From assembly GCA_965198225.1 (NCBI GenBank), contig CBDAOY010000008.1, positions 160,001 through 224,000 of the forward strand: DNA of 64,000 nt. Reading direction: 5' to 3'. The translations under genes and the position numbers were made by a program. The notes beneath the pieces are model-generated. The model did no database searches and was not told where the DNA came from. It worked only from the letters and a program-made list of their open reading frames with translations. Source of the stretch: Terriglobia bacterium. Its GTDB lineage: Bacteria; Acidobacteriota; Terriglobia; 20CM-2-55-15. Positions 1 to 64,000 of the stretch are shown here, one piece after another. Within the stretch, counting starts at the first letter, position 1. Every line of letters starts with the position of its first letter.

Positions 1-59
1 GCACGAGCCGTTTGATTGAGCGGACGGTGGAAGGGCCGCGGGACCACTTTCGACTCTAC
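1..59 (+). mobile_element. Group II intron 3' end (end of domain V plus domain VI), copy 1, cut by the window edge
   Basis: GCACGAGCCGTTTGATTGAGCGGACGGTGG...CCACTTTCGACTCTAC is nearly identical to 320-383. It ends in AC with a bulged A 7 nt from the end. Confidence 0.75.
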
Positions 60-96
60 ACTCAGGAACGAGACGGCAAACATAAGGTCTCGGATC

Positions 97-383
97 GTGC
101 TTCGAGCAGCGGCGCTGGCGGGTCCAAAAGGCCCGTTGGAGGGGGAAGTCCCCGTACTCAGTCGTGAATGTGCGAGCGATGGGAAACGCGGAGATATCGT
201 GGAATTGGATAGTTCCCTTAGCGAAAGACCCAAACGCGGTACGAACGAAGCCGCCACCTGCCGCCACACAGCGAATTCCGAACGAGGAGCAACTGAGGAA
301 AGCGGCTTGCGGGAAAACCGCACGAGCCGTTTGATTGAGCGGACGGTGGAAGGGCCGATCGGCCCGACCACTTTCGACTCTAC
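97..383 (+). mobile_element. ORF-less or internally deleted group II intron remnant, copy 2
   Basis: Canonical domain V AAGCGGCTTGCGGGAAAACCGCACGAGCCGTTT at 300-332 (AGC triad, GAAA loop, AC bulge) and domain VI at 333-383. The 5' end is uncertain (GTGCT at 97 or GTGCG at 170). A domain I-like GGGGGAAGTCCCC lies at about 141. Confidence 0.7.
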
Positions 384-1047
384 AGGCGAGCCCGATGACC
401 GAGATGAGCCCGGCGAGGAGCGTCAGGCTATAGGCACCTGCCAGCCCGATGACGCCAAGCGACAGCATTCCGGCGATCAGGAACGATGGGGCGGAGTAGA
501 GGAAGTGACTGGACCAGATCTCAATCATCGACAGTCCTTCGGTCAACGCGACGATCAGTGACACGGAGATCGAGTTACAAAGGAAATACACGAACGACGC
601 GAACACGGTGGCCGTCATCTGGGCCGACATCGTTGCCAGCGGGAGCGCACCGGAGAGCAGGTGGTACGTCCACCACGTCAGTAGCACGGTCATTGCGATC
701 ATCCCCGTATTGAAAACCCACTGGTGCAGGACGAGTCGTTTCGATGGCAGAAACGTTTGAACCGTGACTCCGAAAACCGCCACGAGTACGGCAACTGCCG
801 GACCCTCGCTGATGACTGCAAGAAGGACCACTGCGGTCAGGAAGGAAATTGAACTGTTCCGGAAGAGGTTCACTTTCGACCGGGCGCCGAGGACGGCGAC
901 CGTCAGCAGCAAGAGCACCCGGATCGGCGTGATGGTCGGTTGGAGCGCCAGCGAGAAGAGCCCCGCTGCAATTCCGACGGCGCCGAACAGGCCAATCGTC
1001 CACTTGGCCGCCAGCGAAAGCTCTTGAAATCGGGTTTGGGAGTACAC
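384..1047 (-). CDS. Multi-pass membrane protein (MASE-like sensor domain) running into the intron remnant. Absent from the ORF track because the frame appears to stay open to the window edge
   Basis: GGAAGGA RBS then GTG at 1047. Manual translation MYSQTRFQELSLAAKWTIGLFGAVGIAAGLFSL...VFNTGMIAMTVLLTWWTY...LLAGLISVIGLA gives about 7 hydrophobic segments. Confidence 0.65.
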
Positions 1048-1350
1048 TTACGGTCCTTCCGTTCAAACTTAGTTGAGACCCGGCAACGGCGAAAATACAC
1101 CTGATGGGGCGGCAACGCCGGTGACGCCCGCCAGACGATTCCCTCCGCTTCAGAGTATCTATCGACAGGAATCAGTGATTACTTTAGGGTTTTTGGGCGG
1201 GTAACTGCATTTTTTGGAAGGAATTGCGGTGGAAAGTGGACTGGCGTGGTTCGCGGACATTTTTCCCGATAGCAGAAACTATTCGCGAAGTTTTTGCACT
1301 ATGGTTGAAATCGCCCGCGCTTTCGATCAGCGCCGACCAGGCGGCCCCCT

Positions 1351-4201
1351 CTACTGCGGCATCAGCGTCACCCGGACATAGTTCTCAATGTCGAAGTGTT
1401 TGCGGGCTGTCTCCCGGATCGATGCCGGGGTGAGGGCTTCGACCGACGCCGGGTAGGAGCGAATGCTGGCGCCGGGCGCTTCGCCCCGTTGATAGTCGAA
1501 GACGAGCTGGCTCAACAGGGTCCGGTTCTCCTGAAAGTCGGTTTCGAAGGATCGAAGCAGCGCTTCGCGTGTATCGGAAACCTCCTGTTCCGTGGGCCCT
1601 GAAGCCTTTAGCGCTTCAATTCCATCGAAGACGGTTCCCACGAGCTCCTCCGTTCGTTCGGGGTCGGACCCGAAGGTGATGATCAGTCGGTAGGTCTCCT
1701 CGGGGCGCCAGGAGTAACTGGCTCCCACACTGATGCTGTAGGTGCCGCCCAACTCCTCCCGGACCCGGTCGCGGAGTTGCGATTGCAGTGTCATCGCCAT
1801 CGCGCGGAGGCCAGTTCTCGCTGCCTGGTTCTGGTAATCGAAGGAGCCGGTAAACGCGATTCGCGTCTGACTGCGGGGCTCGATTCCCCTCGACACCGTC
1901 TCCTCGACGACGCCCCTGGGGGCCCGGACACCGATGTCCCGCCACGTTTCTTCTCTGTCGGTTGTCGGCAGACCGCCCAGGTAGCGCTCGACATAAGGCC
2001 GCATCGCGTCCTGATCGAGGCTGCCGACGAAGATGAACGTAAAGTCATCCGCATCGGCAAAACGGTCCCGGTAGAAGGCGAGGGACTCTTGGAGGTCGGC
2101 CTCGTCCAGCGTTTCGACTGTAGGGGTCCGCTCACGTGGATGGTCCTGTGTCATGATGCGGTTGTAGGCGTCACTGAATGCGGCCGCCGGATTCCGGTCT
2201 CGATTTGCGATGGCTTGCCGGTTCTGTGTCTTCCACACCTCGTAGAGCGTGTCGTCGGCCCGCGGGGCGGTAAACCTCAGGTAGATCAACTGGAACAGAG
2301 TCTCCAGATCCGCGGGCGAGCCGTTGCCGCTCACACCTTCCTCGAATGTCGAGATGAACGGTCGAACGTTGGCAACCTTGCCCGCAAGCAGCTTGTCGAG
2401 GTCGATCCCGTTCAGCTGTCCGACACCGCCAGCCGGAATCAGCGAAGAGGCGGTACTTCCAGGAATGTAATCTTCATCGCTGGCGAGCGACGTGCCTCCG
2501 GGACTGAAACCTCGGAACACGATGCGGTCTTCGTCGAAGTCGGTCGGCTTCAGCACTACGCGGACACCGTTCGCCAGGGTCCACTCGGTAATGTCCCCTT
2601 CGAGTGTTTCGGTACTGACGATTTCGGAGCCCTCGGGCATTTCGGCAAGGAGCGGCTGATCGGAAACCGTGTCCACGTATGCCGTTATCTCGGTGTCACC
2701 TGTGTCCAGGACCGCCAGCAGGGCCTCTTCGGAGGGCATCGCCAGTTCTTCCTTTTCCGGGCCGGCGACAAGAACGACCCGGTTGGAATCCTGGATCCAG
2801 TCCCGACCCACCCGGTTCACCTCGTCGATCGTGATCTGGGGGACGAAGCGCTTGTAGAGTTCGAATTCGTATGCGATGCCGGGAATCGACTCGCCGTCGA
2901 GGAAAGCACGGATGTACTCCGAGGCGTACGATCGCGACTCGCGGTTCGCCCGGTTGATGTAGGAACGCTCTATGCGACGAAGGACGCTCGTCCTCTGGCG
3001 CTCCAGCTCCGACGGGGTGAAGCCGAAGCGAGCGACGCGCTCGGCCTCGGTGGACAGGGCACCGAGTCCCCGCTCGGCTCCGTCCTCGAGCACCCCGGCC
3101 GTCAGCGCATAGACACCCTTCGAACGGATGAGCTGACCCTGGGCCGACGATGCTCTCAGGAACGGCGGGTCGGGCTGCCTGGCGAGCTCCGCAAAGCGAT
3201 CGTTGAGCATACCGTTGTAGAGGCTCTCGACAATCCGCTGCCGGTACCCGGCGATCGTCCAATCGTCCTCGACGTCCATTTTGTGGTAGACGGACACCGT
3301 GGTGGAGGAAATCTCCGGATCAGTCACGATTGAAAAGAGAGTTTCGTCGTGGTCCGGAACGGGATAAACGCTGCGCTCGCGGGGGTTTGAGGGGATCGGC
3401 AGACCCTCGAAGTGCTGCCGGGTGAGAGCCTCGACGCTTGACGCGTCGAAATCGCCGACCGCGATGACCGCCATGAGGTCGGGCCGATACCAGTCGCGGT
3501 AGAAACGCCGAACTGCATCGTGGTCGAAACTCCGCAGGCTCTCCAGCGTGCCGATCGGGAGGCGCTCGGCGTAGTGCGAGTCACTGAAGATGACTGGAAA
3601 CTGCTGGTCGCGCAGCCTTGCCGCGGCGCCCTGACCGAGTCTCCATTCCTTGATGACCACGCCGCGTTCCTGGTCGATCTCCTCCGGATCGAGCGTCAGC
3701 CCGTGAGCCCAGTCCTCCATGATCTGGAACGCTGTGGCCATGTTTTCGGCATTGTCGGTCGGGACTTCGAGCATATAGGTGGTTTCGTCGTAGGAGGTGG
3801 TCGCGTTGACGCCCGGACCGAGGCGCATTCCGATAGATTCCATGAAGTCGACGAGCGCCCCTTTCTCGAAGTGCTCGGTGCCGTTGAAGGCCATGTGCTC
3901 GAGGACGTGGGCCAAGCCGAGCTGGTCGTCGTCTTCGACGATCGACCCGACCCGGACGACGAATCGCAACTCCGCACGGTTTTCGGGCTCCTGGTTCTCG
4001 CGGATGAAGTAACGGAAGCCGTTGGCGAACTCACCAACCGTCACAGCCGGTTCCACCGGCATTTCCTGATCGAGCCCTGCTGTCGCCGCATCTTCAGGAT
4101 CTGCCGGCGACGGCACCTGCTGCGCGCTGAGCCCGGTCGGTGCCGACGCAGCCAGCAAGGCCGTCACAAGTACGAAAACAAGGGTCAGTACGGTCTCTCA
4201 T
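1351..4201 (-). CDS. pqqL: M16 family zinc protease (PqqL-like), exported. Apparent +1 frameshift near the start
   Basis: HVLEH (HXXEH) motif and M16 N/C domains. The open frame is 1351-4167. ATG 4201 has an AGGAG RBS and would give the signal peptide MRTVLTLVFVLVTALLAA if one base were removed. Confidence 0.85.
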
Positions 4202-4261
4202 CGAAGACTCCTTTTGCGGATTCGCCAGCGTCCGATTCGCGACGGTCGTCCCCAAATCATA

Positions 4262-4538
4262 CTAGTGACCTGTATCAAGTGCTATCGGTACCAGCGTTCG
4301 GCCGAACGGCGTCGGATTCTAGGAGTGACGCTCGAGCCAATGCTGTTTCATTGCGAGGGCGTTACGACACGGAAGACGGCGCCGTTCCGCCGAACCCTTC
4401 GGGCCGATGGGGGTTGCGGGCGATCTCTTTGTCGGAAGCCGTCACCGATGAAAGAGCATCGCTTTCCGTCTCCCTCCTCGACCTCGCCCGCAAGACCCAT
4501 CGGCGATGGTGCCGATAGCACTTGTTACAGGCCACTAA
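4262..4538 (+). mobile_element. CTAG-bounded structured non-autonomous element (MITE-like), copy A
   Basis: About 32-bp terminal inverted repeat (CTAGTGACCTGTATCAAGTGCTATCGGTACCA / TGGTGCCGATAGCACTTGTTACAGGCCACTAA). The core is homologous to 19442-19717 and 55723-55992. Confidence 0.75.
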
Positions 4539-4626
4539 ATCCGTTGTTGGCGATCAGAGCAGCTTCGGCATTTAGACGATGGCATGCGATACTGGTAGCG
4601 CCCCGCGAACTGTTTTCTTCAAACAC

Positions 4627-6480
4627 ATGCCGGAAGGTTTCTCGAAATCATCGGCCGCTGCCAAGACGCAGATCGAAAGTCCCGCACAGATACTGTCGCG
4701 AGTGTTTGGTCACGCTGCCTTTCACGGACTGCAGGAAGAGATCGTCAAGCACGTCAACGCGTCGGGTGACGCCCTGGTTCTCATGCCTACCGGCGGCGGC
4801 AAGTCTATCTGCTACCAGGTGCCGGCGCTCTGTCGGTCGGGTATGGGTGTGGTGATCTCGCCCCTGATCGCGTTGATGGAAGATCAAGTCGCGCAGCTGA
4901 AGCAGGCCGGCGTCCGCGCCGTCGCATTTACATCGAATCTCAGTCGTGACGAAGCGCGCCGGGCGCGGCGCGCCATCGAGGGAGGCGAGCTCGACCTGCT
5001 CTATGTGTCGCCGGAGCGATTGCTCGGCGAGGGCCTCCTCGACCAACTCGATAGGATGGAAATTGCACTCTTCGCCATCGACGAGGCCCATTGCGTCAGC
5101 CAGTGGGGTCACGACTTCCGCCCGGATTACCGCCAACTTGCCCAGCTGGCCGACCGGTTTCCTGCGGTTCCGCGCGTTGCCCTGACCGCAACGGCGGACG
5201 AGATCACGCGAACCGACATCATCGGTCAGCTCCGTCTCGATCAGGCGCGGCTGTTCGTGGCCAGCTTCGACCGGCCCAACATCCGCTATCGCGTGCGGGT
5301 AAAGGACAACCCGAAGCGCCAGATTCTGGACTTTATCAAGCGTGAGCATCGCGGCGAAGCCGGCATCGTTTACGCGATGAGCCGAAAGCGCGTCGAGGAG
5401 ATGGCCGGCTTCCTGGAAAAGGAAGGAATCCCGGCGCTGCATTACCATGCCGGGCTGGATGCCCAAACCCGGGTGCGGCACCACCAGAGGTTCGTGATGG
5501 AAGACGGTCTCGTGATGGTTGCGACGATCGCGTTCGGCATGGGGATCGACAAGCCGGACGTCCGCTTCGTGGCCCACATGGACATGCCGAAGTCCTTCGA
5601 GGCCTACTACCAGGAGACGGGTCGCGCCGGCCGAGATGGCCTTCCGGCCGACGCTTTCATGGTCTATGGCCTCCAGGATGTGGCCCTGCTCCGCCGGCTC
5701 ATGGATGAATCGACGGCGCCGGAGGAGGTGCGGCGCGTCGAGAGCAAGAAGCTGGAGGCGCTCCTGGGTTACTGCGAGACCGCCCGGTGCCGGCGCCAGG
5801 TCATGCTGGAGTACTTTGGCGAGGACATCGAGGCCTGCGCCAACTGCGACACCTGCCTGGAGCCCGTTGAGGTCGTAGACGGCACTAGAGAGGCACGACT
5901 TGCGCTGTCGGCAATCCATCGCTGCGGTGAGTCCTTCGGAACCCGGCACATCATCGACGTACTCAGCGGCAAGGCGACCGAGAAGGCGCAGCGCCGCCGC
6001 CACGACCGGCTCAAGGTGTTCGGCCTGGGCAGTGATCTGAGCGAGCGCCAGTGGCAGGGCGTTCTGCGGCAGCTTGTCGCGCTGGGTCTGATCCGGGTCG
6101 ATCTGGGAAATCACAGTGTCCTGCGGCTGGGCCCTACCGAACGCGTGCTGCCGGTTTTGCGGGAAGAAGCGCCGGTGACGCTGCGCCGGGAGCCGGAAGG
6201 GCGGGTCCGCACGAGACGAGCCGACCGGCAGGCCGGCTCCTCGACGGACTTCACCGGCGAAGACCAGCTCCTGTTTGAGGCGCTTCGTACCAAGCGTCGA
6301 GAAATCGCCAGTGGACAGGGGGTTCCCGCATACGTGGTGTTCAATGACGCTACCCTGGTTGAATTCGTGCGGTACCGCCCCCGCAACGAGACGGAGTTTG
6401 CCGAAATCACCGGAGTGGGCGAGGCGAAGCTCGCGCGCTACGGCGCCACTTTCCTCGAAGTCATCTCGAGGGCAGGTTGA
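4627..6480 (+). CDS. recQ: ATP-dependent DNA helicase RecQ
   Basis: [33 protein letters not shown], Zn-binding CRR...CANCDTC, RQC and HRDC domains. Confidence 0.96.
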
Positions 6481-6539
6481 GCGGTTCGCAATCCGAGGCG
6501 CAAATGCGTGGCCTGCCGTGTGTCGGCGATGGTAGCTTC

Positions 6540-6968
6540 ATGGCAATGAGGCGCCTACACGCCATCGTGTTCGCTCTGGTCGCCCCAACTGCAGCCCTGG
6601 CGCAAACCCCTGACGTTGGTCGGCTTGCCATCGGAGGAGTCCGACCGGCCGAGGTCGTGCAGCGGGTTGCACCCCGGTACTCCGACACTGCCAGGTCTCT
6701 AGAGATCGAAGGCGTCGTCTGGATTCAAGCCAGGATCCGAATCGACGGCAGCGGCGATGAGTTTCGCGTCGTCGATGGGCTCGGTTACGGTCTGGATACC
6801 AATGCGTTGATTGCGATCCAACGGTGGAGGTTTCGTCCCGGGACGAAGGATGGCGTGCCGGCGGAGATGATTCAGAACACTTCTTTATCAGGCCCGCCCC
6901 GGGAACGGAGGACGCGCCGTTCGAACGAGGCGGGCCTGCCACGAAGAAGACACAGCTCCTTCAGTTAA
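6540..6968 (+). CDS. TonB C-terminal domain protein, C-terminus possibly truncated
   Basis: Signal peptide, then PRYSDTARSLEIEGVV...GLGYGLD..A..AIQRWRFRPGTKDG. Confidence 0.75.
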   Translation: MAMRRLHAIVFALVAPTAALAQTPDVGRLAIGGVRPAEVVQRVAPRYSDTARSLEIEGVVWIQARIRIDGSGDEFRVVDGLGYGLDTNALIAIQRWRFRPGTKDGVPAEMIQNTSLSGPPRERRTRRSNEAGLPRRRHSSFS

Positions 6969-7010
6969 GAAGACGTAAGAGAATGGCGAAACCGTGCATC
7001 ACCGCTAGCA

Positions 7011-7160
7011 TGTCGTCCGGAAGTGATCGTTTTTCTCGATGACAATCGACTCAATGTAGATGCCGCCCGGGCTGTCGGGATGCAGGCGCACCTCGCAAAC
7101 GGGCCGCAAGCTGCCAGAGCAGTGCTGGATGAACGTGGCCTGATGAGTGGCGAAGTGTAG
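7011..7160 (+). pseudogene. C-terminal fragment of a HAD-family phosphatase
   Basis: CRPEVIVFLDDNRLNVDAARAVGMQAHL matches HAD motif IV. There is no start codon, and the fragment begins just after CTAG at 7005-7008. Confidence 0.65.
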
Positions 7161-7227
7161 GTGCGGTCTATGACCGCACAACTCGTGGTTCCGCGGGCAT
7201 TTGTGCGCTCATAGAGCGCACCTACAC
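7155..7227. repeat. GTAG-type REP doublet, with a partial copy at 7298-7316
   Basis: GTGTAGGTGCGGTCTATGACCGCAC...GTGCGCTCATAGAGCGCACCTACAC. Confidence 0.85.
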
Positions 7228-7364
7228 TTGAGGATCGGGGTTTCTCGTGAGAAGCCCCGCCACCCGATTCTCCAGCAAAGGACATTCGTTCACAGCTTCA
7301 TAGACCGCACCTACACCCGATCTTGGAGTTTCGTGTCCGGCGCTAGCGCTATGACAAACCCAGG

Positions 7365-8204
7365 CTAGTTCGCCGTCAACATGTTGTGCATTCCTTCGAT
7401 GTTCAGGGTGCGCCAGGCGTCAAACGATGCCCAGCCACGGTAGTCTCCAAGCGTGATGCTCTCCTGGAGCTGGGCCAGCGATCTTCCCGCCCCGACGCCC
7501 TCGGCGACGGCGTCTCTCAGCTCCTCGACATAGTGCCGGTGGTCCACTACATCGGCCGTGGTACCCACCTGGCCGTGGCCGGGTATGACGATGTCGGCTC
7601 CGAGCGCTTCCACGGTCCTCATTTCGCTCAGCCAGACCTCCAGGTCATAGCCCGCCAGGTTCCGGAAGGGAAGTCGTTTGATGCTGATGAAGTCGACGAC
7701 GAAGACTGCGTTCTCGTCCAGGAAGTGGATTACCGACATGTTGGCGGAATGGGCCGGGCCGGGATAGAACATCTCGACGTCCTTGCCGCCCAGTGTCACA
7801 AGATGCCGGTCGGAGTAGAACGTCGTTGGCGGATGGACGCCGTCTGGCACGCCCCCGCGCATGTTTTCATGCCCGACGAACTCCGCAGTGTCCGCAAACA
7901 CCTCCCCGCCGGAGGCGTGATCGGCGTCGCTGTGGCTGTAGAGCACGTAGCGAACCGGCAGTCCGAACCGATCGTCCAGTTCGGACTTGAGCCAGGTGGC
8001 AAAGTCGCGGTCGATCGTGTCTGAGAGGATGATGCCCTCCGCCGTCACGAGAAACGTGGTGAAGTGGTTGTTGTTCTGCGCCCGGTACAGGTTTCCCGTG
8101 ACGCTGACGATGCTGCGGCGTGGCTGCTGCTGGGCCCTTGCGCTCGCGGCCAACCCAAGCAGCGCGATTACGCCAACTGTAAAGATCAAACCTCTTTGCT
8201 TCAT
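7365..8204 (-). CDS. Exported metallo-beta-lactamase-fold hydrolase
   Basis: Signal peptide MKQRGLIFTVGVIALLGLAASARA, SHSDADH motif, PAHS and PGHG. Confidence 0.85.
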   Translation of the reverse strand: MKQRGLIFTVGVIALLGLAASARAQQQPRRSIVSVTGNLYRAQNNNHFTTFLVTAEGIILSDTIDRDFATWLKSELDDRFGLPVRYVLYSHSDADHASGGEVFADTAEFVGHENMRGGVPDGVHPPTTFYSDRHLVTLGGKDVEMFYPGPAHSANMSVIHFLDENAVFVVDFISIKRLPFRNLAGYDLEVWLSEMRTVEALGADIVIPGHGQVGTTADVVDHRHYVEELRDAVAEGVGAGRSLAQLQESITLGDYRGWASFDAWRTLNIEGMHNMLTAN

Positions 8205-8404
8205 CGTTGTGTTCTCCCTCGCGAAAAGAAAATAAGTCCATTGATATCGGTCCAGGCAAGTGATGGTGCCGATTCCTGAACGTTGCGATCCGCCCGAGGA
8301 CATTATTCCTTGACTCTCGGTGGTTAACCGAAGAAATTGCTCACTGTTCGTGACTTTCGCCATTATAGTTCGCCCCTCGGGGCGCTCGAATTGAAGGAGG
8401 ATCG

Positions 8405-9382
8405 ATGAAGGTAAAGTCGTTAACCGCTTTTGTGGCCATACTCGTGTTCGCCGCCGCAACTCTTCTGGCAGGACCGCTCGCCGAGGAGCAGAGAGGCCGT
8501 GGAGGTCGGGGTGGTCGTGGCGGCCAGCAGCGAGAGCTGACTCCCGAGCAGCAGCAGGCGCGCGCGGAAGCCCAGGCTCGCAACGCGCGGGCGATGGATG
8601 CGCTGGACTCGGTCTGGCTCGAGGAACTGACCGTTGCAGAAGTCGGCGATTACATCAACGCCGGCATGACTACAGCGCTGATCCTGACTGGGGGTGTGGA
8701 GGCCAACGGTCCCCACCTGGCGCAGGGGAAGCACAACTATGTGCTGCGCCAAACCGGCGAGTCGGTAGCGCGGGAATTAGGCAATGCCCTCATCGCCCCG
8801 ATTGTGACGCTCGAGCCCAGCGGCCGGTTCAACGGCGAAGTGAACGTCGGCAGTGCCGGGCCGATGATCTCCCAGGAGACCTACCTGGCTCTGTTGACCG
8901 ATATGGGCGACAGCCTGCGTGCCATGGGGTTCGAGAATGTTCTTTACCTCGGCGACAGCGGCAGCAACAGGCGGGGGATGCAGGGCGCGGCCAATGCGCT
9001 GAATGCCAGGTACAAGGGCGAACCTGCAAACTTCTACCACATCCCCGAGTACTACGATTACCGCTCGGTCCAGCTCTACATCCGGGACACGCTGAAGATC
9101 GAGGAGATGATGGACATGGGGAGCAGCCGCGGCTGGGCCGACCAACTTCATGAGGACTACGGAATCGACGCACTGATGGCGCTGGAGGACCCGGAAACCA
9201 TCCGTTTCGAGCAACGTGTGAAGGCCGGCCGAGCCATCATCAACGGTGTTCCGCTGGCGCCGCTCGAAAAGCTGCTCGACCACGGGCGGCAGCTCCTGGA
9301 GCTCCGGACCCGGCTGACGGTCGAGGGCATCAAAAAGGCCCTTGCCGCCCCGCCGGTGCTTTACGGGCAGCAAAACCGGTAA
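8405..9382 (+). CDS. Creatininase-family amidohydrolase with signal peptide
   Basis: LEELT...GGVEANGPHL, LGDSGSN and HEDYG motifs. N-terminal signal plus an RGG-rich linker. Confidence 0.8.
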   Translation: MKVKSLTAFVAILVFAAATLLAGPLAEEQRGRGGRGGRGGQQRELTPEQQQARAEAQARNARAMDALDSVWLEELTVAEVGDYINAGMTTALILTGGVEANGPHLAQGKHNYVLRQTGESVARELGNALIAPIVTLEPSGRFNGEVNVGSAGPMISQETYLALLTDMGDSLRAMGFENVLYLGDSGSNRRGMQGAANALNARYKGEPANFYHIPEYYDYRSVQLYIRDTLKIEEMMDMGSSRGWADQLHEDYGIDALMALEDPETIRFEQRVKAGRAIINGVPLAPLEKLLDHGRQLLELRTRLTVEGIKKALAAPPVLYGQQNR

Positions 9383-9429
9383 GTCACAGCCGGAGGCGGC
9401 TGGGCCGTTTCCGATCGGGACCGCCTCCG

Positions 9430-10140
9430 TTAGTCCTTGAAGTCGATCCCTTGGGTGCGGAGCCAGTCGATCCACCCGATCATCGAGGGGTTCGGCGGGC
9501 GTACCTCATAGTAGGGAATCAGCGGCCTGTATCGATCGAAGGCTCGTCGCAGCAGGTCGACCGCGTCCGGCTCACCCGATTTCCTGGGTGTAAAGTCGAC
9601 ACGCAGATCGGTTCGGCCGTAGGGCTTTCGGTCGTAGACCATCAGGCAGGCCGAGCGATGCCCGCCAGCATCACCGCCGGCGTCTCGCCCGGCGGTGATC
9701 ACACGCATCAGCCGCTCCTCGAACAGTTCCTGCTTGTTTTCTTGCCACGCGGTGTCCATGTCGGGCAGAACGCGATCGCTCGCCATCAGATTGCCCATCA
9801 CGACATAGCCTTCGCCGGTAATGGCTCCCTTGTGCTCAGGGTTCTCCACTCCGGTGTGCACCCCGACCCGGCCGTGACAATCGACGATGCCGATCTGTCG
9901 ATACTCGAAACCGTCATCGCTTTCCCTTAGTTCGGCCAGCACTTCCGAAGGTGAGCGACCTGCGGCGAGCAGGTCGAGTGCGCGTGGGCCCAGGCCGGGA
10001 TCGGTGTAGGCCTGCGTACTCACCGCGCCGACGTCGGCGCGGACGAACGGGCAGCGGGCGCCAACCGACAAGGGATTGGTCGCCTGGGCGATGCCGAGCA
10101 GCCTGTTCTCCGGGTCGCGGGCGACAACGGTGAAAGTCAC
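9430..10140 (-). CDS. DUF1028 family protein (Ntn-hydrolase-like)
   Basis: Starts MTFTVVARDP. Contains GAVSTQA, RQIGIVD, GGD and DLRVD. Confidence 0.85.
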   Translation of the reverse strand: MTFTVVARDPENRLLGIAQATNPLSVGARCPFVRADVGAVSTQAYTDPGLGPRALDLLAAGRSPSEVLAELRESDDGFEYRQIGIVDCHGRVGVHTGVENPEHKGAITGEGYVVMGNLMASDRVLPDMDTAWQENKQELFEERLMRVITAGRDAGGDAGGHRSACLMVYDRKPYGRTDLRVDFTPRKSGEPDAVDLLRRAFDRYRPLIPYYEVRPPNPSMIGWIDWLRTQGIDFKD

Positions 10141-10143
10141 GCT

Positions 10144-11298
10144 TTATGATTCCCAGCTATCGTCTGCGCCGTCGGCGAGGGTAAACCGGGAGTCGGTGTC
10201 CAACACCCGGGCGTGTTCGGCGCGCCACCCCACACTCACGGTATCGCCTGGCTTGCCGCTGTGTACTCCAGTGACGTCGACGCGGACGACGCCCTCGCCG
10301 AGGCGAATGGTGAGGCGAGTGACGCTCCCAAGATATGCGGTGTCGACCAGCAGGCCGCTCCGGGCGAACTCCTGCTCCTGAGCCAGGGAGGAGCCGAGCA
10401 CGATGTGTTCGGGCCGGATCGAAACCAGAACCGAATCGCCCTTCGATGGCTCGAACCCGGGCGCCAGGCATCCGCGCATGGTCCCGAACGGCGTTTCGAC
10501 CGTGGTGTCTTTTCCGTTCGTGTCCCCAAGCCGGCCCTCGATGAGGTTCGCCTCGCCGATGAAGTCGGCGACATAGGCGGTCGCCGGCGCCTGGTAAATA
10601 TCGATCGGGCTGCCCTGCTGCACGACGCGCCCGTGATCCATCACCACAACGGTATCGGAGAGGTTCAGCGCCTCTTCCTGATCGTGCGTGACGTAGACGA
10701 AAGTAACACCGACCTCACGCTGCAACTTCTTGAGCTCGTTCTGCATGTGCTTGCGCATCTTCAAGTCGAGCGCCCCGAGCGGCTCGTCGAGCAGCAGGAC
10801 CCTCGGCCGCGTGACCAGCGCTCGTGCTAGTGCGACCCGCTGTTGCTGCCCGCCCGACATCTGGTTCGGATACTTGGCAAGCTGCCCGGCGAGCCCGAGC
10901 AGGTCGACCATTTCGGCGACCCGGGCCTCAATGCTGCTCCTGCACATTTTCTGCATGCGGAGTCCGAAGGCCACGTTCTCTTCGGCCGTCATGTGCGGGA
11001 AGAGCGCGTAATTCTGGAAGACCATCCGCGTGACCCGGCGGGACGGGTCTTTCTGGAAGACCGGCATGCCCGCGACCCGGATCGTGCCTTCGTCGGGCAC
11101 CTCCAGGCCCCCGATCATGCGCAGTGTAGTGGTTTTGCCGCAACCGCTTGGGCCGAGCAGCGTGACGAACCGGCCGCTCTCGACGGCCAGATCGATTCCG
11201 TCCACCGCGGCAAATGCACCGAAGCGTTTCACAACGCCGTGCAGCTCGACGTCGAGTGAGCTCACCGGACTGCTCGACTTGCCGGCACCATCGATCAC
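10144..11298 (-). CDS. potA: PotA-like ABC transporter ATPase
   Basis: GPSGCGKTT, MSGGQQQRVALARAL, LLLDEPLGALD and a TOBE tail. Confidence 0.9.
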   Translation of the reverse strand: MIDGAGKSSSPVSSLDVELHGVVKRFGAFAAVDGIDLAVESGRFVTLLGPSGCGKTTTLRMIGGLEVPDEGTIRVAGMPVFQKDPSRRVTRMVFQNYALFPHMTAEENVAFGLRMQKMCRSSIEARVAEMVDLLGLAGQLAKYPNQMSGGQQQRVALARALVTRPRVLLLDEPLGALDLKMRKHMQNELKKLQREVGVTFVYVTHDQEEALNLSDTVVVMDHGRVVQQGSPIDIYQAPATAYVADFIGEANLIEGRLGDTNGKDTTVETPFGTMRGCLAPGFEPSKGDSVLVSIRPEHIVLGSSLAQEQEFARSGLLVDTAYLGSVTRLTIRLGEGVVRVDVTGVHSGKPGDTVSVGWRAEHARVLDTDSRFTLADGADDSWES

Positions 11299-12370
11299 GC
11301 CGCCTTCACTTCGTTCCAGATCTCGTTCCAGCGCGACTTGTTCTCCGGCATGCCTTTGAAGACCAGCTGGTCGACCTTTGAGATGTCGATGCCGAGATCC
11401 TCCACCAGCTCTGGCTCCAACCGATCGACCGCCGCCCGGGACGCCGGCGCGTAGCGTGTCGTCCGGGCCATGAACTCGCCGTAGTCGGCACTGAGCGTGA
11501 AGTTGGCGTAATCCTGCACCAGATCCAGCTGATCGGTGCCCTTGACCGGTGTGATCGATTCACTCCGATGGCGCCCTCTTTCGGCCAGGCCCAGCCGATA
11601 TCGACGCCGGCGCTCCGCAACGGCGCCACGACGGCGAGGAAAGTCCAGGCCACCACGACTTCGCCGGATGCCAGCATGTTCTGCACGTCGGCGACGTTTC
11701 GGTAGTAGGCACGAACGAGAGGCTTTTGCGAGATCAGCAGCTTCTTGACTTCCTGGAGCTCGCTCTCCCCCATCGAGTAGGGCTCGGTGATGCCGAGCTT
11801 CAGGGCCGCAATCGCGAGAGTGTCCTCGGGCTCGTCGCGGATGGCGATGCGGCCGCCGAACTTCGGGTCGAACAGCGCGTCGAGCGAGTCCACCTCTCCG
11901 GTCTCTGCGCGGTTGAACGCCATTGCATTAGCGCCCCAGACGAATGGAACGCCGTAGAGATCGCCGTCGACACGCCATTGTGGCGACTGCCTGAACTCGT
12001 CAAATACGTGCCGGCTGTTCGTCAGCCTGGAAGGATCGAGCGGCTCGATCAACCCCGCCCGAACGGCAGGCAGCACGTAGTTCTGGGTCGGAACGATCAT
12101 GTCGTAGATTCTGGTGCCGCCGCCTCGCAGCTTGGCCATCATTTCATCCGAGCTGCTGTAGAAGGTCGATCTCAGCTCTACTCCGAGCTTTGCCCGGGCC
12201 TCGTCGATGAAACCCGGCTCGCCCCAGGTCGACCATGTAAAGAGGTCGAGAGCCTTGTCGTCGCCGCAGGCACCGGTCAGCGCCGTTCCCATCCCGGCAA
12301 GAAGGAGCTGGTTGAAGCGCCGGCGCGACATATCGCGCGGCAGCAAGATACTGATTGAATCCCGATCCAT
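11295..12370 (-). pseudogene. potD: PotD-like substrate-binding Tat lipoprotein, frameshifted near 11560
   Basis: SRRRFNQ twin-Arg motif and LTGAC lipobox. PotD-like sequence runs to WPKEGAIG, and the C-terminal part (ITPVKGTDQLDLVQDYANF...WNEIWNEVKAA) is in another frame. Confidence 0.8.
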
Positions 12371-12371
12371 C

Positions 12372-13175
12372 CTAAACTCCTTGTGGCGACAGCTTCTGCG
12401 CCCGACGGAGCGACACTTCCGCAACGACGGCGAACGAAGCGCTGACGATCGTGGTGAGTGTCGCGATCGCGTTCACTTCAGGCGTGAGGCCGAATCGAAG
12501 CATTGACCAGACGACCATCGGCAGGGTGTTTTCCGTGCCGGTCGTGAAGAACGTCACGATGACCTCGTCGAACGATAATGTAAACGACATCAAACCGGCT
12601 GCGATAATAGCCGGTTTCAAGAAGGGTATCGTGATCTCCCGGAAAATGGTAAGCGTACCCGCCCCCAGGTCCCAGGCGGCTTCCTCTATCGCCCGGTCGA
12701 AGCCTGCCAGCCGGGCCGACGCGATCAAGATGACATAAGGCAGCGTCATCACGACATGACCGGCGATGACGGTCACCAGCGACAGATCGCTCCGGATCAG
12801 GTTGTAGAACGTGAGCAGGGCGATGCCGATGATCAGTCGCGGCACCATCATCGGCGTGAGGCTGAACGCCCGCAGCGCGGCTGCCGTGCGGCCGGCGTAG
12901 TGATGGATTCCCACCGCAGCAGTGATGCCAAGCGTGAGACTGATCACGAGCGTTGTCATGGCGACGATGAGGCTGTTTCCAATCGCGCCATGCATGGCGC
13001 TGTTTGCGAAGAGCCTGGCGTACCAGTCGAGCGTGAAACCGGAGAGCGGAAAACGGCTGATTGGCGAGTCGTTGAAAGAAAAAAGGGCGACCACGAAGAG
13101 CGGGGCGAACAGGAAGAACAGGACGAGTGCGGTCCAGAGGCCGAGGAAGAGCCTGGCCGTATCCCTGCGCCTCAT
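12372..13175 (-). CDS. potC: PotC-like ABC permease
   Basis: FSFND...FTLDWY, EEAAWDLGA and SFDEVIVTFFT. Confidence 0.9.
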   Translation of the reverse strand: MRRRDTARLFLGLWTALVLFFLFAPLFVVALFSFNDSPISRFPLSGFTLDWYARLFANSAMHGAIGNSLIVAMTTLVISLTLGITAAVGIHHYAGRTAAALRAFSLTPMMVPRLIIGIALLTFYNLIRSDLSLVTVIAGHVVMTLPYVILIASARLAGFDRAIEEAAWDLGAGTLTIFREITIPFLKPAIIAAGLMSFTLSFDEVIVTFFTTGTENTLPMVVWSMLRFGLTPEVNAIATLTTIVSASFAVVAEVSLRRAQKLSPQGV

Positions 13176-14017
13176 TGGGCGCCCCGAAGACGTCCGCCGC
13201 GAAGCATGAGGGCCGCCGCGACGAAGATGAATCCCATCAGCACCAGCGCGAGCGCCGAACCGAACGGATAGTCATATGTCACCCCGAATTGCTGCGCGAT
13301 GATGCTGCCGATCATGATGCTCCGCGTCCCCCCCAGAAGCTCGGGCGTGACGAAGGCTCCCATGGACGGGATGAAAACGAACAGGCATCCTGTTGCGACG
13401 CCGGGCAGGCTGAGCGGCAGGATCACCGAGAAGAACGTCCGGACGTGACCGCCGCCCAGATCCCACGCCGCTTCGAGAACGTTGGGATCGATCCTCTCCA
13501 GCACCGCGTAAAGAGGGAGGATCAGATAGGGCATGTAAATATGAACGAGGGCGATCGATACGGCGAAATCGGAATAGAGCAGCCAGGTTACAGGCTCGCT
13601 GGTCAAACCCATCGCCAGCAGAAGGCGATTGACCACGCCTTCGGTTCCCAGGATCAGCATCCAGGCGTAGGAACGGACCAGATAGCTCGTCCAGAGCGGC
13701 AGAATTACCAGCATTAGGAGCGTCAGCTTGAAATATCGAACCTTCCTGGCGAGAAAATACGCCACCGGGTACCCGATCAATAGAGAGAGCACTGTGACGA
13801 AGATCGACAATCGGATGGTCCGGGCGAACACGCCGACGTAGAGGTCCCCCGAGATCCTCCGGTAGTTGTTCAGCGTGAAGTCGGCGACGATCTGGTAATC
13901 GATGACGCGCCAGAAGCTATAGAGGACAATCGCCGCCATCGGCATGACGAAGAAAACCAGCAGCCACAGTTTCGGCGCGGCAAGGAATGCGAGGTTGGTG
14001 GTCGTCGAACGACGCAT
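13172..14017 (-). CDS. potB: PotB-like ABC permease
   Basis: LPLWTSYLVRSYAW, LEAAWDLGG and PELLGG. Confidence 0.9.
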   Translation of the reverse strand: MRRSTTTNLAFLAAPKLWLLVFFVMPMAAIVLYSFWRVIDYQIVADFTLNNYRRISGDLYVGVFARTIRLSIFVTVLSLLIGYPVAYFLARKVRYFKLTLLMLVILPLWTSYLVRSYAWMLILGTEGVVNRLLLAMGLTSEPVTWLLYSDFAVSIALVHIYMPYLILPLYAVLERIDPNVLEAAWDLGGGHVRTFFSVILPLSLPGVATGCLFVFIPSMGAFVTPELLGGTRSIMIGSIIAQQFGVTYDYPFGSALALVLMGFIFVAAALMLRGGRLRGAQ

Positions 14018-14031
14018 GTCGGATCAGATGG

Positions 14032-15297
14032 TCACGAAGTCGCAGACTTCCCGGCAAGACTGCCGGCCACGAAATCGTCGTATACCAGTGCCTTGCTGTT
14101 GTGGGTCAGTCGTTCGTGCCCCGTTTCGGTGACGATCATGGTGTCCTCGCACAGGAAACCCTGTACGCCCTGCATGTAGTAACCGACTTCGATGTTCAGG
14201 GACATGCCGGGTTCCAGCCCGCCTTCGACCGAGGGCATCAGGAACGCGGACTTCGAGGCGTCGGCAAGCGTGACGATCGGGGGATCGTAGACGCTGATGC
14301 CAATGCCGTGGCCGCAGTGGAAGCGGTCGAAGTCCACCAGGCCGGCCGTCTGGCCGGGTTGCATCGCTGCGCGGTAGATCTCCCGCACGTCTGCGCCGGG
14401 CTTTATCAGGGCGATGGCATTCTCGACACCCTCGGACAGCGCGTCCCATATTCTCTGCTGCTCTTCGGTCGGCGTGCCCACGACGACGGCATGGGCGGTG
14501 TCGGAGTGATAGTAGCCGTAGGTGCAGCCGATGTCGTAGCGCACGATGTTGTTGCTCTCGATGATCTTGTCGGACTTGAGGATGTGTGGATACGAGGTCC
14601 GGCTGCCGCTGCCGAGGATCATGAAGCTCGGCCGGGCGTCCTGGTCGACGATCCGGCAGTGATAGTCGTGGACGATGTCACTTTCCTTCGCGCCGGGCTG
14701 AACCAGTCGGTAGGCCTGATTGATCGCCTCTTCGGTGATACGCGAGGCTTCGCGGAGACGATGGATCTCTTCCGGGGTTTTCACCATCCGAATCTCCCAC
14801 CAGACGGAGTTTCCAGGGACGAAATCCGCGTTCGGGAAGCTCCGCTTTAGCTCCGAGAAGAAGGAAGGCGACATGCCGATCTCGTCAACGGCAATGCGGC
14901 CCTTTTCGAGGCCACGTGCTTCGATCGCCGCGATCAGGCCGTCAACGGCGCGCCTGACCGTGTGAGCTCGCTCGAGGAGGGCTTTACCCTCGCTGCCGAC
15001 GCGGTCCATCTTCCTGCCCCCGGCCGGACCCCGCTTGAAGGGGCTGAAGATGTAGATGTCTTCGACCCAGGCGTCACCGTCGACGATGGCTTCGAGTTCG
15101 AGGCTGGGCGCGATGAGGGATGCCTGCGGGCTGTGGGCGGCAGCAAAAAGCGAGTAGACCTGGAAGCCCTTGTTGGCCCAGTGCGTGATGCACTCGTAGT
15201 CTGTCGCGTACATGACGTTGTCGGGAGAGGTGGCCACGATCGCATCGATACCATCCCTCGCCATGATCCGTTCCGCACGCGGCTGGTTAAACAACAT
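14032..15297 (-). CDS. M24 family (Xaa-Pro peptidase/creatinase-like) hydrolase
   Basis: Creatinase-N region, RMVKTPEE, and metal ligands in DIG..YHSD, HCGHGIG, NIEVG and CEDT. Confidence 0.88.
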   Translation of the reverse strand: MLFNQPRAERIMARDGIDAIVATSPDNVMYATDYECITHWANKGFQVYSLFAAAHSPQASLIAPSLELEAIVDGDAWVEDIYIFSPFKRGPAGGRKMDRVGSEGKALLERAHTVRRAVDGLIAAIEARGLEKGRIAVDEIGMSPSFFSELKRSFPNADFVPGNSVWWEIRMVKTPEEIHRLREASRITEEAINQAYRLVQPGAKESDIVHDYHCRIVDQDARPSFMILGSGSRTSYPHILKSDKIIESNNIVRYDIGCTYGYYHSDTAHAVVVGTPTEEQQRIWDALSEGVENAIALIKPGADVREIYRAAMQPGQTAGLVDFDRFHCGHGIGISVYDPPIVTLADASKSAFLMPSVEGGLEPGMSLNIEVGYYMQGVQGFLCEDTMIVTETGHERLTHNSKALVYDDFVAGSLAGKSATS

Positions 15298-15599
15298 GGG
15301 GGCTCCTTTCGATTGCCCGCTGGGGGTGTTCCGATTCGGTAGTAGGGGCTTAGACCCCACTACCTCCGATTCTCGCTAGACCTCGAATCGGGCTGTGTCT
15401 TGCCAAAGAACGCATTCTATACAAGAGCGGCCGGAACCGGGTCAACGAATCCGATCCCCCTATGCGAGAGTTTGATTGCGCCCGACCCTCTCTTCCGTAA
15501 TACTTGCCCAGTTTTCCGGGAATGGCTCAGTTACGAAATCCGCTGCGAGGCTGAGCTCACAATGCTGGACGAGGTGCTCCAGGAACCGAAGGAGGTTGA

Positions 15600-15884
15600 A
15601 TGAGGCTGAAGATCGTTAGCACGCTTTTCCTGTGCCTCGTGCTGTTCGCTGGATGTGGAACAACACCCGCCCATGAGCCCCCCGAACCGGAGCCGACCAC
15701 AGACATCGGTCACGATAACGTGATGATCGACCTGTGGGAAGCGAACGCCATCGCGTTCGGAACCGTGGCCAGCGCCGGAGACATCGAGCAGCGTGTGGCC
15801 GAGGGCTTTTCGGCGCTTCTCATGTCGGGAGACCATGCGGATTCGACCATCGAACTCGGAAGAACCGCCGCTGGTCGCCAGTAG
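15600..15884 (+). CDS. Small lipoprotein, probably an internally deleted HpcH-like aldolase paralog
   Basis: LFAGC lipobox. The N- and C-terminal segments resemble both ends of 27057-28064. Confidence 0.5.
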   Translation: MRLKIVSTLFLCLVLFAGCGTTPAHEPPEPEPTTDIGHDNVMIDLWEANAIAFGTVASAGDIEQRVAEGFSALLMSGDHADSTIELGRTAAGRQ

Positions 15885-16004
15885 TTCGACAACACCAGAA
15901 CTGCCGACTTAACGGCTTCTGTGGACACAACTTGATCGGGCCGCGTTCGATTCCGGTCCCAAGCGTTTAATCAGCAATCGCTAACTTACGGAAGGAAGGC
16001 CACC

Positions 16005-16502
16005 ATGATGAGGCGTAAGAGCGCATTCGTAGCTGCAATGGGCTGCCTGGCAGTTCTCGCTTTCGGATGCACTGCAACGATCGAACCCAGCGAGACCCAG
16101 TCTGAGCCGCCCGCCGAGAATGTGCGCACGGTGATTCGACCCGAGGACTACCCCTACTTCGGGTTCCCATACAGCCCCGGCATCCTTGTCGGCGACACGC
16201 TCTACATCGCCGGCCACCTGGGACGCGATCCGGAGAGCACCGAATTGGTGGAGGGCGGACTCGAAGCCGAAACGCGGCAGGCGATGGCGAACATTCGCGA
16301 GGTGCTGACCGAAGCCGGCATGGGATTCGACGACGTCGTTTCGGTGACGGCCTACATCGCGAACATCGACGACTTCCCGAGGTTCAACGCGGTTTACCGC
16401 GAGTATTTCCCGGACGACCCGCCGGCGAGGGCCACCGTGCAGGTGGCGGCGCTGAACGTGGGCGGGCAGGTCGAGCTCCAGATGATCGCGGTCAAGCAAT
16501 AG
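16005..16502 (+). CDS. RidA/YjgF family protein with lipoprotein signal
   Basis: PYSPGILVGDTLYIAG, FNAVYREYF, PPARATV and VELQMIA. LAFGC lipobox. Confidence 0.88.
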   Translation: MMRRKSAFVAAMGCLAVLAFGCTATIEPSETQSEPPAENVRTVIRPEDYPYFGFPYSPGILVGDTLYIAGHLGRDPESTELVEGGLEAETRQAMANIREVLTEAGMGFDDVVSVTAYIANIDDFPRFNAVYREYFPDDPPARATVQVAALNVGGQVELQMIAVKQ

Positions 16503-16506
16503 CGAG

Positions 16507-16720
16507 GTGTAGGTGCGGTCTATGACCGCACACTCCTCGAACCGAAACGATGTGCGCTCACAGAGCGCACCTACACCCGATCGTGAAGTGCGTCGCTTAC
16601 TGATTCGAACGGGCTTAGCCCGTGCCAGAGGGTTCCCTACAGATGTTGTGGCCACCAATCGGTCTATGACCGCACATTCTTCGGGGCGAAACGTTGTGCG
16701 CTCATAGAGCGCGCCTACAC
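16507..16720. repeat. Two REP doublets (16507-16576, and 16660-16720 partial)
   Basis: Same GTAG-palindrome family as 7155-7227. Confidence 0.85.
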
Positions 16721-17124
16721 TGTTTTGGATGGCGATCGTCTAAAGCCGTCAATGAAGTCTCGGGTAGCGCTTGTTGCGGTCTGGTTCCTTGGAATCCTCA
16801 CTCTGAATGGAGTGGCGCATTTGCAGAAGCCGGAGTATGGAGGAATCGGCGAAGCCTGGACTTCGTCGCCGGATGGTGACCCGGTGGAAGTGGCAGAGCA
16901 ATAGCCAGTCGGCTCCCGGCTTTTCGTCGCGTTCCGGAGATTCGATCCTGTGCCCGGTACGGACGAAATCCGAATCGGTCATTGCACTGAACTTCGACCT
17001 TTCGTAGTATTTACAAAATTTTCTCCAACGATTCTAGTTGGACCGAACCCTCGCTGCTCGGGATCGATGGCGGGGTATTGATCGGCAGCTTGGGTCGGCG
17101 AGACCCACAAGGGAGAACATCATC

Positions 17125-17946
17125 ATGCAGCACGACCATGAAGAATCGAAGGTCAGGAGGTACCGAAGAGGGGGGTTGCTCCTGATTGCCGCACTGATCG
17201 TCGTAGGGATGTGGAATCCGGTTTCAAGCGGGGAGGCCGCGCGGACCGGGTCGATCATGCAAAGCGGGACCGCCTGGGACGGAGTCTATACCGACGCCCA
17301 GGCAAGGGCCGGCGAGACGGTATTCCAGGCCAACTGCGACGTTTGTCACGGAGAGACGGCCCGGGGCGGAGGCTCGGAGGGCACGAGACTCAACGAGCCC
17401 GGTTTCTTCGAGAACTGGCGCGAGGACACCGTTGGGAGTCTTTACACGAAGGTCCGATCGACCATGCCCCGTCGCAGCCCTCCGCTGAGCGACCCGGAGT
17501 ACCTGGTTGCCGTGGCGTTCCTCCTGGAGAAGCTCGGTTTCCCCGCCGGGGACGTCGAACTGAATCCCAGTTCAGCCGGCAACATTCGAATCGAAGGCAA
17601 AGACGGTCCAAAGCCGCTGCCTCCCAATTCGCTGGTTAAAACCGCCGGTTGCATGACGCAGGTCGGTGGGGACTGGACGCTGACGATGGCCACCAATCCG
17701 ACGCGGAACAGAAATCCGGATCCGGAGAGGGCATCCACGCCGGAAGAACTGGGTGCCGCACGCGGCCTCCCGATGGGCGACCTGACGTTCAACCTCGCGA
17801 ACTTCTTCATGCTTGGCGATTTCGACCCCGCTGCCCACGAGGGTCACAGGATGCTCGCGAGAGGTGCGCTGATCAGCCGTCCCAGCGGAGATCGCATCAG
17901 CCTGACCAACATGGACATGCTGAGTCCCGGGTGTGACCCACAGTGA
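17125..17946 (+). CDS. Exported monoheme cytochrome c
   Basis: WDGVYTDAQARAGE..F..NCDVCHG with a distal TMP. N-terminal hydrophobic segment. Confidence 0.85.
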   Translation: MQHDHEESKVRRYRRGGLLLIAALIVVGMWNPVSSGEAARTGSIMQSGTAWDGVYTDAQARAGETVFQANCDVCHGETARGGGSEGTRLNEPGFFENWREDTVGSLYTKVRSTMPRRSPPLSDPEYLVAVAFLLEKLGFPAGDVELNPSSAGNIRIEGKDGPKPLPPNSLVKTAGCMTQVGGDWTLTMATNPTRNRNPDPERASTPEELGAARGLPMGDLTFNLANFFMLGDFDPAAHEGHRMLARGALISRPSGDRISLTNMDMLSPGCDPQ

Positions 17947-17968
17947 GCGTGATCCGTCCGACCACGGC

Positions 17969-18625
17969 CTATTGAGTCGCCTGAAGGTTGCGACCGAGCT
18001 CCCACAGGATGTTCAAGCGGGAAGCGATCGCGGTTTGCTGAGCCACGTCGACGACGTCGGCGTGGAGCGTCCCCAGGATGTCGGACAGGGTGCGCCCAGC
18101 CAGGCCCCCGATCATTGCCAATCGTTCGTCGAGGCGTCTCGCAGCGAACGCGTCTCGGTCGTAGGGGAACGTTTCGGGGTCGCGTCCCGCGAGGGAGCGG
18201 AAGATATCCCTAGCAGCGTCTTCCAGTTCGTCCGATTTCTCTCGAATATCCTGGCGGGCCCACGGATCCTCGAGCGGCGCAAAGCGGAAAGAGCGAAACT
18301 CCACGGAGAGTCGGCCCAGTTTCGCGACATCCTTCAATAGATCACGGAGCTGCCTTCCCCGCCGGTCAATCCGACCTGGAGTTCCAGTCGTCCCCGACCA
18401 TCCGGGCCCTGCCGACGAAGGAGGGGCTCCCGACAGGACGCCGTCTTCATCGAATCCAAGGGTGTCGAAATCGATGCCTCGACTCTCGTCCTCAGCCTCC
18501 CGTGCTCTCTGCTCGAACTCTCGGGCTCTCCGCATCGCCTCGACGGTGTCGGGCCACGTCTGAGCGGGAGCAAGGGAGGGGAACAGAAGGATGCACATCG
18601 GAATGGCGTAGTAGATTGCCCTCAT
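17969..18625 (-). CDS. Hypothetical exported helical protein
   Basis: Signal-like MRAIYYAIPMCILLFPSLAPA. No motif recognised. Confidence 0.55.
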   Translation of the reverse strand: MRAIYYAIPMCILLFPSLAPAQTWPDTVEAMRRAREFEQRAREAEDESRGIDFDTLGFDEDGVLSGAPPSSAGPGWSGTTGTPGRIDRRGRQLRDLLKDVAKLGRLSVEFRSFRFAPLEDPWARQDIREKSDELEDAARDIFRSLAGRDPETFPYDRDAFAARRLDERLAMIGGLAGRTLSDILGTLHADVVDVAQQTAIASRLNILWELGRNLQATQ

Positions 18626-18769
18626 CGGAGAAACCCCGGATCCGTCTGAAGCCAATGATGCGACGTTCGCGGGCGGAAGAGAAGACAAAACCGGTGGAGC
18701 CAACTGATTCCGACCGGCGCCGGCAGCTATAACGGACGCGTCTGGTGCTTCAACGAAGTGCGGGGAGTC

Positions 18770-19417
18770 TCAAAGCGCGGCGATGACCTCGACGGCGGTC
18801 TGGGGTTCCGGGCGAAACCTGTAATCCGGGTTCACTTCTACGTCGCGGATCGTGCCACCCGAATCGATGATGAATCGGGCCGGCATCGGTAAGGTCCAGC
18901 TGGCTTCGCCGTGGTTGGTTGCCAGATCGATGCCAAAGCTCAGGTAGACTTCCTGGAGATCGTCGGGCAGGCGGAAGCGAATCCCGAATCGTGCGGCCAC
19001 TTCGTTGCCCGGGTCCGACAGAATGTCGAAGGTCAGCTTGTGCCTTTCGATCATCTCCAGGCTGTGCTCGGCCAGTTGCGGTGTGACAACGACCAGCGTC
19101 GCCCCTCGTTCTTTCAAGCTTGCGACGATTCCTTGCAGAGCGTACAGCTCCGCGTTGCAGTAGGGTCACCACTTGCCCCGGAAGAAGCTCAGGACCAGGG
19201 CACCTTTCGCGAGCAGACGTTCCGATTCGACCAGTTCCCCCCGGGTGTTCGGAAGCGCAAAGTGCGGAACCGGGTCACCGACCCGGACGACGCCATCCAT
19301 GATGCCCGATGCCCGCAGGTCCTCGGTGGCCCGGTGCATGATCGCTTGTTTGTCGGGCGGGATGCGGGTCTTGGCACCCGCGCGAATCTTTTCGAGTTGT
19401 TCCGTGAGCCTCACCAC
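18770..19417 (-). CDS. Peroxiredoxin-like (AhpC/TSA) selenoprotein with UPYC motif
   Basis: ORFs 19166-19417 and 18770-19117 are in frame and join as FFRGKW-TGA-PYCNAEL. The TGA at 19166-19168 sits at the first Cys of the WCPYCN motif. The C-terminus has LPMPARFIID. Confidence 0.85.
19135..19168 (-). promoter_or_regulatory. Putative bacterial SECIS hairpin
   Basis: UGA, then 12 nt, then the stem-loop GCGGAGC-UGUAC-GCUCUGC with GU in the apical loop. Confidence 0.6.
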
Positions 19418-19441
19418 GGCTTCCCTTTCGCTGCAGCAACG

Positions 19442-19717
19442 CTAGTGTCCTGAGTTAGAAATACGTTCACTATCTCCGATGGATGTTGCCACCCGCCGGG
19501 TGGACGTTGAACCGATCGACAACGGGGGTATGCACGCGGCCGGCTCGGCCCTCACAGCCGGCAACTTCCATCGGCCCTGCGGGTTCGGGCGGAACGGCGC
19601 TGTCTTTGGAGTCGCTCCTCCTCGCAATGAATGAGCATTAGCTCGTCGTCGCTCCACCAAATCCAGCGTCGTTGCGCTCCGAAATATAGCAAACGTACGT
19701 CTAACTCAGGACACTAG
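19442..19717 (-). mobile_element. CTAG-bounded structured element, copy B (inverted)
   Basis: Terminal inverted repeat CTAGTGTCCTGAGTTAGA / TCTAACTCAGGACACTAG. The reverse-complement core matches copies A and C. Confidence 0.75.
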
Positions 19718-19725
19718 GTGCATCG

Positions 19726-21222
19726 TTAGTTGTTTGCGCCCAGCTTCCGCAGCAGGTCCCCGGCCTTCTGCATCTCGGGGGAAGGGCCTCCGCGGCCCCG
19801 GCTTCTCCCTCCTCGCGTCGTCAGGGACAACGGAGTGCGGCCGTCTTTATTCTCCGCGTTCAGGTCTGCACCTCGCTCGGCAAGCAGCTGAATAACTGAA
19901 GTGAATCCACCTGCCGCCGCCCCGTGCAGGGCGGTGTCGCCGGCCTGGTTGACATCCTTCACGTCGGCACCCGCGTCGAGCAGGAGCTCGACGGCTTCCG
20001 CGACGCGGTTCTCGGAGCGGGGGAACTCGAGATATCCGCCGTCCGCCTCGGGGGCTTTGAACACATCCACCGGACGAACCTGGCGCTCGACCCGGATTCC
20101 CGCGGTCACCATCATCGGAGTCGTCCCATCCAGAATGGCGGTCGCCGGATCGGCGCCGCCGGCGATCAATGCCCGCATGATTTCGACTTCAAGATAGTTG
20201 GCGGCCACAAACAGGGGCGTCCCCCCGGCCATCTTGCTCGACAGAGCCCAGTCCAGATCACCGTGCCGACGGACCGGAGAGCCCTTCGTCATCGGCAGAT
20301 TCGGATCCGCACCGTGGGCCAGGAGCGCGTTCACCGCCTGAAGGTTTCCGCTCAGCGCGGCGGCATGCAACGAGGTGAATCCTCCGCCGGCGGCGTTGGG
20401 GTCCGCGTCCGCTTCCAGCAGCAATGACACGACCCGTTCGTGGCCGCCGAACGCTGCTACCACCAGCGCCGAGTGACCGTCGGCCGATGCGGAGTTCACT
20501 TCCGCTCCCGCCCCCAGAAGCAGACGGGCGGAATCCGTATCCCCGACCCGCGCGGCAAACAACAACGGCTTGCTTCCGCCCACCTCCAGCGGGTCCCCGA
20601 TTGCCTCCGATGTCTGTACAAAATCCCGGGTCCCCCGGTCCAGCATGACGATGAGCCCACGCGTGCTCGTGCTGGCATGGACGTCGGCGCCGTATCGGAG
20701 GAGCACCTCGACCACCTCGGCATGTTGCTGCGACACTGCCCACATCAGCGCCGTCTGCCCACGCGCACTCTCATGTGCGTTCACGTCGGCGCTGAACTCC
20801 AGGAGCGCGCTCACCGTGTCGATACTGCCCGTGCGTGCGGCCTGCATGAGCGGTGTCACTCCGGCCTCGCTGCTGGCGTCGGGATCGGCCCCGGCCTGGA
20901 GCAATGTGCCCGCCACGGCGGCGTTCCCGTTCGCCGCGGCCAGGGCGAGTGGCGTGATTCCGAGGTCGGTGGCCGCGTTCACGTTGGCACCCGAGTCGAT
21001 CAGCAGGCCCACGGTCTCCGCATCATCCCGGTAGACCGCCCAGTGCAACGCGGTCGCTCCATCGCCCTCGGTTGCATTCACGTCTGCCTGGCGTTCGAGC
21101 AGAATCCGAACGGCGGATCTGTCGCTCCGCTTGACCGCTTCCACCAGTTGAGTCTGTCCGGCAGCTGCGAGGTTGGGGGCTAGCAGGAGGAGTAAGAGAA
21201 AGGGGGAGAAGAGGCGTTTCAC
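19726..21222 (-). CDS. Exported ankyrin-repeat protein
   Basis: Many GADxN..G.TPL/TALH repeats and a signal peptide. Confidence 0.92.
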   Translation of the reverse strand: MKRLFSPFLLLLLLAPNLAAAGQTQLVEAVKRSDRSAVRILLERQADVNATEGDGATALHWAVYRDDAETVGLLIDSGANVNAATDLGITPLALAAANGNAAVAGTLLQAGADPDASSEAGVTPLMQAARTGSIDTVSALLEFSADVNAHESARGQTALMWAVSQQHAEVVEVLLRYGADVHASTSTRGLIVMLDRGTRDFVQTSEAIGDPLEVGGSKPLLFAARVGDTDSARLLLGAGAEVNSASADGHSALVVAAFGGHERVVSLLLEADADPNAAGGGFTSLHAAALSGNLQAVNALLAHGADPNLPMTKGSPVRRHGDLDWALSSKMAGGTPLFVAANYLEVEIMRALIAGGADPATAILDGTTPMMVTAGIRVERQVRPVDVFKAPEADGGYLEFPRSENRVAEAVELLLDAGADVKDVNQAGDTALHGAAAGGFTSVIQLLAERGADLNAENKDGRTPLSLTTRGGRSRGRGGPSPEMQKAGDLLRKLGANN

Positions 21223-21338
21223 GCTTTGTTCACGGGAGAGGGGACAGACACCTGTGTCCACACGTGACGTCATGGCTTACCTCTAGAATCCAGTTTTGGG
21301 ACAGAGGAGTCCGTCCCGTCGCTGCTCCGAACCGTTTG

Positions 21339-22661
21339 TCAATCAATGTTGAGCGGGCCCGTGCTGTCGCCGATCTTTTCGACGGGCGCACCGAGTTTGT
21401 CCAGCAGCGTCATGTGCAGGTTCGCCATCGGAGTCTCGTCAGCAAATCGGATATGGCGCCCTGGCTTGAGCCGACCTGCCCCACCACCGGCCAGCAGGAG
21501 CGGCAGTTTCTTCTGAGAATGGGCATTGCCGTCGCTCATGCCGGCACCGTAGATGATAGCGACTTGATCCAGGAGGGATCCGTCGCCGTCCGGCGTCGCC
21601 GCAAGCTTGTCCAGGTAATACTTGAACAGCGTGACGTGAAACTCGTTGATCCTGGCGCATCGCTCCATCCGTTCCGGATCGTTTCGATGGTGCGATATCG
21701 GGTGATGGGCGTCGGGTACGCCGATTTCCGGGTAGGAGCGGCCGCTCAATTCACGGCCGTACATGAACGTCGCGACGCGCGTCACGTCTCCCTGATAGCC
21801 CAGCACCTGCACGTCGAACATCAACTTCGCGTGTTCTTCAAACGTCGCCGGAATTCCGGACGGTCGGCTTACCGCCGGGAGTTCCACGTTGTATGCAGCG
21901 GCCTTCTGGATGCGCTGTTCGACGTCACGAATGTTCTCCAGGTATCCCTCGAGTTTGGAGCGATCCGCCGGGCCGACCTCCTGCTTCAGGCCGGAGACTT
22001 CCCCGAGCAGCGAATCCAGAATGCTGCCCTTCTCCTCGAGGCGGGCACGCCTGGCGACAGGGTCGGTGGTGTCATCGCCGAACAACCTTTCGAAGGCGGC
22101 CGCCGGGTCGGTCTCCATGGGCAATGGCTCCGTTGGACCGGCCCAGGAGATTGTTCCCGTGTAGATGCAACTCCCATAATCACACACGGTCCCGAACTCC
22201 ACCGACTCCAACGCAAGTTCGAGCGACGGCAATGCGGTGTCCTGGCCTAATACTCTCGCCGCGATCTGGTCCATCGACGTGCCGGCCCGGAGCTTGCGGT
22301 ACGGGAACACATCCGTGAGGAACTTGGTACTGGCTTTCGCATGCGAAAAGTCGGAAGTACCCGGCGGCGGCGGCGGGGTGCTGTCCAGCTCGCTCAACAC
22401 CAGGAGGCGATCCCGAAACGGCTCCAGCGGCTTCAGTATTCGGGTGAACTCGAAGGCCTTCCCGTCGGTCTCTGGAAACCACTGTTGGACCGTAACCCCA
22501 TTTGGTACGTATACCGCGCCGAAGCGCATCACCGGTCTGGCGGGCGTCTGGCCGAGCGCCGTCGCTGCGGGCACCATGGCATCCAGCAGCGGCAAAGCCA
22601 CCGCGGCTCCCAGGCCGCGCAGCAGCGTACGGCGGGAAATAGCCTTCTTCGTGATTATCAT
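21339..22661 (-). CDS. DUF1552 (HXXSHH) Tat protein
   Basis: ISRRTLLRGLGAAVALPLLDAM, YVPNG, HHPISHH and GMSDGNAH. Confidence 0.9.
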   Translation of the reverse strand: MIITKKAISRRTLLRGLGAAVALPLLDAMVPAATALGQTPARPVMRFGAVYVPNGVTVQQWFPETDGKAFEFTRILKPLEPFRDRLLVLSELDSTPPPPPGTSDFSHAKASTKFLTDVFPYRKLRAGTSMDQIAARVLGQDTALPSLELALESVEFGTVCDYGSCIYTGTISWAGPTEPLPMETDPAAAFERLFGDDTTDPVARRARLEEKGSILDSLLGEVSGLKQEVGPADRSKLEGYLENIRDVEQRIQKAAAYNVELPAVSRPSGIPATFEEHAKLMFDVQVLGYQGDVTRVATFMYGRELSGRSYPEIGVPDAHHPISHHRNDPERMERCARINEFHVTLFKYYLDKLAATPDGDGSLLDQVAIIYGAGMSDGNAHSQKKLPLLLAGGGAGRLKPGRHIRFADETPMANLHMTLLDKLGAPVEKIGDSTGPLNID

Positions 22662-25138
22662 GATGCCGTTCTCCTCATCTGAAATGGGGTGCTGTCGACG
22701 ATTCCCAGAATGATGGATGACCACCGGTAATCGGTATCCGCGGCCTCCCGCATAATCTTGCGGATGGCCGGGTGGTCGTAGTATTCGATCGTGCGGCCCA
22801 GGGCGTAAGTCAGGAGCTTCTCAGTGAAAGTTTTGACGAAATCCTCACGATGGGTCAACAAGAACTTCCGCAACCCCTCGATGCCTTCAATCTGAGAGCC
22901 ATCGGCGAAAACACCGATCGCATCGATCGGAATGCCGTCTCTTTCGGTGCGCCACCGACCGACCCCATCGAAATTCTCGAGTGCGAACCCGACCGGGTCT
23001 ATTCTGACGTGGCAAACCGCACATGCCGGGTTTGCCCGGTGAAGCGCCATCTGCTCTTTCATCGAACGGAGTTGGCCATCCTCGGTCTTCGGCTCCAGGG
23101 CCGGCACCGATGGTGGCGGGGGCGGTGGGGGCATACCCAGTATGTTTTCGAGCAGCCAAACCCCTCGAACCACCGGCGAGGTGCGGTCGGGATAAGACGT
23201 CACCATCAGGATGCTTCCCTGGCCCAGAAGACCGCCACGCTGGGTACCGCCCAACGTCACCCGCCGAAACCGTTCCCCGTAAACTCCCGGTATCTCGTAG
23301 TGCCGCGCCAGCCGCTCGTTGACGAACGTGTAGTCTGCGCTGAGCATCTCGACGACGCCCCGGTCCTCGCGCAGCTGGCTGTCGAGGAACAGTGCGGTTT
23401 CCTCGAGGAAGGCGTGGCGCAGGTTTTCGTCAAAAAGGTCAAACCGGGAGGGGTCCGGTTGCCATGCATGGACTCTCCGGACGGTCAGCCACTGGCCGGC
23501 GAAATTGTCCACCAGTGCCCTCGATCGGGGATCGTTCAGCATGCGACGGACCTGGCGCTCGAGAACCACTGGGTCTCTGAGCTCACCTCGTAGGGCCACA
23601 TCCAGGAGCTCGTTGTCCGGAATGCTGCTCCAGAGGAAGAACGACAGGCGGGACGCCAGTTCGACCTGGCTTATCTGGTGGACCGCGCCCGTGTCCGAGC
23701 CGGGCGGATCGCGTTCGATGCGGTACAGAAAGTTGAAGCTCACCAGGAGCCTCTCGATCGCCTTCTGTATTCCGGACTCGAAGTTCATCTTGCTCCGCCC
23801 GGTCTGGTAGAAGCCGAGAAGGGTTTCTACTTCTTCCTCGGTGACCGGCCGGCGATACGCGCGGCGAGCGAGTCGAGAGAGAATCGTTCTGGCGCAGGGG
23901 GCTTCTTCTACGGCGCTCGTGGGCCGGCACACAAACACCGCCCGGCGGCTCGGAGTGTCCCCCGCCCCCCCGGAAAGATACGGGCCGCCGATGTCGACGC
24001 TCGCCACCGCGGCGTTATCGTCATACAGTTCATCGAAGTGGCGGCCGAAAGTCCTCATTCCGTAGCGCGGCTGAAGAAACCCTTCATCTTCCCATGGGGT
24101 GTCGACGAACGAGACTCCGAGGGTTCGCGTTCCGGCCTGAACCGGAACACGGGCATCCAGGCCCGCGTCCGCCTCATGCATGTACTGCTCCCATTCCAGA
24201 TCTCCGACGATTTCTCCCGTCCACGTCAACGGTCCGGCCAAGCCCGGCGCCTCGCCTCCGACCGTGAATCGGCGAACGCGTTTGCCATCGACACGAACAT
24301 CGATCTGCTGCGGGGAGCCCATTCCCATGATGTAGTCGTAAGCCTGTCGACGCAGGCGCACGCGGATGATGTATTCACCGTCCAGCGGAAAGTGATGGCG
24401 AATCGCCACGCCCCCACGAGATCCGAAGGGCAGGTCTTCACTGACGCGGACGTCTTGATCCAGAACCTCGGAAACCGTGTACTGTTTGAAGCTGGGAACG
24501 ATGCCCATCGTCGGGTCACCCACGGCGAGCCGGCTGACCTTTCGAGCCGCCGACATGTAGCGTTCCAGGTGCGCCGGCGAGAGCGGCAGATTCGAGGCAA
24601 TGTTGTCGAAGCCGGCCTCGGCCTCGTCGGGAAGCGGTAGCGAGTTTCCGTCGACCTCGAGCGCAAGCAGGTCGCGGACGGCGTTCGCGTACTCGGTCTG
24701 ATTCAGGCGATGGACGCCGATCGTGCCGGGTTCCGGATTCGCGGCAGCGACGCGGTCGAGTTCGGTCTCTAACCAGGACAGAATCGAGCGGGACTCTGAC
24801 GCATCCGGCCGCGGCATGCCCGTCGGTGGCATTTGACCCGTGCCCAGCTTGTGCAGGACCTTCTCCCACACTTCCAGGTTGGCGTCCACGTGCTCGACGT
24901 CGATCCCCTCCAGCGTGAGCCCCGCGGTGAGAAGCTGCTCGTTGTGGCACGCGACGCAATTCGCGTCTACGAACTCTCGCTGTGCTGAAGCGCGTCCGGG
25001 GACCGGGCTCGATGGCTCCTGGTGCGTCCGCGTCGGTGGGTTTGCCGGAGGGCTCGCTCCCGTCGTCACCGTGCGGCCATAGCCGAACACCAGCGGAACC
25101 AATAATACCGAAAGCCAGACGGACCTCGTCATCCGCAT
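22658..25138 (-). CDS. DUF1592/DUF1588/DUF1585-type cytochrome c domain protein
   Basis: CVACH near the N-terminus, HRLNQTEY, LASRLSFFLWSS, TSPVVRG and CAVCH near the C-terminus. Confidence 0.9.
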   Translation of the reverse strand: MRMTRSVWLSVLLVPLVFGYGRTVTTGASPPANPPTRTHQEPSSPVPGRASAQREFVDANCVACHNEQLLTAGLTLEGIDVEHVDANLEVWEKVLHKLGTGQMPPTGMPRPDASESRSILSWLETELDRVAAANPEPGTIGVHRLNQTEYANAVRDLLALEVDGNSLPLPDEAEAGFDNIASNLPLSPAHLERYMSAARKVSRLAVGDPTMGIVPSFKQYTVSEVLDQDVRVSEDLPFGSRGGVAIRHHFPLDGEYIIRVRLRRQAYDYIMGMGSPQQIDVRVDGKRVRRFTVGGEAPGLAGPLTWTGEIVGDLEWEQYMHEADAGLDARVPVQAGTRTLGVSFVDTPWEDEGFLQPRYGMRTFGRHFDELYDDNAAVASVDIGGPYLSGGAGDTPSRRAVFVCRPTSAVEEAPCARTILSRLARRAYRRPVTEEEVETLLGFYQTGRSKMNFESGIQKAIERLLVSFNFLYRIERDPPGSDTGAVHQISQVELASRLSFFLWSSIPDNELLDVALRGELRDPVVLERQVRRMLNDPRSRALVDNFAGQWLTVRRVHAWQPDPSRFDLFDENLRHAFLEETALFLDSQLREDRGVVEMLSADYTFVNERLARHYEIPGVYGERFRRVTLGGTQRGGLLGQGSILMVTSYPDRTSPVVRGVWLLENILGMPPPPPPPSVPALEPKTEDGQLRSMKEQMALHRANPACAVCHVRIDPVGFALENFDGVGRWRTERDGIPIDAIGVFADGSQIEGIEGLRKFLLTHREDFVKTFTEKLLTYALGRTIEYYDHPAIRKIMREAADTDYRWSSIILGIVDSTPFQMRRTAS

Positions 25139-25408
25139 GTGGTACCTCTCAGAGTGTCGGCTGAGACTCCTGACCGCAATCTAAGTCAGTAGAAACAGGA
25201 CGATTGCACGAATTATACGGATCGGGGAGCACCGGCGTCAATGGGACTCCAAGGTTTGAGGAATTGAAAGAACCCGTGCTGTGCCTTAGACTTTCCGTTA
25301 ATTTCAAAAGTTCCCTAACTGAAACGAGGGAATCGGGTGCGGTTGCCGAGAAGGAGATCGATCGGGCGAGGCAGCCCCTCTTGAAGACTCGAAAAACTGG
25401 AGGTAGGG

Positions 25409-26848
25409 ATGAAGATCCGAACAAGACTCCTGTGGATGCTGGCCCTGGGCGGGCTGGCTACATCGGTCGCCGGTAGCACGCAGAGCCAGGATTCCGTCGC
25501 GCAGTCGGTAGAAAGCCGTCGTTCGCACTACGCCGACATCGCGAAACAGATCTGGGACCTCGCCGAAGTCGGGTATCAGGAGGAACGAAGTTCCCAGCTT
25601 CTGCAGGCCGAGTTGGAGTCGGCGGGCTTTGATGTTCGAAGCGGCGTTGCGGGAATGCCCACGGCTTTCGTTGCGAGCTATGGCGAGGGTTCGCCGGTGA
25701 TCGGCATCCTCGCGGAGTACGACGCTCTTCCCGGACTCTCCCAGGAGGTTGCCGGCGAGCGCGCTCCTATTCCCGGACTGGGCGCCGGCCATGCTTGCGG
25801 CCATCACCTTTTCGGGACGGGTTCGGTTGCCGCGGCCGTCGCTGCGAAAGAATGGCTGCAGCGGTCCGGCACTTCCGGCACGATCCGGCTCTACGGCACG
25901 CCGGCCGAGGAAGGAGGGGCGGGCAAGGTTTACATGGTGCGCGAGAATTTGTTTGAAGATGTCGACGCTGTCCTGGCCTGGCACCCGAGCTCCGCCAACA
26001 ACGCCAGTCCGTCTACCTCGCTGGCCAATATCTCCGCCAAGTTCCGTTTTTACGGGGTTTCGGCTCATGCTGCCGGCGCGCCCGATCAGGGGCGATCCGC
26101 TCTCGACGGCGTGGAGGCCATGAACCACATGGTGAACCTGTTGCGCGAACACGTTCCCCAGGAATCGCGCATCCACTACGTGATCACCAGCGGAGGCTCG
26201 GCTCCGAACGTCGTGCCGGACTTTGCGGAGGTCTACTACTACTGCCGACACCCCGATGTCGAAGTGGCCAAGAGCACGTTCGACCGGATCGTCAAAGCGG
26301 CCGAAGGCGCAGCCATGGGTACAGGCACGACCGTCGAATACGAACGCATTCACGGCCTATACAGCATGTTGCCGAATCACTACCTCGGAAAGCTGCTCGA
26401 CAGCTCTTTGCGCGAAGTCGGCGGCTTCACCTACACGGAGGAGGAAACATCTTTTGCCGAACAGATCCTGACCACGCTGATCCAGCCGGGGATGATCGGC
26501 TCGCAGGAGCAGGTCCGGGAATGGGCGCCGACTGCCGGAAGAGGGTCGACGGACGTTGCAGATGTCAGTTGGGTGGTTCCGACCGCGCAATTCCGGACAG
26601 CGACGTGGGTGCCCGGGACCCCGGCCCACAGCTGGCAGGCCGTCGCCGCCGGAGGCACGAGCATCGGCACGAACGGGATGATGATTGCGGCCAAAACCCT
26701 GGCGGCCACGGCCGTTGAGCTGTTCAGCAACCCGAACCATGTGAAGGAGGGGCTTGCGGAGCTCGAACGTCAGCGCGGAGCGGGTTTCCGCTACGAGGCC
26801 CTGGTCGGTGACCGCGATCCCCCGCTGGACTACCGAAAGAACCCGTAA
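25409..26848 (+). CDS. M20 amidohydrolase (AbgB-like) with signal peptide
   Basis: AEYDALPGL, GHACGHH, GTPAEEGG, GSTDVADVSW and HSWQ. Confidence 0.9.
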   Translation: MKIRTRLLWMLALGGLATSVAGSTQSQDSVAQSVESRRSHYADIAKQIWDLAEVGYQEERSSQLLQAELESAGFDVRSGVAGMPTAFVASYGEGSPVIGILAEYDALPGLSQEVAGERAPIPGLGAGHACGHHLFGTGSVAAAVAAKEWLQRSGTSGTIRLYGTPAEEGGAGKVYMVRENLFEDVDAVLAWHPSSANNASPSTSLANISAKFRFYGVSAHAAGAPDQGRSALDGVEAMNHMVNLLREHVPQESRIHYVITSGGSAPNVVPDFAEVYYYCRHPDVEVAKSTFDRIVKAAEGAAMGTGTTVEYERIHGLYSMLPNHYLGKLLDSSLREVGGFTYTEEETSFAEQILTTLIQPGMIGSQEQVREWAPTAGRGSTDVADVSWVVPTAQFRTATWVPGTPAHSWQAVAAGGTSIGTNGMMIAAKTLAATAVELFSNPNHVKEGLAELERQRGAGFRYEALVGDRDPPLDYRKNP

Positions 26849-26879
26849 GAAAAATGGACAGCGGGGACTTCAGGATCGA

Positions 26880-27057
26880 GTGTAGGTGCGCTCTATGAGC
26901 GCACAGTGTTTCGGTTCGAAGGATGTGCGGTCATAGACCCGCCGGCGAGCCGGTGAAGAGGTCTGGGGAATGAGAGGGCGAAACTTCAGGATCGGGTGTA
27001 GGTGCGCTCTATGAGCGCACATCTCGAAGAATGTGCGGTCATAGACCGCACCTACAC
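26880..27057. repeat. Two REP doublets (26880-26939 partial, and 26996-27057)
   Basis: Same family, located between convergent genes. Confidence 0.85.
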
Positions 27058-28064
27058 TAAGGACCCGTGGGTCGGCCGGAAAGGCGCCTTCCCGCCTTGA
27101 CGGCGTCGAAGGCATCCTGATTCCGTCGCTGCATGGTGAACACCTCGAACCCCCGCTCCATCAGGCTCTCGATCTGGTCGGGGTTGTTCGCCGGGTGGCT
27201 GCACGGCACCGTGAACTCCGTGCACGCCGCAATGACGGCCTCAACCGCGGCATCGAAGCCCACCTGGTCGCGCACCCGCTCGCCCGCGGCGTTCGTCGAG
27301 CTGAAAACACGCCCCAGAGTACCGGCGCCGACAATCAGGGTGCTGAGACCCGGAACGGCCGCGATCTCCCGCACGTTCGCGATGCCCTCTCTGCTCTCGA
27401 CGATGGCCCAGAGGACAAGCTCACCGTTGGGACTGATCGGCCACACGTCGGCTCGCTCGAGGTACTCGTCCTCCGTCAGGCCCCAGTAGGCTGCGGCCAG
27501 ACCGATGCCCTCCTCCGGGCGGGTGCCGCCCCTGGAGCGGAAGCGCATCGCGTCGATCGCCTGGCGGACCTCCTCGGCACTCTCCACTTCCTGCATCATG
27601 ATGCCGGCGTGGCCCGCGTTCAACTGGTCGACGATGCGCGCTGCGGCTGCTTCCGGGTTGTCGTGGACGATCGGAATCTTCGAGATGAACGCGTGGTCGC
27701 GCATCGATCCGCCCACGGCGAGCATGGCCTCCATATACCCCGTAAACCTCTCCGCCGAGGCGGGCCGGTAGCTGTTGTACTCGAAGTCACTGACTTTGTA
27801 ACCCACCGTCTCCCGCGCGACGTCCGCCAGCACGGGTTGCGGCAGAGCCGCTGCGGGTCCTCGCCTCGCGCCTCGTCCCCGCCTCGCGCCTCGCGCTCCC
27901 CGAGCGTCGATCGCCGGGTGGGTGACGCCGAACACCGGCAGTCCCTGCTCGTGGAGCACGATCATCGGGTTGAGCCGCTTCGTGTCCTGTTTCTGGGCCG
28001 GTCCCACCATCGGGCTTCCGAGAACGGCCAGCCCGAACACTACGACGATAAAGCTTAAACGCAT
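27057..28064 (-). CDS. HpcH/HpaI aldolase/citrate-lyase family protein with signal peptide
   Basis: VESAEEVRQAIDAMRF, WAIVESREGIANVREIAAVPGL and GAGTL. Confidence 0.8.
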   Translation of the reverse strand: MRLSFIVVVFGLAVLGSPMVGPAQKQDTKRLNPMIVLHEQGLPVFGVTHPAIDARGARGARRGRGARRGPAAALPQPVLADVARETVGYKVSDFEYNSYRPASAERFTGYMEAMLAVGGSMRDHAFISKIPIVHDNPEAAAARIVDQLNAGHAGIMMQEVESAEEVRQAIDAMRFRSRGGTRPEEGIGLAAAYWGLTEDEYLERADVWPISPNGELVLWAIVESREGIANVREIAAVPGLSTLIVGAGTLGRVFSSTNAAGERVRDQVGFDAAVEAVIAACTEFTVPCSHPANNPDQIESLMERGFEVFTMQRRNQDAFDAVKAGRRLSGRPTGP

Positions 28065-28360
28065 CAGATCTTCCCCCCGCTGGGTCGGCATTGGCACTTT
28101 CGTGACCTGCGATGCTACGCCGGACAGGGAACCGTTGACAAGGATCTCGCGTCAGGCGGAAGCGACTAGAAAAATAGGGTCCGTCGTGACTGACTCTGTC
28201 TTTTTCGTGGGACTCTCCGTCTTCCGCCGGCGGGACAGACTTTGTTTGCTTCCAACCCCTTCCTTTCGTATTATTTGTCCGATTTCCCAACACTCGAAAG
28301 CAAACCCCTGAGAGACGGGATCGCAGCCGGCTCTCGGCAACTGCGGAGGCCGTAATGACA

Positions 28361-29161
28361 ATGAAAGCAAGTCTCAGCCTACTCATCCTGTGCGGTGTGT
28401 GCGCCCTGGCGGCGCTGCCGACGGCCTCGGCCCAGCTTCCCCCGCCGAACGCGACCGGGGTTGCGACCGGGCACATCCACCTGAACGTCGGTGATGTAGA
28501 AGCACAGAAGGAATTCTGGATCGATATGGGCGCCGAGGTGACATCGACAGGTAACCTGGAAATGCTTCGATTCCCGGGAATGTACATCTTGCTCCGGGAC
28601 CGGGAACCGACCGGTCCGTCCGACGGATCTACGGTGAACCACTTCGGGTTTTCAGTCACAGATTACGCCGCGATCCGGTCGAAGCTCATGGCCCGCAACG
28701 TCGATGTCTCGGCCGACAGGGAGGAAAATAAACAGATCACGATTCGGTCCCCGGACGGCGCACTGATCGAGTTCACAGAAGACGATTCGATCGACGTTCC
28801 GATCGCGTTTCACCACATCCACATGGACCATACGGACCAGGAGGGTATACGGGACTGGTACGTCAAGATCTTCGGAGCGGAGTCTTCTTCACGCCGCATC
28901 TGGCCCTCTGCCGTCGTCCCGGGCGGACGCGTCGACGTCCGGAAAGCCGATGCTCCGAGGGAGCCGACCCAGGGTCGAGCGGTTGACCACATCGGTTTCG
29001 AAGTCGCCGACATGGACGCATTCGCCGCCCGCCTGTGCTCCGAAGGCGTCAAATTCGACGTCGAGCCTCGTGAGATACCCCGAATCGGCCTGAAGATCGC
29101 CTTCATTACCGATCCCATCGGGACCTACATCGAGATCACCGAGGGACTGGCAGGGAAGTGA
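28361..29161 (+). CDS. VOC/glyoxalase family protein with signal peptide
   Basis: GHIHL, NHFGF, HHIH, DHIGFEV and DPIGTYIEITE. Confidence 0.85.
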   Translation: MKASLSLLILCGVCALAALPTASAQLPPPNATGVATGHIHLNVGDVEAQKEFWIDMGAEVTSTGNLEMLRFPGMYILLRDREPTGPSDGSTVNHFGFSVTDYAAIRSKLMARNVDVSADREENKQITIRSPDGALIEFTEDDSIDVPIAFHHIHMDHTDQEGIRDWYVKIFGAESSSRRIWPSAVVPGGRVDVRKADAPREPTQGRAVDHIGFEVADMDAFAARLCSEGVKFDVEPREIPRIGLKIAFITDPIGTYIEITEGLAGK

Positions 29162-29239
29162 GGTCTGAACCCGTTCGAACGCACGCCCGTGCCATCTGTA
29201 TCTGAATACATTAGGCACACGTTGTGATACTCTTGGAGA

Positions 29240-29530
29240 GTGAAGCGGTACAGTTGGGATCCCCAGAAGAACGAGAGGCTGATTGAAGAGCGCGGCATTT
29301 CGTTCGAGGAGATCGTGTTTCACATCGAACGTGGCGACGAAGTGGACATTCTGGAGCACCCAAATCAGGCGCGCTACCCTGGCCAGAGGATTTCAGTCGT
29401 CATCGTCGAAGAGTACGCATACCTCGTGCCCTATTCGGAATCTGACACGGAGATCTTCCTGAAGACGATCATTCCCAGCCGCAAGGCCACAAAGAAATAC
29501 GTTGGAGATAAAGATGAGCAGACTCACTAA
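29240..29530 (+). CDS. BrnT-family toxin
   Basis: WDPQKNERL..ERGISFEE...IFLKTIIPSRKATKKY. Confidence 0.85.
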   Translation: MKRYSWDPQKNERLIEERGISFEEIVFHIERGDEVDILEHPNQARYPGQRISVVIVEEYAYLVPYSESDTEIFLKTIIPSRKATKKYVGDKDEQTH

Positions 29531-29801
29531 GGAGGAGCGCGAAATCCTGGAAGCGTTCGAGCGCGGCGAACTGAAGTCGGTACGCGGGAAGGTGGCGGCA
29601 ATCAAGAAGCATCGTGAGTATGCGGCGTCGACGTTTCGGAAGGATCGGCGCGTCAACATCAGAATTTCGAGCCGTGACCTCGAAGCACTCCAGAAACGCG
29701 CACTGGTGGAAGGTATCCCCTATCAGACATTGATTGCGAGCGTCCTCCACAAGTTTGTGGATGGACGGCTCAGAGAAAGGGCATCGACGGAGTCGCTGTA
29801 A
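29514..29801 (+). CDS. Ribbon-helix-helix antitoxin
   Basis: RVNIRIS..DL..LQKRALVEGIPYQTLIASVLHK. Overlaps the toxin stop. Confidence 0.85.
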   Translation: MSRLTKEEREILEAFERGELKSVRGKVAAIKKHREYAASTFRKDRRVNIRISSRDLEALQKRALVEGIPYQTLIASVLHKFVDGRLRERASTESL

Positions 29802-29861
29802 CCTGCGACCCGGCGACAAGCTGCGAACGAATTGTGGGAACGGAAACTCCGGGCTTTCCAG

Positions 29862-29886
29862 GTGTAGGTGCGGTCTATGACCGCAC
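29862..29886 (+). repeat. Single REP copy
   Basis: GTGTAGGTGCGGTCTATGACCGCAC. Confidence 0.8.
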
Positions 29887-29926
29887 ATCTGCACGTCAAA
29901 GTGGGATTTCGATTCGTCGATACCGG

Positions 29927-31159
29927 TCAGTGCTGGGAGTTCTTGTAGATCCGACCGCCCTTCATGACGAACACGACGCGACCCAGGGCGCCGATGTCTT
30001 CCAGCGGATTGCCGTCGACGGCAATGATGTCGGCAAGCTTTCCGGCCTCCAGATTCCCGACTGTCTCGGAAAGGCCGAGTGCCTCGGCGGCGACAACGGT
30101 CGCGCTGACGATGGCCTGTTCCGGGCTCATTCCGTTCGCGACCCGGCGTTCGAACTCCGGGAAGGTGTTACCGGCCATACCGGCTACTGCATCCGTCCCG
30201 AACGCGATCACTACGCCTCGCTCGACCGCTTTGCGGAACACCTCCTCCCGGGGCGGCAGCAGACGGCGCGTCCACTCGAGTTGTTCTTCGTTGAACGGAA
30301 ACTTGTCGGCGTTGGCCAGGTAATAACGCGACAGGTAGAGGTTCGGCACGTAGTAGGTGCCCCGTTCCGCCATCAGGTCGATCGTCGCGTCGTCGAGCAG
30401 CGCGCCGTGCTCGATCGTCCGCGCTCCGGCGAGAATCGCCCGGCGCGCACCTTCCGCCGCGTGAGCGTGCGCCGCGACGGGCTTGCCAGCCTTGGTGGCT
30501 TCTTCGATCGCGACACTCAACTGCTCAAAGGAGTAGGTTGGGGTTCCTCCAGAGCGGCTGCTGAGGGTAGCAAATATCTTCAGGACGTCCACGTTGCCTT
30601 CCATCTGCTTGCGGACGAACTCGCGTACCGGCGTGATCAGGTCTGTCGGCGCCCTCCCGGCCTCGGCCAGTGCGCCCTCGGCCGCCGGGACCTGCCCATC
30701 CGATACCCCCTCGCCCGAAGCGAGAAGTCGCGGCCCGGGGACGACTCCCGCCTCGATGGCATCCCGCAGATCCACATCGACGAAATCCGGCGCTCCCAGG
30801 CTCCGAACGGTCGTGAAGCCGCTCTCCAGGAACTTGAGCGCATTTGCGGCTGCATGGAGCGCCGTCGCGGAGCGACGTTCACCCCGCCCGTCGAAGTGAG
30901 CCGCGATGTGGACATGGCAGTCGATCAGCCCGGGAAGGACGGTGTAGGAGCGGAGATCGACCAGGGTCGCGCCGGCTGGAATCGACCCTGACGATTCGAC
31001 GGAAACGATCTCCTCGCCCTCGACCAGAATGATGACGTCTTCGAGCACCTGCCCGTGCCCGTCGATCGCTATCCGTGTCCGGAGGGCGTAGTTCTGTGCG
31101 GATGCCGGCAGCGCCACCAGCGCCACCAGTACCCAGAGAGATGCGCGGAATAATCGCAT
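29927..31159 (-). CDS. Metal-dependent amidohydrolase (Xaa-Pro dipeptidase-like) with signal peptide
   Basis: PGLIDCHVH, AAHAH, TIEHG, FGTDA and VFVMKGG. Confidence 0.9.
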   Translation of the reverse strand: MRLFRASLWVLVALVALPASAQNYALRTRIAIDGHGQVLEDVIILVEGEEIVSVESSGSIPAGATLVDLRSYTVLPGLIDCHVHIAAHFDGRGERRSATALHAAANALKFLESGFTTVRSLGAPDFVDVDLRDAIEAGVVPGPRLLASGEGVSDGQVPAAEGALAEAGRAPTDLITPVREFVRKQMEGNVDVLKIFATLSSRSGGTPTYSFEQLSVAIEEATKAGKPVAAHAHAAEGARRAILAGARTIEHGALLDDATIDLMAERGTYYVPNLYLSRYYLANADKFPFNEEQLEWTRRLLPPREEVFRKAVERGVVIAFGTDAVAGMAGNTFPEFERRVANGMSPEQAIVSATVVAAEALGLSETVGNLEAGKLADIIAVDGNPLEDIGALGRVVFVMKGGRIYKNSQH

Positions 31160-31202
31160 TTCGACTCCTCCTCAGAGGGGAAAACGGCGAGTCTTTCGCC
31201 AA

Positions 31203-31242
31203 GAAAAAACCCACGCCACCGTGCTCAGCACGATGGCGTGGG
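31203..31242 (-). terminator. Intrinsic terminator after the TBDR
   Basis: Hairpin CCCACGCCA..TGGCGTGGG with an A6 run on the plus strand, which is a U-tract on the minus strand. Confidence 0.65.
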
Positions 31243-31268
31243 TCGAGGTTGGTCGCTCAGCCTTCCGG

Positions 31269-34208
31269 CTAGAACGAATACTTCAGGAACAGCTGAGCCG
31301 CCCGAGCGGGTTGCAGGCTCCTCATCCCTGTCTGGTACCGGCTGGTCTGGTAGATGCGGTTTGCACCGCTTTCCCACTGGTAGAAGGAGTTGCTGTTTGC
31401 GACGTTCATGAAGTTGAACGAAATCTCAACCGCCTGAGAATCGCTGATCTGGAACTCCTTCCCGACCTTGATGTTCATGTTGTGGACATTCGGGGCCTTG
31501 AACTGGCCCTCTCCGCGCGTCGGGAACTCGATCCGGAACCGGGTCGCCAGCGGGTTGGACTGGGTCGTCCCGTTCGGAAGCGTGAACCGGGAAGGCCCAT
31601 AGGTCGGATCGCCGGCCGAAAGCCGATTCTTGACCACACCGTTGAAGGAACCCTGGTTCAGCGTGTAGCCGCTGGAAACCTTGATCCCGTAAGGCGCGTC
31701 CCACTGACCCATGAAGCTGAACGTGTAGTGCTTCCAGATGTCCTGGCTGCCGCCGTCGCCCGAGGTCAGGCTGTTCTCGGAGCCGTTGCCACGGGTATCT
31801 TCCAGACCCTTGTTGTCCGGAAACGTCGACGGCTGAATGAACCGCGCCGGATCGGTCGGGTTCCAGTCGCCGCTGATGTTGTGTTTCTGGACACCCAGGG
31901 TGCCGTAGAGCATGAAGTTGTTGCTCATGTTCTTCGTCACCGTGAAATCCCCGGCCCAGAGGTTGTTCCGGCTGTAGGTATTGTTCGTCTGCTGCCGGAC
32001 CATCCCCCGGTTCACGTCGACCAGACCGAAACCGAGGAACGGCAGGCCCGGACCTGCCGGGTAGATCCCGTTGATGTCGACTTCGGCGTAGTTGTGCTCG
32101 ACGTGCTTCATCGTACCGGCGATGTCGACCACCACCTGGCCCGGGAACTGCCTCCGGTAGGCCAGGATGAACTCGTCGATGTAGGGTTGGCTCAGGTCCG
32201 GGTGGAACCGTTGCTTGATCAGCGCGTCTCCCGACCGCGACGACAACTGAATGGTTTCGAACGTGCCGTCAAGATCGTTGTCGTACTCCGTTCGGATCGT
32301 TGTCGCACCCGTCGAGGCGAAACGCGTCGGCCCGTCGCGGCCGGTCATTCCCGCGTGCAACCGGACGGCGCTTCCCCGGATCACGTTCTTGGCATCCGCA
32401 TCGAGCATGAGCGAAAAGCCCAGGCGTGGCGCGACCTCGGTGCTGTCCTGTCGGGTGAAGTTGAACAACACGTCGTCCCGCTTCACGAAGTCCACGCGGA
32501 TACCCAGGTTGAGTGTGAGCCGGTCGATCGGCCTCCACTGATCCTGCACGTAGAACGCGTAGTTGTTCTCGCTGGCATCGATGACGATCGGGTCGAATGG
32601 ATCCGCATAGGAGCGGCGGAAAGGAACATGGCCGCCGCTCTTGTTGGCGGAATCGATCAGCACGCGTTGTTCCTGGTAGAAGCCGTTGTTCGAGAAAACG
32701 TCCGTCTGGCGGTACAGGCTCCGCGGGGCCGCGAAGAACCCCGTCTTGAGCTCGTGCGACACCCCGCCGCCCTGCATGAAGTAGGTCAGGTCTCCCTTGA
32801 ACTCCCAGTGCGAGGATACCTGGTACCGGCGCCGGTCATCGTTGTCGAGGACACCGAGGAGGGTGTCGCCGGAAAGGTTCGATCCGGAGATTGCCGCGTC
32901 GTCGTAGATGAGCCTCTCGGGTGTCGTGTTGGCCAGGTCGGCAAAAGTCGCCTCGTTGGCGCCGCTCTTGTCGTTCCAGGAGCCGACGACCTGCGTGCTC
33001 AGGGCCGACGACCAGATCGAATTGAGTTTGGCCGTGTACTGGTAGCCGCCCGTGGAGTTGAACCGAAGGGGCTGGAGAATGTCCTGGTTGTTCTGCTGGT
33101 AGTTGGTCCGGTCGTTGGCCACCGAGAACAGTAGGTTGTGGTTCTGATTCAACTGTGCGGTCATCTTGATGAACCAGTTCTGGGCGTTTGTCTTGTTCTG
33201 GAAGTCTTCCTGACCGGGAGCCAGCGCCGCCCCGTTGTCGATGAAGAACTGGGTCCGGGAGATGAAGTTCTCGATCCGTTGATCCCTGAACGATCCGAAG
33301 AACCAGACTCTATTGCGTACGATCGGCCCCCCCATAGAACCATCGATCATGCCGATGTCTTGCTTGGTCGGCGAGCCGCCGTTGTTCTTGAACGTGTTGG
33401 CGGTGTTGTCGCCGTTCCACTTATTCGGCTGGAAGGCGTAGCTGACCTTGCCGTGAAACTCGTTGCCGCCGCTGGGCGTGACGATGTTGAGCTGGATGCC
33501 GTTGCCCATCGGCAGGGACGCATCGTAGCCGCCGGTCTTGACTTCGACGTCCCCGAGCGTGTCCGTGCTCATGTTGAGGTATGCGGGCTGCGAATCGTAA
33601 TACGACGTCGCCCGCGTCCCGTCCATCTCGATGACGTGGCCGAAGTGGTGGACGCCACGGCCGTAGTACACCTGTCTGCCGCTCTGGTCGTTCCAGGGAC
33701 GGGTGTTGATGCCCGGCTGCATCTCCAGGATGTCACTCCAGTTGCGCCGGGATTGCACCGGAACCGCTCTCTGGAACTCGCCGGCGATGGCCACGGCGCT
33801 CACCGTGGACGTCGTTTCGACCATCGGCGTTTCGGCCGTGACGCTGATCGTCTCGGTCACGGCGCCGACCTGCATCTCGACGTTGATCGTCAGGTTCGTG
33901 CCTGCCCGGACGAGGATTTCCTCACGCCGGTAGGTCGCAAACCCGGGCAGCTCGGCGATCAGGGTGTAGTTGCCCGGTGGCAGGCCGATGATGCGATAGT
34001 TCCCGTTCTCGTCGGAGAACACCTGGCGTTCACCGATCATTTGGTCACTCGAAGCAGTGACCGTGATGCCCGGCAGAACCGCGCCGGACGGGTCCGAAAC
34101 GCGACCGATTAGGCTTCCTGCACCGGTCTGCGCAAAGGCGGCTCCGGTGAACAACAGAACCATTGCCACCGCTAGCCCTGCCTTGAAATAGTTCAACTCA
34201 CTCCTCAT
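31269..34208 (-). CDS. TonB-dependent receptor (Oar-like)
   Basis: Signal peptide, G.VSDPSGAVLPG carboxypeptidase-regulatory-like domain, YVQDQW..RLTLNLG and C-terminal YSF. Confidence 0.9.
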   Translation of the reverse strand: MRSELNYFKAGLAVAMVLLFTGAAFAQTGAGSLIGRVSDPSGAVLPGITVTASSDQMIGERQVFSDENGNYRIIGLPPGNYTLIAELPGFATYRREEILVRAGTNLTINVEMQVGAVTETISVTAETPMVETTSTVSAVAIAGEFQRAVPVQSRRNWSDILEMQPGINTRPWNDQSGRQVYYGRGVHHFGHVIEMDGTRATSYYDSQPAYLNMSTDTLGDVEVKTGGYDASLPMGNGIQLNIVTPSGGNEFHGKVSYAFQPNKWNGDNTANTFKNNGGSPTKQDIGMIDGSMGGPIVRNRVWFFGSFRDQRIENFISRTQFFIDNGAALAPGQEDFQNKTNAQNWFIKMTAQLNQNHNLLFSVANDRTNYQQNNQDILQPLRFNSTGGYQYTAKLNSIWSSALSTQVVGSWNDKSGANEATFADLANTTPERLIYDDAAISGSNLSGDTLLGVLDNDDRRRYQVSSHWEFKGDLTYFMQGGGVSHELKTGFFAAPRSLYRQTDVFSNNGFYQEQRVLIDSANKSGGHVPFRRSYADPFDPIVIDASENNYAFYVQDQWRPIDRLTLNLGIRVDFVKRDDVLFNFTRQDSTEVAPRLGFSLMLDADAKNVIRGSAVRLHAGMTGRDGPTRFASTGATTIRTEYDNDLDGTFETIQLSSRSGDALIKQRFHPDLSQPYIDEFILAYRRQFPGQVVVDIAGTMKHVEHNYAEVDINGIYPAGPGLPFLGFGLVDVNRGMVRQQTNNTYSRNNLWAGDFTVTKNMSNNFMLYGTLGVQKHNISGDWNPTDPARFIQPSTFPDNKGLEDTRGNGSENSLTSGDGGSQDIWKHYTFSFMGQWDAPYGIKVSSGYTLNQGSFNGVVKNRLSAGDPTYGPSRFTLPNGTTQSNPLATRFRIEFPTRGEGQFKAPNVHNMNIKVGKEFQISDSQAVEISFNFMNVANSNSFYQWESGANRIYQTSRYQTGMRSLQPARAAQLFLKYSF

Positions 34209-34334
34209 AACCATCCTCCCCTTCGGGTGTAGATTGACCGCACACTGCGGGCTGGAGCCGGCAGGTCCGGTAGGTTTGGCTTAGATTGCCACTAAGCTTC
34301 GGTTGTTCTTGCTTAGATTGTGTCTGAGTGTAGT

Positions 34335-34363
34335 TTTATATCGGTCCAGGGCCGCACTGTCAA
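34335..34363 (-). promoter_or_regulatory. Sigma70-type promoter of the TBDR
   Basis: TTGACA-N17-TATAAA on the minus strand. The paralog keeps TTGACA-N15-TATAAA at 35830-35856. Confidence 0.6.
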
Positions 34364-34375
34364 GCAGTTACCCGC

Positions 34376-34492
34376 GCGGACGACCTCCTCTCGCGGCGGC
34401 AGCAGAAGACGCGCCATTCCACTTAATCTTCGTTGAGGGGAAATTTTTTGGCGTTGGCCGGGTATTGACGCGACAGGTAGAGGTTCGGCACG
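34376..34492 (-). pseudogene. Fragment of a paralog of amidohydrolase 29927-31159
   Basis: VPNLYLSRQYPANAKKFPLNED* versus VPNLYLSRYYLANADKFPFNEE (about 30234-30350). Confidence 0.8.
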
Positions 34493-34547
34493 CCCCGATC
34501 GGCCCGGGTCGCGACGGCTGGAAATCTATTCCGCCTTCTTGACGTCC

Positions 34548-35735
34548 CTAGTTCGATCCCATCAACCGAACGACGCCGATTCCGTCCTCGAAAATGCGCT
34601 CGTGGATGCGCTCGTGGTTCTGCTGGTACTCGGTGCGATCGTTCGCGACGGAAAAGAGCAGGTTGTGGTTCTGGTTGAGCTGCGACGTGACCTTGACGAA
34701 CCAGTTCTCCGCGCTCGTGTCGTTGGTGAAGTCTTCGTAATTGGGAACCAGGGCCCTGCCCCGCCGGATAAATTCGTCGGACCGGGAGATGAAGTTCTTG
34801 ATGCGGTTGTCGCGGAACGACGTGAAGAACCACACCCGGTCGCGAGCGATCGGTCCGCCCACCGACACGTCGAGGATGCCGACATCCTGGACGGTCGGCA
34901 CGCCGCCGAGGTCGAGGAAGGTGCCCTGGGAATTGTCGCCGTTCCATTTTGTGGGCTGGAACGCGTAGGCGACTTTCCCGTGGAACTCGTTCCCACCGCT
35001 GGGCGTGACGATGTTCAACTGGATACCGTTGCCCATCGGCAGCGACGCGTCGTAGCCGCCGGTCTTGATTTCGACGTCCCCGAGGTTGTCGGTGCTCATG
35101 TTCAGATACGCCGGTTGCGAGTCGTAGTACGACGTCGCCCGCGTCCCGTCCATCTCGATGACGTGACCGAAATGGTGCACGCCGCGACCGTAGTACACCT
35201 GGCGGCCGCTCTGATCGGTCCACGGCCGCACGTTGATGCCGGGTTGCATCTCCAGAATGTCGGCCCAGTTCCGCCGCGGCTGCAACGGGATCTCTCGCTG
35301 GAACTCACCGGCGATGGCCACGGCGCTCACCGTGGACGTCGTTTCGACCATCGGCGTTTCGGCCGTGACGCTGATCGTCTCGGTCACGGCGCCGACCTGC
35401 ATCTCGATGTTCACCGTCAGGTTCGTGCCGGCACGCACCAGGATTCCTTCGCGCTGATAAGTGGCGAACCCCGGCAATTCGCCGGTCAACGTGTATTCGC
35501 CCGGCGGCAAGGTGATGATCCGAAAGTTCCCGTTCTCGTCGGAGAACACCTGGCGTTCGCCGATCAGGGCGGGACTCGTGGCCGTGATCGTGATGCCGGG
35601 CAGAACCGCGCCCGACACGTCCGTGACACGACCGATTAGACTACCGGCACCGGTCTGAGCAAAAGCGACTCCGGTGAACAATAGAGCCATTGCTACCGCC
35701 AGCGCGGCTTTAAAAAAGCTGAACTCATTCCTCAT
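34548..35735 (-). pseudogene. Truncated paralog of TBDR 31269-34208
   Basis: Highly similar over the first ~375 aa, then a deletion junction (HERIHERI) and a stop. Confidence 0.85.
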
Positions 35736-36082
35736 AGCCTTTCTCCCATTCGGGTGTAGTTTTAGCGCGTACTGCGGGCGAAGAGCCTGCAGCTTCGGTT
35801 GAGTTTTTGTGGATTACCTTTGGCTAGCTTTTATACGAACCTCATGGCCGTGTCAAGGAATTCGAAGGAGGTGCTGTGGAGCCCCTTATCCTACACATGG
35901 CAGTCAATTTAGTCGACGGTGGCCAACCCGAATTCCTTTGACTTCACTCGAGGGTTCGACCGACAATTGCGGATGCTGAGCCGCGATCCATATATACCTG
36001 CTTTGTCTCGTTGCGGCTGATCTCCTGATGCGCGAGTTCCTTCCACCAGACAAAGCCATCCACCATCCGTAAGGGAGGTGCA

Positions 36083-37771
36083 ATGTCCAAATACCTAGTA
36101 CGCTTTCTATATCCGCTCCTGGGTTTGGCGATCCTGGCGGCGATTTCTAGCGAACCCCTGACGGCCCAGTATCCCGGTCGCAGCCAGCAGCGCGGGCCGA
36201 CGGCCCAGCGCCAGGGCCGTGCTGAAGCGGGTGCCGGCGGGCAGCAGCAGATCCAGGTTCCCGGTCCAATCAAGGACTTTCTTGGAACCACCGACGAGGT
36301 GATCCCGCCCGTTCCCATGACCGGTGTGCCGGCCAAGGCCCCCACGACCGACACCTATTACTACGACCGTGCCGTCGAGGACATGCTCCCCGACGAGTTC
36401 ATGTCGAATCCGGACGCGGAGTTCGACTGGAACACACTAAAGGCGTGGCATGTCCCGCCGCTGTTGAAATCGGTTCGGATCATCGGTCCGCGCAGGGTCG
36501 AAGCGGGTGCGACGATTCAGTACGAGGCCGAGGTGGCCGATCCGACGGCGACGACGACGGCCGCCTACCTGCGCTACTACGGCCCGAAAGGACGCCGCAG
36601 CTCGCCGCAGGCGACGTTCAAGCCGATCGCGGAAGGCTCCATGTTCCTGCGCGGAACCTTGAAGATTCCCGAGCATGCCGAGCCCGGTGTCTACCGGCAC
36701 ATCCGCTTCGGAATCACGAATGCGGTCCGAAGCGCGAAGGCTTATTTCTCCGATTATCATCCCGCAATGCGCGGGCAGCCTCTCGAAGTCGAAGTGCTGC
36801 CGAACCCGAACGTCGACGTCATCCCGCCCACGATGCACTGGCTGAGGCTCGGCGCGATGGATCGAACCGACGACAGTCTGATCACCCAGCCGATCGGGCG
36901 TGCGATCCCGATCTACGCCCACGTGACCGACAATCTCTCCGGAGTTGAAACCGTGAAGCTCCGGATGAACAAGCGGGACGTGAACAAGTTCCAGGAGTTT
37001 GAGCTGAAACCGCTGATGGGACAGGAAGATGTCTACGTCGGCTATCTGAATGTCCCGAAGTGGTGGGAGTCGGGCGTGTATCAGGTGACGACGGTCACGC
37101 TCGAAGACAAAGCCGGCATGCAGGTTTACCACTATTTCGCGACGAACGAGATGGTCGGCCACGCCCGGGTGCGTCTGGAGAACGATCCCGAAATGGTCGA
37201 CACGACCGTGCCGCAGCTCATATCGGTGTGGCTCGACAGCGAGACCGGCACGATGGGAGAGCCCGTCACCGTGAGCGCGATCGTCATCGACGACAAGTCC
37301 GGCGTCGGAACCGCCTCGGCGGTCTTCCAGTCGGTGCCGAGTTACCAGAACAACACCAGGGTGGTCTTGAGGAAGGTGCAGAACCCGGATGTCATCATGA
37401 AGTCCGGATTCGACACCGATCTGAACCTGTACCGGGGCGAGCTGGTGACATCGGTATGGCAGGAGCCCGGGCGCTGGCAGTTGATGCGATTTGTCGCCCG
37501 TGACAACGCGGACAATTTTCTCGACATGCTGCCTACCCAGCACCCGGAATTTCAGGGCGTGGCGGTGGAGTTCGGCGGCGGGATGCGGTTGCGGGAGAAG
37601 ATACTCGCCGTCATTTCAGACGGTGCCGGCGCCGGAACGCTCGACACGATGAGCCTCCCCGCGGCCGCCGCACCCGCCGCGCAACCCGCTGAGCCGGGAA
37701 AGATTCGTCGGATCGATATGATACCGCCCCACCCACCGCGCGGGGCGTGTCTGAATTGCCACGAACCGTAG
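36083..37771 (+). CDS. Exported protein with three Ig-like repeats and a C-terminal magnetochrome-like heme c motif
   Basis: Signal peptide, repeats of D..PP...D..SGV...EPG.Y/W, an Ala/Pro linker, and terminal IRRIDMIPPHPPRGACLNCH. Confidence 0.7.
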   Translation: MSKYLVRFLYPLLGLAILAAISSEPLTAQYPGRSQQRGPTAQRQGRAEAGAGGQQQIQVPGPIKDFLGTTDEVIPPVPMTGVPAKAPTTDTYYYDRAVEDMLPDEFMSNPDAEFDWNTLKAWHVPPLLKSVRIIGPRRVEAGATIQYEAEVADPTATTTAAYLRYYGPKGRRSSPQATFKPIAEGSMFLRGTLKIPEHAEPGVYRHIRFGITNAVRSAKAYFSDYHPAMRGQPLEVEVLPNPNVDVIPPTMHWLRLGAMDRTDDSLITQPIGRAIPIYAHVTDNLSGVETVKLRMNKRDVNKFQEFELKPLMGQEDVYVGYLNVPKWWESGVYQVTTVTLEDKAGMQVYHYFATNEMVGHARVRLENDPEMVDTTVPQLISVWLDSETGTMGEPVTVSAIVIDDKSGVGTASAVFQSVPSYQNNTRVVLRKVQNPDVIMKSGFDTDLNLYRGELVTSVWQEPGRWQLMRFVARDNADNFLDMLPTQHPEFQGVAVEFGGGMRLREKILAVISDGAGAGTLDTMSLPAAAAPAAQPAEPGKIRRIDMIPPHPPRGACLNCHEP

Positions 37772-37839
37772 AGATTCTTGTTTACTAATGCCTGTGTGAC
37801 CGCTTTATTTGGTTTTTCAAGATTCTGGAGGAGCCGAGT

Positions 37840-39015
37840 ATGGATAGACGAAATTTCATTAAAACGATGGGTGTTGCCGGAGCCGGCAGTCTCGCTGCCG
37901 CGCAGGTGGCCCCCGCTGCCCCCGCTCCCGAGTTCAAGACCAAACACCTGATCTGGATCATGAACGGGAACGGGAAGCGGAAGAAAGAGTTCATCGAGAA
38001 CCCGGAGCTGCAGCCCAACTACGCCCGGATCGTCCGAGAAGGTTTCGTGTTCGAAGAGGACCACAACAACACCGTCTCTGAACACGGGAACTCTTGGACC
38101 GAATACCTGATGGGCCATCAGGCCCAGGGCGGGGTTCCGCTCTACCCGACGCCGCCCAACTACGTCCGCAAGCATCACGGCGACAAAGCCACGAACTATT
38201 TCTACCTGAACGGCGTCAGCTACTACCGCCAGTGGAGGTTCAGCGAGAAGTACTTCACGTGGCATCCCGACTACGGGGAAGACACCCGGCCGATCAGCTT
38301 CACGGCGACCCACATCTTCAACGAGATGTTCAACAAGGGACGGGATCCACGCACGATCGTTCGCGAAGAGTTTCCGGACATGGGTGTGACGGAAGCCGAA
38401 TTCAAGCAACTCGAGGAATTCGTCGACGACGCTCAGAAGCGCCGTCTGTATGACGTCACGGGACTCCATAACAAGGCCATTCCACGCGACCCGTTTCTGG
38501 GCGATGCGATGGCTCTGCAGCTGTTGCCCGCCGTCATGCAGGCGTTCAAGCCCCGGATGTTGCTCTTCCAGCAGGTCGGGCACGACACCGGTCACGGGGC
38601 GGGCGGCTATCTGCGGCAGCAGACCGGCTACCACGAATACGAACGTGTGGCCAGGAGCACCGACGAGCAGCTGGGTCTTCTGTTCGACTTCATCAAGAAC
38701 GACCCCTACTTCAGCCAGAACACGGCCATCGTGATCCGGCCGGAGTTCGGACGTGACGACGAAGTCAACCTCTACGGTGAAGTGCACCACTCTTCGGGCT
38801 ACTACTACTGCCAGCGGTCGGCCAGCATCTGGTACGGGCCCGACTTCAAGGTAGGAAGCAGCAAAGATCTGGTCAACCGGCTCGACGTCGCCCCGACGAT
38901 AACGAAGCTCATGGGCGGCGACGCGACGTACTCGGAAGGACTGTTCCGTCCGCAGATGCTCAAAGACGATCTGGCGGCCGAGTTCGAACCGTACCAGAGC
39001 TACACGGTAGGCTGA
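37840..39015 (+). CDS. Tat-exported protein, alkaline-phosphatase superfamily or DUF1501-like
   Basis: MDRRNFIK twin-Arg motif, HDTGH, IVIRPEFGRD, HH and DVAPTITKLMG. Confidence 0.65.
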   Translation: MDRRNFIKTMGVAGAGSLAAAQVAPAAPAPEFKTKHLIWIMNGNGKRKKEFIENPELQPNYARIVREGFVFEEDHNNTVSEHGNSWTEYLMGHQAQGGVPLYPTPPNYVRKHHGDKATNYFYLNGVSYYRQWRFSEKYFTWHPDYGEDTRPISFTATHIFNEMFNKGRDPRTIVREEFPDMGVTEAEFKQLEEFVDDAQKRRLYDVTGLHNKAIPRDPFLGDAMALQLLPAVMQAFKPRMLLFQQVGHDTGHGAGGYLRQQTGYHEYERVARSTDEQLGLLFDFIKNDPYFSQNTAIVIRPEFGRDDEVNLYGEVHHSSGYYYCQRSASIWYGPDFKVGSSKDLVNRLDVAPTITKLMGGDATYSEGLFRPQMLKDDLAAEFEPYQSYTVG

Positions 39016-39048
39016 GAAGCAGGCCGGACAACAAGACGACATCGTGAG

Positions 39049-39078
39049 CGCCAGGCGGTCGCCCGCCTGGCGTTTTTT
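39049..39078 (+). terminator. Intrinsic terminator
   Basis: CGCCAGGCGG-TCGC-CCGCCTGGCG-TTTTTT. Confidence 0.8.
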
Positions 39079-39083
39079 CGTGG

Positions 39084-39240
39084 GTAGGTGCGGTCTATGA
39101 CCGCACAATTCTCGAACCGAAACACGTGCGCTCATAGAGCGCCCCTACACTCGGAGCAAGATGTTGCAAAAGTGTAGGTGCGGTCTATGACCGCACAATC
39201 TTTGAACCGAGACGTGTGCGCTCATAGGGCACCCCTACAC
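39084..39240. repeat. Two REP doublets (39084-39150 and 39172-39240)
   Basis: Same family. The last copy supplies the TAG stop of the NAT gene. Confidence 0.85.
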
Positions 39241-39996
39241 CTGATCCGTAATCTCGATCCCGAAATACCGTTTGAGGGCATCGGTCCGCTCGAGGTCCGT
39301 TGCCAGCTCGCAATCCTCGGTCTCGTCGCCCTTGGTGGTGCTCAGGTGCATGTCCCGCAGGGTCACCCGGCCGTCCTCTGTCGCGATGGTCGCCACCTGA
39401 TGTTTTGGGAACGGGGAATCGGGTGACGTCTGGTGGTACCGGCACATACCCTCGAATTCACCGGCGTCGCGGGGAGTGAGGGTGAACAGGTATCGCGGGG
39501 TCCACGCGGCTTGCGTCCGGCCTACGTACAGCGCATGGTCTTCGTCTCGGGCTCCGACCCGGTACATCCGCCCCTCCGAGGCAACCACGTTCGACCCGTC
39601 GATTCGCAGGGGTTCCCTTGCCGACTGGCCGTTCCCGACGTCGACGAGGTAATCCTCGTCGAGATGCACCTGCAGGACCATGTGATCGAACTCGGGATTG
39701 ACCTCATCCCCGTTCAGCATTCGCGCCGAAAGGTACGCAACCTGAAAGCCGATCGCCGTCAGCAGTCGAGAGAAGAGAATATTGCACTCGTAGCAGAACC
39801 CGCCCCTCCGTTTCGATACGATCTTTTCAAAGATTCCCTCCGGGGAAAGTACGATCTTTCGCCCGAGGTGGATGTCGAGGTTCTCGAACGGCACGTGGAT
39901 CAGGAATGCGAGCTGCAGATCTCGCAGCACATCAATGTTCGGCGTTCGCTCGCCGCTGTAGCCGATCCGCTCCATGCATCGGTCGAGATCCATCAC
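39235..39996 (-). CDS. nat: Arylamine N-acetyltransferase family protein
   Basis: PFENLD, RRGGFCYE (Cys), HMVL (His) and VDVG (Asp) catalytic triad. Confidence 0.92.
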   Translation of the reverse strand: MMDLDRCMERIGYSGERTPNIDVLRDLQLAFLIHVPFENLDIHLGRKIVLSPEGIFEKIVSKRRGGFCYECNILFSRLLTAIGFQVAYLSARMLNGDEVNPEFDHMVLQVHLDEDYLVDVGNGQSAREPLRIDGSNVVASEGRMYRVGARDEDHALYVGRTQAAWTPRYLFTLTPRDAGEFEGMCRYHQTSPDSPFPKHQVATIATEDGRVTLRDMHLSTTKGDETEDCELATDLERTDALKRYFGIEITDQV

Positions 39997-40126
39997 GTGA
40001 CGCTCCGGTCCCCAGCCGCGAGAACCCCTGCGGTGTTCGAGGAACTTTGGCCGTTGTCAAATCTGAAAACCCGAATATACTGCCAATCTCGAAACTACTC
40101 CAACTAGGCTGAAAGGTGATGATTCA

Positions 40127-41614
40127 GTGTCTAAACCGTCCGACAGCACTTCTCCGTCCGGTTCTCCCGCGAGCCGGAACACCTCTTCAGACTCGAAACC
40201 GGCGCACCTGATCCACACCATAGCGGGGCCGATCGTCTTCCTGTTGATGCTCGTGGTGCCCGTAGAGTCCATGACCTACGAGATCCGCTGTAGTATCGGG
40301 CTGCTGTTGTGGATGGCGTGGTGGTGGATCACCAGGCCGGTCCATCTCGCCGTCACCGGCTTTCTACCTCTGGTCGTGGTGGCTCTCTTCAATTTTGCAC
40401 CCTTAGCGCGCATTCTCCCGGCCTACGCGGCGGAACTGGTGATTCTCCTGCTGTCGGCCAACGTCCTGACGACTGTCTGGACCCGGTGGGGGCTGGATCG
40501 CCGTATCGCCCTCGCTTCGCTCATCGGGGTCGGCACGAATACGACCCGGCAGATCCTGGCGTGGTTTGCGATCAGCATGATCATGAGCGCCTTTCTTCCG
40601 AACACGATCGTCGCGGCGACGATGATTCCGATCGTCGTGGCGATGCTCCGGTTCATCGGCATCGAGGACCTGTGGGAGAGCAACCTCGGCACCGCGCTCG
40701 TCATCGCCGTGGCATGGGGGACCAGCGCTGGCGGAGCGACGACACCTCTGGGCGGTGCTCCGAACCTGCTCACGGTCGAGTTCATCCAGGAGACCGTCAC
40801 CGGAAGGGAGTTCCTGTTCGTCACCTGGGTCACCCGTTTTCTGCCGCTCAGCCTGGCCGTGATGATCGTGACTTTTCTGTTCGTTCGGTTCGCGTTCAAG
40901 CCGGAGATCGCTGAAGTAGAAGGCACGCGAGATTATTTTGTCGGGGAATTGAAAGCGCTTGGATCGATGAGCATCCAGGAAAAGTGGGGTTTCTTTCTAT
41001 TCTCTATGGCTGCCTTGCTCGCGTTCACCCGGCCGCTGTACGCGGCCGCATTCCCCGCATTCAGCCCCGCCTACGCGTTTCTCAGTTTCGCACTGCTCTG
41101 TTTCCTGATTCGGCCGCGGGGTGAGAACCTCATGACCTGGGAGTACGCCCAGGGGAAGATGATGTGGGGACTGTTCTACCTGTTCGCCGGCGGCACCGCC
41201 CTGGGCCGGATCCTGAGCGAGACGGGCACGGCCGCCTACGTCGCGGACGTCCTGCTGCCCTACGCCAGCGGCGGCGGGTTTCTCGCGGTTGTCGTGTTTT
41301 CGGTGTTGACGCTGTTGATGACCCAGATCACCAGCAACACCGCGGCCGTCGCCGTCACGGTTCCGATCACGATCAGCACGTTCCAGAGCCTCGGCTTGAA
41401 CCCTCTGCCGTTCGTCTACATCGTGACGACAATTGGGAACTGTGGGTTCATGCTGCCGACCTCCGCCGGGGGACCTGCCGTCGCCGCCGGCTACGGCATT
41501 AACCTGAAGACGATGTTGATCAAAGGGTTCTGGGCCTGCCTCCTCGTTTTGACCGTGGTCGTTGTGCTGGGATACCTGCTCTCGGTCTACTGGCCGGCTT
41601 TCGGCACGGCCTGA
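40127..41614 (+). CDS. DASS/SLC13 anion:sodium symporter
   Basis: SAFLPNT, TPLGGAPN, TQITSNTAA and FMLP, with many transmembrane helices. Confidence 0.88.
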   Translation: MSKPSDSTSPSGSPASRNTSSDSKPAHLIHTIAGPIVFLLMLVVPVESMTYEIRCSIGLLLWMAWWWITRPVHLAVTGFLPLVVVALFNFAPLARILPAYAAELVILLLSANVLTTVWTRWGLDRRIALASLIGVGTNTTRQILAWFAISMIMSAFLPNTIVAATMIPIVVAMLRFIGIEDLWESNLGTALVIAVAWGTSAGGATTPLGGAPNLLTVEFIQETVTGREFLFVTWVTRFLPLSLAVMIVTFLFVRFAFKPEIAEVEGTRDYFVGELKALGSMSIQEKWGFFLFSMAALLAFTRPLYAAAFPAFSPAYAFLSFALLCFLIRPRGENLMTWEYAQGKMMWGLFYLFAGGTALGRILSETGTAAYVADVLLPYASGGGFLAVVVFSVLTLLMTQITSNTAAVAVTVPITISTFQSLGLNPLPFVYIVTTIGNCGFMLPTSAGGPAVAAGYGINLKTMLIKGFWACLLVLTVVVVLGYLLSVYWPAFGTA

Positions 41615-41634
41615 GGGGACGCGGGGACTTCTAG

Positions 41635-43304
41635 CCCGGATGGGTCACCAATCCGGGAATCGGCTGGTTTTCGGGTACGAGAAACGAATTGCGGCGAGTT
41701 CTGAATCCTGGAGTCGGTGAATCGGGGGAATCAGTCGTTGTTGAGGACGTGAGGTCGACTCGTTTGGCACGACAGGGGCATGATTCGGCGTGTGGAGGCA
41801 GACCTCGGCCCTGTGCAGATGAAGAAGTGAGTTTTTCGGTTGTGGGTGAATCGTGTCGTCAGCAACGAAGCGGAATCGACTGCAGGTTCCGCATGATAAG
41901 GGCGAAGGTTTCGGGATAGGGATAGGCCTCCGACATCGAGATCCAGACGTTGCGGACCGTCAGGCGGATTCGGGCGCCGATTTTGAGAAGCTTCAGACGG
42001 ATGGTCCCGCACTGGGCATGGGCCATCGCGGTATCTTTGAGCCCGAGGCGTCGCAGGGCATGCATGAGCATGTACGCAGCTGAGGAGAGATAGAGCCGGA
42101 GCTGATTGGCGCGCATGGTCGCCGCGCTGGTCCGGTCCGCAAATAGGTCCAACTGCTGTTCCTTGATACGGTTCTCCATGTCGCCCCGCGCGCAGTAGAA
42201 GTCCTCATACAAAGCGCGGGCTTGGAAGCGTTCCGGCGGCAGGGAGGTCACGATGAATCGGGGATTGGCGCCCTTGTCCAGGAACTCCGCCTTGCCGACG
42301 ACGCGTCGCGCGCGGGTCCAGCTGTTTAGAGTCCGGTACTGGAAATCCTTAAACACCCGCGCCGGTTTCCCGGTGGCGTTAAACTCCGCTTCCGCCTGAA
42401 CCATTTCTTCAGCGATTTCTTGCTTGAGACGACTGTTCTTGGCCAACCCGATCACATAATCGACCGGATGGGATTCACACCAGGCGAGCAGTTCATCCCT
42501 GCAAAAGCCCGAGTCGGCCCGGATGATGATCGATACTGTGGGCCACACCTGTCGGATCTGACCGACGATGCGCTCTAACTCATCCACCGCTCCGTCGGCC
42601 CCGTCAATGTTGGAACGCCGGAGCCGGGCGCACAGCAGATGTTCTCCCGAGAAGATGTACAACGGCAGGTAGCAGTAGTTGCCGTAGTAGCCGTGAAAGA
42701 ACCGTCCTTCCTGGTTGCCATGGATCGTATCGTCGGTGGCATCCAGGTCCAGAACGATCTCAGAGGGCTCCGATTCGTGGGCCGCGATAAACGCGTCGAC
42801 CATCCACCGGTCGATCTTGTCGCCATCCATGGCGATCTTCTTGTAAGACCTGCTCTGCGGATGTTCAGCGTGCACTTGCCTGCCAACGCCTTTCCCCGGT
42901 CTCCGGCCTGCCGCCGGTTTTTCCCCAGTGGGGCCTTCTCCACCGCCACGGCCAGCATCTGTCCGTAGCCTGTCGTTCAGGTCCTCATCGTCCATAAATC
43001 CGCTGGCCCAACAACTCCTTCACCGATCAACCTCGGGTCCCGGTGATGTAAAACACTGCAGTCCGGGATCAAACCCGTCCGCTTCTCGACTTCCCTCAAC
43101 AGCAGAACACCCGCGTCGGAGGTGACTTTCGCCGTCGAATCGCGCCTTCACTTTCCGTTGAAAAAGTCCGTGAAATTCGAACGTGGCTTGCTTACACTCT
43201 GTTCTCATAAGGGCCGTCTCCGTTTGGGTTTTTAAACGTTTCTCGTCAAACGCTTTATGCCAAACAGGGCGGCCTTTTCTGGTCCTATCCGTGAAATATA
43301 GGGG
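41635..43304 (-). mobile_element. IS1380-family element, degenerate
   Basis: Ends CCCGGATGGGTCAC and GTGAAATATAGGGG (imperfect inverted repeat), flanked by CTAG at 41631 and 43305. Confidence 0.8.
41859..43208 (-). pseudogene. IS1380 transposase with N-terminal deletions and frameshifts
   Basis: LDLDATDD..HGNQEGRFFHGYY, RADSGF and YCARGDMENRIKE. The N-terminal piece MRTECKQ..FDG is in a separate ORF. Confidence 0.88.
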
Positions 43305-43308
43305 CTAG

Positions 43309-44792
43309 CAGTCCGTGGTTAAAGTCGGCCTCATCGTAATTAGAAGAAGGACCGGATGCGACCATAACGCGAGGAGAATCAGGTTAGGAGATCGCGATAT
43401 GGGAATGGGACGGAGAAAGCACCGACAGGACACGTTGTGGGTTGCGACCGCGGAGTTGCCGCGAACAGCGGGCCACGTATTTTACGAACGGGTAAACCGA
43501 ATCCTGAACGAGACGGAGTTCGACCGGTTCGTCGAGGATGCGTGCGAGAAGTTCTACGCCGCAGTGATGGGTCGGCCGAGCCTGGCACCGGGCAAGTATT
43601 TTCGGATGCTGCTGGTGGGCTACTTTGAAGGGATCGATTCGGAGCGGGGGATTGCATGGCGGTGTGCCGATTCTCTAAGCTTGCGGGAATTCCTGGGAGT
43701 GGGACTGAGCGACGCGGTACCGGATCATTCGACGGTTTCGCGAACCCGACGGCTGATCGATCTGGAGACGCATGGAAAGGTCTTTTCGTGGATGTTGGGT
43801 GTATTGGCCGGTGAGGGCCTGATCGATGGGAAGACGGTGGGCGTGGATGCATCGACGCTGGAAGCCAACGCGGCGATGCGATCGATCGTGCGGCGGGATA
43901 CCGGGGAAGCCTACAACGAGTTCCTGACACGGCTGGCCAAGGCGTCGGGCATTGAGACGCCGACCCGAGCGGACCTGGCCCGACTGGACCGAAAGCGAAC
44001 CAAGAAAGGATCGAACAAAGAGTGGGAACATCCCGACGACCCGGACGCGCGCATTACGAAGATGAAGGACGGGCGGACGCATCTGGCGCACAAGGTCGAG
44101 CATGCCGCCGACATGAAGACCGGAGCCATCCTGGCGGTTACCGTGCAGGGCGCCGATCTGGGCGACACGACGACTATCGAAGACACGATGATCGAGGCGG
44201 CCCGTCAGATGGAGACACTGGCGGCCGATCCTGAATCGAAGCTGCCCGACGATTACCTTTCCGAAATCGTGGCCGATAAGGGATATCACAGTAACGATAC
44301 GATGACCGCCTTCAAAGACCTCGGTATTCGCAGCTATATCTCGGAACCGGACCGGGGTCGGCGTAACTGGAAAGGCAAGCCCGCCGAACAACAGGCCGTC
44401 TACGCCAACCGGCGACGGATCCGAGGTGAGCGGGGCAAGCGGTTACTCCGACAGCGGGGACTGATGTTGGAACGGCCGTTCGCGCACACTCTGGAAACCG
44501 GAGCCATGCGTCGGGTTCACCTCCGACATCGGGACAACATTCTCAAGCGCATCCTGATTCAGTACGCCGCGTTGAATCTGAGCCTGATTCTTCGGAACAA
44601 TTTCGGGAACGGCACACCGCGAGGCCTTCAGGGCCAGTATGTTGCTGCCTTGTTCACCCTGATACTGCTCTGGAGCCACTATCAATCGCTCTCTTTCGAT
44701 CCTGAACACTCCGGACACGATTTCAACGCTGTTCCGTCTTGGCCGACACCCGTGAATCCCAATTCAGGAAATTGCACTTCTGCCACGGACTG
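43309..44792 (+). mobile_element. IS1182/IS5-like insertion sequence
   Basis: Terminal inverted repeat CAGTCCGTGGTTAAAGT / ACTTCTGCCACGGACTG. CTAG on both sides (43305-43308 and 44793-44796). Confidence 0.85.
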
Positions 44793-44796
44793 CTAG
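43399..44796 (+). CDS. DDE transposase (IS1182/IS5-like)
   Basis: GRPS, PDHSTVSRTR, VDASTLEANA, VADKGY and ERPFA. The stop codon lies in the CTAG. Confidence 0.9.
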   Translation: MGMGRRKHRQDTLWVATAELPRTAGHVFYERVNRILNETEFDRFVEDACEKFYAAVMGRPSLAPGKYFRMLLVGYFEGIDSERGIAWRCADSLSLREFLGVGLSDAVPDHSTVSRTRRLIDLETHGKVFSWMLGVLAGEGLIDGKTVGVDASTLEANAAMRSIVRRDTGEAYNEFLTRLAKASGIETPTRADLARLDRKRTKKGSNKEWEHPDDPDARITKMKDGRTHLAHKVEHAADMKTGAILAVTVQGADLGDTTTIEDTMIEAARQMETLAADPESKLPDDYLSEIVADKGYHSNDTMTAFKDLGIRSYISEPDRGRRNWKGKPAEQQAVYANRRRIRGERGKRLLRQRGLMLERPFAHTLETGAMRRVHLRHRDNILKRILIQYAALNLSLILRNNFGNGTPRGLQGQYVAALFTLILLWSHYQSLSFDPEHSGHDFNAVPSWPTPVNPNSGNCTSATDC

Positions 44797-44813
44797 GCTC
44801 CGGCGTGGGCGCG

Positions 44814-45635
44814 TCAGAGGATCTGGACGAGCATCACGATCGAGGCGACGTAGATCACGCCAATCACGATTGCCTGCAACGGCCGCTCGGGCATTTTCAC
44901 CGCGAGGCGACTGCCCGCAAACACTCCAGCCAGTGATCCCACCCACATCACAGCCGCGGTTATCAGCTCCAACTGGCCTCCCCACATGAAAATCACCGAC
45001 GTCTGGAGGGACAGGACGAAAGCGATCAGGATCGAGGTGCCGACGGCGCTGGCGGCCGACAGGCCCATGAGAATGATCAGCACCGGAAGTACGAGGATGC
45101 CGCCTCCGACGCTGGTTGCCCCCACGAGGCCCCCGACGATCAAGCCACACAGAACGCACAGAAACGTCCGGCTCCTGCCGCGCCCACCGGCGTCGGATGC
45201 GGGGATCGACGTCTTTCGGACCAGGTTCAACGTCAAAATGATGGCCGACAGCAGCATCGACAGCGCGATCACGAGTCCCAGGCTGTCCTGAAAGCTCTCC
45301 AGCCTGGGAGCGTCCTCAGTTCCGGCGGTCCGAATGTAGCTGTTGATGAAATAGGCCGTGACGACGTTGCCCGGGATAGCGCCGGCGAGGAAGGTCAGCG
45401 TTGCCGACCGGTCCAGGGTGCCCAGACGGTGGTGTGCGAACACGGCGTACGCCTTGGCCAGGAACGCGTACAGGCTCGCGGTGCCGACGGCGATCGAAGA
45501 AGGAAGCCCGAGAATGATGGTCAAGGCCGGAACAGTCAGCGCCCCGCCGCCGACTCCGGTCAGCGCGATGAGGAATCCGATGACCATCCCGGTGGCGAGT
45601 CGAACCAGGATTTCCCACGCGTCAAGGCCCATCAA
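44814..45635 (-). CDS. Sulfite exporter TauE/SafE family protein
   Basis: GVGGGALTVP, AVGTAS, SVGGGILVLP and AVGTS repeats. Coupled to the HIT stop codon. Confidence 0.88.
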   Translation of the reverse strand: MMGLDAWEILVRLATGMVIGFLIALTGVGGGALTVPALTIILGLPSSIAVGTASLYAFLAKAYAVFAHHRLGTLDRSATLTFLAGAIPGNVVTAYFINSYIRTAGTEDAPRLESFQDSLGLVIALSMLLSAIILTLNLVRKTSIPASDAGGRGRSRTFLCVLCGLIVGGLVGATSVGGGILVLPVLIILMGLSAASAVGTSILIAFVLSLQTSVIFMWGGQLELITAAVMWVGSLAGVFAGSRLAVKMPERPLQAIVIGVIYVASIVMLVQIL

Positions 45636-46042
45636 CTCTCGCTGTCCTTCCGCGCCGAGGGCCGTGGATAGTGGGCTTTTTCGGGAAGGATATGCCGGAC
45701 CCCTCCCTGCGGCCGTGGATGGTCTCCTAGGTAGCGCGGAATCAGGTGGAAGTGGACGTGGTGTATGCTCTGTCCCCCCGCCGAACCCACGTTGACGCCG
45801 ATGTTGTATCCGTCGGGGTGGTACTCATTCTCAAGGACATGCTGTTCCAGCTGGAGCAGATCGAAACAGGCAGCGGCTTCATCGGGACGGAGTTCGAAAA
45901 AACTCGCGCAGTGTCGGAGCGGAATGACGAGAGAGTGGCCCGGGCTGACCGGGTAACTGTCCCTCGCGGAGTAGGCGAACTCATTCCTTTCGGTCACGCC
46001 CCGCGGAGTGCAGAACAGACACGGACTATTCGGATCCCGCAT
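45632..46042 (-). CDS. HIT family nucleotide hydrolase/transferase
   Basis: CLFC, PGHSLVIP and GQSIHHVHFHLIPR. Confidence 0.92.
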   Translation of the reverse strand: MRDPNSPCLFCTPRGVTERNEFAYSARDSYPVSPGHSLVIPLRHCASFFELRPDEAAACFDLLQLEQHVLENEYHPDGYNIGVNVGSAGGQSIHHVHFHLIPRYLGDHPRPQGGVRHILPEKAHYPRPSARKDSES

Positions 46043-47182
46043 TCACGTACTTGAATCCCTGTTGTCCGCTGCGAACAGCATCGCCACAAACCGGTACGAG
46101 AGGTGCGCGAACTTCGAGTAGGGGAGGTAGGCAAGGAGAAAGAAAATGAACAACAGGTGAACGAAATACATCCAGTAGGCCAGAGTCGCAACGTCGAGGA
46201 GCCGCAGCCACTCCGTGAAGAACCCGGTCAGCGTGGTCAGGCCCAGCACCGACAGAAACAGCACGTCCGAATAGGTCGTCTTGCCGGCTTTTTCCTTGTC
46301 CTTGCTCCGCCGGTAACCGAAGACGGCACACGCGATGATCACGGCGACGCCGCTCACATTGCCGAGAATCTTGACCGGGTGCCAGAGCGGCCACGGCGTC
46401 AGGTAACCAAACCCGTAGATGCCGATCCCGACCGACGTCGTCGTGATGACGAGACCGATGAACCCGTAGAACAGTGCCATGTGGGTCTTGAAGAGATGTT
46501 CCTTGTAGCTCTTCCTGTCTCCCGTTCTCTCGGATTCGCACTGGCGGAACCGGGTGTGTTTGAGGATCGAGACGATCGTCGGAATCAACCCCGCAGTCGC
46601 GTTCCCGTCGCTGGCAGCCTCCTGCCGGAGCGCCCGCCAGTAGTCGAAGGCGGTCTTGAGCGCCGCGATCACCGCCAGCCCGACCGCGATCGTAAACATG
46701 ACTTCGACGTAGATGATCGGCAGAAACTTCGAGTAGACGACCGTCCCATCCGGAAGGGAAGTCAGATTACCCAGGCTCGCGAGCATCGCGAGCAGGATGA
46801 CGGCCGGAAAACCGAACAGCAGGGGCAGGTACTTCGCCTGATCGACGGCCCGGCCCATGAACTGCGGCCAGGCATAGTGGGTGATGCTGTAGTCCCGGAC
46901 GGCCGCCATCACATCCGCGGGTTTCGCGTCCCGAGGACAGTAGGTATTGCAGACTCCGCACTGGTGGCACTGCCAAACCGAAGCGTCTGCCATCAGCCGG
47001 TCTTTCAGGCCCCACTGAACCCAGATCATTTCCTTGCGCGGGAACGGATCCGTCTCGGTCGAAATCGGGCAGATCACCGAGCAGGTTCCGCACTGGTAGC
47101 AGGAGGTCAGATCGTGGGCATCAAGGCCCATGATCTCGCGTTTGAAATCCAGATCCGGTTCGATTAAAGCTACCTTAGCCAT
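46043..47182 (-). CDS. qmoC: QmoC membrane subunit
   Basis: CYQCGTCSVICP and CHQCGVCNTYCP, heme-b transmembrane domain, YLPYSKFAH. Confidence 0.92.
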   Translation of the reverse strand: MAKVALIEPDLDFKREIMGLDAHDLTSCYQCGTCSVICPISTETDPFPRKEMIWVQWGLKDRLMADASVWQCHQCGVCNTYCPRDAKPADVMAAVRDYSITHYAWPQFMGRAVDQAKYLPLLFGFPAVILLAMLASLGNLTSLPDGTVVYSKFLPIIYVEVMFTIAVGLAVIAALKTAFDYWRALRQEAASDGNATAGLIPTIVSILKHTRFRQCESERTGDRKSYKEHLFKTHMALFYGFIGLVITTTSVGIGIYGFGYLTPWPLWHPVKILGNVSGVAVIIACAVFGYRRSKDKEKAGKTTYSDVLFLSVLGLTTLTGFFTEWLRLLDVATLAYWMYFVHLLFIFFLLAYLPYSKFAHLSYRFVAMLFAADNRDSST

Positions 47183-47199
47183 CGCTTCTCCCGCAACTG

Positions 47200-47315
47200 A
47201 CTCCCCTCCTTAACCAAGGAGGTGTGGCTGCGCCAAAGGCGCAGACGGGGTGGTTCTTCCCGGTCAACACCACCCCGGCGCTTCGCGCCACCCCTCGTCA
47301 TCTGAGGAGGGGAGT
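47200..47315. repeat. Cloverleaf palindromic element between qmoB and qmoC
   Basis: ACTCCCCTCCT...AGGAGGGGAGT closing repeat with several internal hairpins. Confidence 0.65.
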
Positions 47316-47327
47316 TGGGTGGTTGGT

Positions 47328-49463
47328 TCAGAACCCCTTGAATGGATTCGGTCCAATTTCCTCGATCGACGAGGAGAACTCTTCGAGCATCCCCGGGATC
47401 TCCCGGTAGTCGGAAATCGCGACTTCCCTGACCTGAACTCTCTCCGGCTCCAGAGCCAGGCGGTCCAGGGTCTCGCGCACGTTCTCCATCCGTTGTCCCA
47501 GCAACTCGCTCCCCTGGATAAAATGGCACTGGTAGTCTTCGCCGGACTTGCAGCCCATCAAGGCGACCCCGTCGAACCCCCTGGACATCGCATCGGCAAT
47601 CAGAACGCTGTTGACCGAGCCGAGGCAGCGCACCGGAACGATCCGGACGTTCACCGGATAATCAAGCCTGTTGATGCCTGCGGCGTCCAGGGCCGGATAC
47701 GCGTCGTTCTCGCAGGCCAGTACGAGTATCCGTAGTTTCTCATCGTCGTCCTCGGGTATCTCGACGGCCCGTATCATCGACGAGAGCATGTCGACCGAAT
47801 AGTCGTCGAATGAGATGATCTGGACCGGGCAAGCGCCCATGCATATCCCACACCGCCGGCACCGATTCGGGTCCAGCGAAGGGTGGCTGTTCTCATCCAC
47901 CTCCAGCGCCCCGAACGGACACTCCTGGGAGCAGCGCCCGCAGGAGGTGCACTTCTGCATGAAGAAATCCGGATAGGACAGGTCGCCGGTTCGCGGGTGC
48001 ACCGCCGATCCCGCCGATGAGTTCTCGATACACTGAATGGCCTTGAGCGCCGCGGCGGTCCCGTCCTGAGCGCTGGAGCCCATGTCCATGGGCTTTCTCG
48101 CGCAACCGGCCGAATATATGCCGGTTCGTCGCGTCTCGTATGGGAAACAGATGAAATGAGAGTCCGCAAACCCGAACTGCGTTTGTGGAAGCTCGCCTCC
48201 CTGAAGGTAGCCGAGGTTGAGCGCCTGTTCGTCCATCCCGACCGGGGTCATTCCCGTCGACAGCACGAGCATGTCCGCCGTTATTCCGACGCTGCCGCCG
48301 AGTAGCGTGTTGTCGACTTCCAGGACGATGTTCCCGTTCGAGTCCTCCGAAACCGACCCGACATCGCCCTGTGAGAACATGATGCCTTCGTCGGCCTGAA
48401 CCTGCCGGTAGAAGTACTCGTATTGGCCGGGCGTCTGCATGTCCTGGTAGAAGACATACACGCTCGAGTTCGGGTAAAGCTTTCGCAGGTAGCTCGCCTG
48501 CTTCAGCGCGACCAGAGAGGTGACGTTGCCGCCGTACGGCAGGTGTTTTTCGTCGCCCTTGCCTTCGCACTGGAGGATTGCCACGCGCTCAACCTCACGT
48601 CCGTCGGACGGCCGGGTCACTTTTCCGGACGACGCCATTTCTTCCAGCTGAACGCTCGTGACGACGTTGGCGTATCGTCCGAAACCGTATGATTGGAACT
48701 GAGAGGCGTCGTAGGGTTTCCAGCCTGTGGCCACGACGACGGCGCCGACCGTCACGCTTCGAGATGTTCCGTCGTGGCTCAGCGTGACTTTGAAATTCCC
48801 CGGCTGACCCTCGACGCCTTCCACCTGCGAGGAAAGGCATACGGTGATATTCGCTTCCTGCTCCACCGCCCGAATCCTGTCATCGACGTCGGAATCCTGG
48901 AGGTCTGCGTAGGGAGGCCGGGTGGGAAAGTGTCTGTACATCTTCGTCGCGAATCCGCCAAGTTGCGCCTTCTTCTCGACCAACACGACCTTGAAGCCGG
49001 TTCGCGCGGCGTCGATCGCCGCCGCCATCCCGGTGATCCCACCTCCCACCACCAGGATGGTTCTCTCGTTGGCCTCCGTGTAGGGGGTTGGAGTCTCCGT
49101 CTTCTGCGCCCGCACGATACCCATCCGAAGATAATCTTCGGCGAGGCTCTGGGTCTCTTCAGTGTTCGGCGGGTGGCTCCACACCACCTGCTCCCGGATA
49201 TTCACCCGTTCCACGGGAGCGTTCTCGAATGAAAGAATGTCGGTGTTCACGCGTGGCGAGCAGGCGGCCACAACGACCCGATCGACCTCACCTTTTGCGA
49301 TGTCGCTCTTGATGAGGTTGACGTCTTCGAGACAGAAAGCGTCGGCGCTTCGGACGACGGCCGGGTTGAACTCGTCGGTCGCGATCTTTACCAGATCGTC
49401 CGGTTTGAGGCACTCCCCGATGTCACAGCCTTTGCAGACGTAGACTCCGACCTTATGTTCCAT
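47328..49463 (-). CDS. qmoB: QmoB (HdrA-MvhD fusion)
   Basis: VYVCKGC, AACSPR, an FAD site, two ferredoxin motifs, and MvhD-like ACENDAYPALD...RCLGS...GCKSGEDYQCHF. Confidence 0.93.
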   Translation of the reverse strand: MEHKVGVYVCKGCDIGECLKPDDLVKIATDEFNPAVVRSADAFCLEDVNLIKSDIAKGEVDRVVVAACSPRVNTDILSFENAPVERVNIREQVVWSHPPNTEETQSLAEDYLRMGIVRAQKTETPTPYTEANERTILVVGGGITGMAAAIDAARTGFKVVLVEKKAQLGGFATKMYRHFPTRPPYADLQDSDVDDRIRAVEQEANITVCLSSQVEGVEGQPGNFKVTLSHDGTSRSVTVGAVVVATGWKPYDASQFQSYGFGRYANVVTSVQLEEMASSGKVTRPSDGREVERVAILQCEGKGDEKHLPYGGNVTSLVALKQASYLRKLYPNSSVYVFYQDMQTPGQYEYFYRQVQADEGIMFSQGDVGSVSEDSNGNIVLEVDNTLLGGSVGITADMLVLSTGMTPVGMDEQALNLGYLQGGELPQTQFGFADSHFICFPYETRRTGIYSAGCARKPMDMGSSAQDGTAAALKAIQCIENSSAGSAVHPRTGDLSYPDFFMQKCTSCGRCSQECPFGALEVDENSHPSLDPNRCRRCGICMGACPVQIISFDDYSVDMLSSMIRAVEIPEDDDEKLRILVLACENDAYPALDAAGINRLDYPVNVRIVPVRCLGSVNSVLIADAMSRGFDGVALMGCKSGEDYQCHFIQGSELLGQRMENVRETLDRLALEPERVQVREVAISDYREIPGMLEEFSSSIEEIGPNPFKGF

Positions 49464-49521
49464 GATTCATCAGTGTCCAATTTAGGGGTTCGAACGCGTG
49501 CCCAGCCGCGTTCAACCAGAC

Positions 49522-50826
49522 TCAGGTGTTTACGGGCTCCGCTGCCCGCTCCCCTGCACGATGGATGGCTTGAATCGCCTTTAGCGTGGCTGCCGTCGCA
49601 TCCTGGACGGAAGTTTCGACGTCCACCGGTCCCCGCGCGCATCCGGCGGCAAAAATCCCGGGCGCGGTCTCATCGGGCAGGATGAAAGCGTCGGAATCGT
49701 AGCCGGCAGGGACACTGGATTGCGTCGGATCCACGCCTGACGCCATTCCCGTGGCGAGAACCACGAGGTCGACATTTGTCTTCGTCTTACGGGCGGAGAG
49801 GATGTCTTCCGCTTCGACGACCAGCTTGCCGGTAGTCGAGTCTTCAGCAATCCTGGCTACTTTCCCCTTCACTACCGACACGTTCGGATCGCTCTGCACT
49901 TTCTCGGAAAAGAATTCGTACGTACCCGGTGTCCTCAAGTCGATGTAGAAAATGTAGACCTTCGATTCCGGATTCTGCTCTCTCACGTACGTCGCTTCCT
50001 TCAGGGATGCCAGGCAACAGATGCTGGAGCAATAACCCAGGTGGTTCTCGTCCCTGGAGCCCGCGCACTGGATGAACGCGACGGAATTCACGTCGCCTCC
50101 GTCGGACGGCCGGACAATCCTGCCCTGGGTGGGCCCGTCCGGAGCGGCCATGCGCTCGATCATCATGTTGGTGACGACATCCGTATAGCGACCGAACCCC
50201 AGATTGTCGATCCGTGCGGCGTCGTAGGGTTGCCAACCGGTGGTCATGATCACCGCGCCGACCTTGAGGCTGAGGCTCGCGGGTTTCATATTCAGGTCAA
50301 TCGCATCGTAGTTGCACGCGTCGACGCATTTCGCGCACGCGCTGAGCTCACACGCGGAATCGTCGATCGCGTACTTCATCGGAAACGCCATCGCATGGGG
50401 CAGGTAGATCGCCTTGGTCGTACCCATACCGAGATTGAAGGCGTCCGGTCGATCTTCAGGACAAACTGCAACGCAGTCGTTGCATGCAGTGCAGCGGTCG
50501 TTCACGTAGCGAGGGTGCTGCTTGATGGCGACATCGAAATTCCCGGGTTCACCCGCGATACTCTCGACCTCCGCCATCGTGAAGAATCGAATCCTCCGAT
50601 TCTTTTTCATACGTTGGAAATTGATCTCAAGACCACAGTTGGGAGGACACAGTTTGGGGAAATACTTGGCGAGTTGCGCCACACGTCCACCCAGGTAGGG
50701 TTGTTTCTCGACGATGTAGACCTCGTATCCCACCTCGGCGGCTTCGACCGCTGCTGTGATTCCGGCGATGCCCCCGCCGACGACCAGGATGCTCTTGTGG
50801 ATTGAAGGGACTGTTTCTGCCGTCAT
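49522..50826 (-). CDS. qmoA: QmoA (HdrA-like)
   Basis: Start MTAETV at 50826. GGGIAG, KYFPKLCPPNCG and QCAGSRD...CSSICC. Confidence 0.93.
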   Translation of the reverse strand: MTAETVPSIHKSILVVGGGIAGITAAVEAAEVGYEVYIVEKQPYLGGRVAQLAKYFPKLCPPNCGLEINFQRMKKNRRIRFFTMAEVESIAGEPGNFDVAIKQHPRYVNDRCTACNDCVAVCPEDRPDAFNLGMGTTKAIYLPHAMAFPMKYAIDDSACELSACAKCVDACNYDAIDLNMKPASLSLKVGAVIMTTGWQPYDAARIDNLGFGRYTDVVTNMMIERMAAPDGPTQGRIVRPSDGGDVNSVAFIQCAGSRDENHLGYCSSICCLASLKEATYVREQNPESKVYIFYIDLRTPGTYEFFSEKVQSDPNVSVVKGKVARIAEDSTTGKLVVEAEDILSARKTKTNVDLVVLATGMASGVDPTQSSVPAGYDSDAFILPDETAPGIFAAGCARGPVDVETSVQDATAATLKAIQAIHRAGERAAEPVNT

Positions 50827-50837
50827 ATTCTGCTCCG

Positions 50838-52712
50838 CTACGGGACGAGCGGAATAAACGGTTTCTTGGACATATGCCACTCCCCGGTTGCGGGATCGTA
50901 CCTGGAATTGACGAACACCTTCCAGTTCTCTTCGTCCAGCTTCGGGAAATCGCCGCGGTAGTAGTACCCGGGCCACCGGGTTTCTTCCCTGAACTGGATG
51001 TGACGCAGGTGCGATTCCGCGCACCACGTCCGATCCCACAGCTCCCAGCACCGGAGCAGATCGTGGAGATCCCGCGCGCCCAGCTTCTGGAGGTCTTCCC
51101 GGTAAAGACCCAGCAGCTCCAGGCCCCTCGCCAGGGTGGGGCCGTTTGTCATGTAGAAGTTCCCCGGACCCGCGACGTACTCGTCCATCGTCTTTTGGAG
51201 CCGCATCAGAGCCTGCTTGGGCAGGAGGTAATGGGGATTGACCTCCACGCGTGTCGAGGCATCCTTGTGCTCCTCCAGGGTCTGGAACGGCTGATAGAGC
51301 TCTGCCTTGATGGCCTCGACCCTGCCGTCGTCGTAGCGCAGCGGATTGGGATGGTCGGCGATGTAGGCGACCGCCGCCTTGCCCGCCATCCGTCCCTCGG
51401 TGAACGAACCCGACGAGAACTTGTGCGCCGATGCTCCCACTCCGTCCCCCGCCGCAAACAGGCCGTTGATGGTCGTCATGCGGTTGTAGCCCCAGAAGTA
51501 TTCCTTCGGTGAAATATCTTCCGGTCCGCTGACCCAGGCGCCGCATGCCGAGGAGTGCGAGCCCATCAGGTAGGGTTCCGTGAGAATGATCTCCGATGGC
51601 GTCTTCGCGGGATCGATGTTCTCCGATGCCCACAGCAGAGCCTGCGACATCGTCATGTCGAGAAAGTCTTCCCACGCATCGGACTCGATCTCCTTCATCT
51701 TCTTCTTGTCGTTCTGCACCTCGGTGAACAACTTCTGGAGCGCTTTGTCGGTCCGCATGTAGTGAGGCCCCCGGCCGTCCTTGATGTCGTTCAACATCAA
51801 ATGGTTCCGGAGCGGTGTCGGCACAGGCTTCGCCCGGCCGTATTCCCCCCACTCGAGCAGCTCGTGGGCGCGAGTCTTCTCCAGTTCGTCGCCGTATGCG
51901 TTCTCGGCTTTGGCCTTGAAGAGCAGGAACCAGGCACCGACCGGGCCGTAGCCGTCCTTGAAGCGCGTGACGACCACGCGGTGCTCCATCTGGGTCATCT
52001 CGGCGCCGGCTTTCTGCATCAGGCTGTATGCGGAGCCGGTATTCCACACGGCGTACCAGATCCGGCCGAGTCCCTCGCCAGTTGCACGGGGACGGAAGAC
52101 GTTCGTGGCGCCGCCAGCCGAGCAGATCACGGTCCTGGACTTGAAGACATAGATTTTGTGGTCCCTCACGCTGAACCCGACCGCGCCCGAGACCGTCGTC
52201 GGCTCGTCGGCGTCGGTCAGCAGATGGGAAACGAAGATTCTCTCGTAGACGTTCCCCTCGCCGACCGCTTTCTTTGCCGCTTCCGCGACGATCGGCTTGT
52301 AGGACTCGCCGTGGATCATCACCTGCCACTTGCCTTCCCGTTTGTAGGTCCCGTCTTCGTTCTTGAAGAACGGCAGGCCCCATTCTTCGAACATGTGGAC
52401 GCTCTCATCCACGTGCCGGGCGATGTCATAGACCAGGTCCTCGCGCGACAGGCCCATCAGGTCGTTCCGGACATACCGGACGAAATCCTCCGGCTGGTTC
52501 TCGCCGTTCTTCATTCCCATGTAGCAGTTGATGGCGGACAGGCCCATCGCGACCGCCCCGCTTCTCTCCGTGGCGGCTTTCTCGACGAGCACAACCCGCA
52601 ACCCTTTTTCCTTGGCCCAGTAGGCGGCTTCGAAAGCGGCCCCGGTACCGGCCATTCCGCCGCCGACGACCAGGACGTCACATTCGACTGTTTCGACTTC
52701 AGGCTCAATCAT
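50838..52712 (-). CDS. aprA: Adenylylsulfate reductase alpha subunit
   Basis: RSGAVAMGLSAIN, WQVMIHGESYK, RFKDGYGPVGAW, HKFSSGS and ETRWPGYYYR. Confidence 0.97.
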   Translation of the reverse strand: MIEPEVETVECDVLVVGGGMAGTGAAFEAAYWAKEKGLRVVLVEKAATERSGAVAMGLSAINCYMGMKNGENQPEDFVRYVRNDLMGLSREDLVYDIARHVDESVHMFEEWGLPFFKNEDGTYKREGKWQVMIHGESYKPIVAEAAKKAVGEGNVYERIFVSHLLTDADEPTTVSGAVGFSVRDHKIYVFKSRTVICSAGGATNVFRPRATGEGLGRIWYAVWNTGSAYSLMQKAGAEMTQMEHRVVVTRFKDGYGPVGAWFLLFKAKAENAYGDELEKTRAHELLEWGEYGRAKPVPTPLRNHLMLNDIKDGRGPHYMRTDKALQKLFTEVQNDKKKMKEIESDAWEDFLDMTMSQALLWASENIDPAKTPSEIILTEPYLMGSHSSACGAWVSGPEDISPKEYFWGYNRMTTINGLFAAGDGVGASAHKFSSGSFTEGRMAGKAAVAYIADHPNPLRYDDGRVEAIKAELYQPFQTLEEHKDASTRVEVNPHYLLPKQALMRLQKTMDEYVAGPGNFYMTNGPTLARGLELLGLYREDLQKLGARDLHDLLRCWELWDRTWCAESHLRHIQFREETRWPGYYYRGDFPKLDEENWKVFVNSRYDPATGEWHMSKKPFIPLVP

Positions 52713-52818
52713 TCGCTGCCTCCAGTGATCACGGCGTGAGGGCGCGGGCCCTCGTCTTCATCCAGATATCTCGTCAGGGCCGGTTGTCGGGAAGGAAAAC
52801 CCTCTGACCAGAACGGCT

Positions 52819-53265
52819 TCAGTTCGAAAGTGCGGGCAGGTTGTCAACGCCCAGGTACTCCGACTGGCCGTACAACGCCTGTGTCCGCAGTGCATCGGGT
52901 GGGGGGCTTGCCGACACCCGGAACGGCTCGATCGTTCCCCAGGCGGTCGTGCGGATCGCGTATTTGAACCGCTTCATCTGGCCGTTCCGGTACTTCACGG
53001 TCCACATGATGGAGTCCGTGCCCCTGAGCGGCGTCAAGCTTGCGCCCAGCGGAACGACGTCATTGTACCCGCGCATGTCGATCGCGGACTGCGGGCACGT
53101 CTTGACGCACGAATAGCACTCCCAGCACATGTCCGGTTCCAGGTTGTACGCCTTTCCCAGCGCCGGATCCAGCGCCATGATGTCGCTGGGACAGATGTAG
53201 TGACACGCCGGCCGATCCAGAGCCTTGCAGCCGTCACACTTGTTCGGGTTCACATACGTGGGCAT
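52819..53265 (-). CDS. aprB: Adenylylsulfate reductase beta subunit
   Basis: MPTYV..KCDGCK...C.YICP and CWECYSCVKTCP. Confidence 0.97.
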   Translation of the reverse strand: MPTYVNPNKCDGCKALDRPACHYICPSDIMALDPALGKAYNLEPDMCWECYSCVKTCPQSAIDMRGYNDVVPLGASLTPLRGTDSIMWTVKYRNGQMKRFKYAIRTTAWGTIEPFRVSASPPPDALRTQALYGQSEYLGVDNLPALSN

Positions 53266-53283
53266 GTATTCATTCCTCCGGGC

Positions 53284-54498
53284 CTATTCACCCTCGGCGT
53301 ACTTGTGGAGTTTGACCTCCACCCTGTCCTCGAGTGTTCTGTAGTATTCCTTGAGAATAGCCAGCACTTCGGGCCGACTGAAGTGGTCGGGCACGTCCTC
53401 CCCGCTCGACAGCCACTTCCGGAGCATCGTTCCGCTCACCAGCAGCCGATCCTCCTTGCCGTGCGGACAGGTCTTCATCGACGCGACGCCGTCACACCGG
53501 GCGCAGTAAAAAGTCCAGTCGATCTTGAGAGGCCGTATCTCCAGCGCGTCTTCCGGAATCTCGTCGAAGATGTGATGAGCGTCGAACGGACCGTAGTACT
53601 CTCCCACCCCGGCATGGTCGCGTCCAACGATGAGGTGGCTGCAGCCAAAGTTCTGCCGGAACACCGCATGCAACAGTGCCTCTCTCGGTCCTCCGTATCG
53701 CATCTCCATGGGATACACGGCCTGGATGCAGGTATCGTCTACAAAATAGTTCTCCACCAGCATGTCGACGGCGCCGACGCGAACCTCCGCGGGAATGTCT
53801 CCCGGCTTCAGTTTTCCCACCAGCTGGTGGATCAGGATTCCGTCGCAGACTTCGATGGCGATCTTCGCCAGGTACTCGTGGGAACGATGCATCGGATTTC
53901 GCAGCTGCAGCGCTGCGACCGCGCTCCATCCCTTCTGCTCGAACAGTTGCCGCGTTTCCACCGGCCGGAGGTAGCTGCCGGAGTACTTCTTCGGGTACGG
54001 GCCTTCGCTCAAGACCCGGACCTTCCCGCCGATGTTCACATCCCCCTGGGCCATCACCGTGGCGACGCCGGGATGCTCCGAGTCGGTGGTCTTGAAAACC
54101 TGTTTGCACTCGTGAGCCTTGTCGATCCGGTATTTCTCGTCGATGACGAGGCTTCCCATGAGCTCGTCGCTTTCGGAATCGACGAGAGCCACCTCCTGTC
54201 CGTCTCTCAAGCCGTCCGCCTCTTCCGGAGTTGCCGAAAGCGTGATCGGAATGGGCCAGAAGCAGCCGGCGTCAGTCCGAAGCGCGTCGCACACGCCCTG
54301 CCAGTCGGCACGACCCATGAAGCCGTCCAACGGTGTGAACGCTCCGATACCCATCATGATGAGGTCGGAAGTTTCCCTGGACGTCATCCGAACCTGAGCC
54401 AGCCCGGCGATCCTCTCCCGTTCTTCTCGAAGCTCGGCTCCTGAGGTCAGGAGCGGCTTCAACTTGCGTTCTGAACCATGCGGGTTCGCCAGAGCCAT
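53284..54498 (-). CDS. sat: Sulfate adenylyltransferase (dissimilatory type)
   Basis: [28 protein letters not shown] and SGTMLR. Confidence 0.97.
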
Positions 54499-54798
54499 TC
54501 AGATCCTCACCTAAACCTGCGCCAACCGAACAGAAGCGTTCGGTGCTGCGGGTAAAGAACTGGAAAAATGAACGAACGTAAACGCTGGACTCAATAAGAT
54601 GCTTCTTACAAAGGCCTTAGCGGGCGACCGAATCATAGACGGAGATGCCCGGCAACGCAACCGTTTTGACGAAAACGTACGCCGCCGGGAAAAAGTTTGA
54701 CTTTCGAAACGGGAGCCGTTTAAACAGGCAAGTGGACTTGACCGGCGTCCGATCGGTGACCTCCAATTTCCGTACCGCCTTCCGAAGGAGACAGAGAC

Positions 54799-55726
54799 AT
54801 GAATCGCTTTCGAACACTCGTTTTCTTGTTTGCCCTTTCACTGATTCCGATCGGCGGCCTGGCGCAGACCAATCCCCTGTGGCACGGACAGAAGATCAAG
54901 AATTACCTGCCTCATATGACGAGGCCGGAGGTGGAAGATCTATTGACGCGGACCGACATGGCGTTGATCCCCGTTCCTTCGCTCGAACAGCATGGATTGC
55001 ACTTGCCGATCGGAACGGATTTTCTGAGCGGGATCGGTCGCGCGCAGTTGATCGCCCAGAAAACCGACGTTCTGGTGGCACCGGTTCTGTTCGTGGGCAA
55101 CGCCCCCTATCACATGGGCTATGCGGGCACGATGACGCTGTCGGCCGAAACGATCCAGCAGGTCTACTTCGAGGCGGCACAGAGTCTGATGCACCACGGC
55201 TTCAAGCGTTTCCTGATAATGAACAGTCACGGCGGAAACCGGGTCATTTCCCAATACATCGTCGACCGCATCAACCACGAGACTCCTGGGATTGCGGTGG
55301 AGCTTGGAGCGGCTTCGGCCCCGTTCCTCTCCCGCGAGACGAACAACAGCCCGCCCAGCACGGTTTTTGACCGCCACGGGGGAGTGGGGGAGACCTCCCG
55401 GGGGCTCTACATGTTTCCCCAGCCTGGTCGACATGGACAGCGCCGAGACGGCAACTCTGACGATGCCTGAACACATGGAAAGAATGCTGCCCGAAGTGGT
55501 CGCAGGCGACCGCACGGCACTGATGGTGTTGCTGGCGGAAGGGCTCAAGAAGGAGGAGACCGGCAAGAAGACTTCTGTCCGGGAGATGTCGAGCACGGGC
55601 GTCTGGGGAGTCCGGGACCTCCGGGAGGCCAGCGCTGAGAGGGGAGAGCAGGCAACGCTGAGGTCCGTTGAAGCGGCCGTCGCGTTCATCGAACGCTGGA
55701 AACAACTGCGGCCGAGGGAACCCTAG
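54799..55726 (+). pseudogene. Exported creatininase-family protein with a +1 frameshift at about 55417-55420
   Basis: EQHGLHLPIGTD, NSHGGN and HGGVGETS. The C-terminus (SLVDM...STGVWG...ASAERG) is in another frame after CCCC. Confidence 0.82.
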
Positions 55727-55992
55727 TGGCCTGTAACAGAGAGAGTGATAGTGGCGTTGCGAGCGCAACGGTACCGGATTCTAGGAGCGCCGCCCGAGGT
55801 AATGCTGCTTCATTGCGAGAAGGCGCGACGACGAAGACGGTGCTGTTCCGCCGCAACCCGAAGGGACGATGGGCCTTGCCGCCACGCAGAGAAGTTATGA
55901 AACACGCGATGTTTTTCGACTTGCAACGACTTATGAGAGGACCCGCAAGGCCCATCGGCGACGCTGTCACTATCTCTGTTACAGGCTGCTAG
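55723..55992 (+). mobile_element. CTAG-bounded structured element, copy C
   Basis: Terminal inverted repeat CTAGTGGCCTGTAACAGAGAGAGTGA / TCACTATCTCTGTTACAGGCTGCTAG. The left CTAG contains the creatininase stop. Confidence 0.75.
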
Positions 55993-56031
55993 GACTACCA
56001 CTAAAGATAGGCCGATAACTATAAAGATAGA

Positions 56032-56060
56032 TTGACAAGGCTTGCGAACGGAAGTATATC
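56032..56060 (+). promoter_or_regulatory. Putative sigma70 promoter
   Basis: TTGACA-N17-TATATC, preceded by two TAAAGATAG repeats 20 bp apart. Confidence 0.5.
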
Positions 56061-56213
56061 TCCCCTGAGACTAAACCTTTTGACAGATTGGTAGATCGAA
56101 AGGTGGTTACGCGAGCTTTCGAGACACGACCCGAAATTGGCGCAGCATATCCGTTTCGAGACACGAGCCGATGCTTGGGTCCGGTTCGCGAAGAGTCCAG
56201 TTTCTAGGACGGA

Positions 56214-56244
56214 GGCTGGGGGCTCGAGCCCCGGCTTTTTTTTT
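56214..56244 (+). terminator. Terminator-like hairpin inside the TBDR 5' leader
   Basis: GGCTGGGG-GCTCGAG-CCCCGGC followed by T9. Confidence 0.65.
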
Positions 56245-56381
56245 GGCAAGGATGCCGAACTGGTACTGTCGGAACCCCGAAATTGGCGCAGCATATCCGT
56301 TTGAGGCTTGAACAAGCGATCAAGTCGCAGACAGGCTCAACCTTGGCACATTTCCGTTTTTGGGATGGGAGGTAGAGATTG

Positions 56382-59300
56382 ATGTTTGAGAAGAGGCGAA
56401 TATTTACTATAGCAACCGTGGTTCTGGCTCTCACGCTGTCGGTAACCGGGCAAGCGTGGGCTCAGGGCAGCACCGGAACGATCTCGGGAACGACCGCGGA
56501 CCAGACGGGTGCGGTACTTCCGGGAGTCACCGTCCGGGCCACCAACAGCGGGACGAACCTGACGCGGGAAGTTCTGACGAACGAGAGCGGTCAGTTTCAG
56601 CTGACGTTCCTGCCGGTCGGGACATACGACGTCAGCGCGGAGTTCCCCGGTTTCAGGACCGAGATCCGCAGCGGGATCACCGTCCAGACCGACCAGCGGG
56701 CGACGATCAGCTTCAGCCTGGAGGTCGGCCAGCTCACCGAAAGCATCACGGTCAGTGAAGACGCCCCGCTGGTGCAGAGCGAAACGTCGTCCATCGGCAA
56801 CGTCATCGATAACAAGAAGATCACGGAACTGCCGTTGAACGGTCGGGCGTTCCAGAACCTGACCCTCCTCGCGCCGGGAGCCATGGAGCCGGCCGAAGGC
56901 TCAGGCCTCGGCTTCCGCGGAGGTATCACGGTCGCGGGAGCGCGGGAAGAGTCGACGGTCTTTTCTCTTGACGGCATCGACATCGTCAACGGACTGGTCG
57001 GCATGACCACGTTCAAGCCCTCGATCGATTCGGTCCAGGAATTCAAGGTCCAGACCTCGACCTATTCCGCGGAACTTGGACAGATGGCTGGCGGCCAGAT
57101 CGCGGTCACGACGAAGTCGGGATCGAACCAGTTTCACGGTGTTGCCTACAATTTCCTCCGCAATTCCGTGATGGATGCGAAGAATTTCTTCCACCCGTCT
57201 GGCGAAGACATCGCCGCTTTCCAGCGGAACAACTTCGGTGGCAACATCGGCGGCCCCATCGTGCAAGATAGGACATTCTTCTTCTTCAATGCGGAGTATT
57301 TGAGGGAGAGGCGCGGTGTCACTGCAGCGGCCACGGTCCCGCTGCCCGCAATGCTGGACGGTGACTTCTCTGCGCTGTCCAAACAATTGGTGAATCCGTA
57401 CACGGGGGAGCCGTTTCCGAACAACCAGATTCCGTCCAGCATGTTCAATGCTTCGGGAAAGGCTCTGGTCGAGCTGGGTTACCGCCCCTACGCCCCCAAC
57501 CAGGCCGGGCTGACCCGCAACTTTTCGTCGAACCCGAAGAACCAGCACGACACCGAACAGTACACCGTCCGATTCGATCACCAATTCTCGGACTTCAACA
57601 GCTTCTTCGCGCGCTATTCGTTCAACGACGACTTCGTTAAAGACCCCTTCAACGAGTTCGGTGGAATCACCAGCATCCCCGATATCGGCACCCGCCTGGA
57701 CACCCAGAAGGCCCAGAGCCTGTCGCTCACCGACACGCATGTCTTCTCGGCCGCGACCGTCCTTGAAGTTCGTCTGGGCTACAACCGTCTGTCGCAGTTC
57801 CGTCGGGGACTTATCCGGACCGATATCCCGCGTCAGGTGGGCATCTCCGGCACGACCGACAACGAGTTTAACTTCGGCTGGCCACGCATCCAGATGACCG
57901 GCTACGACGATCTCGGCACGCAGTCGTTCCCGACCGACCGAGGCGACAACACCTACCAGGTTGTGATGGGCCTGACCCACACGCGCGGGAACCACAACAT
58001 CAAGACCGGTTTCAACATCGAGCAGTTCCGGTCCAACCGGCTGAACAACTCCCGATCGCTCGGCCTCTACCGCTTTGGCGGTGGCTTTACCGGCGATGCC
58101 GTTGGCGATCTACTCTTGGGTCTGCCGAACCGTGCACAGCGGCGCCTCGGCGACACGCGAAATCCGATCCGGCACGAAGCCTATGGTTTCTACGTTCAGG
58201 ACGACTGGAAGGTCATGCCGAACCTGACGTTGAACCTCGGCCTCCGATACGAGCTCATCACGCCGTTCACATCCACTTCGGACCGGATGTCGAACTTCAA
58301 CCCCGATTGCACCTGCATCGAAATCGCGGGCACGGCCAACACACGCCGGGACATTTCCCGGCCCGAGAATACCGATCCGGATATCGCGGCTCTGCTGGCC
58401 AATGTCACTTTCGTGGACCTCGGGGTTAAGAAAGTCTTCGAGGGCGACCACAACAATTTTGCACCCCGTTTCGGGTTCGCCTACGACGTGTTCGGCACCG
58501 GGCGGACCGTGTTGAAAGGCGGAGCCGGCGTCTTCATGGACATGATGCGCCTGAACAACGGGATCGGGCTCTCCAACAACGTCCCGTTCCGGTTCACCCA
58601 GACGTTTAACTTCAACTCCGGCGATCTCTCCTTCCTCGACCTCTCGAATCCGTTCCCGGCTGGCCGCGGGGCCTCGACTCTCGGGCCGGTCTCGACACAG
58701 AAAGACTGGAAGAACGCGCACGTCGAACAGTGGAACCTCGGCTTCCAGCACGAACTTCTGTCCAACATGGTGCTCGATTTCAGTTACGCGGGGGCGAAGG
58801 GCAACAACCTCCATCAAACCACCAATATCAATCAGCCGCGTCCAAGCCCCACCGGGAGCATCAACTCGCGGCGGCCGATCCAGGGATTCGCCAACATCAA
58901 TCAGCGCCAGTCCGCCGCGCAGTCGAGTTTCCACGCCCTGCTGGGGCGCATCGAAAAGCGATTCTCCGACGACATCACGTTCTTGATGTCCTACACGTGG
59001 TCGAAATCGATCGACAACTTCTCCGGACGCCGGACCGCGGGGGATGGGAGCACACCACAGGATTCCCAGAACTGGGCCGCCAACCGTGGTGTCTCGGGTT
59101 TCGACGCCACGCACCGGATGGTGTTCAACTACGTCTACGAACTGCCGTTCGGTCGAGGAAAACAGTGGCTGGCCGACGGCCCGGCTAGCTACATCTTAGG
59201 TGGCTGGGAATTGTCCGGGATCTGGACGTTCATGTCGGGTCGCCCGCTGACACCAAGGCTGAGAAGCGACAACAGCCGGACCGGCTCCTCCAGTACGGAT

Positions 59301-59642
59301 CATCCGAACCTCATTGGAGATGTCGTCCTGTCGCGAGGCCAGCGTACGATCGATCGGTGGTTCAACATCGACGCTTTCGCGATGCCGGCTCGAGGCACGT
59401 TCGGAAATTCGGGTCGCAATATCGTGCGCGGCCCCGGCACTGCAAACGTCGACATGTCGTTCTTGAAGAACCACTACTACGGCGAGCAGGGCAACATTCA
59501 ATTCCGGGTGGAGGTCTTCAACCTTCCCAACCACCCGAACTTCAACATGCCGAACCGAGACTTCGGCACGAGAAACTTCGGAAAGATCTTCTCAGCGCGC
59601 CCGTCGCGCCAGATTCAGTTGAGCATCAAGATGTATTTCTAA
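56382..59642 (+). CDS. TonB-dependent receptor (Oar-like)
   Basis: Signal peptide, ELPLNGR, VQEFKVQTS, YVQDDWKV..LTLNLGLRYE, NNFAPRFG and RQIQLSIKMYF. Confidence 0.93.
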   Translation: MFEKRRIFTIATVVLALTLSVTGQAWAQGSTGTISGTTADQTGAVLPGVTVRATNSGTNLTREVLTNESGQFQLTFLPVGTYDVSAEFPGFRTEIRSGITVQTDQRATISFSLEVGQLTESITVSEDAPLVQSETSSIGNVIDNKKITELPLNGRAFQNLTLLAPGAMEPAEGSGLGFRGGITVAGAREESTVFSLDGIDIVNGLVGMTTFKPSIDSVQEFKVQTSTYSAELGQMAGGQIAVTTKSGSNQFHGVAYNFLRNSVMDAKNFFHPSGEDIAAFQRNNFGGNIGGPIVQDRTFFFFNAEYLRERRGVTAAATVPLPAMLDGDFSALSKQLVNPYTGEPFPNNQIPSSMFNASGKALVELGYRPYAPNQAGLTRNFSSNPKNQHDTEQYTVRFDHQFSDFNSFFARYSFNDDFVKDPFNEFGGITSIPDIGTRLDTQKAQSLSLTDTHVFSAATVLEVRLGYNRLSQFRRGLIRTDIPRQVGISGTTDNEFNFGWPRIQMTGYDDLGTQSFPTDRGDNTYQVVMGLTHTRGNHNIKTGFNIEQFRSNRLNNSRSLGLYRFGGGFTGDAVGDLLLGLPNRAQRRLGDTRNPIRHEAYGFYVQDDWKVMPNLTLNLGLRYELITPFTSTSDRMSNFNPDCTCIEIAGTANTRRDISRPENTDPDIAALLANVTFVDLGVKKVFEGDHNNFAPRFGFAYDVFGTGRTVLKGGAGVFMDMMRLNNGIGLSNNVPFRFTQTFNFNSGDLSFLDLSNPFPAGRGASTLGPVSTQKDWKNAHVEQWNLGFQHELLSNMVLDFSYAGAKGNNLHQTTNINQPRPSPTGSINSRRPIQGFANINQRQSAAQSSFHALLGRIEKRFSDDITFLMSYTWSKSIDNFSGRRTAGDGSTPQDSQNWAANRGVSGFDATHRMVFNYVYELPFGRGKQWLADGPASYILGGWELSGIWTFMSGRPLTPRLRSDNSRTGSSSTDHPNLIGDVVLSRGQRTIDRWFNIDAFAMPARGTFGNSGRNIVRGPGTANVDMSFLKNHYYGEQGNIQFRVEVFNLPNHPNFNMPNRDFGTRNFGKIFSARPSRQIQLSIKMYF

Positions 59643-59658
59643 GCGAACGCTCTAACCG

Positions 59659-59689
59659 AAGGGGTGCCGGAAACGGCACCCCTTTTTTT
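59659..59689 (+). terminator. Intrinsic terminator
   Basis: AAGGGGTGCCG-GAAA-CGGCACCCC followed by T7. Confidence 0.85.
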
Positions 59690-59849
59690 GGGTTTGCAAC
59701 TTTTTCGGTGTTAGTCTTTTCCCCACATTCGAGAATCCCCGCCAATCGAGGAGCCCGTTGCAAGATTCGCGGACAGTTGTGTTGGCCCGTCCTGCTTGTT
59801 TCGCGTGCGATCCGGCTTCGGACGGGGAACGGAGTGTATGGAGGAACCG

Positions 59850-60650
59850 ATGAGCTCGACTCTGTCCTGGCTTAAGAAGTTCGTGGTGTGCGCGTGCCTG
59901 ATCGTCGCAGTCGCGAGCGCCGGTTTGTCACAGTCTCAACTTGTACGAATTGAGGACATGACCTGGGAGGAGGTATCCGAAGCCATCCAGGCCGGGAAGA
60001 CCACCGCGGTGTACTACGCCGGGAGCATCGAGCAGAATGGTCTCCACATGGCGTTTGGGAAGCACGGGCTTGTCGCCGAATGGGTCGGTGAGCGCATCGT
60101 TCGTGAATTGGGCAACGCGATTCTGTACCCCGTCATGCCGTTCGCGCCATTGGGCGACCCGTTGGTCAAGGAGAACTTCATGGCCTACCCGGGTTCGATC
60201 AGTCTGACGGATGAGACTTACGGAGCGGTTGCGCGCGACGTGGCCCTGAGCGCGATGACGTCCGGTTTCAAGCACATCGTCCTGATGGGCGATCACGGAG
60301 GCGGACAGGCAACGCTCAAGAACGTCGCCGAGGAGCTCGATCGGGAATACCGCGCTAATGGGGTTCGGTTTCACTACGGGGACGACGTCTACAGGCTGGC
60401 CGGTGCGAAGTTCCGCGAATACCTTGCCTCCAAGCATCTCGAAGGCGCGGGACATGCCGGGATTCAGGACACGTCCGAGATCATGTACCTGCGCCCGGAG
60501 TGGATTCGATTCGACCGGATCGACGAGGCCGGCTCCGACAACGGCGTGGCGGGCGATCCACGGGATTCGGCACCGGCGCTGGGCAAAGTGTTTCTCGACA
60601 TGAAGGTCGAACTGGCGGTTAAACAGATTCGCAGCCTGGTCGGAAACTGA
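59850..60650 (+). CDS. Exported creatininase-family protein
   Basis: IEDMTWEEV, GSIEQNGLH, GDHGG and HAGIQDTS. Confidence 0.85.
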   Translation: MSSTLSWLKKFVVCACLIVAVASAGLSQSQLVRIEDMTWEEVSEAIQAGKTTAVYYAGSIEQNGLHMAFGKHGLVAEWVGERIVRELGNAILYPVMPFAPLGDPLVKENFMAYPGSISLTDETYGAVARDVALSAMTSGFKHIVLMGDHGGGQATLKNVAEELDREYRANGVRFHYGDDVYRLAGAKFREYLASKHLEGAGHAGIQDTSEIMYLRPEWIRFDRIDEAGSDNGVAGDPRDSAPALGKVFLDMKVELAVKQIRSLVGN

Positions 60651-60799
60651 CGTCGCCGGGCCTTCGCCGGCAGCTTTGTACGCCAGCATGAGAACCGCGC
60701 CCGAAGTCGTCCCGGCTCGCTATCGGCGAACCTTCTTCATGGCGTGTGGCCACCAACCGGAGGCTTTTACCCTCCGGCCGCCGTCGGTATAGTATTCGG

Positions 60800-63520
60800 A
60801 TGATAACAGTCCTGTTCGCAGCTCTTGTCAGTCTGACGGTGCACGTCAGTGAGGTAGTGGAGGGTCTGACGCTGGTCGTCGTCGATCCGGCCGGGACGGT
60901 TGTGGGTGCAGTCGAGGTGCCCGAACCAGGGGACTACGTCTTCGAGGTCGACGAGGGTCTGTACACCATCCGCGCCGTCGTGGCCGACATAACCATCATC
61001 TCCTTTCCCGACATCGCGGTTCCACGCACCAGCCCGCTCGACATCGCCATCAATGAAGAGTCTCTGGAACGTGCCGAGGAGCCGGAAATGGCGAGCGGCT
61101 CGCAGAGAAATCAGAACATCCAGGTCAACCTCATCGACAACCAGGCGATCACCGAGTCGTTGGGCCGGCAGGGCGGAACCGCATTCCCGATCACCGAGTT
61201 CTCAGCCGTGCGGGGCAACTATGCCGCCGAGCTGGGAGGTATGGGTCCGGATCCTCAGGTCGTGGCCGCCGATCAACGCAATGCCTACCACGGGGAAATC
61301 TACGATTCCCTGCAGAACAGCGTGTTCAACGCGCGAACGTTTTTTCAGGTTGGACCGGTCCAGCCGTCACGGAGAAACCAGTATGGTTTCCGTATCGGCG
61401 GCCCGCTCGGCGGTGGGGATCGCCTCTCGTTCGTCTTGACGGGCGAAGAGACGCGCGAGTCCGGCTTCGTCAACGGCAACGTCCTGGTCCCACTGCCGGA
61501 TGAACGCACACCGCGGGCGTCCGACCCGGCGGTGAACGCCGAGCTCGCCCGTTGGCTTTCCGCCTATCCCGATGAATTGCCCAACCGCCCCGAGATCGAC
61601 AAGCGCCTGCTGAACACGAATGCGATCCAGACCATTCGGAACTCCGGCGGCACCTTCCAGATGGACTGGTCGCCCCGCGACTCCGACCGAGTTTCACTCC
61701 GCTATTCGATCAACGACAACTTCATCGATTCGTTCGAGTTCGTCGTGGGGCAGAACCCCAATCAGCGCCTTCGGCCGCAGACCTTGAATCTCGGCTTCGA
61801 ACGGTTGGCGTCGGGTAACACGACCTTCCGGCTCGGCTTCAACTACTTGAGACGGAAAGTTCACGTCCTGGTGCCGCCCGGATCGGTCGGCCCGTACGTC
61901 TTCACCAGTTTCGAGATCGAGCCTCTGGGTCCCCGACTCACGTTTCCGGTGCGCCGCGTCAGCAACGATTTCCAGTACCTGGTCCAGGGGACGACGAGCT
62001 CCGGGAGGCATCAGCTGGACTGGGGCGGAGGAGTCGTTCGGTCCCAGCTCAACGAGTTCCAGAGCGACGGGACTCGCGGCAATTTCAGCTTCAGGCCGAA
62101 CTTCGGCCGGAGTGCGCTCGAGAACATCCTCGTCGGGGAAGCGAGCGACTACCTGAGCGTTCAGGGCGATCCGTATCGAGGATTCCGGCGTACCGATTGG
62201 GACATCTACGTCAATGACCGCATTCGCGTGACGCCGAACCTCAACCTGACGCTGGGCCTGCGCTACGAATTCGCCGGTACTCCCAGCGAGGTCAACGATC
62301 TCACTGCGTTTTCCTACGATTCCGACGCGAACAATTTCGCTCCGCGCGTGGGCCTCGCCTATTCCGTGGGGCGACAGGTCTTCCGAGCGGGCTACGGGAT
62401 TTCGTTCGGCGAAGTCTTCCCGGCGACGTATCGGGTCGCCAGGCTGAATCCACCGGCGATCTTGCCCGTTTCCCTGCAGAGTCCCGACCTGCTGGATCCT
62501 CTCGGGGATTTCCAGGGGACCCCCGGCGAAACGCCCCGATCGGGCCTGAACCTGATCAGCCCGGACCTGGTGACGCCGTACTCCCATCAGTACTCCCTCC
62601 AAATCGACCGTGAGCTCCCGGCCCAGGTGTTCTTCAGGGTGGCCTACGTGGGAAGCCGGACCCTGAAGCTGTTCCGATCCGTGAGGGGCAACCGAGCCGT
62701 GCCGGTGGAAGGTATCGAGCGTACCACCGCTACGATCAACCTGCGCCGACCGGATCCGCGGTACTTCACCGTCGCCGAGGTTGGGAATCGGACGCGTGCC
62801 TATTTCGACGCCTTGCAACTGGCCGTGGAGAAGGTCTTCAGCCAGGGACTGGCTTTGCGGGCCAACTACAGCTTCAGCAAGGCGCTCGACACCGGAGGGG
62901 ATTTCTATGGAACAGGCGTCAGCATGATGGACCAACGGGCACAGACCGAAGACGCGGTGTTCATCGACTTGAAGTCCTTCAGCCGGTTCGATGCCCCGCA
63001 GAGCTTCGTCTTCGGCTATTCCTGGGAGGCGCCCAGCCGGCTGGGAGGCTGGACCCTGTCCGGCACGGCCATCCTTCGCTCCGGGACGCCCTTTACGGTC
63101 GACACGGGGTCGGACGCCCCGCCGGTCGGCAACGTCGACGGGGAGTACCACGACCGGCCCTCGATCCTTGACACGAGCCTGATCGGGCGCAGCGTCGATG
63201 ATCCCGACACCGCGCTCCAGGTGCTCAAACCCTCCGCGTTCGATCCCACGGCCCCTTTCCGTGAGGGGCGTGGCAACCTCTCCACGAATGCCTTGCGCAA
63301 GGACGGGATCACAAACTTCAACTTCGCTCTATCACGGACCTTCCCGATTTCTCGGGATCAGATCCGCACCGTGTTGTTCCGCGCAGAGGCCATCAACGCG
63401 TTCAACCATCCGCAGTTCGAGAAGCCCAACTCGAGTCTTTCCTCGCAGTCCTTCGGACAGATCACCAACACGCTGAACGCGGGGAGGATCCTGCAGTTTC
63501 ACCTGAGGTTTGCGTTTTGA
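60800..63520 (+). CDS. TonB-dependent receptor (Oar-like)
   Basis: NSVFNARTFF, NLNLTLGLRYE, NNFAPRVG and RILQFHLRFAF. Confidence 0.88.
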   Translation: MITVLFAALVSLTVHVSEVVEGLTLVVVDPAGTVVGAVEVPEPGDYVFEVDEGLYTIRAVVADITIISFPDIAVPRTSPLDIAINEESLERAEEPEMASGSQRNQNIQVNLIDNQAITESLGRQGGTAFPITEFSAVRGNYAAELGGMGPDPQVVAADQRNAYHGEIYDSLQNSVFNARTFFQVGPVQPSRRNQYGFRIGGPLGGGDRLSFVLTGEETRESGFVNGNVLVPLPDERTPRASDPAVNAELARWLSAYPDELPNRPEIDKRLLNTNAIQTIRNSGGTFQMDWSPRDSDRVSLRYSINDNFIDSFEFVVGQNPNQRLRPQTLNLGFERLASGNTTFRLGFNYLRRKVHVLVPPGSVGPYVFTSFEIEPLGPRLTFPVRRVSNDFQYLVQGTTSSGRHQLDWGGGVVRSQLNEFQSDGTRGNFSFRPNFGRSALENILVGEASDYLSVQGDPYRGFRRTDWDIYVNDRIRVTPNLNLTLGLRYEFAGTPSEVNDLTAFSYDSDANNFAPRVGLAYSVGRQVFRAGYGISFGEVFPATYRVARLNPPAILPVSLQSPDLLDPLGDFQGTPGETPRSGLNLISPDLVTPYSHQYSLQIDRELPAQVFFRVAYVGSRTLKLFRSVRGNRAVPVEGIERTTATINLRRPDPRYFTVAEVGNRTRAYFDALQLAVEKVFSQGLALRANYSFSKALDTGGDFYGTGVSMMDQRAQTEDAVFIDLKSFSRFDAPQSFVFGYSWEAPSRLGGWTLSGTAILRSGTPFTVDTGSDAPPVGNVDGEYHDRPSILDTSLIGRSVDDPDTALQVLKPSAFDPTAPFREGRGNLSTNALRKDGITNFNFALSRTFPISRDQIRTVLFRAEAINAFNHPQFEKPNSSLSSQSFGQITNTLNAGRILQFHLRFAF

Positions 63521-64000
<480 letters not shown>

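What the first reader, a model, noticed from the sequence alone, without database searches (positions are those of the whole stretch)
4262..4538. Family of ~275-bp CTAG-bounded elements with a covarying four-way-junction fold (copy A)
Seen: copies at 4262-4538, 19442-19717 (inverted) and 55723-55992 are 277, 276 and 270 bp. Each folds into a ~30-bp closing stem; arm A (..AACGGCGTC..GGATT..CAATG/CATTGCGAG..GACGGCGCCGTTCCGCC); a mini-hairpin CCC-NNN-GGG; and arm B (CGATGG..TTGC / GCAA..CCATCG). Stem sequences differ greatly between copies while pairing is kept. The mini-hairpin loops are TTC, GCA and GAA, which means a GNA triloop on one strand or the other. Established: C-GNA-G mini-hairpins are unusually stable in single-stranded DNA. 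Inference: this is a structure-selected mobile element or ncRNA rather than a recently copied MITE. The CTAG-flanked IS1182-like transposase at 43399 (end CTAG-CAGTCCGT versus CTAG-CAGCCTGT in copy C) is a candidate mobiliser. This is the best candidate for an undescribed system, although related repeats may be catalogued elsewhere.
Basis: partly seen in the sequence, partly recalled or inferred. Interest (0 to 1): 0.75.

Follow-up and report, generated by a model that had tools for sequence, protein, structure and literature searches.

The report
Structured MITE family with exchangeable ends
These three repeats are copies of a small jumping DNA element that has no gene of its own; its relatives carry ends like those of three different transposase families around a shared folded core of unusual G·A pairs, whose job is not yet known.

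Summary
The three copies are real and fold as described, but copy A ends in CTAA, not CTAG. Of these, 57 (12 genomes, 11 titled Acidobacteriota) hold family members, and one Variovorax element also fits. The element is mobile: there are empty sites with one CTAG, and copies up to 100% identical in different flanks. So it is a MITE, and recently copied.

Subfamily ends match IS630 (up to 14/18 bases), IS1182-like (16-17/18) or IS5 (14/18) ends. The window's copies have IS630-type ends with no close partner found.

Closing-stem covariation arises fast between near-identical copies, as arm-to-arm copying would give. Arm covariation is slow. New here: arm A holds a ladder of tandem G·A pairs on one strand, and arm B holds it on the other strand in most subfamilies. 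No Rfam match. The core's function is inferred, not shown.

The parts
4262..4538 (+). Copy A with boundary bases (CTAG...CTAA); element proper probably 4265-4535 between duplicated TA; lies between divergent M16 peptidase and recQ ORFs
   Evidence: 97.5% identical to L022 copy in other flanks
4263..4296 (+). Copy A left terminal inverted repeat (closing stem, 5' arm), IS630-type start
   Evidence: (I10)
4296..4394 (+). Copy A arm A
4322..4368 (+). Copy A arm A inner hairpin with two tandem GA/GA steps
4395..4403 (.). Copy A mini-hairpin CCC-TTC-GGG (GAA loop on the minus strand)
4404..4503 (-). Copy A arm B; its interior is an inverted, degenerate copy of the arm A motif with GA/GA steps on the minus strand
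   Evidence: (0 of 200 shuffles)
4504..4537 (+). Copy A right terminal inverted repeat
   Evidence: I10
19442..19717 (-). Copy B (CTAG at both ends); element proper probably 19445-19714; 9 bp after the stop of an ankyrin-repeat ORF; arm B interior replaced by unrelated sequence
19611..19655 (-). Copy B arm A ladder: four tandem GA/GA steps
19575..19583 (-). Copy B mini-hairpin CCC-GCA-GGG
55723..55992 (+). Copy C (CTAG at both ends); element proper probably 55726-55989; right end differs at two bases and reads IS1182-like; arm B interior replaced
55857..55865 (+). Copy C mini-hairpin CCC-GAA-GGG
43305..44796 (+). IS1182-like insertion sequence, CTAG at both ends; its ends match subfamilies E1/E2 (15-16 of 18), not copies A or B; candidate mobiliser of sister subfamilies only
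   Evidence: (best NCBIfam IS1182, 147 bits, below cut-off 270)

Best explanation
A family of non-autonomous miniature inverted-repeat elements (MITEs), about 275 bp, moved in trans by DDE transposases. Step 1 (shown): copies occupy CTAG sites that are empty in related genomes. Step 2 (inferred from end similarity): a resident transposase binds the outer ~18-22 bp. Most subfamilies, including the window's, have IS630-type ends and duplicate the TA of CTAG; E1/E2 have IS1182-like ends; the Variovorax element has IS5-type ends. Step 3 (pattern shown, cause inferred): the two arms of the closing stem change together by templated copying, which lets the ends drift or be swapped while staying paired. 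Step 4 (pattern shown, role inferred): the core is kept by slower selection on a single-stranded fold, a hairpin with a ladder of tandem sheared G·A pairs plus a GNA mini-hairpin. I judge that it most likely acts in single-stranded DNA during copying or replication of the element (about 0.5), less likely in read-through RNA of either orientation (about 0.35), or has no role (about 0.15), and that it serves the element's spread or persistence rather than the host.
For: Empty sites: L004:5065 filled vs one CTAG in L031; reciprocal filled/empty CTAGs at L004:7882 and L031:7869; L013 and L046 hold different variants in opposite orientation at one site. Recent copies. No ORF; 56 of 64 full copies are 270-285 bp. 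End matches over 18 bases, chance of 14 or more = 0.0002: E1/E2 16-17 to IS1182-like, D 14, B2 14 and F2 14 to IS630, V 14 to IS5. At 108 TG-type ends the four boundary bases are kept 88, 97, 101 and 108 times, as expected if G is inside and C outside a TA duplication. Closing stem: 23 Watson-Crick double changes vs 58 single on the 60 short branches (re-paired null mean 1.0, max 6); arms: 0 doubles on short branches, 11 and 7 on long ones (null means 0.8, 0.9). Segments are mosaic: E1 and E2 share 88% of inner arm B but 38% of inner arm A. Sequence-blind fold of 13 representatives: GA/GA in 31 of 54 2x2 loops (arm A, plus) and 18 of 61 (arm B, minus) vs about 5% in shuffles. No strand or orientation preference.
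Against: No empty site for the window's own three copies. No close transposase partner for A (best 9 of 18), G (9), I, J, K (10-11); the window copies B and C reach only 11-12. The IS5 match is between different genomes. The minus-strand ladder is absent in B, C and D, and D is the most expanded subfamily, so it is dispensable; arm A of G and V shows no GA/GA. The ladder idea came after seeing the data, the scoring is my own, and subfamilies share ancestry. G·T pairs exceed A·C in the closing stem (22 vs 11 events, p = 0.08), a weak hint of one preferred strand. 13 of 74 loops are not GNA/TNC. 25 of 68 copies sit on a TAG stop codon of a crudely called ORF, so many are probably transcribed, which favours RNA. 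Only one member outside Acidobacteriota was found.
Confidence: 0.7

Rival explanations
1. An ordinary MITE whose fold is only a by-product: template switching in quasi-palindromes makes and repairs stems, and the core is a passenger without function.
For: Fast two-sided change in the closing stem; loop flips between GNA and TNC; internal deletion leaving a 55-bp hairpin at the orthologous Variovorax site and single-arm or 37-bp remnants; arm B interior replaced in B, C, D.
Against: Templated repair makes complementary pairs, not G·A/A·G steps in register; these occur at 57% and 30% of 2x2 loops vs about 5%. The core and length persist while ends diverge to 22-55% identity and across phyla.
Confidence: 0.15
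2. The core acts as RNA: read-through transcripts in either orientation carry a GA-ladder hairpin that binds a host protein or changes mRNA decay or termination, which lowers the cost of insertion.
For: 25 of 68 copies abut a stop codon; tandem GA steps are common in RNA (own knowledge); G·T pairs favour the ladder strand; YPAL and ERIC are described as co-transcribed and affecting mRNA stability (PMC2229807, parts 1-2 of 3 read).
Against: Loop set is GNA/TNC with free middle base, the pattern of stable DNA mini-hairpins rather than GNRA (own knowledge); 12 of 68 copies lie between divergent genes; B, C and D lack the minus-strand ladder yet show both orientations among the copies listed.
Confidence: 0.3
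3. A stand-alone trans-acting ncRNA gene that happens to be multicopy.
For: Stable covarying fold.
Against: Empty sites and recent copies; transposon-type ends; no strand preference; no sigma-70-like promoter or terminator at copy A; no Rfam match.
Confidence: 0.05
4. A REPIN-like element moved as single-stranded DNA by an HUH (RAYT/TIRYT) transposase that reads the hairpins, with chance or secondary likeness to DDE ends.
For: Single-strand-type motifs; GTAG REP doublets in the window; TIRYT genes with long inverted repeats are reported in Acidobacteria (PMC3733652, passages read).
Against: Ends match DDE elements far above chance and target sites fit TA/CTAG duplication; no GTAG foot; the recurrent mobile proteins near copies that I annotated were IS630, IS1182, IS1380, IS5 and IS256 types, though only 20 of the loci's ORFs were scanned.
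Confidence: 0.08

Closest known systems
Bacterial MITEs with TA ends: RUP (IS630-Spn1), ERIC, Correia/NEMIS (PMC2229807, parts 1-2 of 3 read)
   Same: Non-coding, terminal inverted repeats, TA at termini, intergenic, stable stem-loops, ends like an IS630
   Different: Those are 100-200 bp, A+T-rich single rods, with one candidate transposase for RUP; this is ~275 bp, G+C-rich, four-way, with ends of three DDE families around one core
MITEPsy1 (PMC3189936, passages read)
   Same: MITE inserting at CTAG, shown there to transpose; ends like an IS5-family element
   Different: 100 bp, 4-bp duplication, derived from one IS; no such core reported in the passages read
YPAL/RU-2 of Yersinia (PMC2229807, section read)
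   Same: Intergenic, structured, not A+T-rich, filled and empty sites, co-transcribed; a 168-bp single-arm derivative exists in this family (L052:10266-10433)
   Different: Described without TA termini and with 3-26 bp duplications. Homology untested: no YPAL sequence was on hand
Mobile/repeat sequence candidates, e.g. MRSC-65-2 (PMC11109978, passages read; supplement not readable)
   Same: Multicopy, covarying, orientation-free, cross-phylum, possibly acting as DNA
   Different: MRSC-65-2 is one long stem with UYCCGG repeats; that motif is in 2 of 42 elements here. The other 249 candidates could not be seen
CIR elements of Caulobacter/Brucella (PMC2229807, section read)
   Same: Two-armed conserved structure in an intergenic repeat
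   Different: About 110 bp, no terminal inverted repeat, GANTC motif
REPINs/RAYT and TIRtrons (PMC3733652, passages read)
   Same: Inverted pair of structured units; possible single-strand recognition
   Different: No GTAG/CGTC foot; target duplication and DDE-type ends

Membership tests
MITE | Short, no transposase | tested here: met
   270-285 bp in 56 of 64 full copies; too short for a transposase
MITE | Terminal inverted repeats | tested here: met
   32-35 bp arms, 83-88% complementary, in all three window copies
MITE | Multiple dispersed copies, recent spread | tested here: met
   57 of 62 loci, 12 genomes; copies up to 100% identical
MITE | Target duplication and empty sites | tested here: met
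   Three informative sites in one genome pair; none found for the window's own copies
MITE | Ends shared with an autonomous IS | tested here: met
   Met for D, E1, E2, B2, F2, V (14-17 of 18); weak for window copies B, C (11-12) and absent for A (9)
MITE | Transposition in trans shown | not testable with these tools
   Needs an assay
IS630-dependent MITE (window copies) | TA duplication, TA-GTG ends | tested here: met
   Boundary conservation 88/97/101/108 of 108; IS630 relatives begin TA-GTG
IS630-dependent MITE (window copies) | Cognate IS630 with matching ends in the same genome | tested here: inconclusive
   None in the 64-kb window; rest of the genome not available
Derivative of the window's IS1182-like element | Ends match that IS | tested here: not met
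   A and B ends score best against IS630; C right end 11 of 18; core absent from the IS
Any Rfam 15 family | Score at gathering threshold | tested here: not met
   0 in window; only chance hits by E-value
MRSC-65-2 | Single long stem with UYCCGG repeats | tested here: not met
   2 of 42 elements hold the motif; four-way fold
YPAL/RU-2 | Sequence homology | not tested
   No sequence available from the tools
REP/REPIN | GTAG or CGTC foot, short units | tested here: not met
   Boundary is CTAG in 75 of 108 TG-type ends, GTAG in 2
ISfinder-catalogued MITEs | Match to a catalogued element | not testable with these tools
   ISfinder not available

The most novel reading that the evidence does not exclude
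The core is a cross-phylum selfish structural module: a single-stranded DNA fold built from ladders of sheared G·A pairs, with a function of its own (binding a host replication or repair protein), which recruits ends from several unrelated DDE families. One terminal repeat is regenerated from the other during mobilisation, so that new transposase specificities are gained in a single step.
Probability: 0.2. Interest if true: 0.85.

Novelty: new variant of a known kind. Interest (0 to 1): 0.55.

Why it matters
MITEs are usually viewed as shrunken copies of one IS, with structure as a by-product. Here one core is found with ends like three DDE families in two phyla, and it carries a regular ladder of G·A steps that simple palindrome repair cannot make. 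If the core is functional, it is a new natural nucleic-acid motif and a testable model of how non-autonomous elements switch transposases. It also warns that strong covariation in a closing stem can come from DNA-level copying between terminal repeats, which matters for ncRNA discovery.

Tried and rejected
Blastn of the three window copies against plasmids and of copy A against phages: no real match; the Ralstonia hit was chance. Further queries: L004 gave the Variovorax element; L059, L020, L011 and the Variovorax element gave no further full-length member. Of 11 weak plasmid hits fetched (L001, L064-L073), one was a full member (L065), one its deletion remnant (L068), nine were chance. Five of 62 scan loci (L009, L029, L037, L039, L045) were chance matches. 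An autonomous version with an ORF in arm B was sought: the one long element (L024:2514-4223) is a copy interrupted by an IS256-like element. Pairwise arm A vs reversed arm B was clear in only 4 of 13 representatives; the profile test in 6 of 13. One IS630 end had wrong coordinates and was redone. G·T vs A·C counts on RNAalifold pairs are biased by how the pairs were chosen; the register-based test gave p = 0.08 (L011 skipped). Rfam: nothing. Ten literature searches found no description of this family; PMC8841776 and PMC8632094 (passages read) had nothing relevant. Viral and metagenome contigs stayed unchecked.

Full report
1. Observation. The three copies are at the stated coordinates and share the stated motifs. 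Copy A folds at -162.8 kcal/mol, z = -12.1. The alignment of three gives a closing stem, arm A, a mini-hairpin and arm B, with 29 of 91 pairs changed on both sides. There is no fourth full copy in the window. Copy A ends in CTAA. CTAG is rare here: 32 seen, 77 expected from trinucleotides. Rfam has no match.

2. Family. Of these, 57 hold a member by nhmmer, from 12 genomes, 11 titled as Acidobacteriota; two pairs of loci are redundant (L007/L008, L024/L040). The source genome was not among them. I aligned 41 of the copies, which fall into 13 clusters at 85% identity, with mean 59% between clusters. On this alignment 44 of 62 consensus pairs change on both sides, and 97% of cells pair vs 33-42% when partners are slid. 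A Variovorax paradoxus plasmid element (L065:1402-1671) has the same length and layout. It scores 88-94 bits with the covariance model, while the 166-bp CTAG-bounded repeats at L004:11762 and L043:9470 were not hit at E 0.001. Its core alone beats 2000 of 2000 shuffles on a sequence profile, at only 12.9 bits. It is the only member found outside Acidobacteriota, apart from one unclassified genome.

3. Mobility (shown). L004 and L031 are orthologous regions of two genomes. At L004:5065 an element is present and L031 has one CTAG. At L004:7882 and L031:7869 each genome has an element at a different CTAG of a 37-bp hairpin, empty in the other. L013 and L046 carry different variants in opposite orientation at one site. 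Within one genome copies reach 98-100% identity, and copy A is 97.5% identical to L022 in different flanks. With crude gene calls, 2 of 68 copies overlap an ORF, 25 abut a TAG stop, and orientation to co-directional neighbours is 21 same and 23 opposite.

4. Mobilisers (inferred). Over 18 bases after the boundary, against 19 IS ends, E1/E2 match IS1182-like ends at 16-17, D, B2 and F2 match IS630 ends at 14, and the Variovorax element matches an IS5 end from another genome at 14; chance of 14 or more is 0.0002 (families). The window's copies start TA-GTG like IS630 relatives but reach only 9 (A), 11-12 (B) and 12 (C); G, I, J and K also lack a close partner. Boundary bases at 108 TG-type ends are kept 88, 97, 101 and 108 times, which fits TA duplication inside CTAG. 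That IS630 targets TA within CTAG is my own knowledge. The window's IS1182-like gene scores below the NCBIfam cut-off, and its ends fit E1/E2, not A or B.

5. Two kinds of covariation. On a tree of 41 copies the closing stem shows 23 Watson-Crick double changes and 58 single changes on 60 short branches (re-paired null mean 1.0, maximum 6). The arms show none on short branches and 11 and 7 on long ones (null means 0.8 and 0.9). L020 has two private changes on both arms relative to three other J copies. I read this as templated copying between the terminal repeats, plus slow selection in the arms. Segments are mosaic between subfamilies, and internal deletions leave end-only or one-arm remnants.

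6. The core. An arm A profile matches the reverse strand of arm B in 6 of 13 representatives (at most 1 of 200 shuffles) and never the forward strand. In a fold that scores all 2x2 loops alike, GA/GA makes up 31 of 54 loops in arm A (plus strand) and 18 of 61 in arm B (minus strand), against about 5% in shuffles; GC/AA occurs 3 times in each. Up to four such steps are spaced by one or two normal pairs. Limits: the test was designed after seeing the pattern; subfamilies are related; B, C and D have an unrelated arm B interior of like length with no ladder; arm A of G and V has no GA/GA. Mini-hairpin loops, left free in the scan pattern, are GNA in 43, TNC in 18 and other in 13 of 74 copies. Whole-element RNA folding favours plus in 6, minus in 6 and neither in 1 of 13. 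That sheared G·A pairs and C-GNA-G hairpins are stable in DNA is my own knowledge.

7. Mechanism. Best reading: a MITE moved by DDE transposases, with ends that change in concert and can come to match different families, around a core kept for a single-stranded fold. I put DNA-level action at about 0.5, action in read-through RNA at 0.35 and no role at 0.15. Rivals are given in their field.

8. Known systems. It meets the MITE features that could be tested. It is nearest to RUP, ERIC and YPAL (PMC2229807, parts 1-2 of 3 read), MITEPsy1 (PMC3189936, passages) and the mobile/repeat candidates of PMC11109978 (passages; supplement unreadable, so 249 other candidates may include it). Ten searches of the open library found no description of this family, of a GA ladder in a MITE, or of one core with ends of several IS families; subscription papers and ISfinder were not covered. 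I recall, without any call, similar CTAG-bounded structured repeats in other Proteobacteria; this is an untested lead and lowers the chance that the family is wholly uncatalogued.

9. Verdict. Real, mobile, a new variant of a known kind. Interest 0.55; the bold reading has probability 0.2 and interest 0.85.

Noticed in passing
window 7153-7229, 7298-7329, 16505-16589, 16660-16721, 26867-26939, 26983-27058, 29859-29895, 39084-39150, 39171-39247: A second repeat family: GTAG-type REP palindromes, mostly in inverted doublets of 70-90 bp (REPIN-like).
   Followed up: no
window 41631-43308 and 43305-44796: An IS1380 element and the IS1182-like element are stacked and share one CTAG. In related loci IS1380, IS5, IS630, IS1182 and several MITEs also pile up at each other's CTAG ends.
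   Followed up: partly
window 47328-54498 (minus): Cluster with ATP sulfurylase, APS reductase subunits and Qmo-like oxidoreductases by Pfam domains, suggesting dissimilatory sulfur metabolism in a probable Acidobacteriota genome.
   Followed up: no
window 31269-35735 (minus): Two TonB-receptor-like ORFs share a 74-78% duplicated stretch 1527 bp apart; the 395-aa one looks like a truncated duplicate.
   Followed up: no
L004:11762-11927, L043:9470-9654, L057:13258-13399; L015:2219-3769: A separate ~166-bp CTAG-bounded MITE family whose ends match a canonical IS1182 element in L015; L017 near 9528 joins a subfamily D end to its interior.
   Followed up: partly
L024 and L040: Contigs from two different genome assemblies are nearly identical over the stretches compared (one is a 45-kb contig) and carry an A-like copy, an interrupted E-type copy and an IS630: a shared plasmid-like vehicle or a binning artefact.
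   Followed up: no
L068:2501-2555 vs L065:1402-1671: The orthologous site in a second Variovorax strain keeps only a 55-bp hairpin of the two ends, an internal deletion of the element.
   Followed up: yes
window 44776-44782 (minus); L024 IS630 left end; subfamilies B2 and E2: IS630-type and IS1182-type ends share CAGAAGT at the same distance from the boundary, which might ease switching between transposases or be chance.
   Followed up: no
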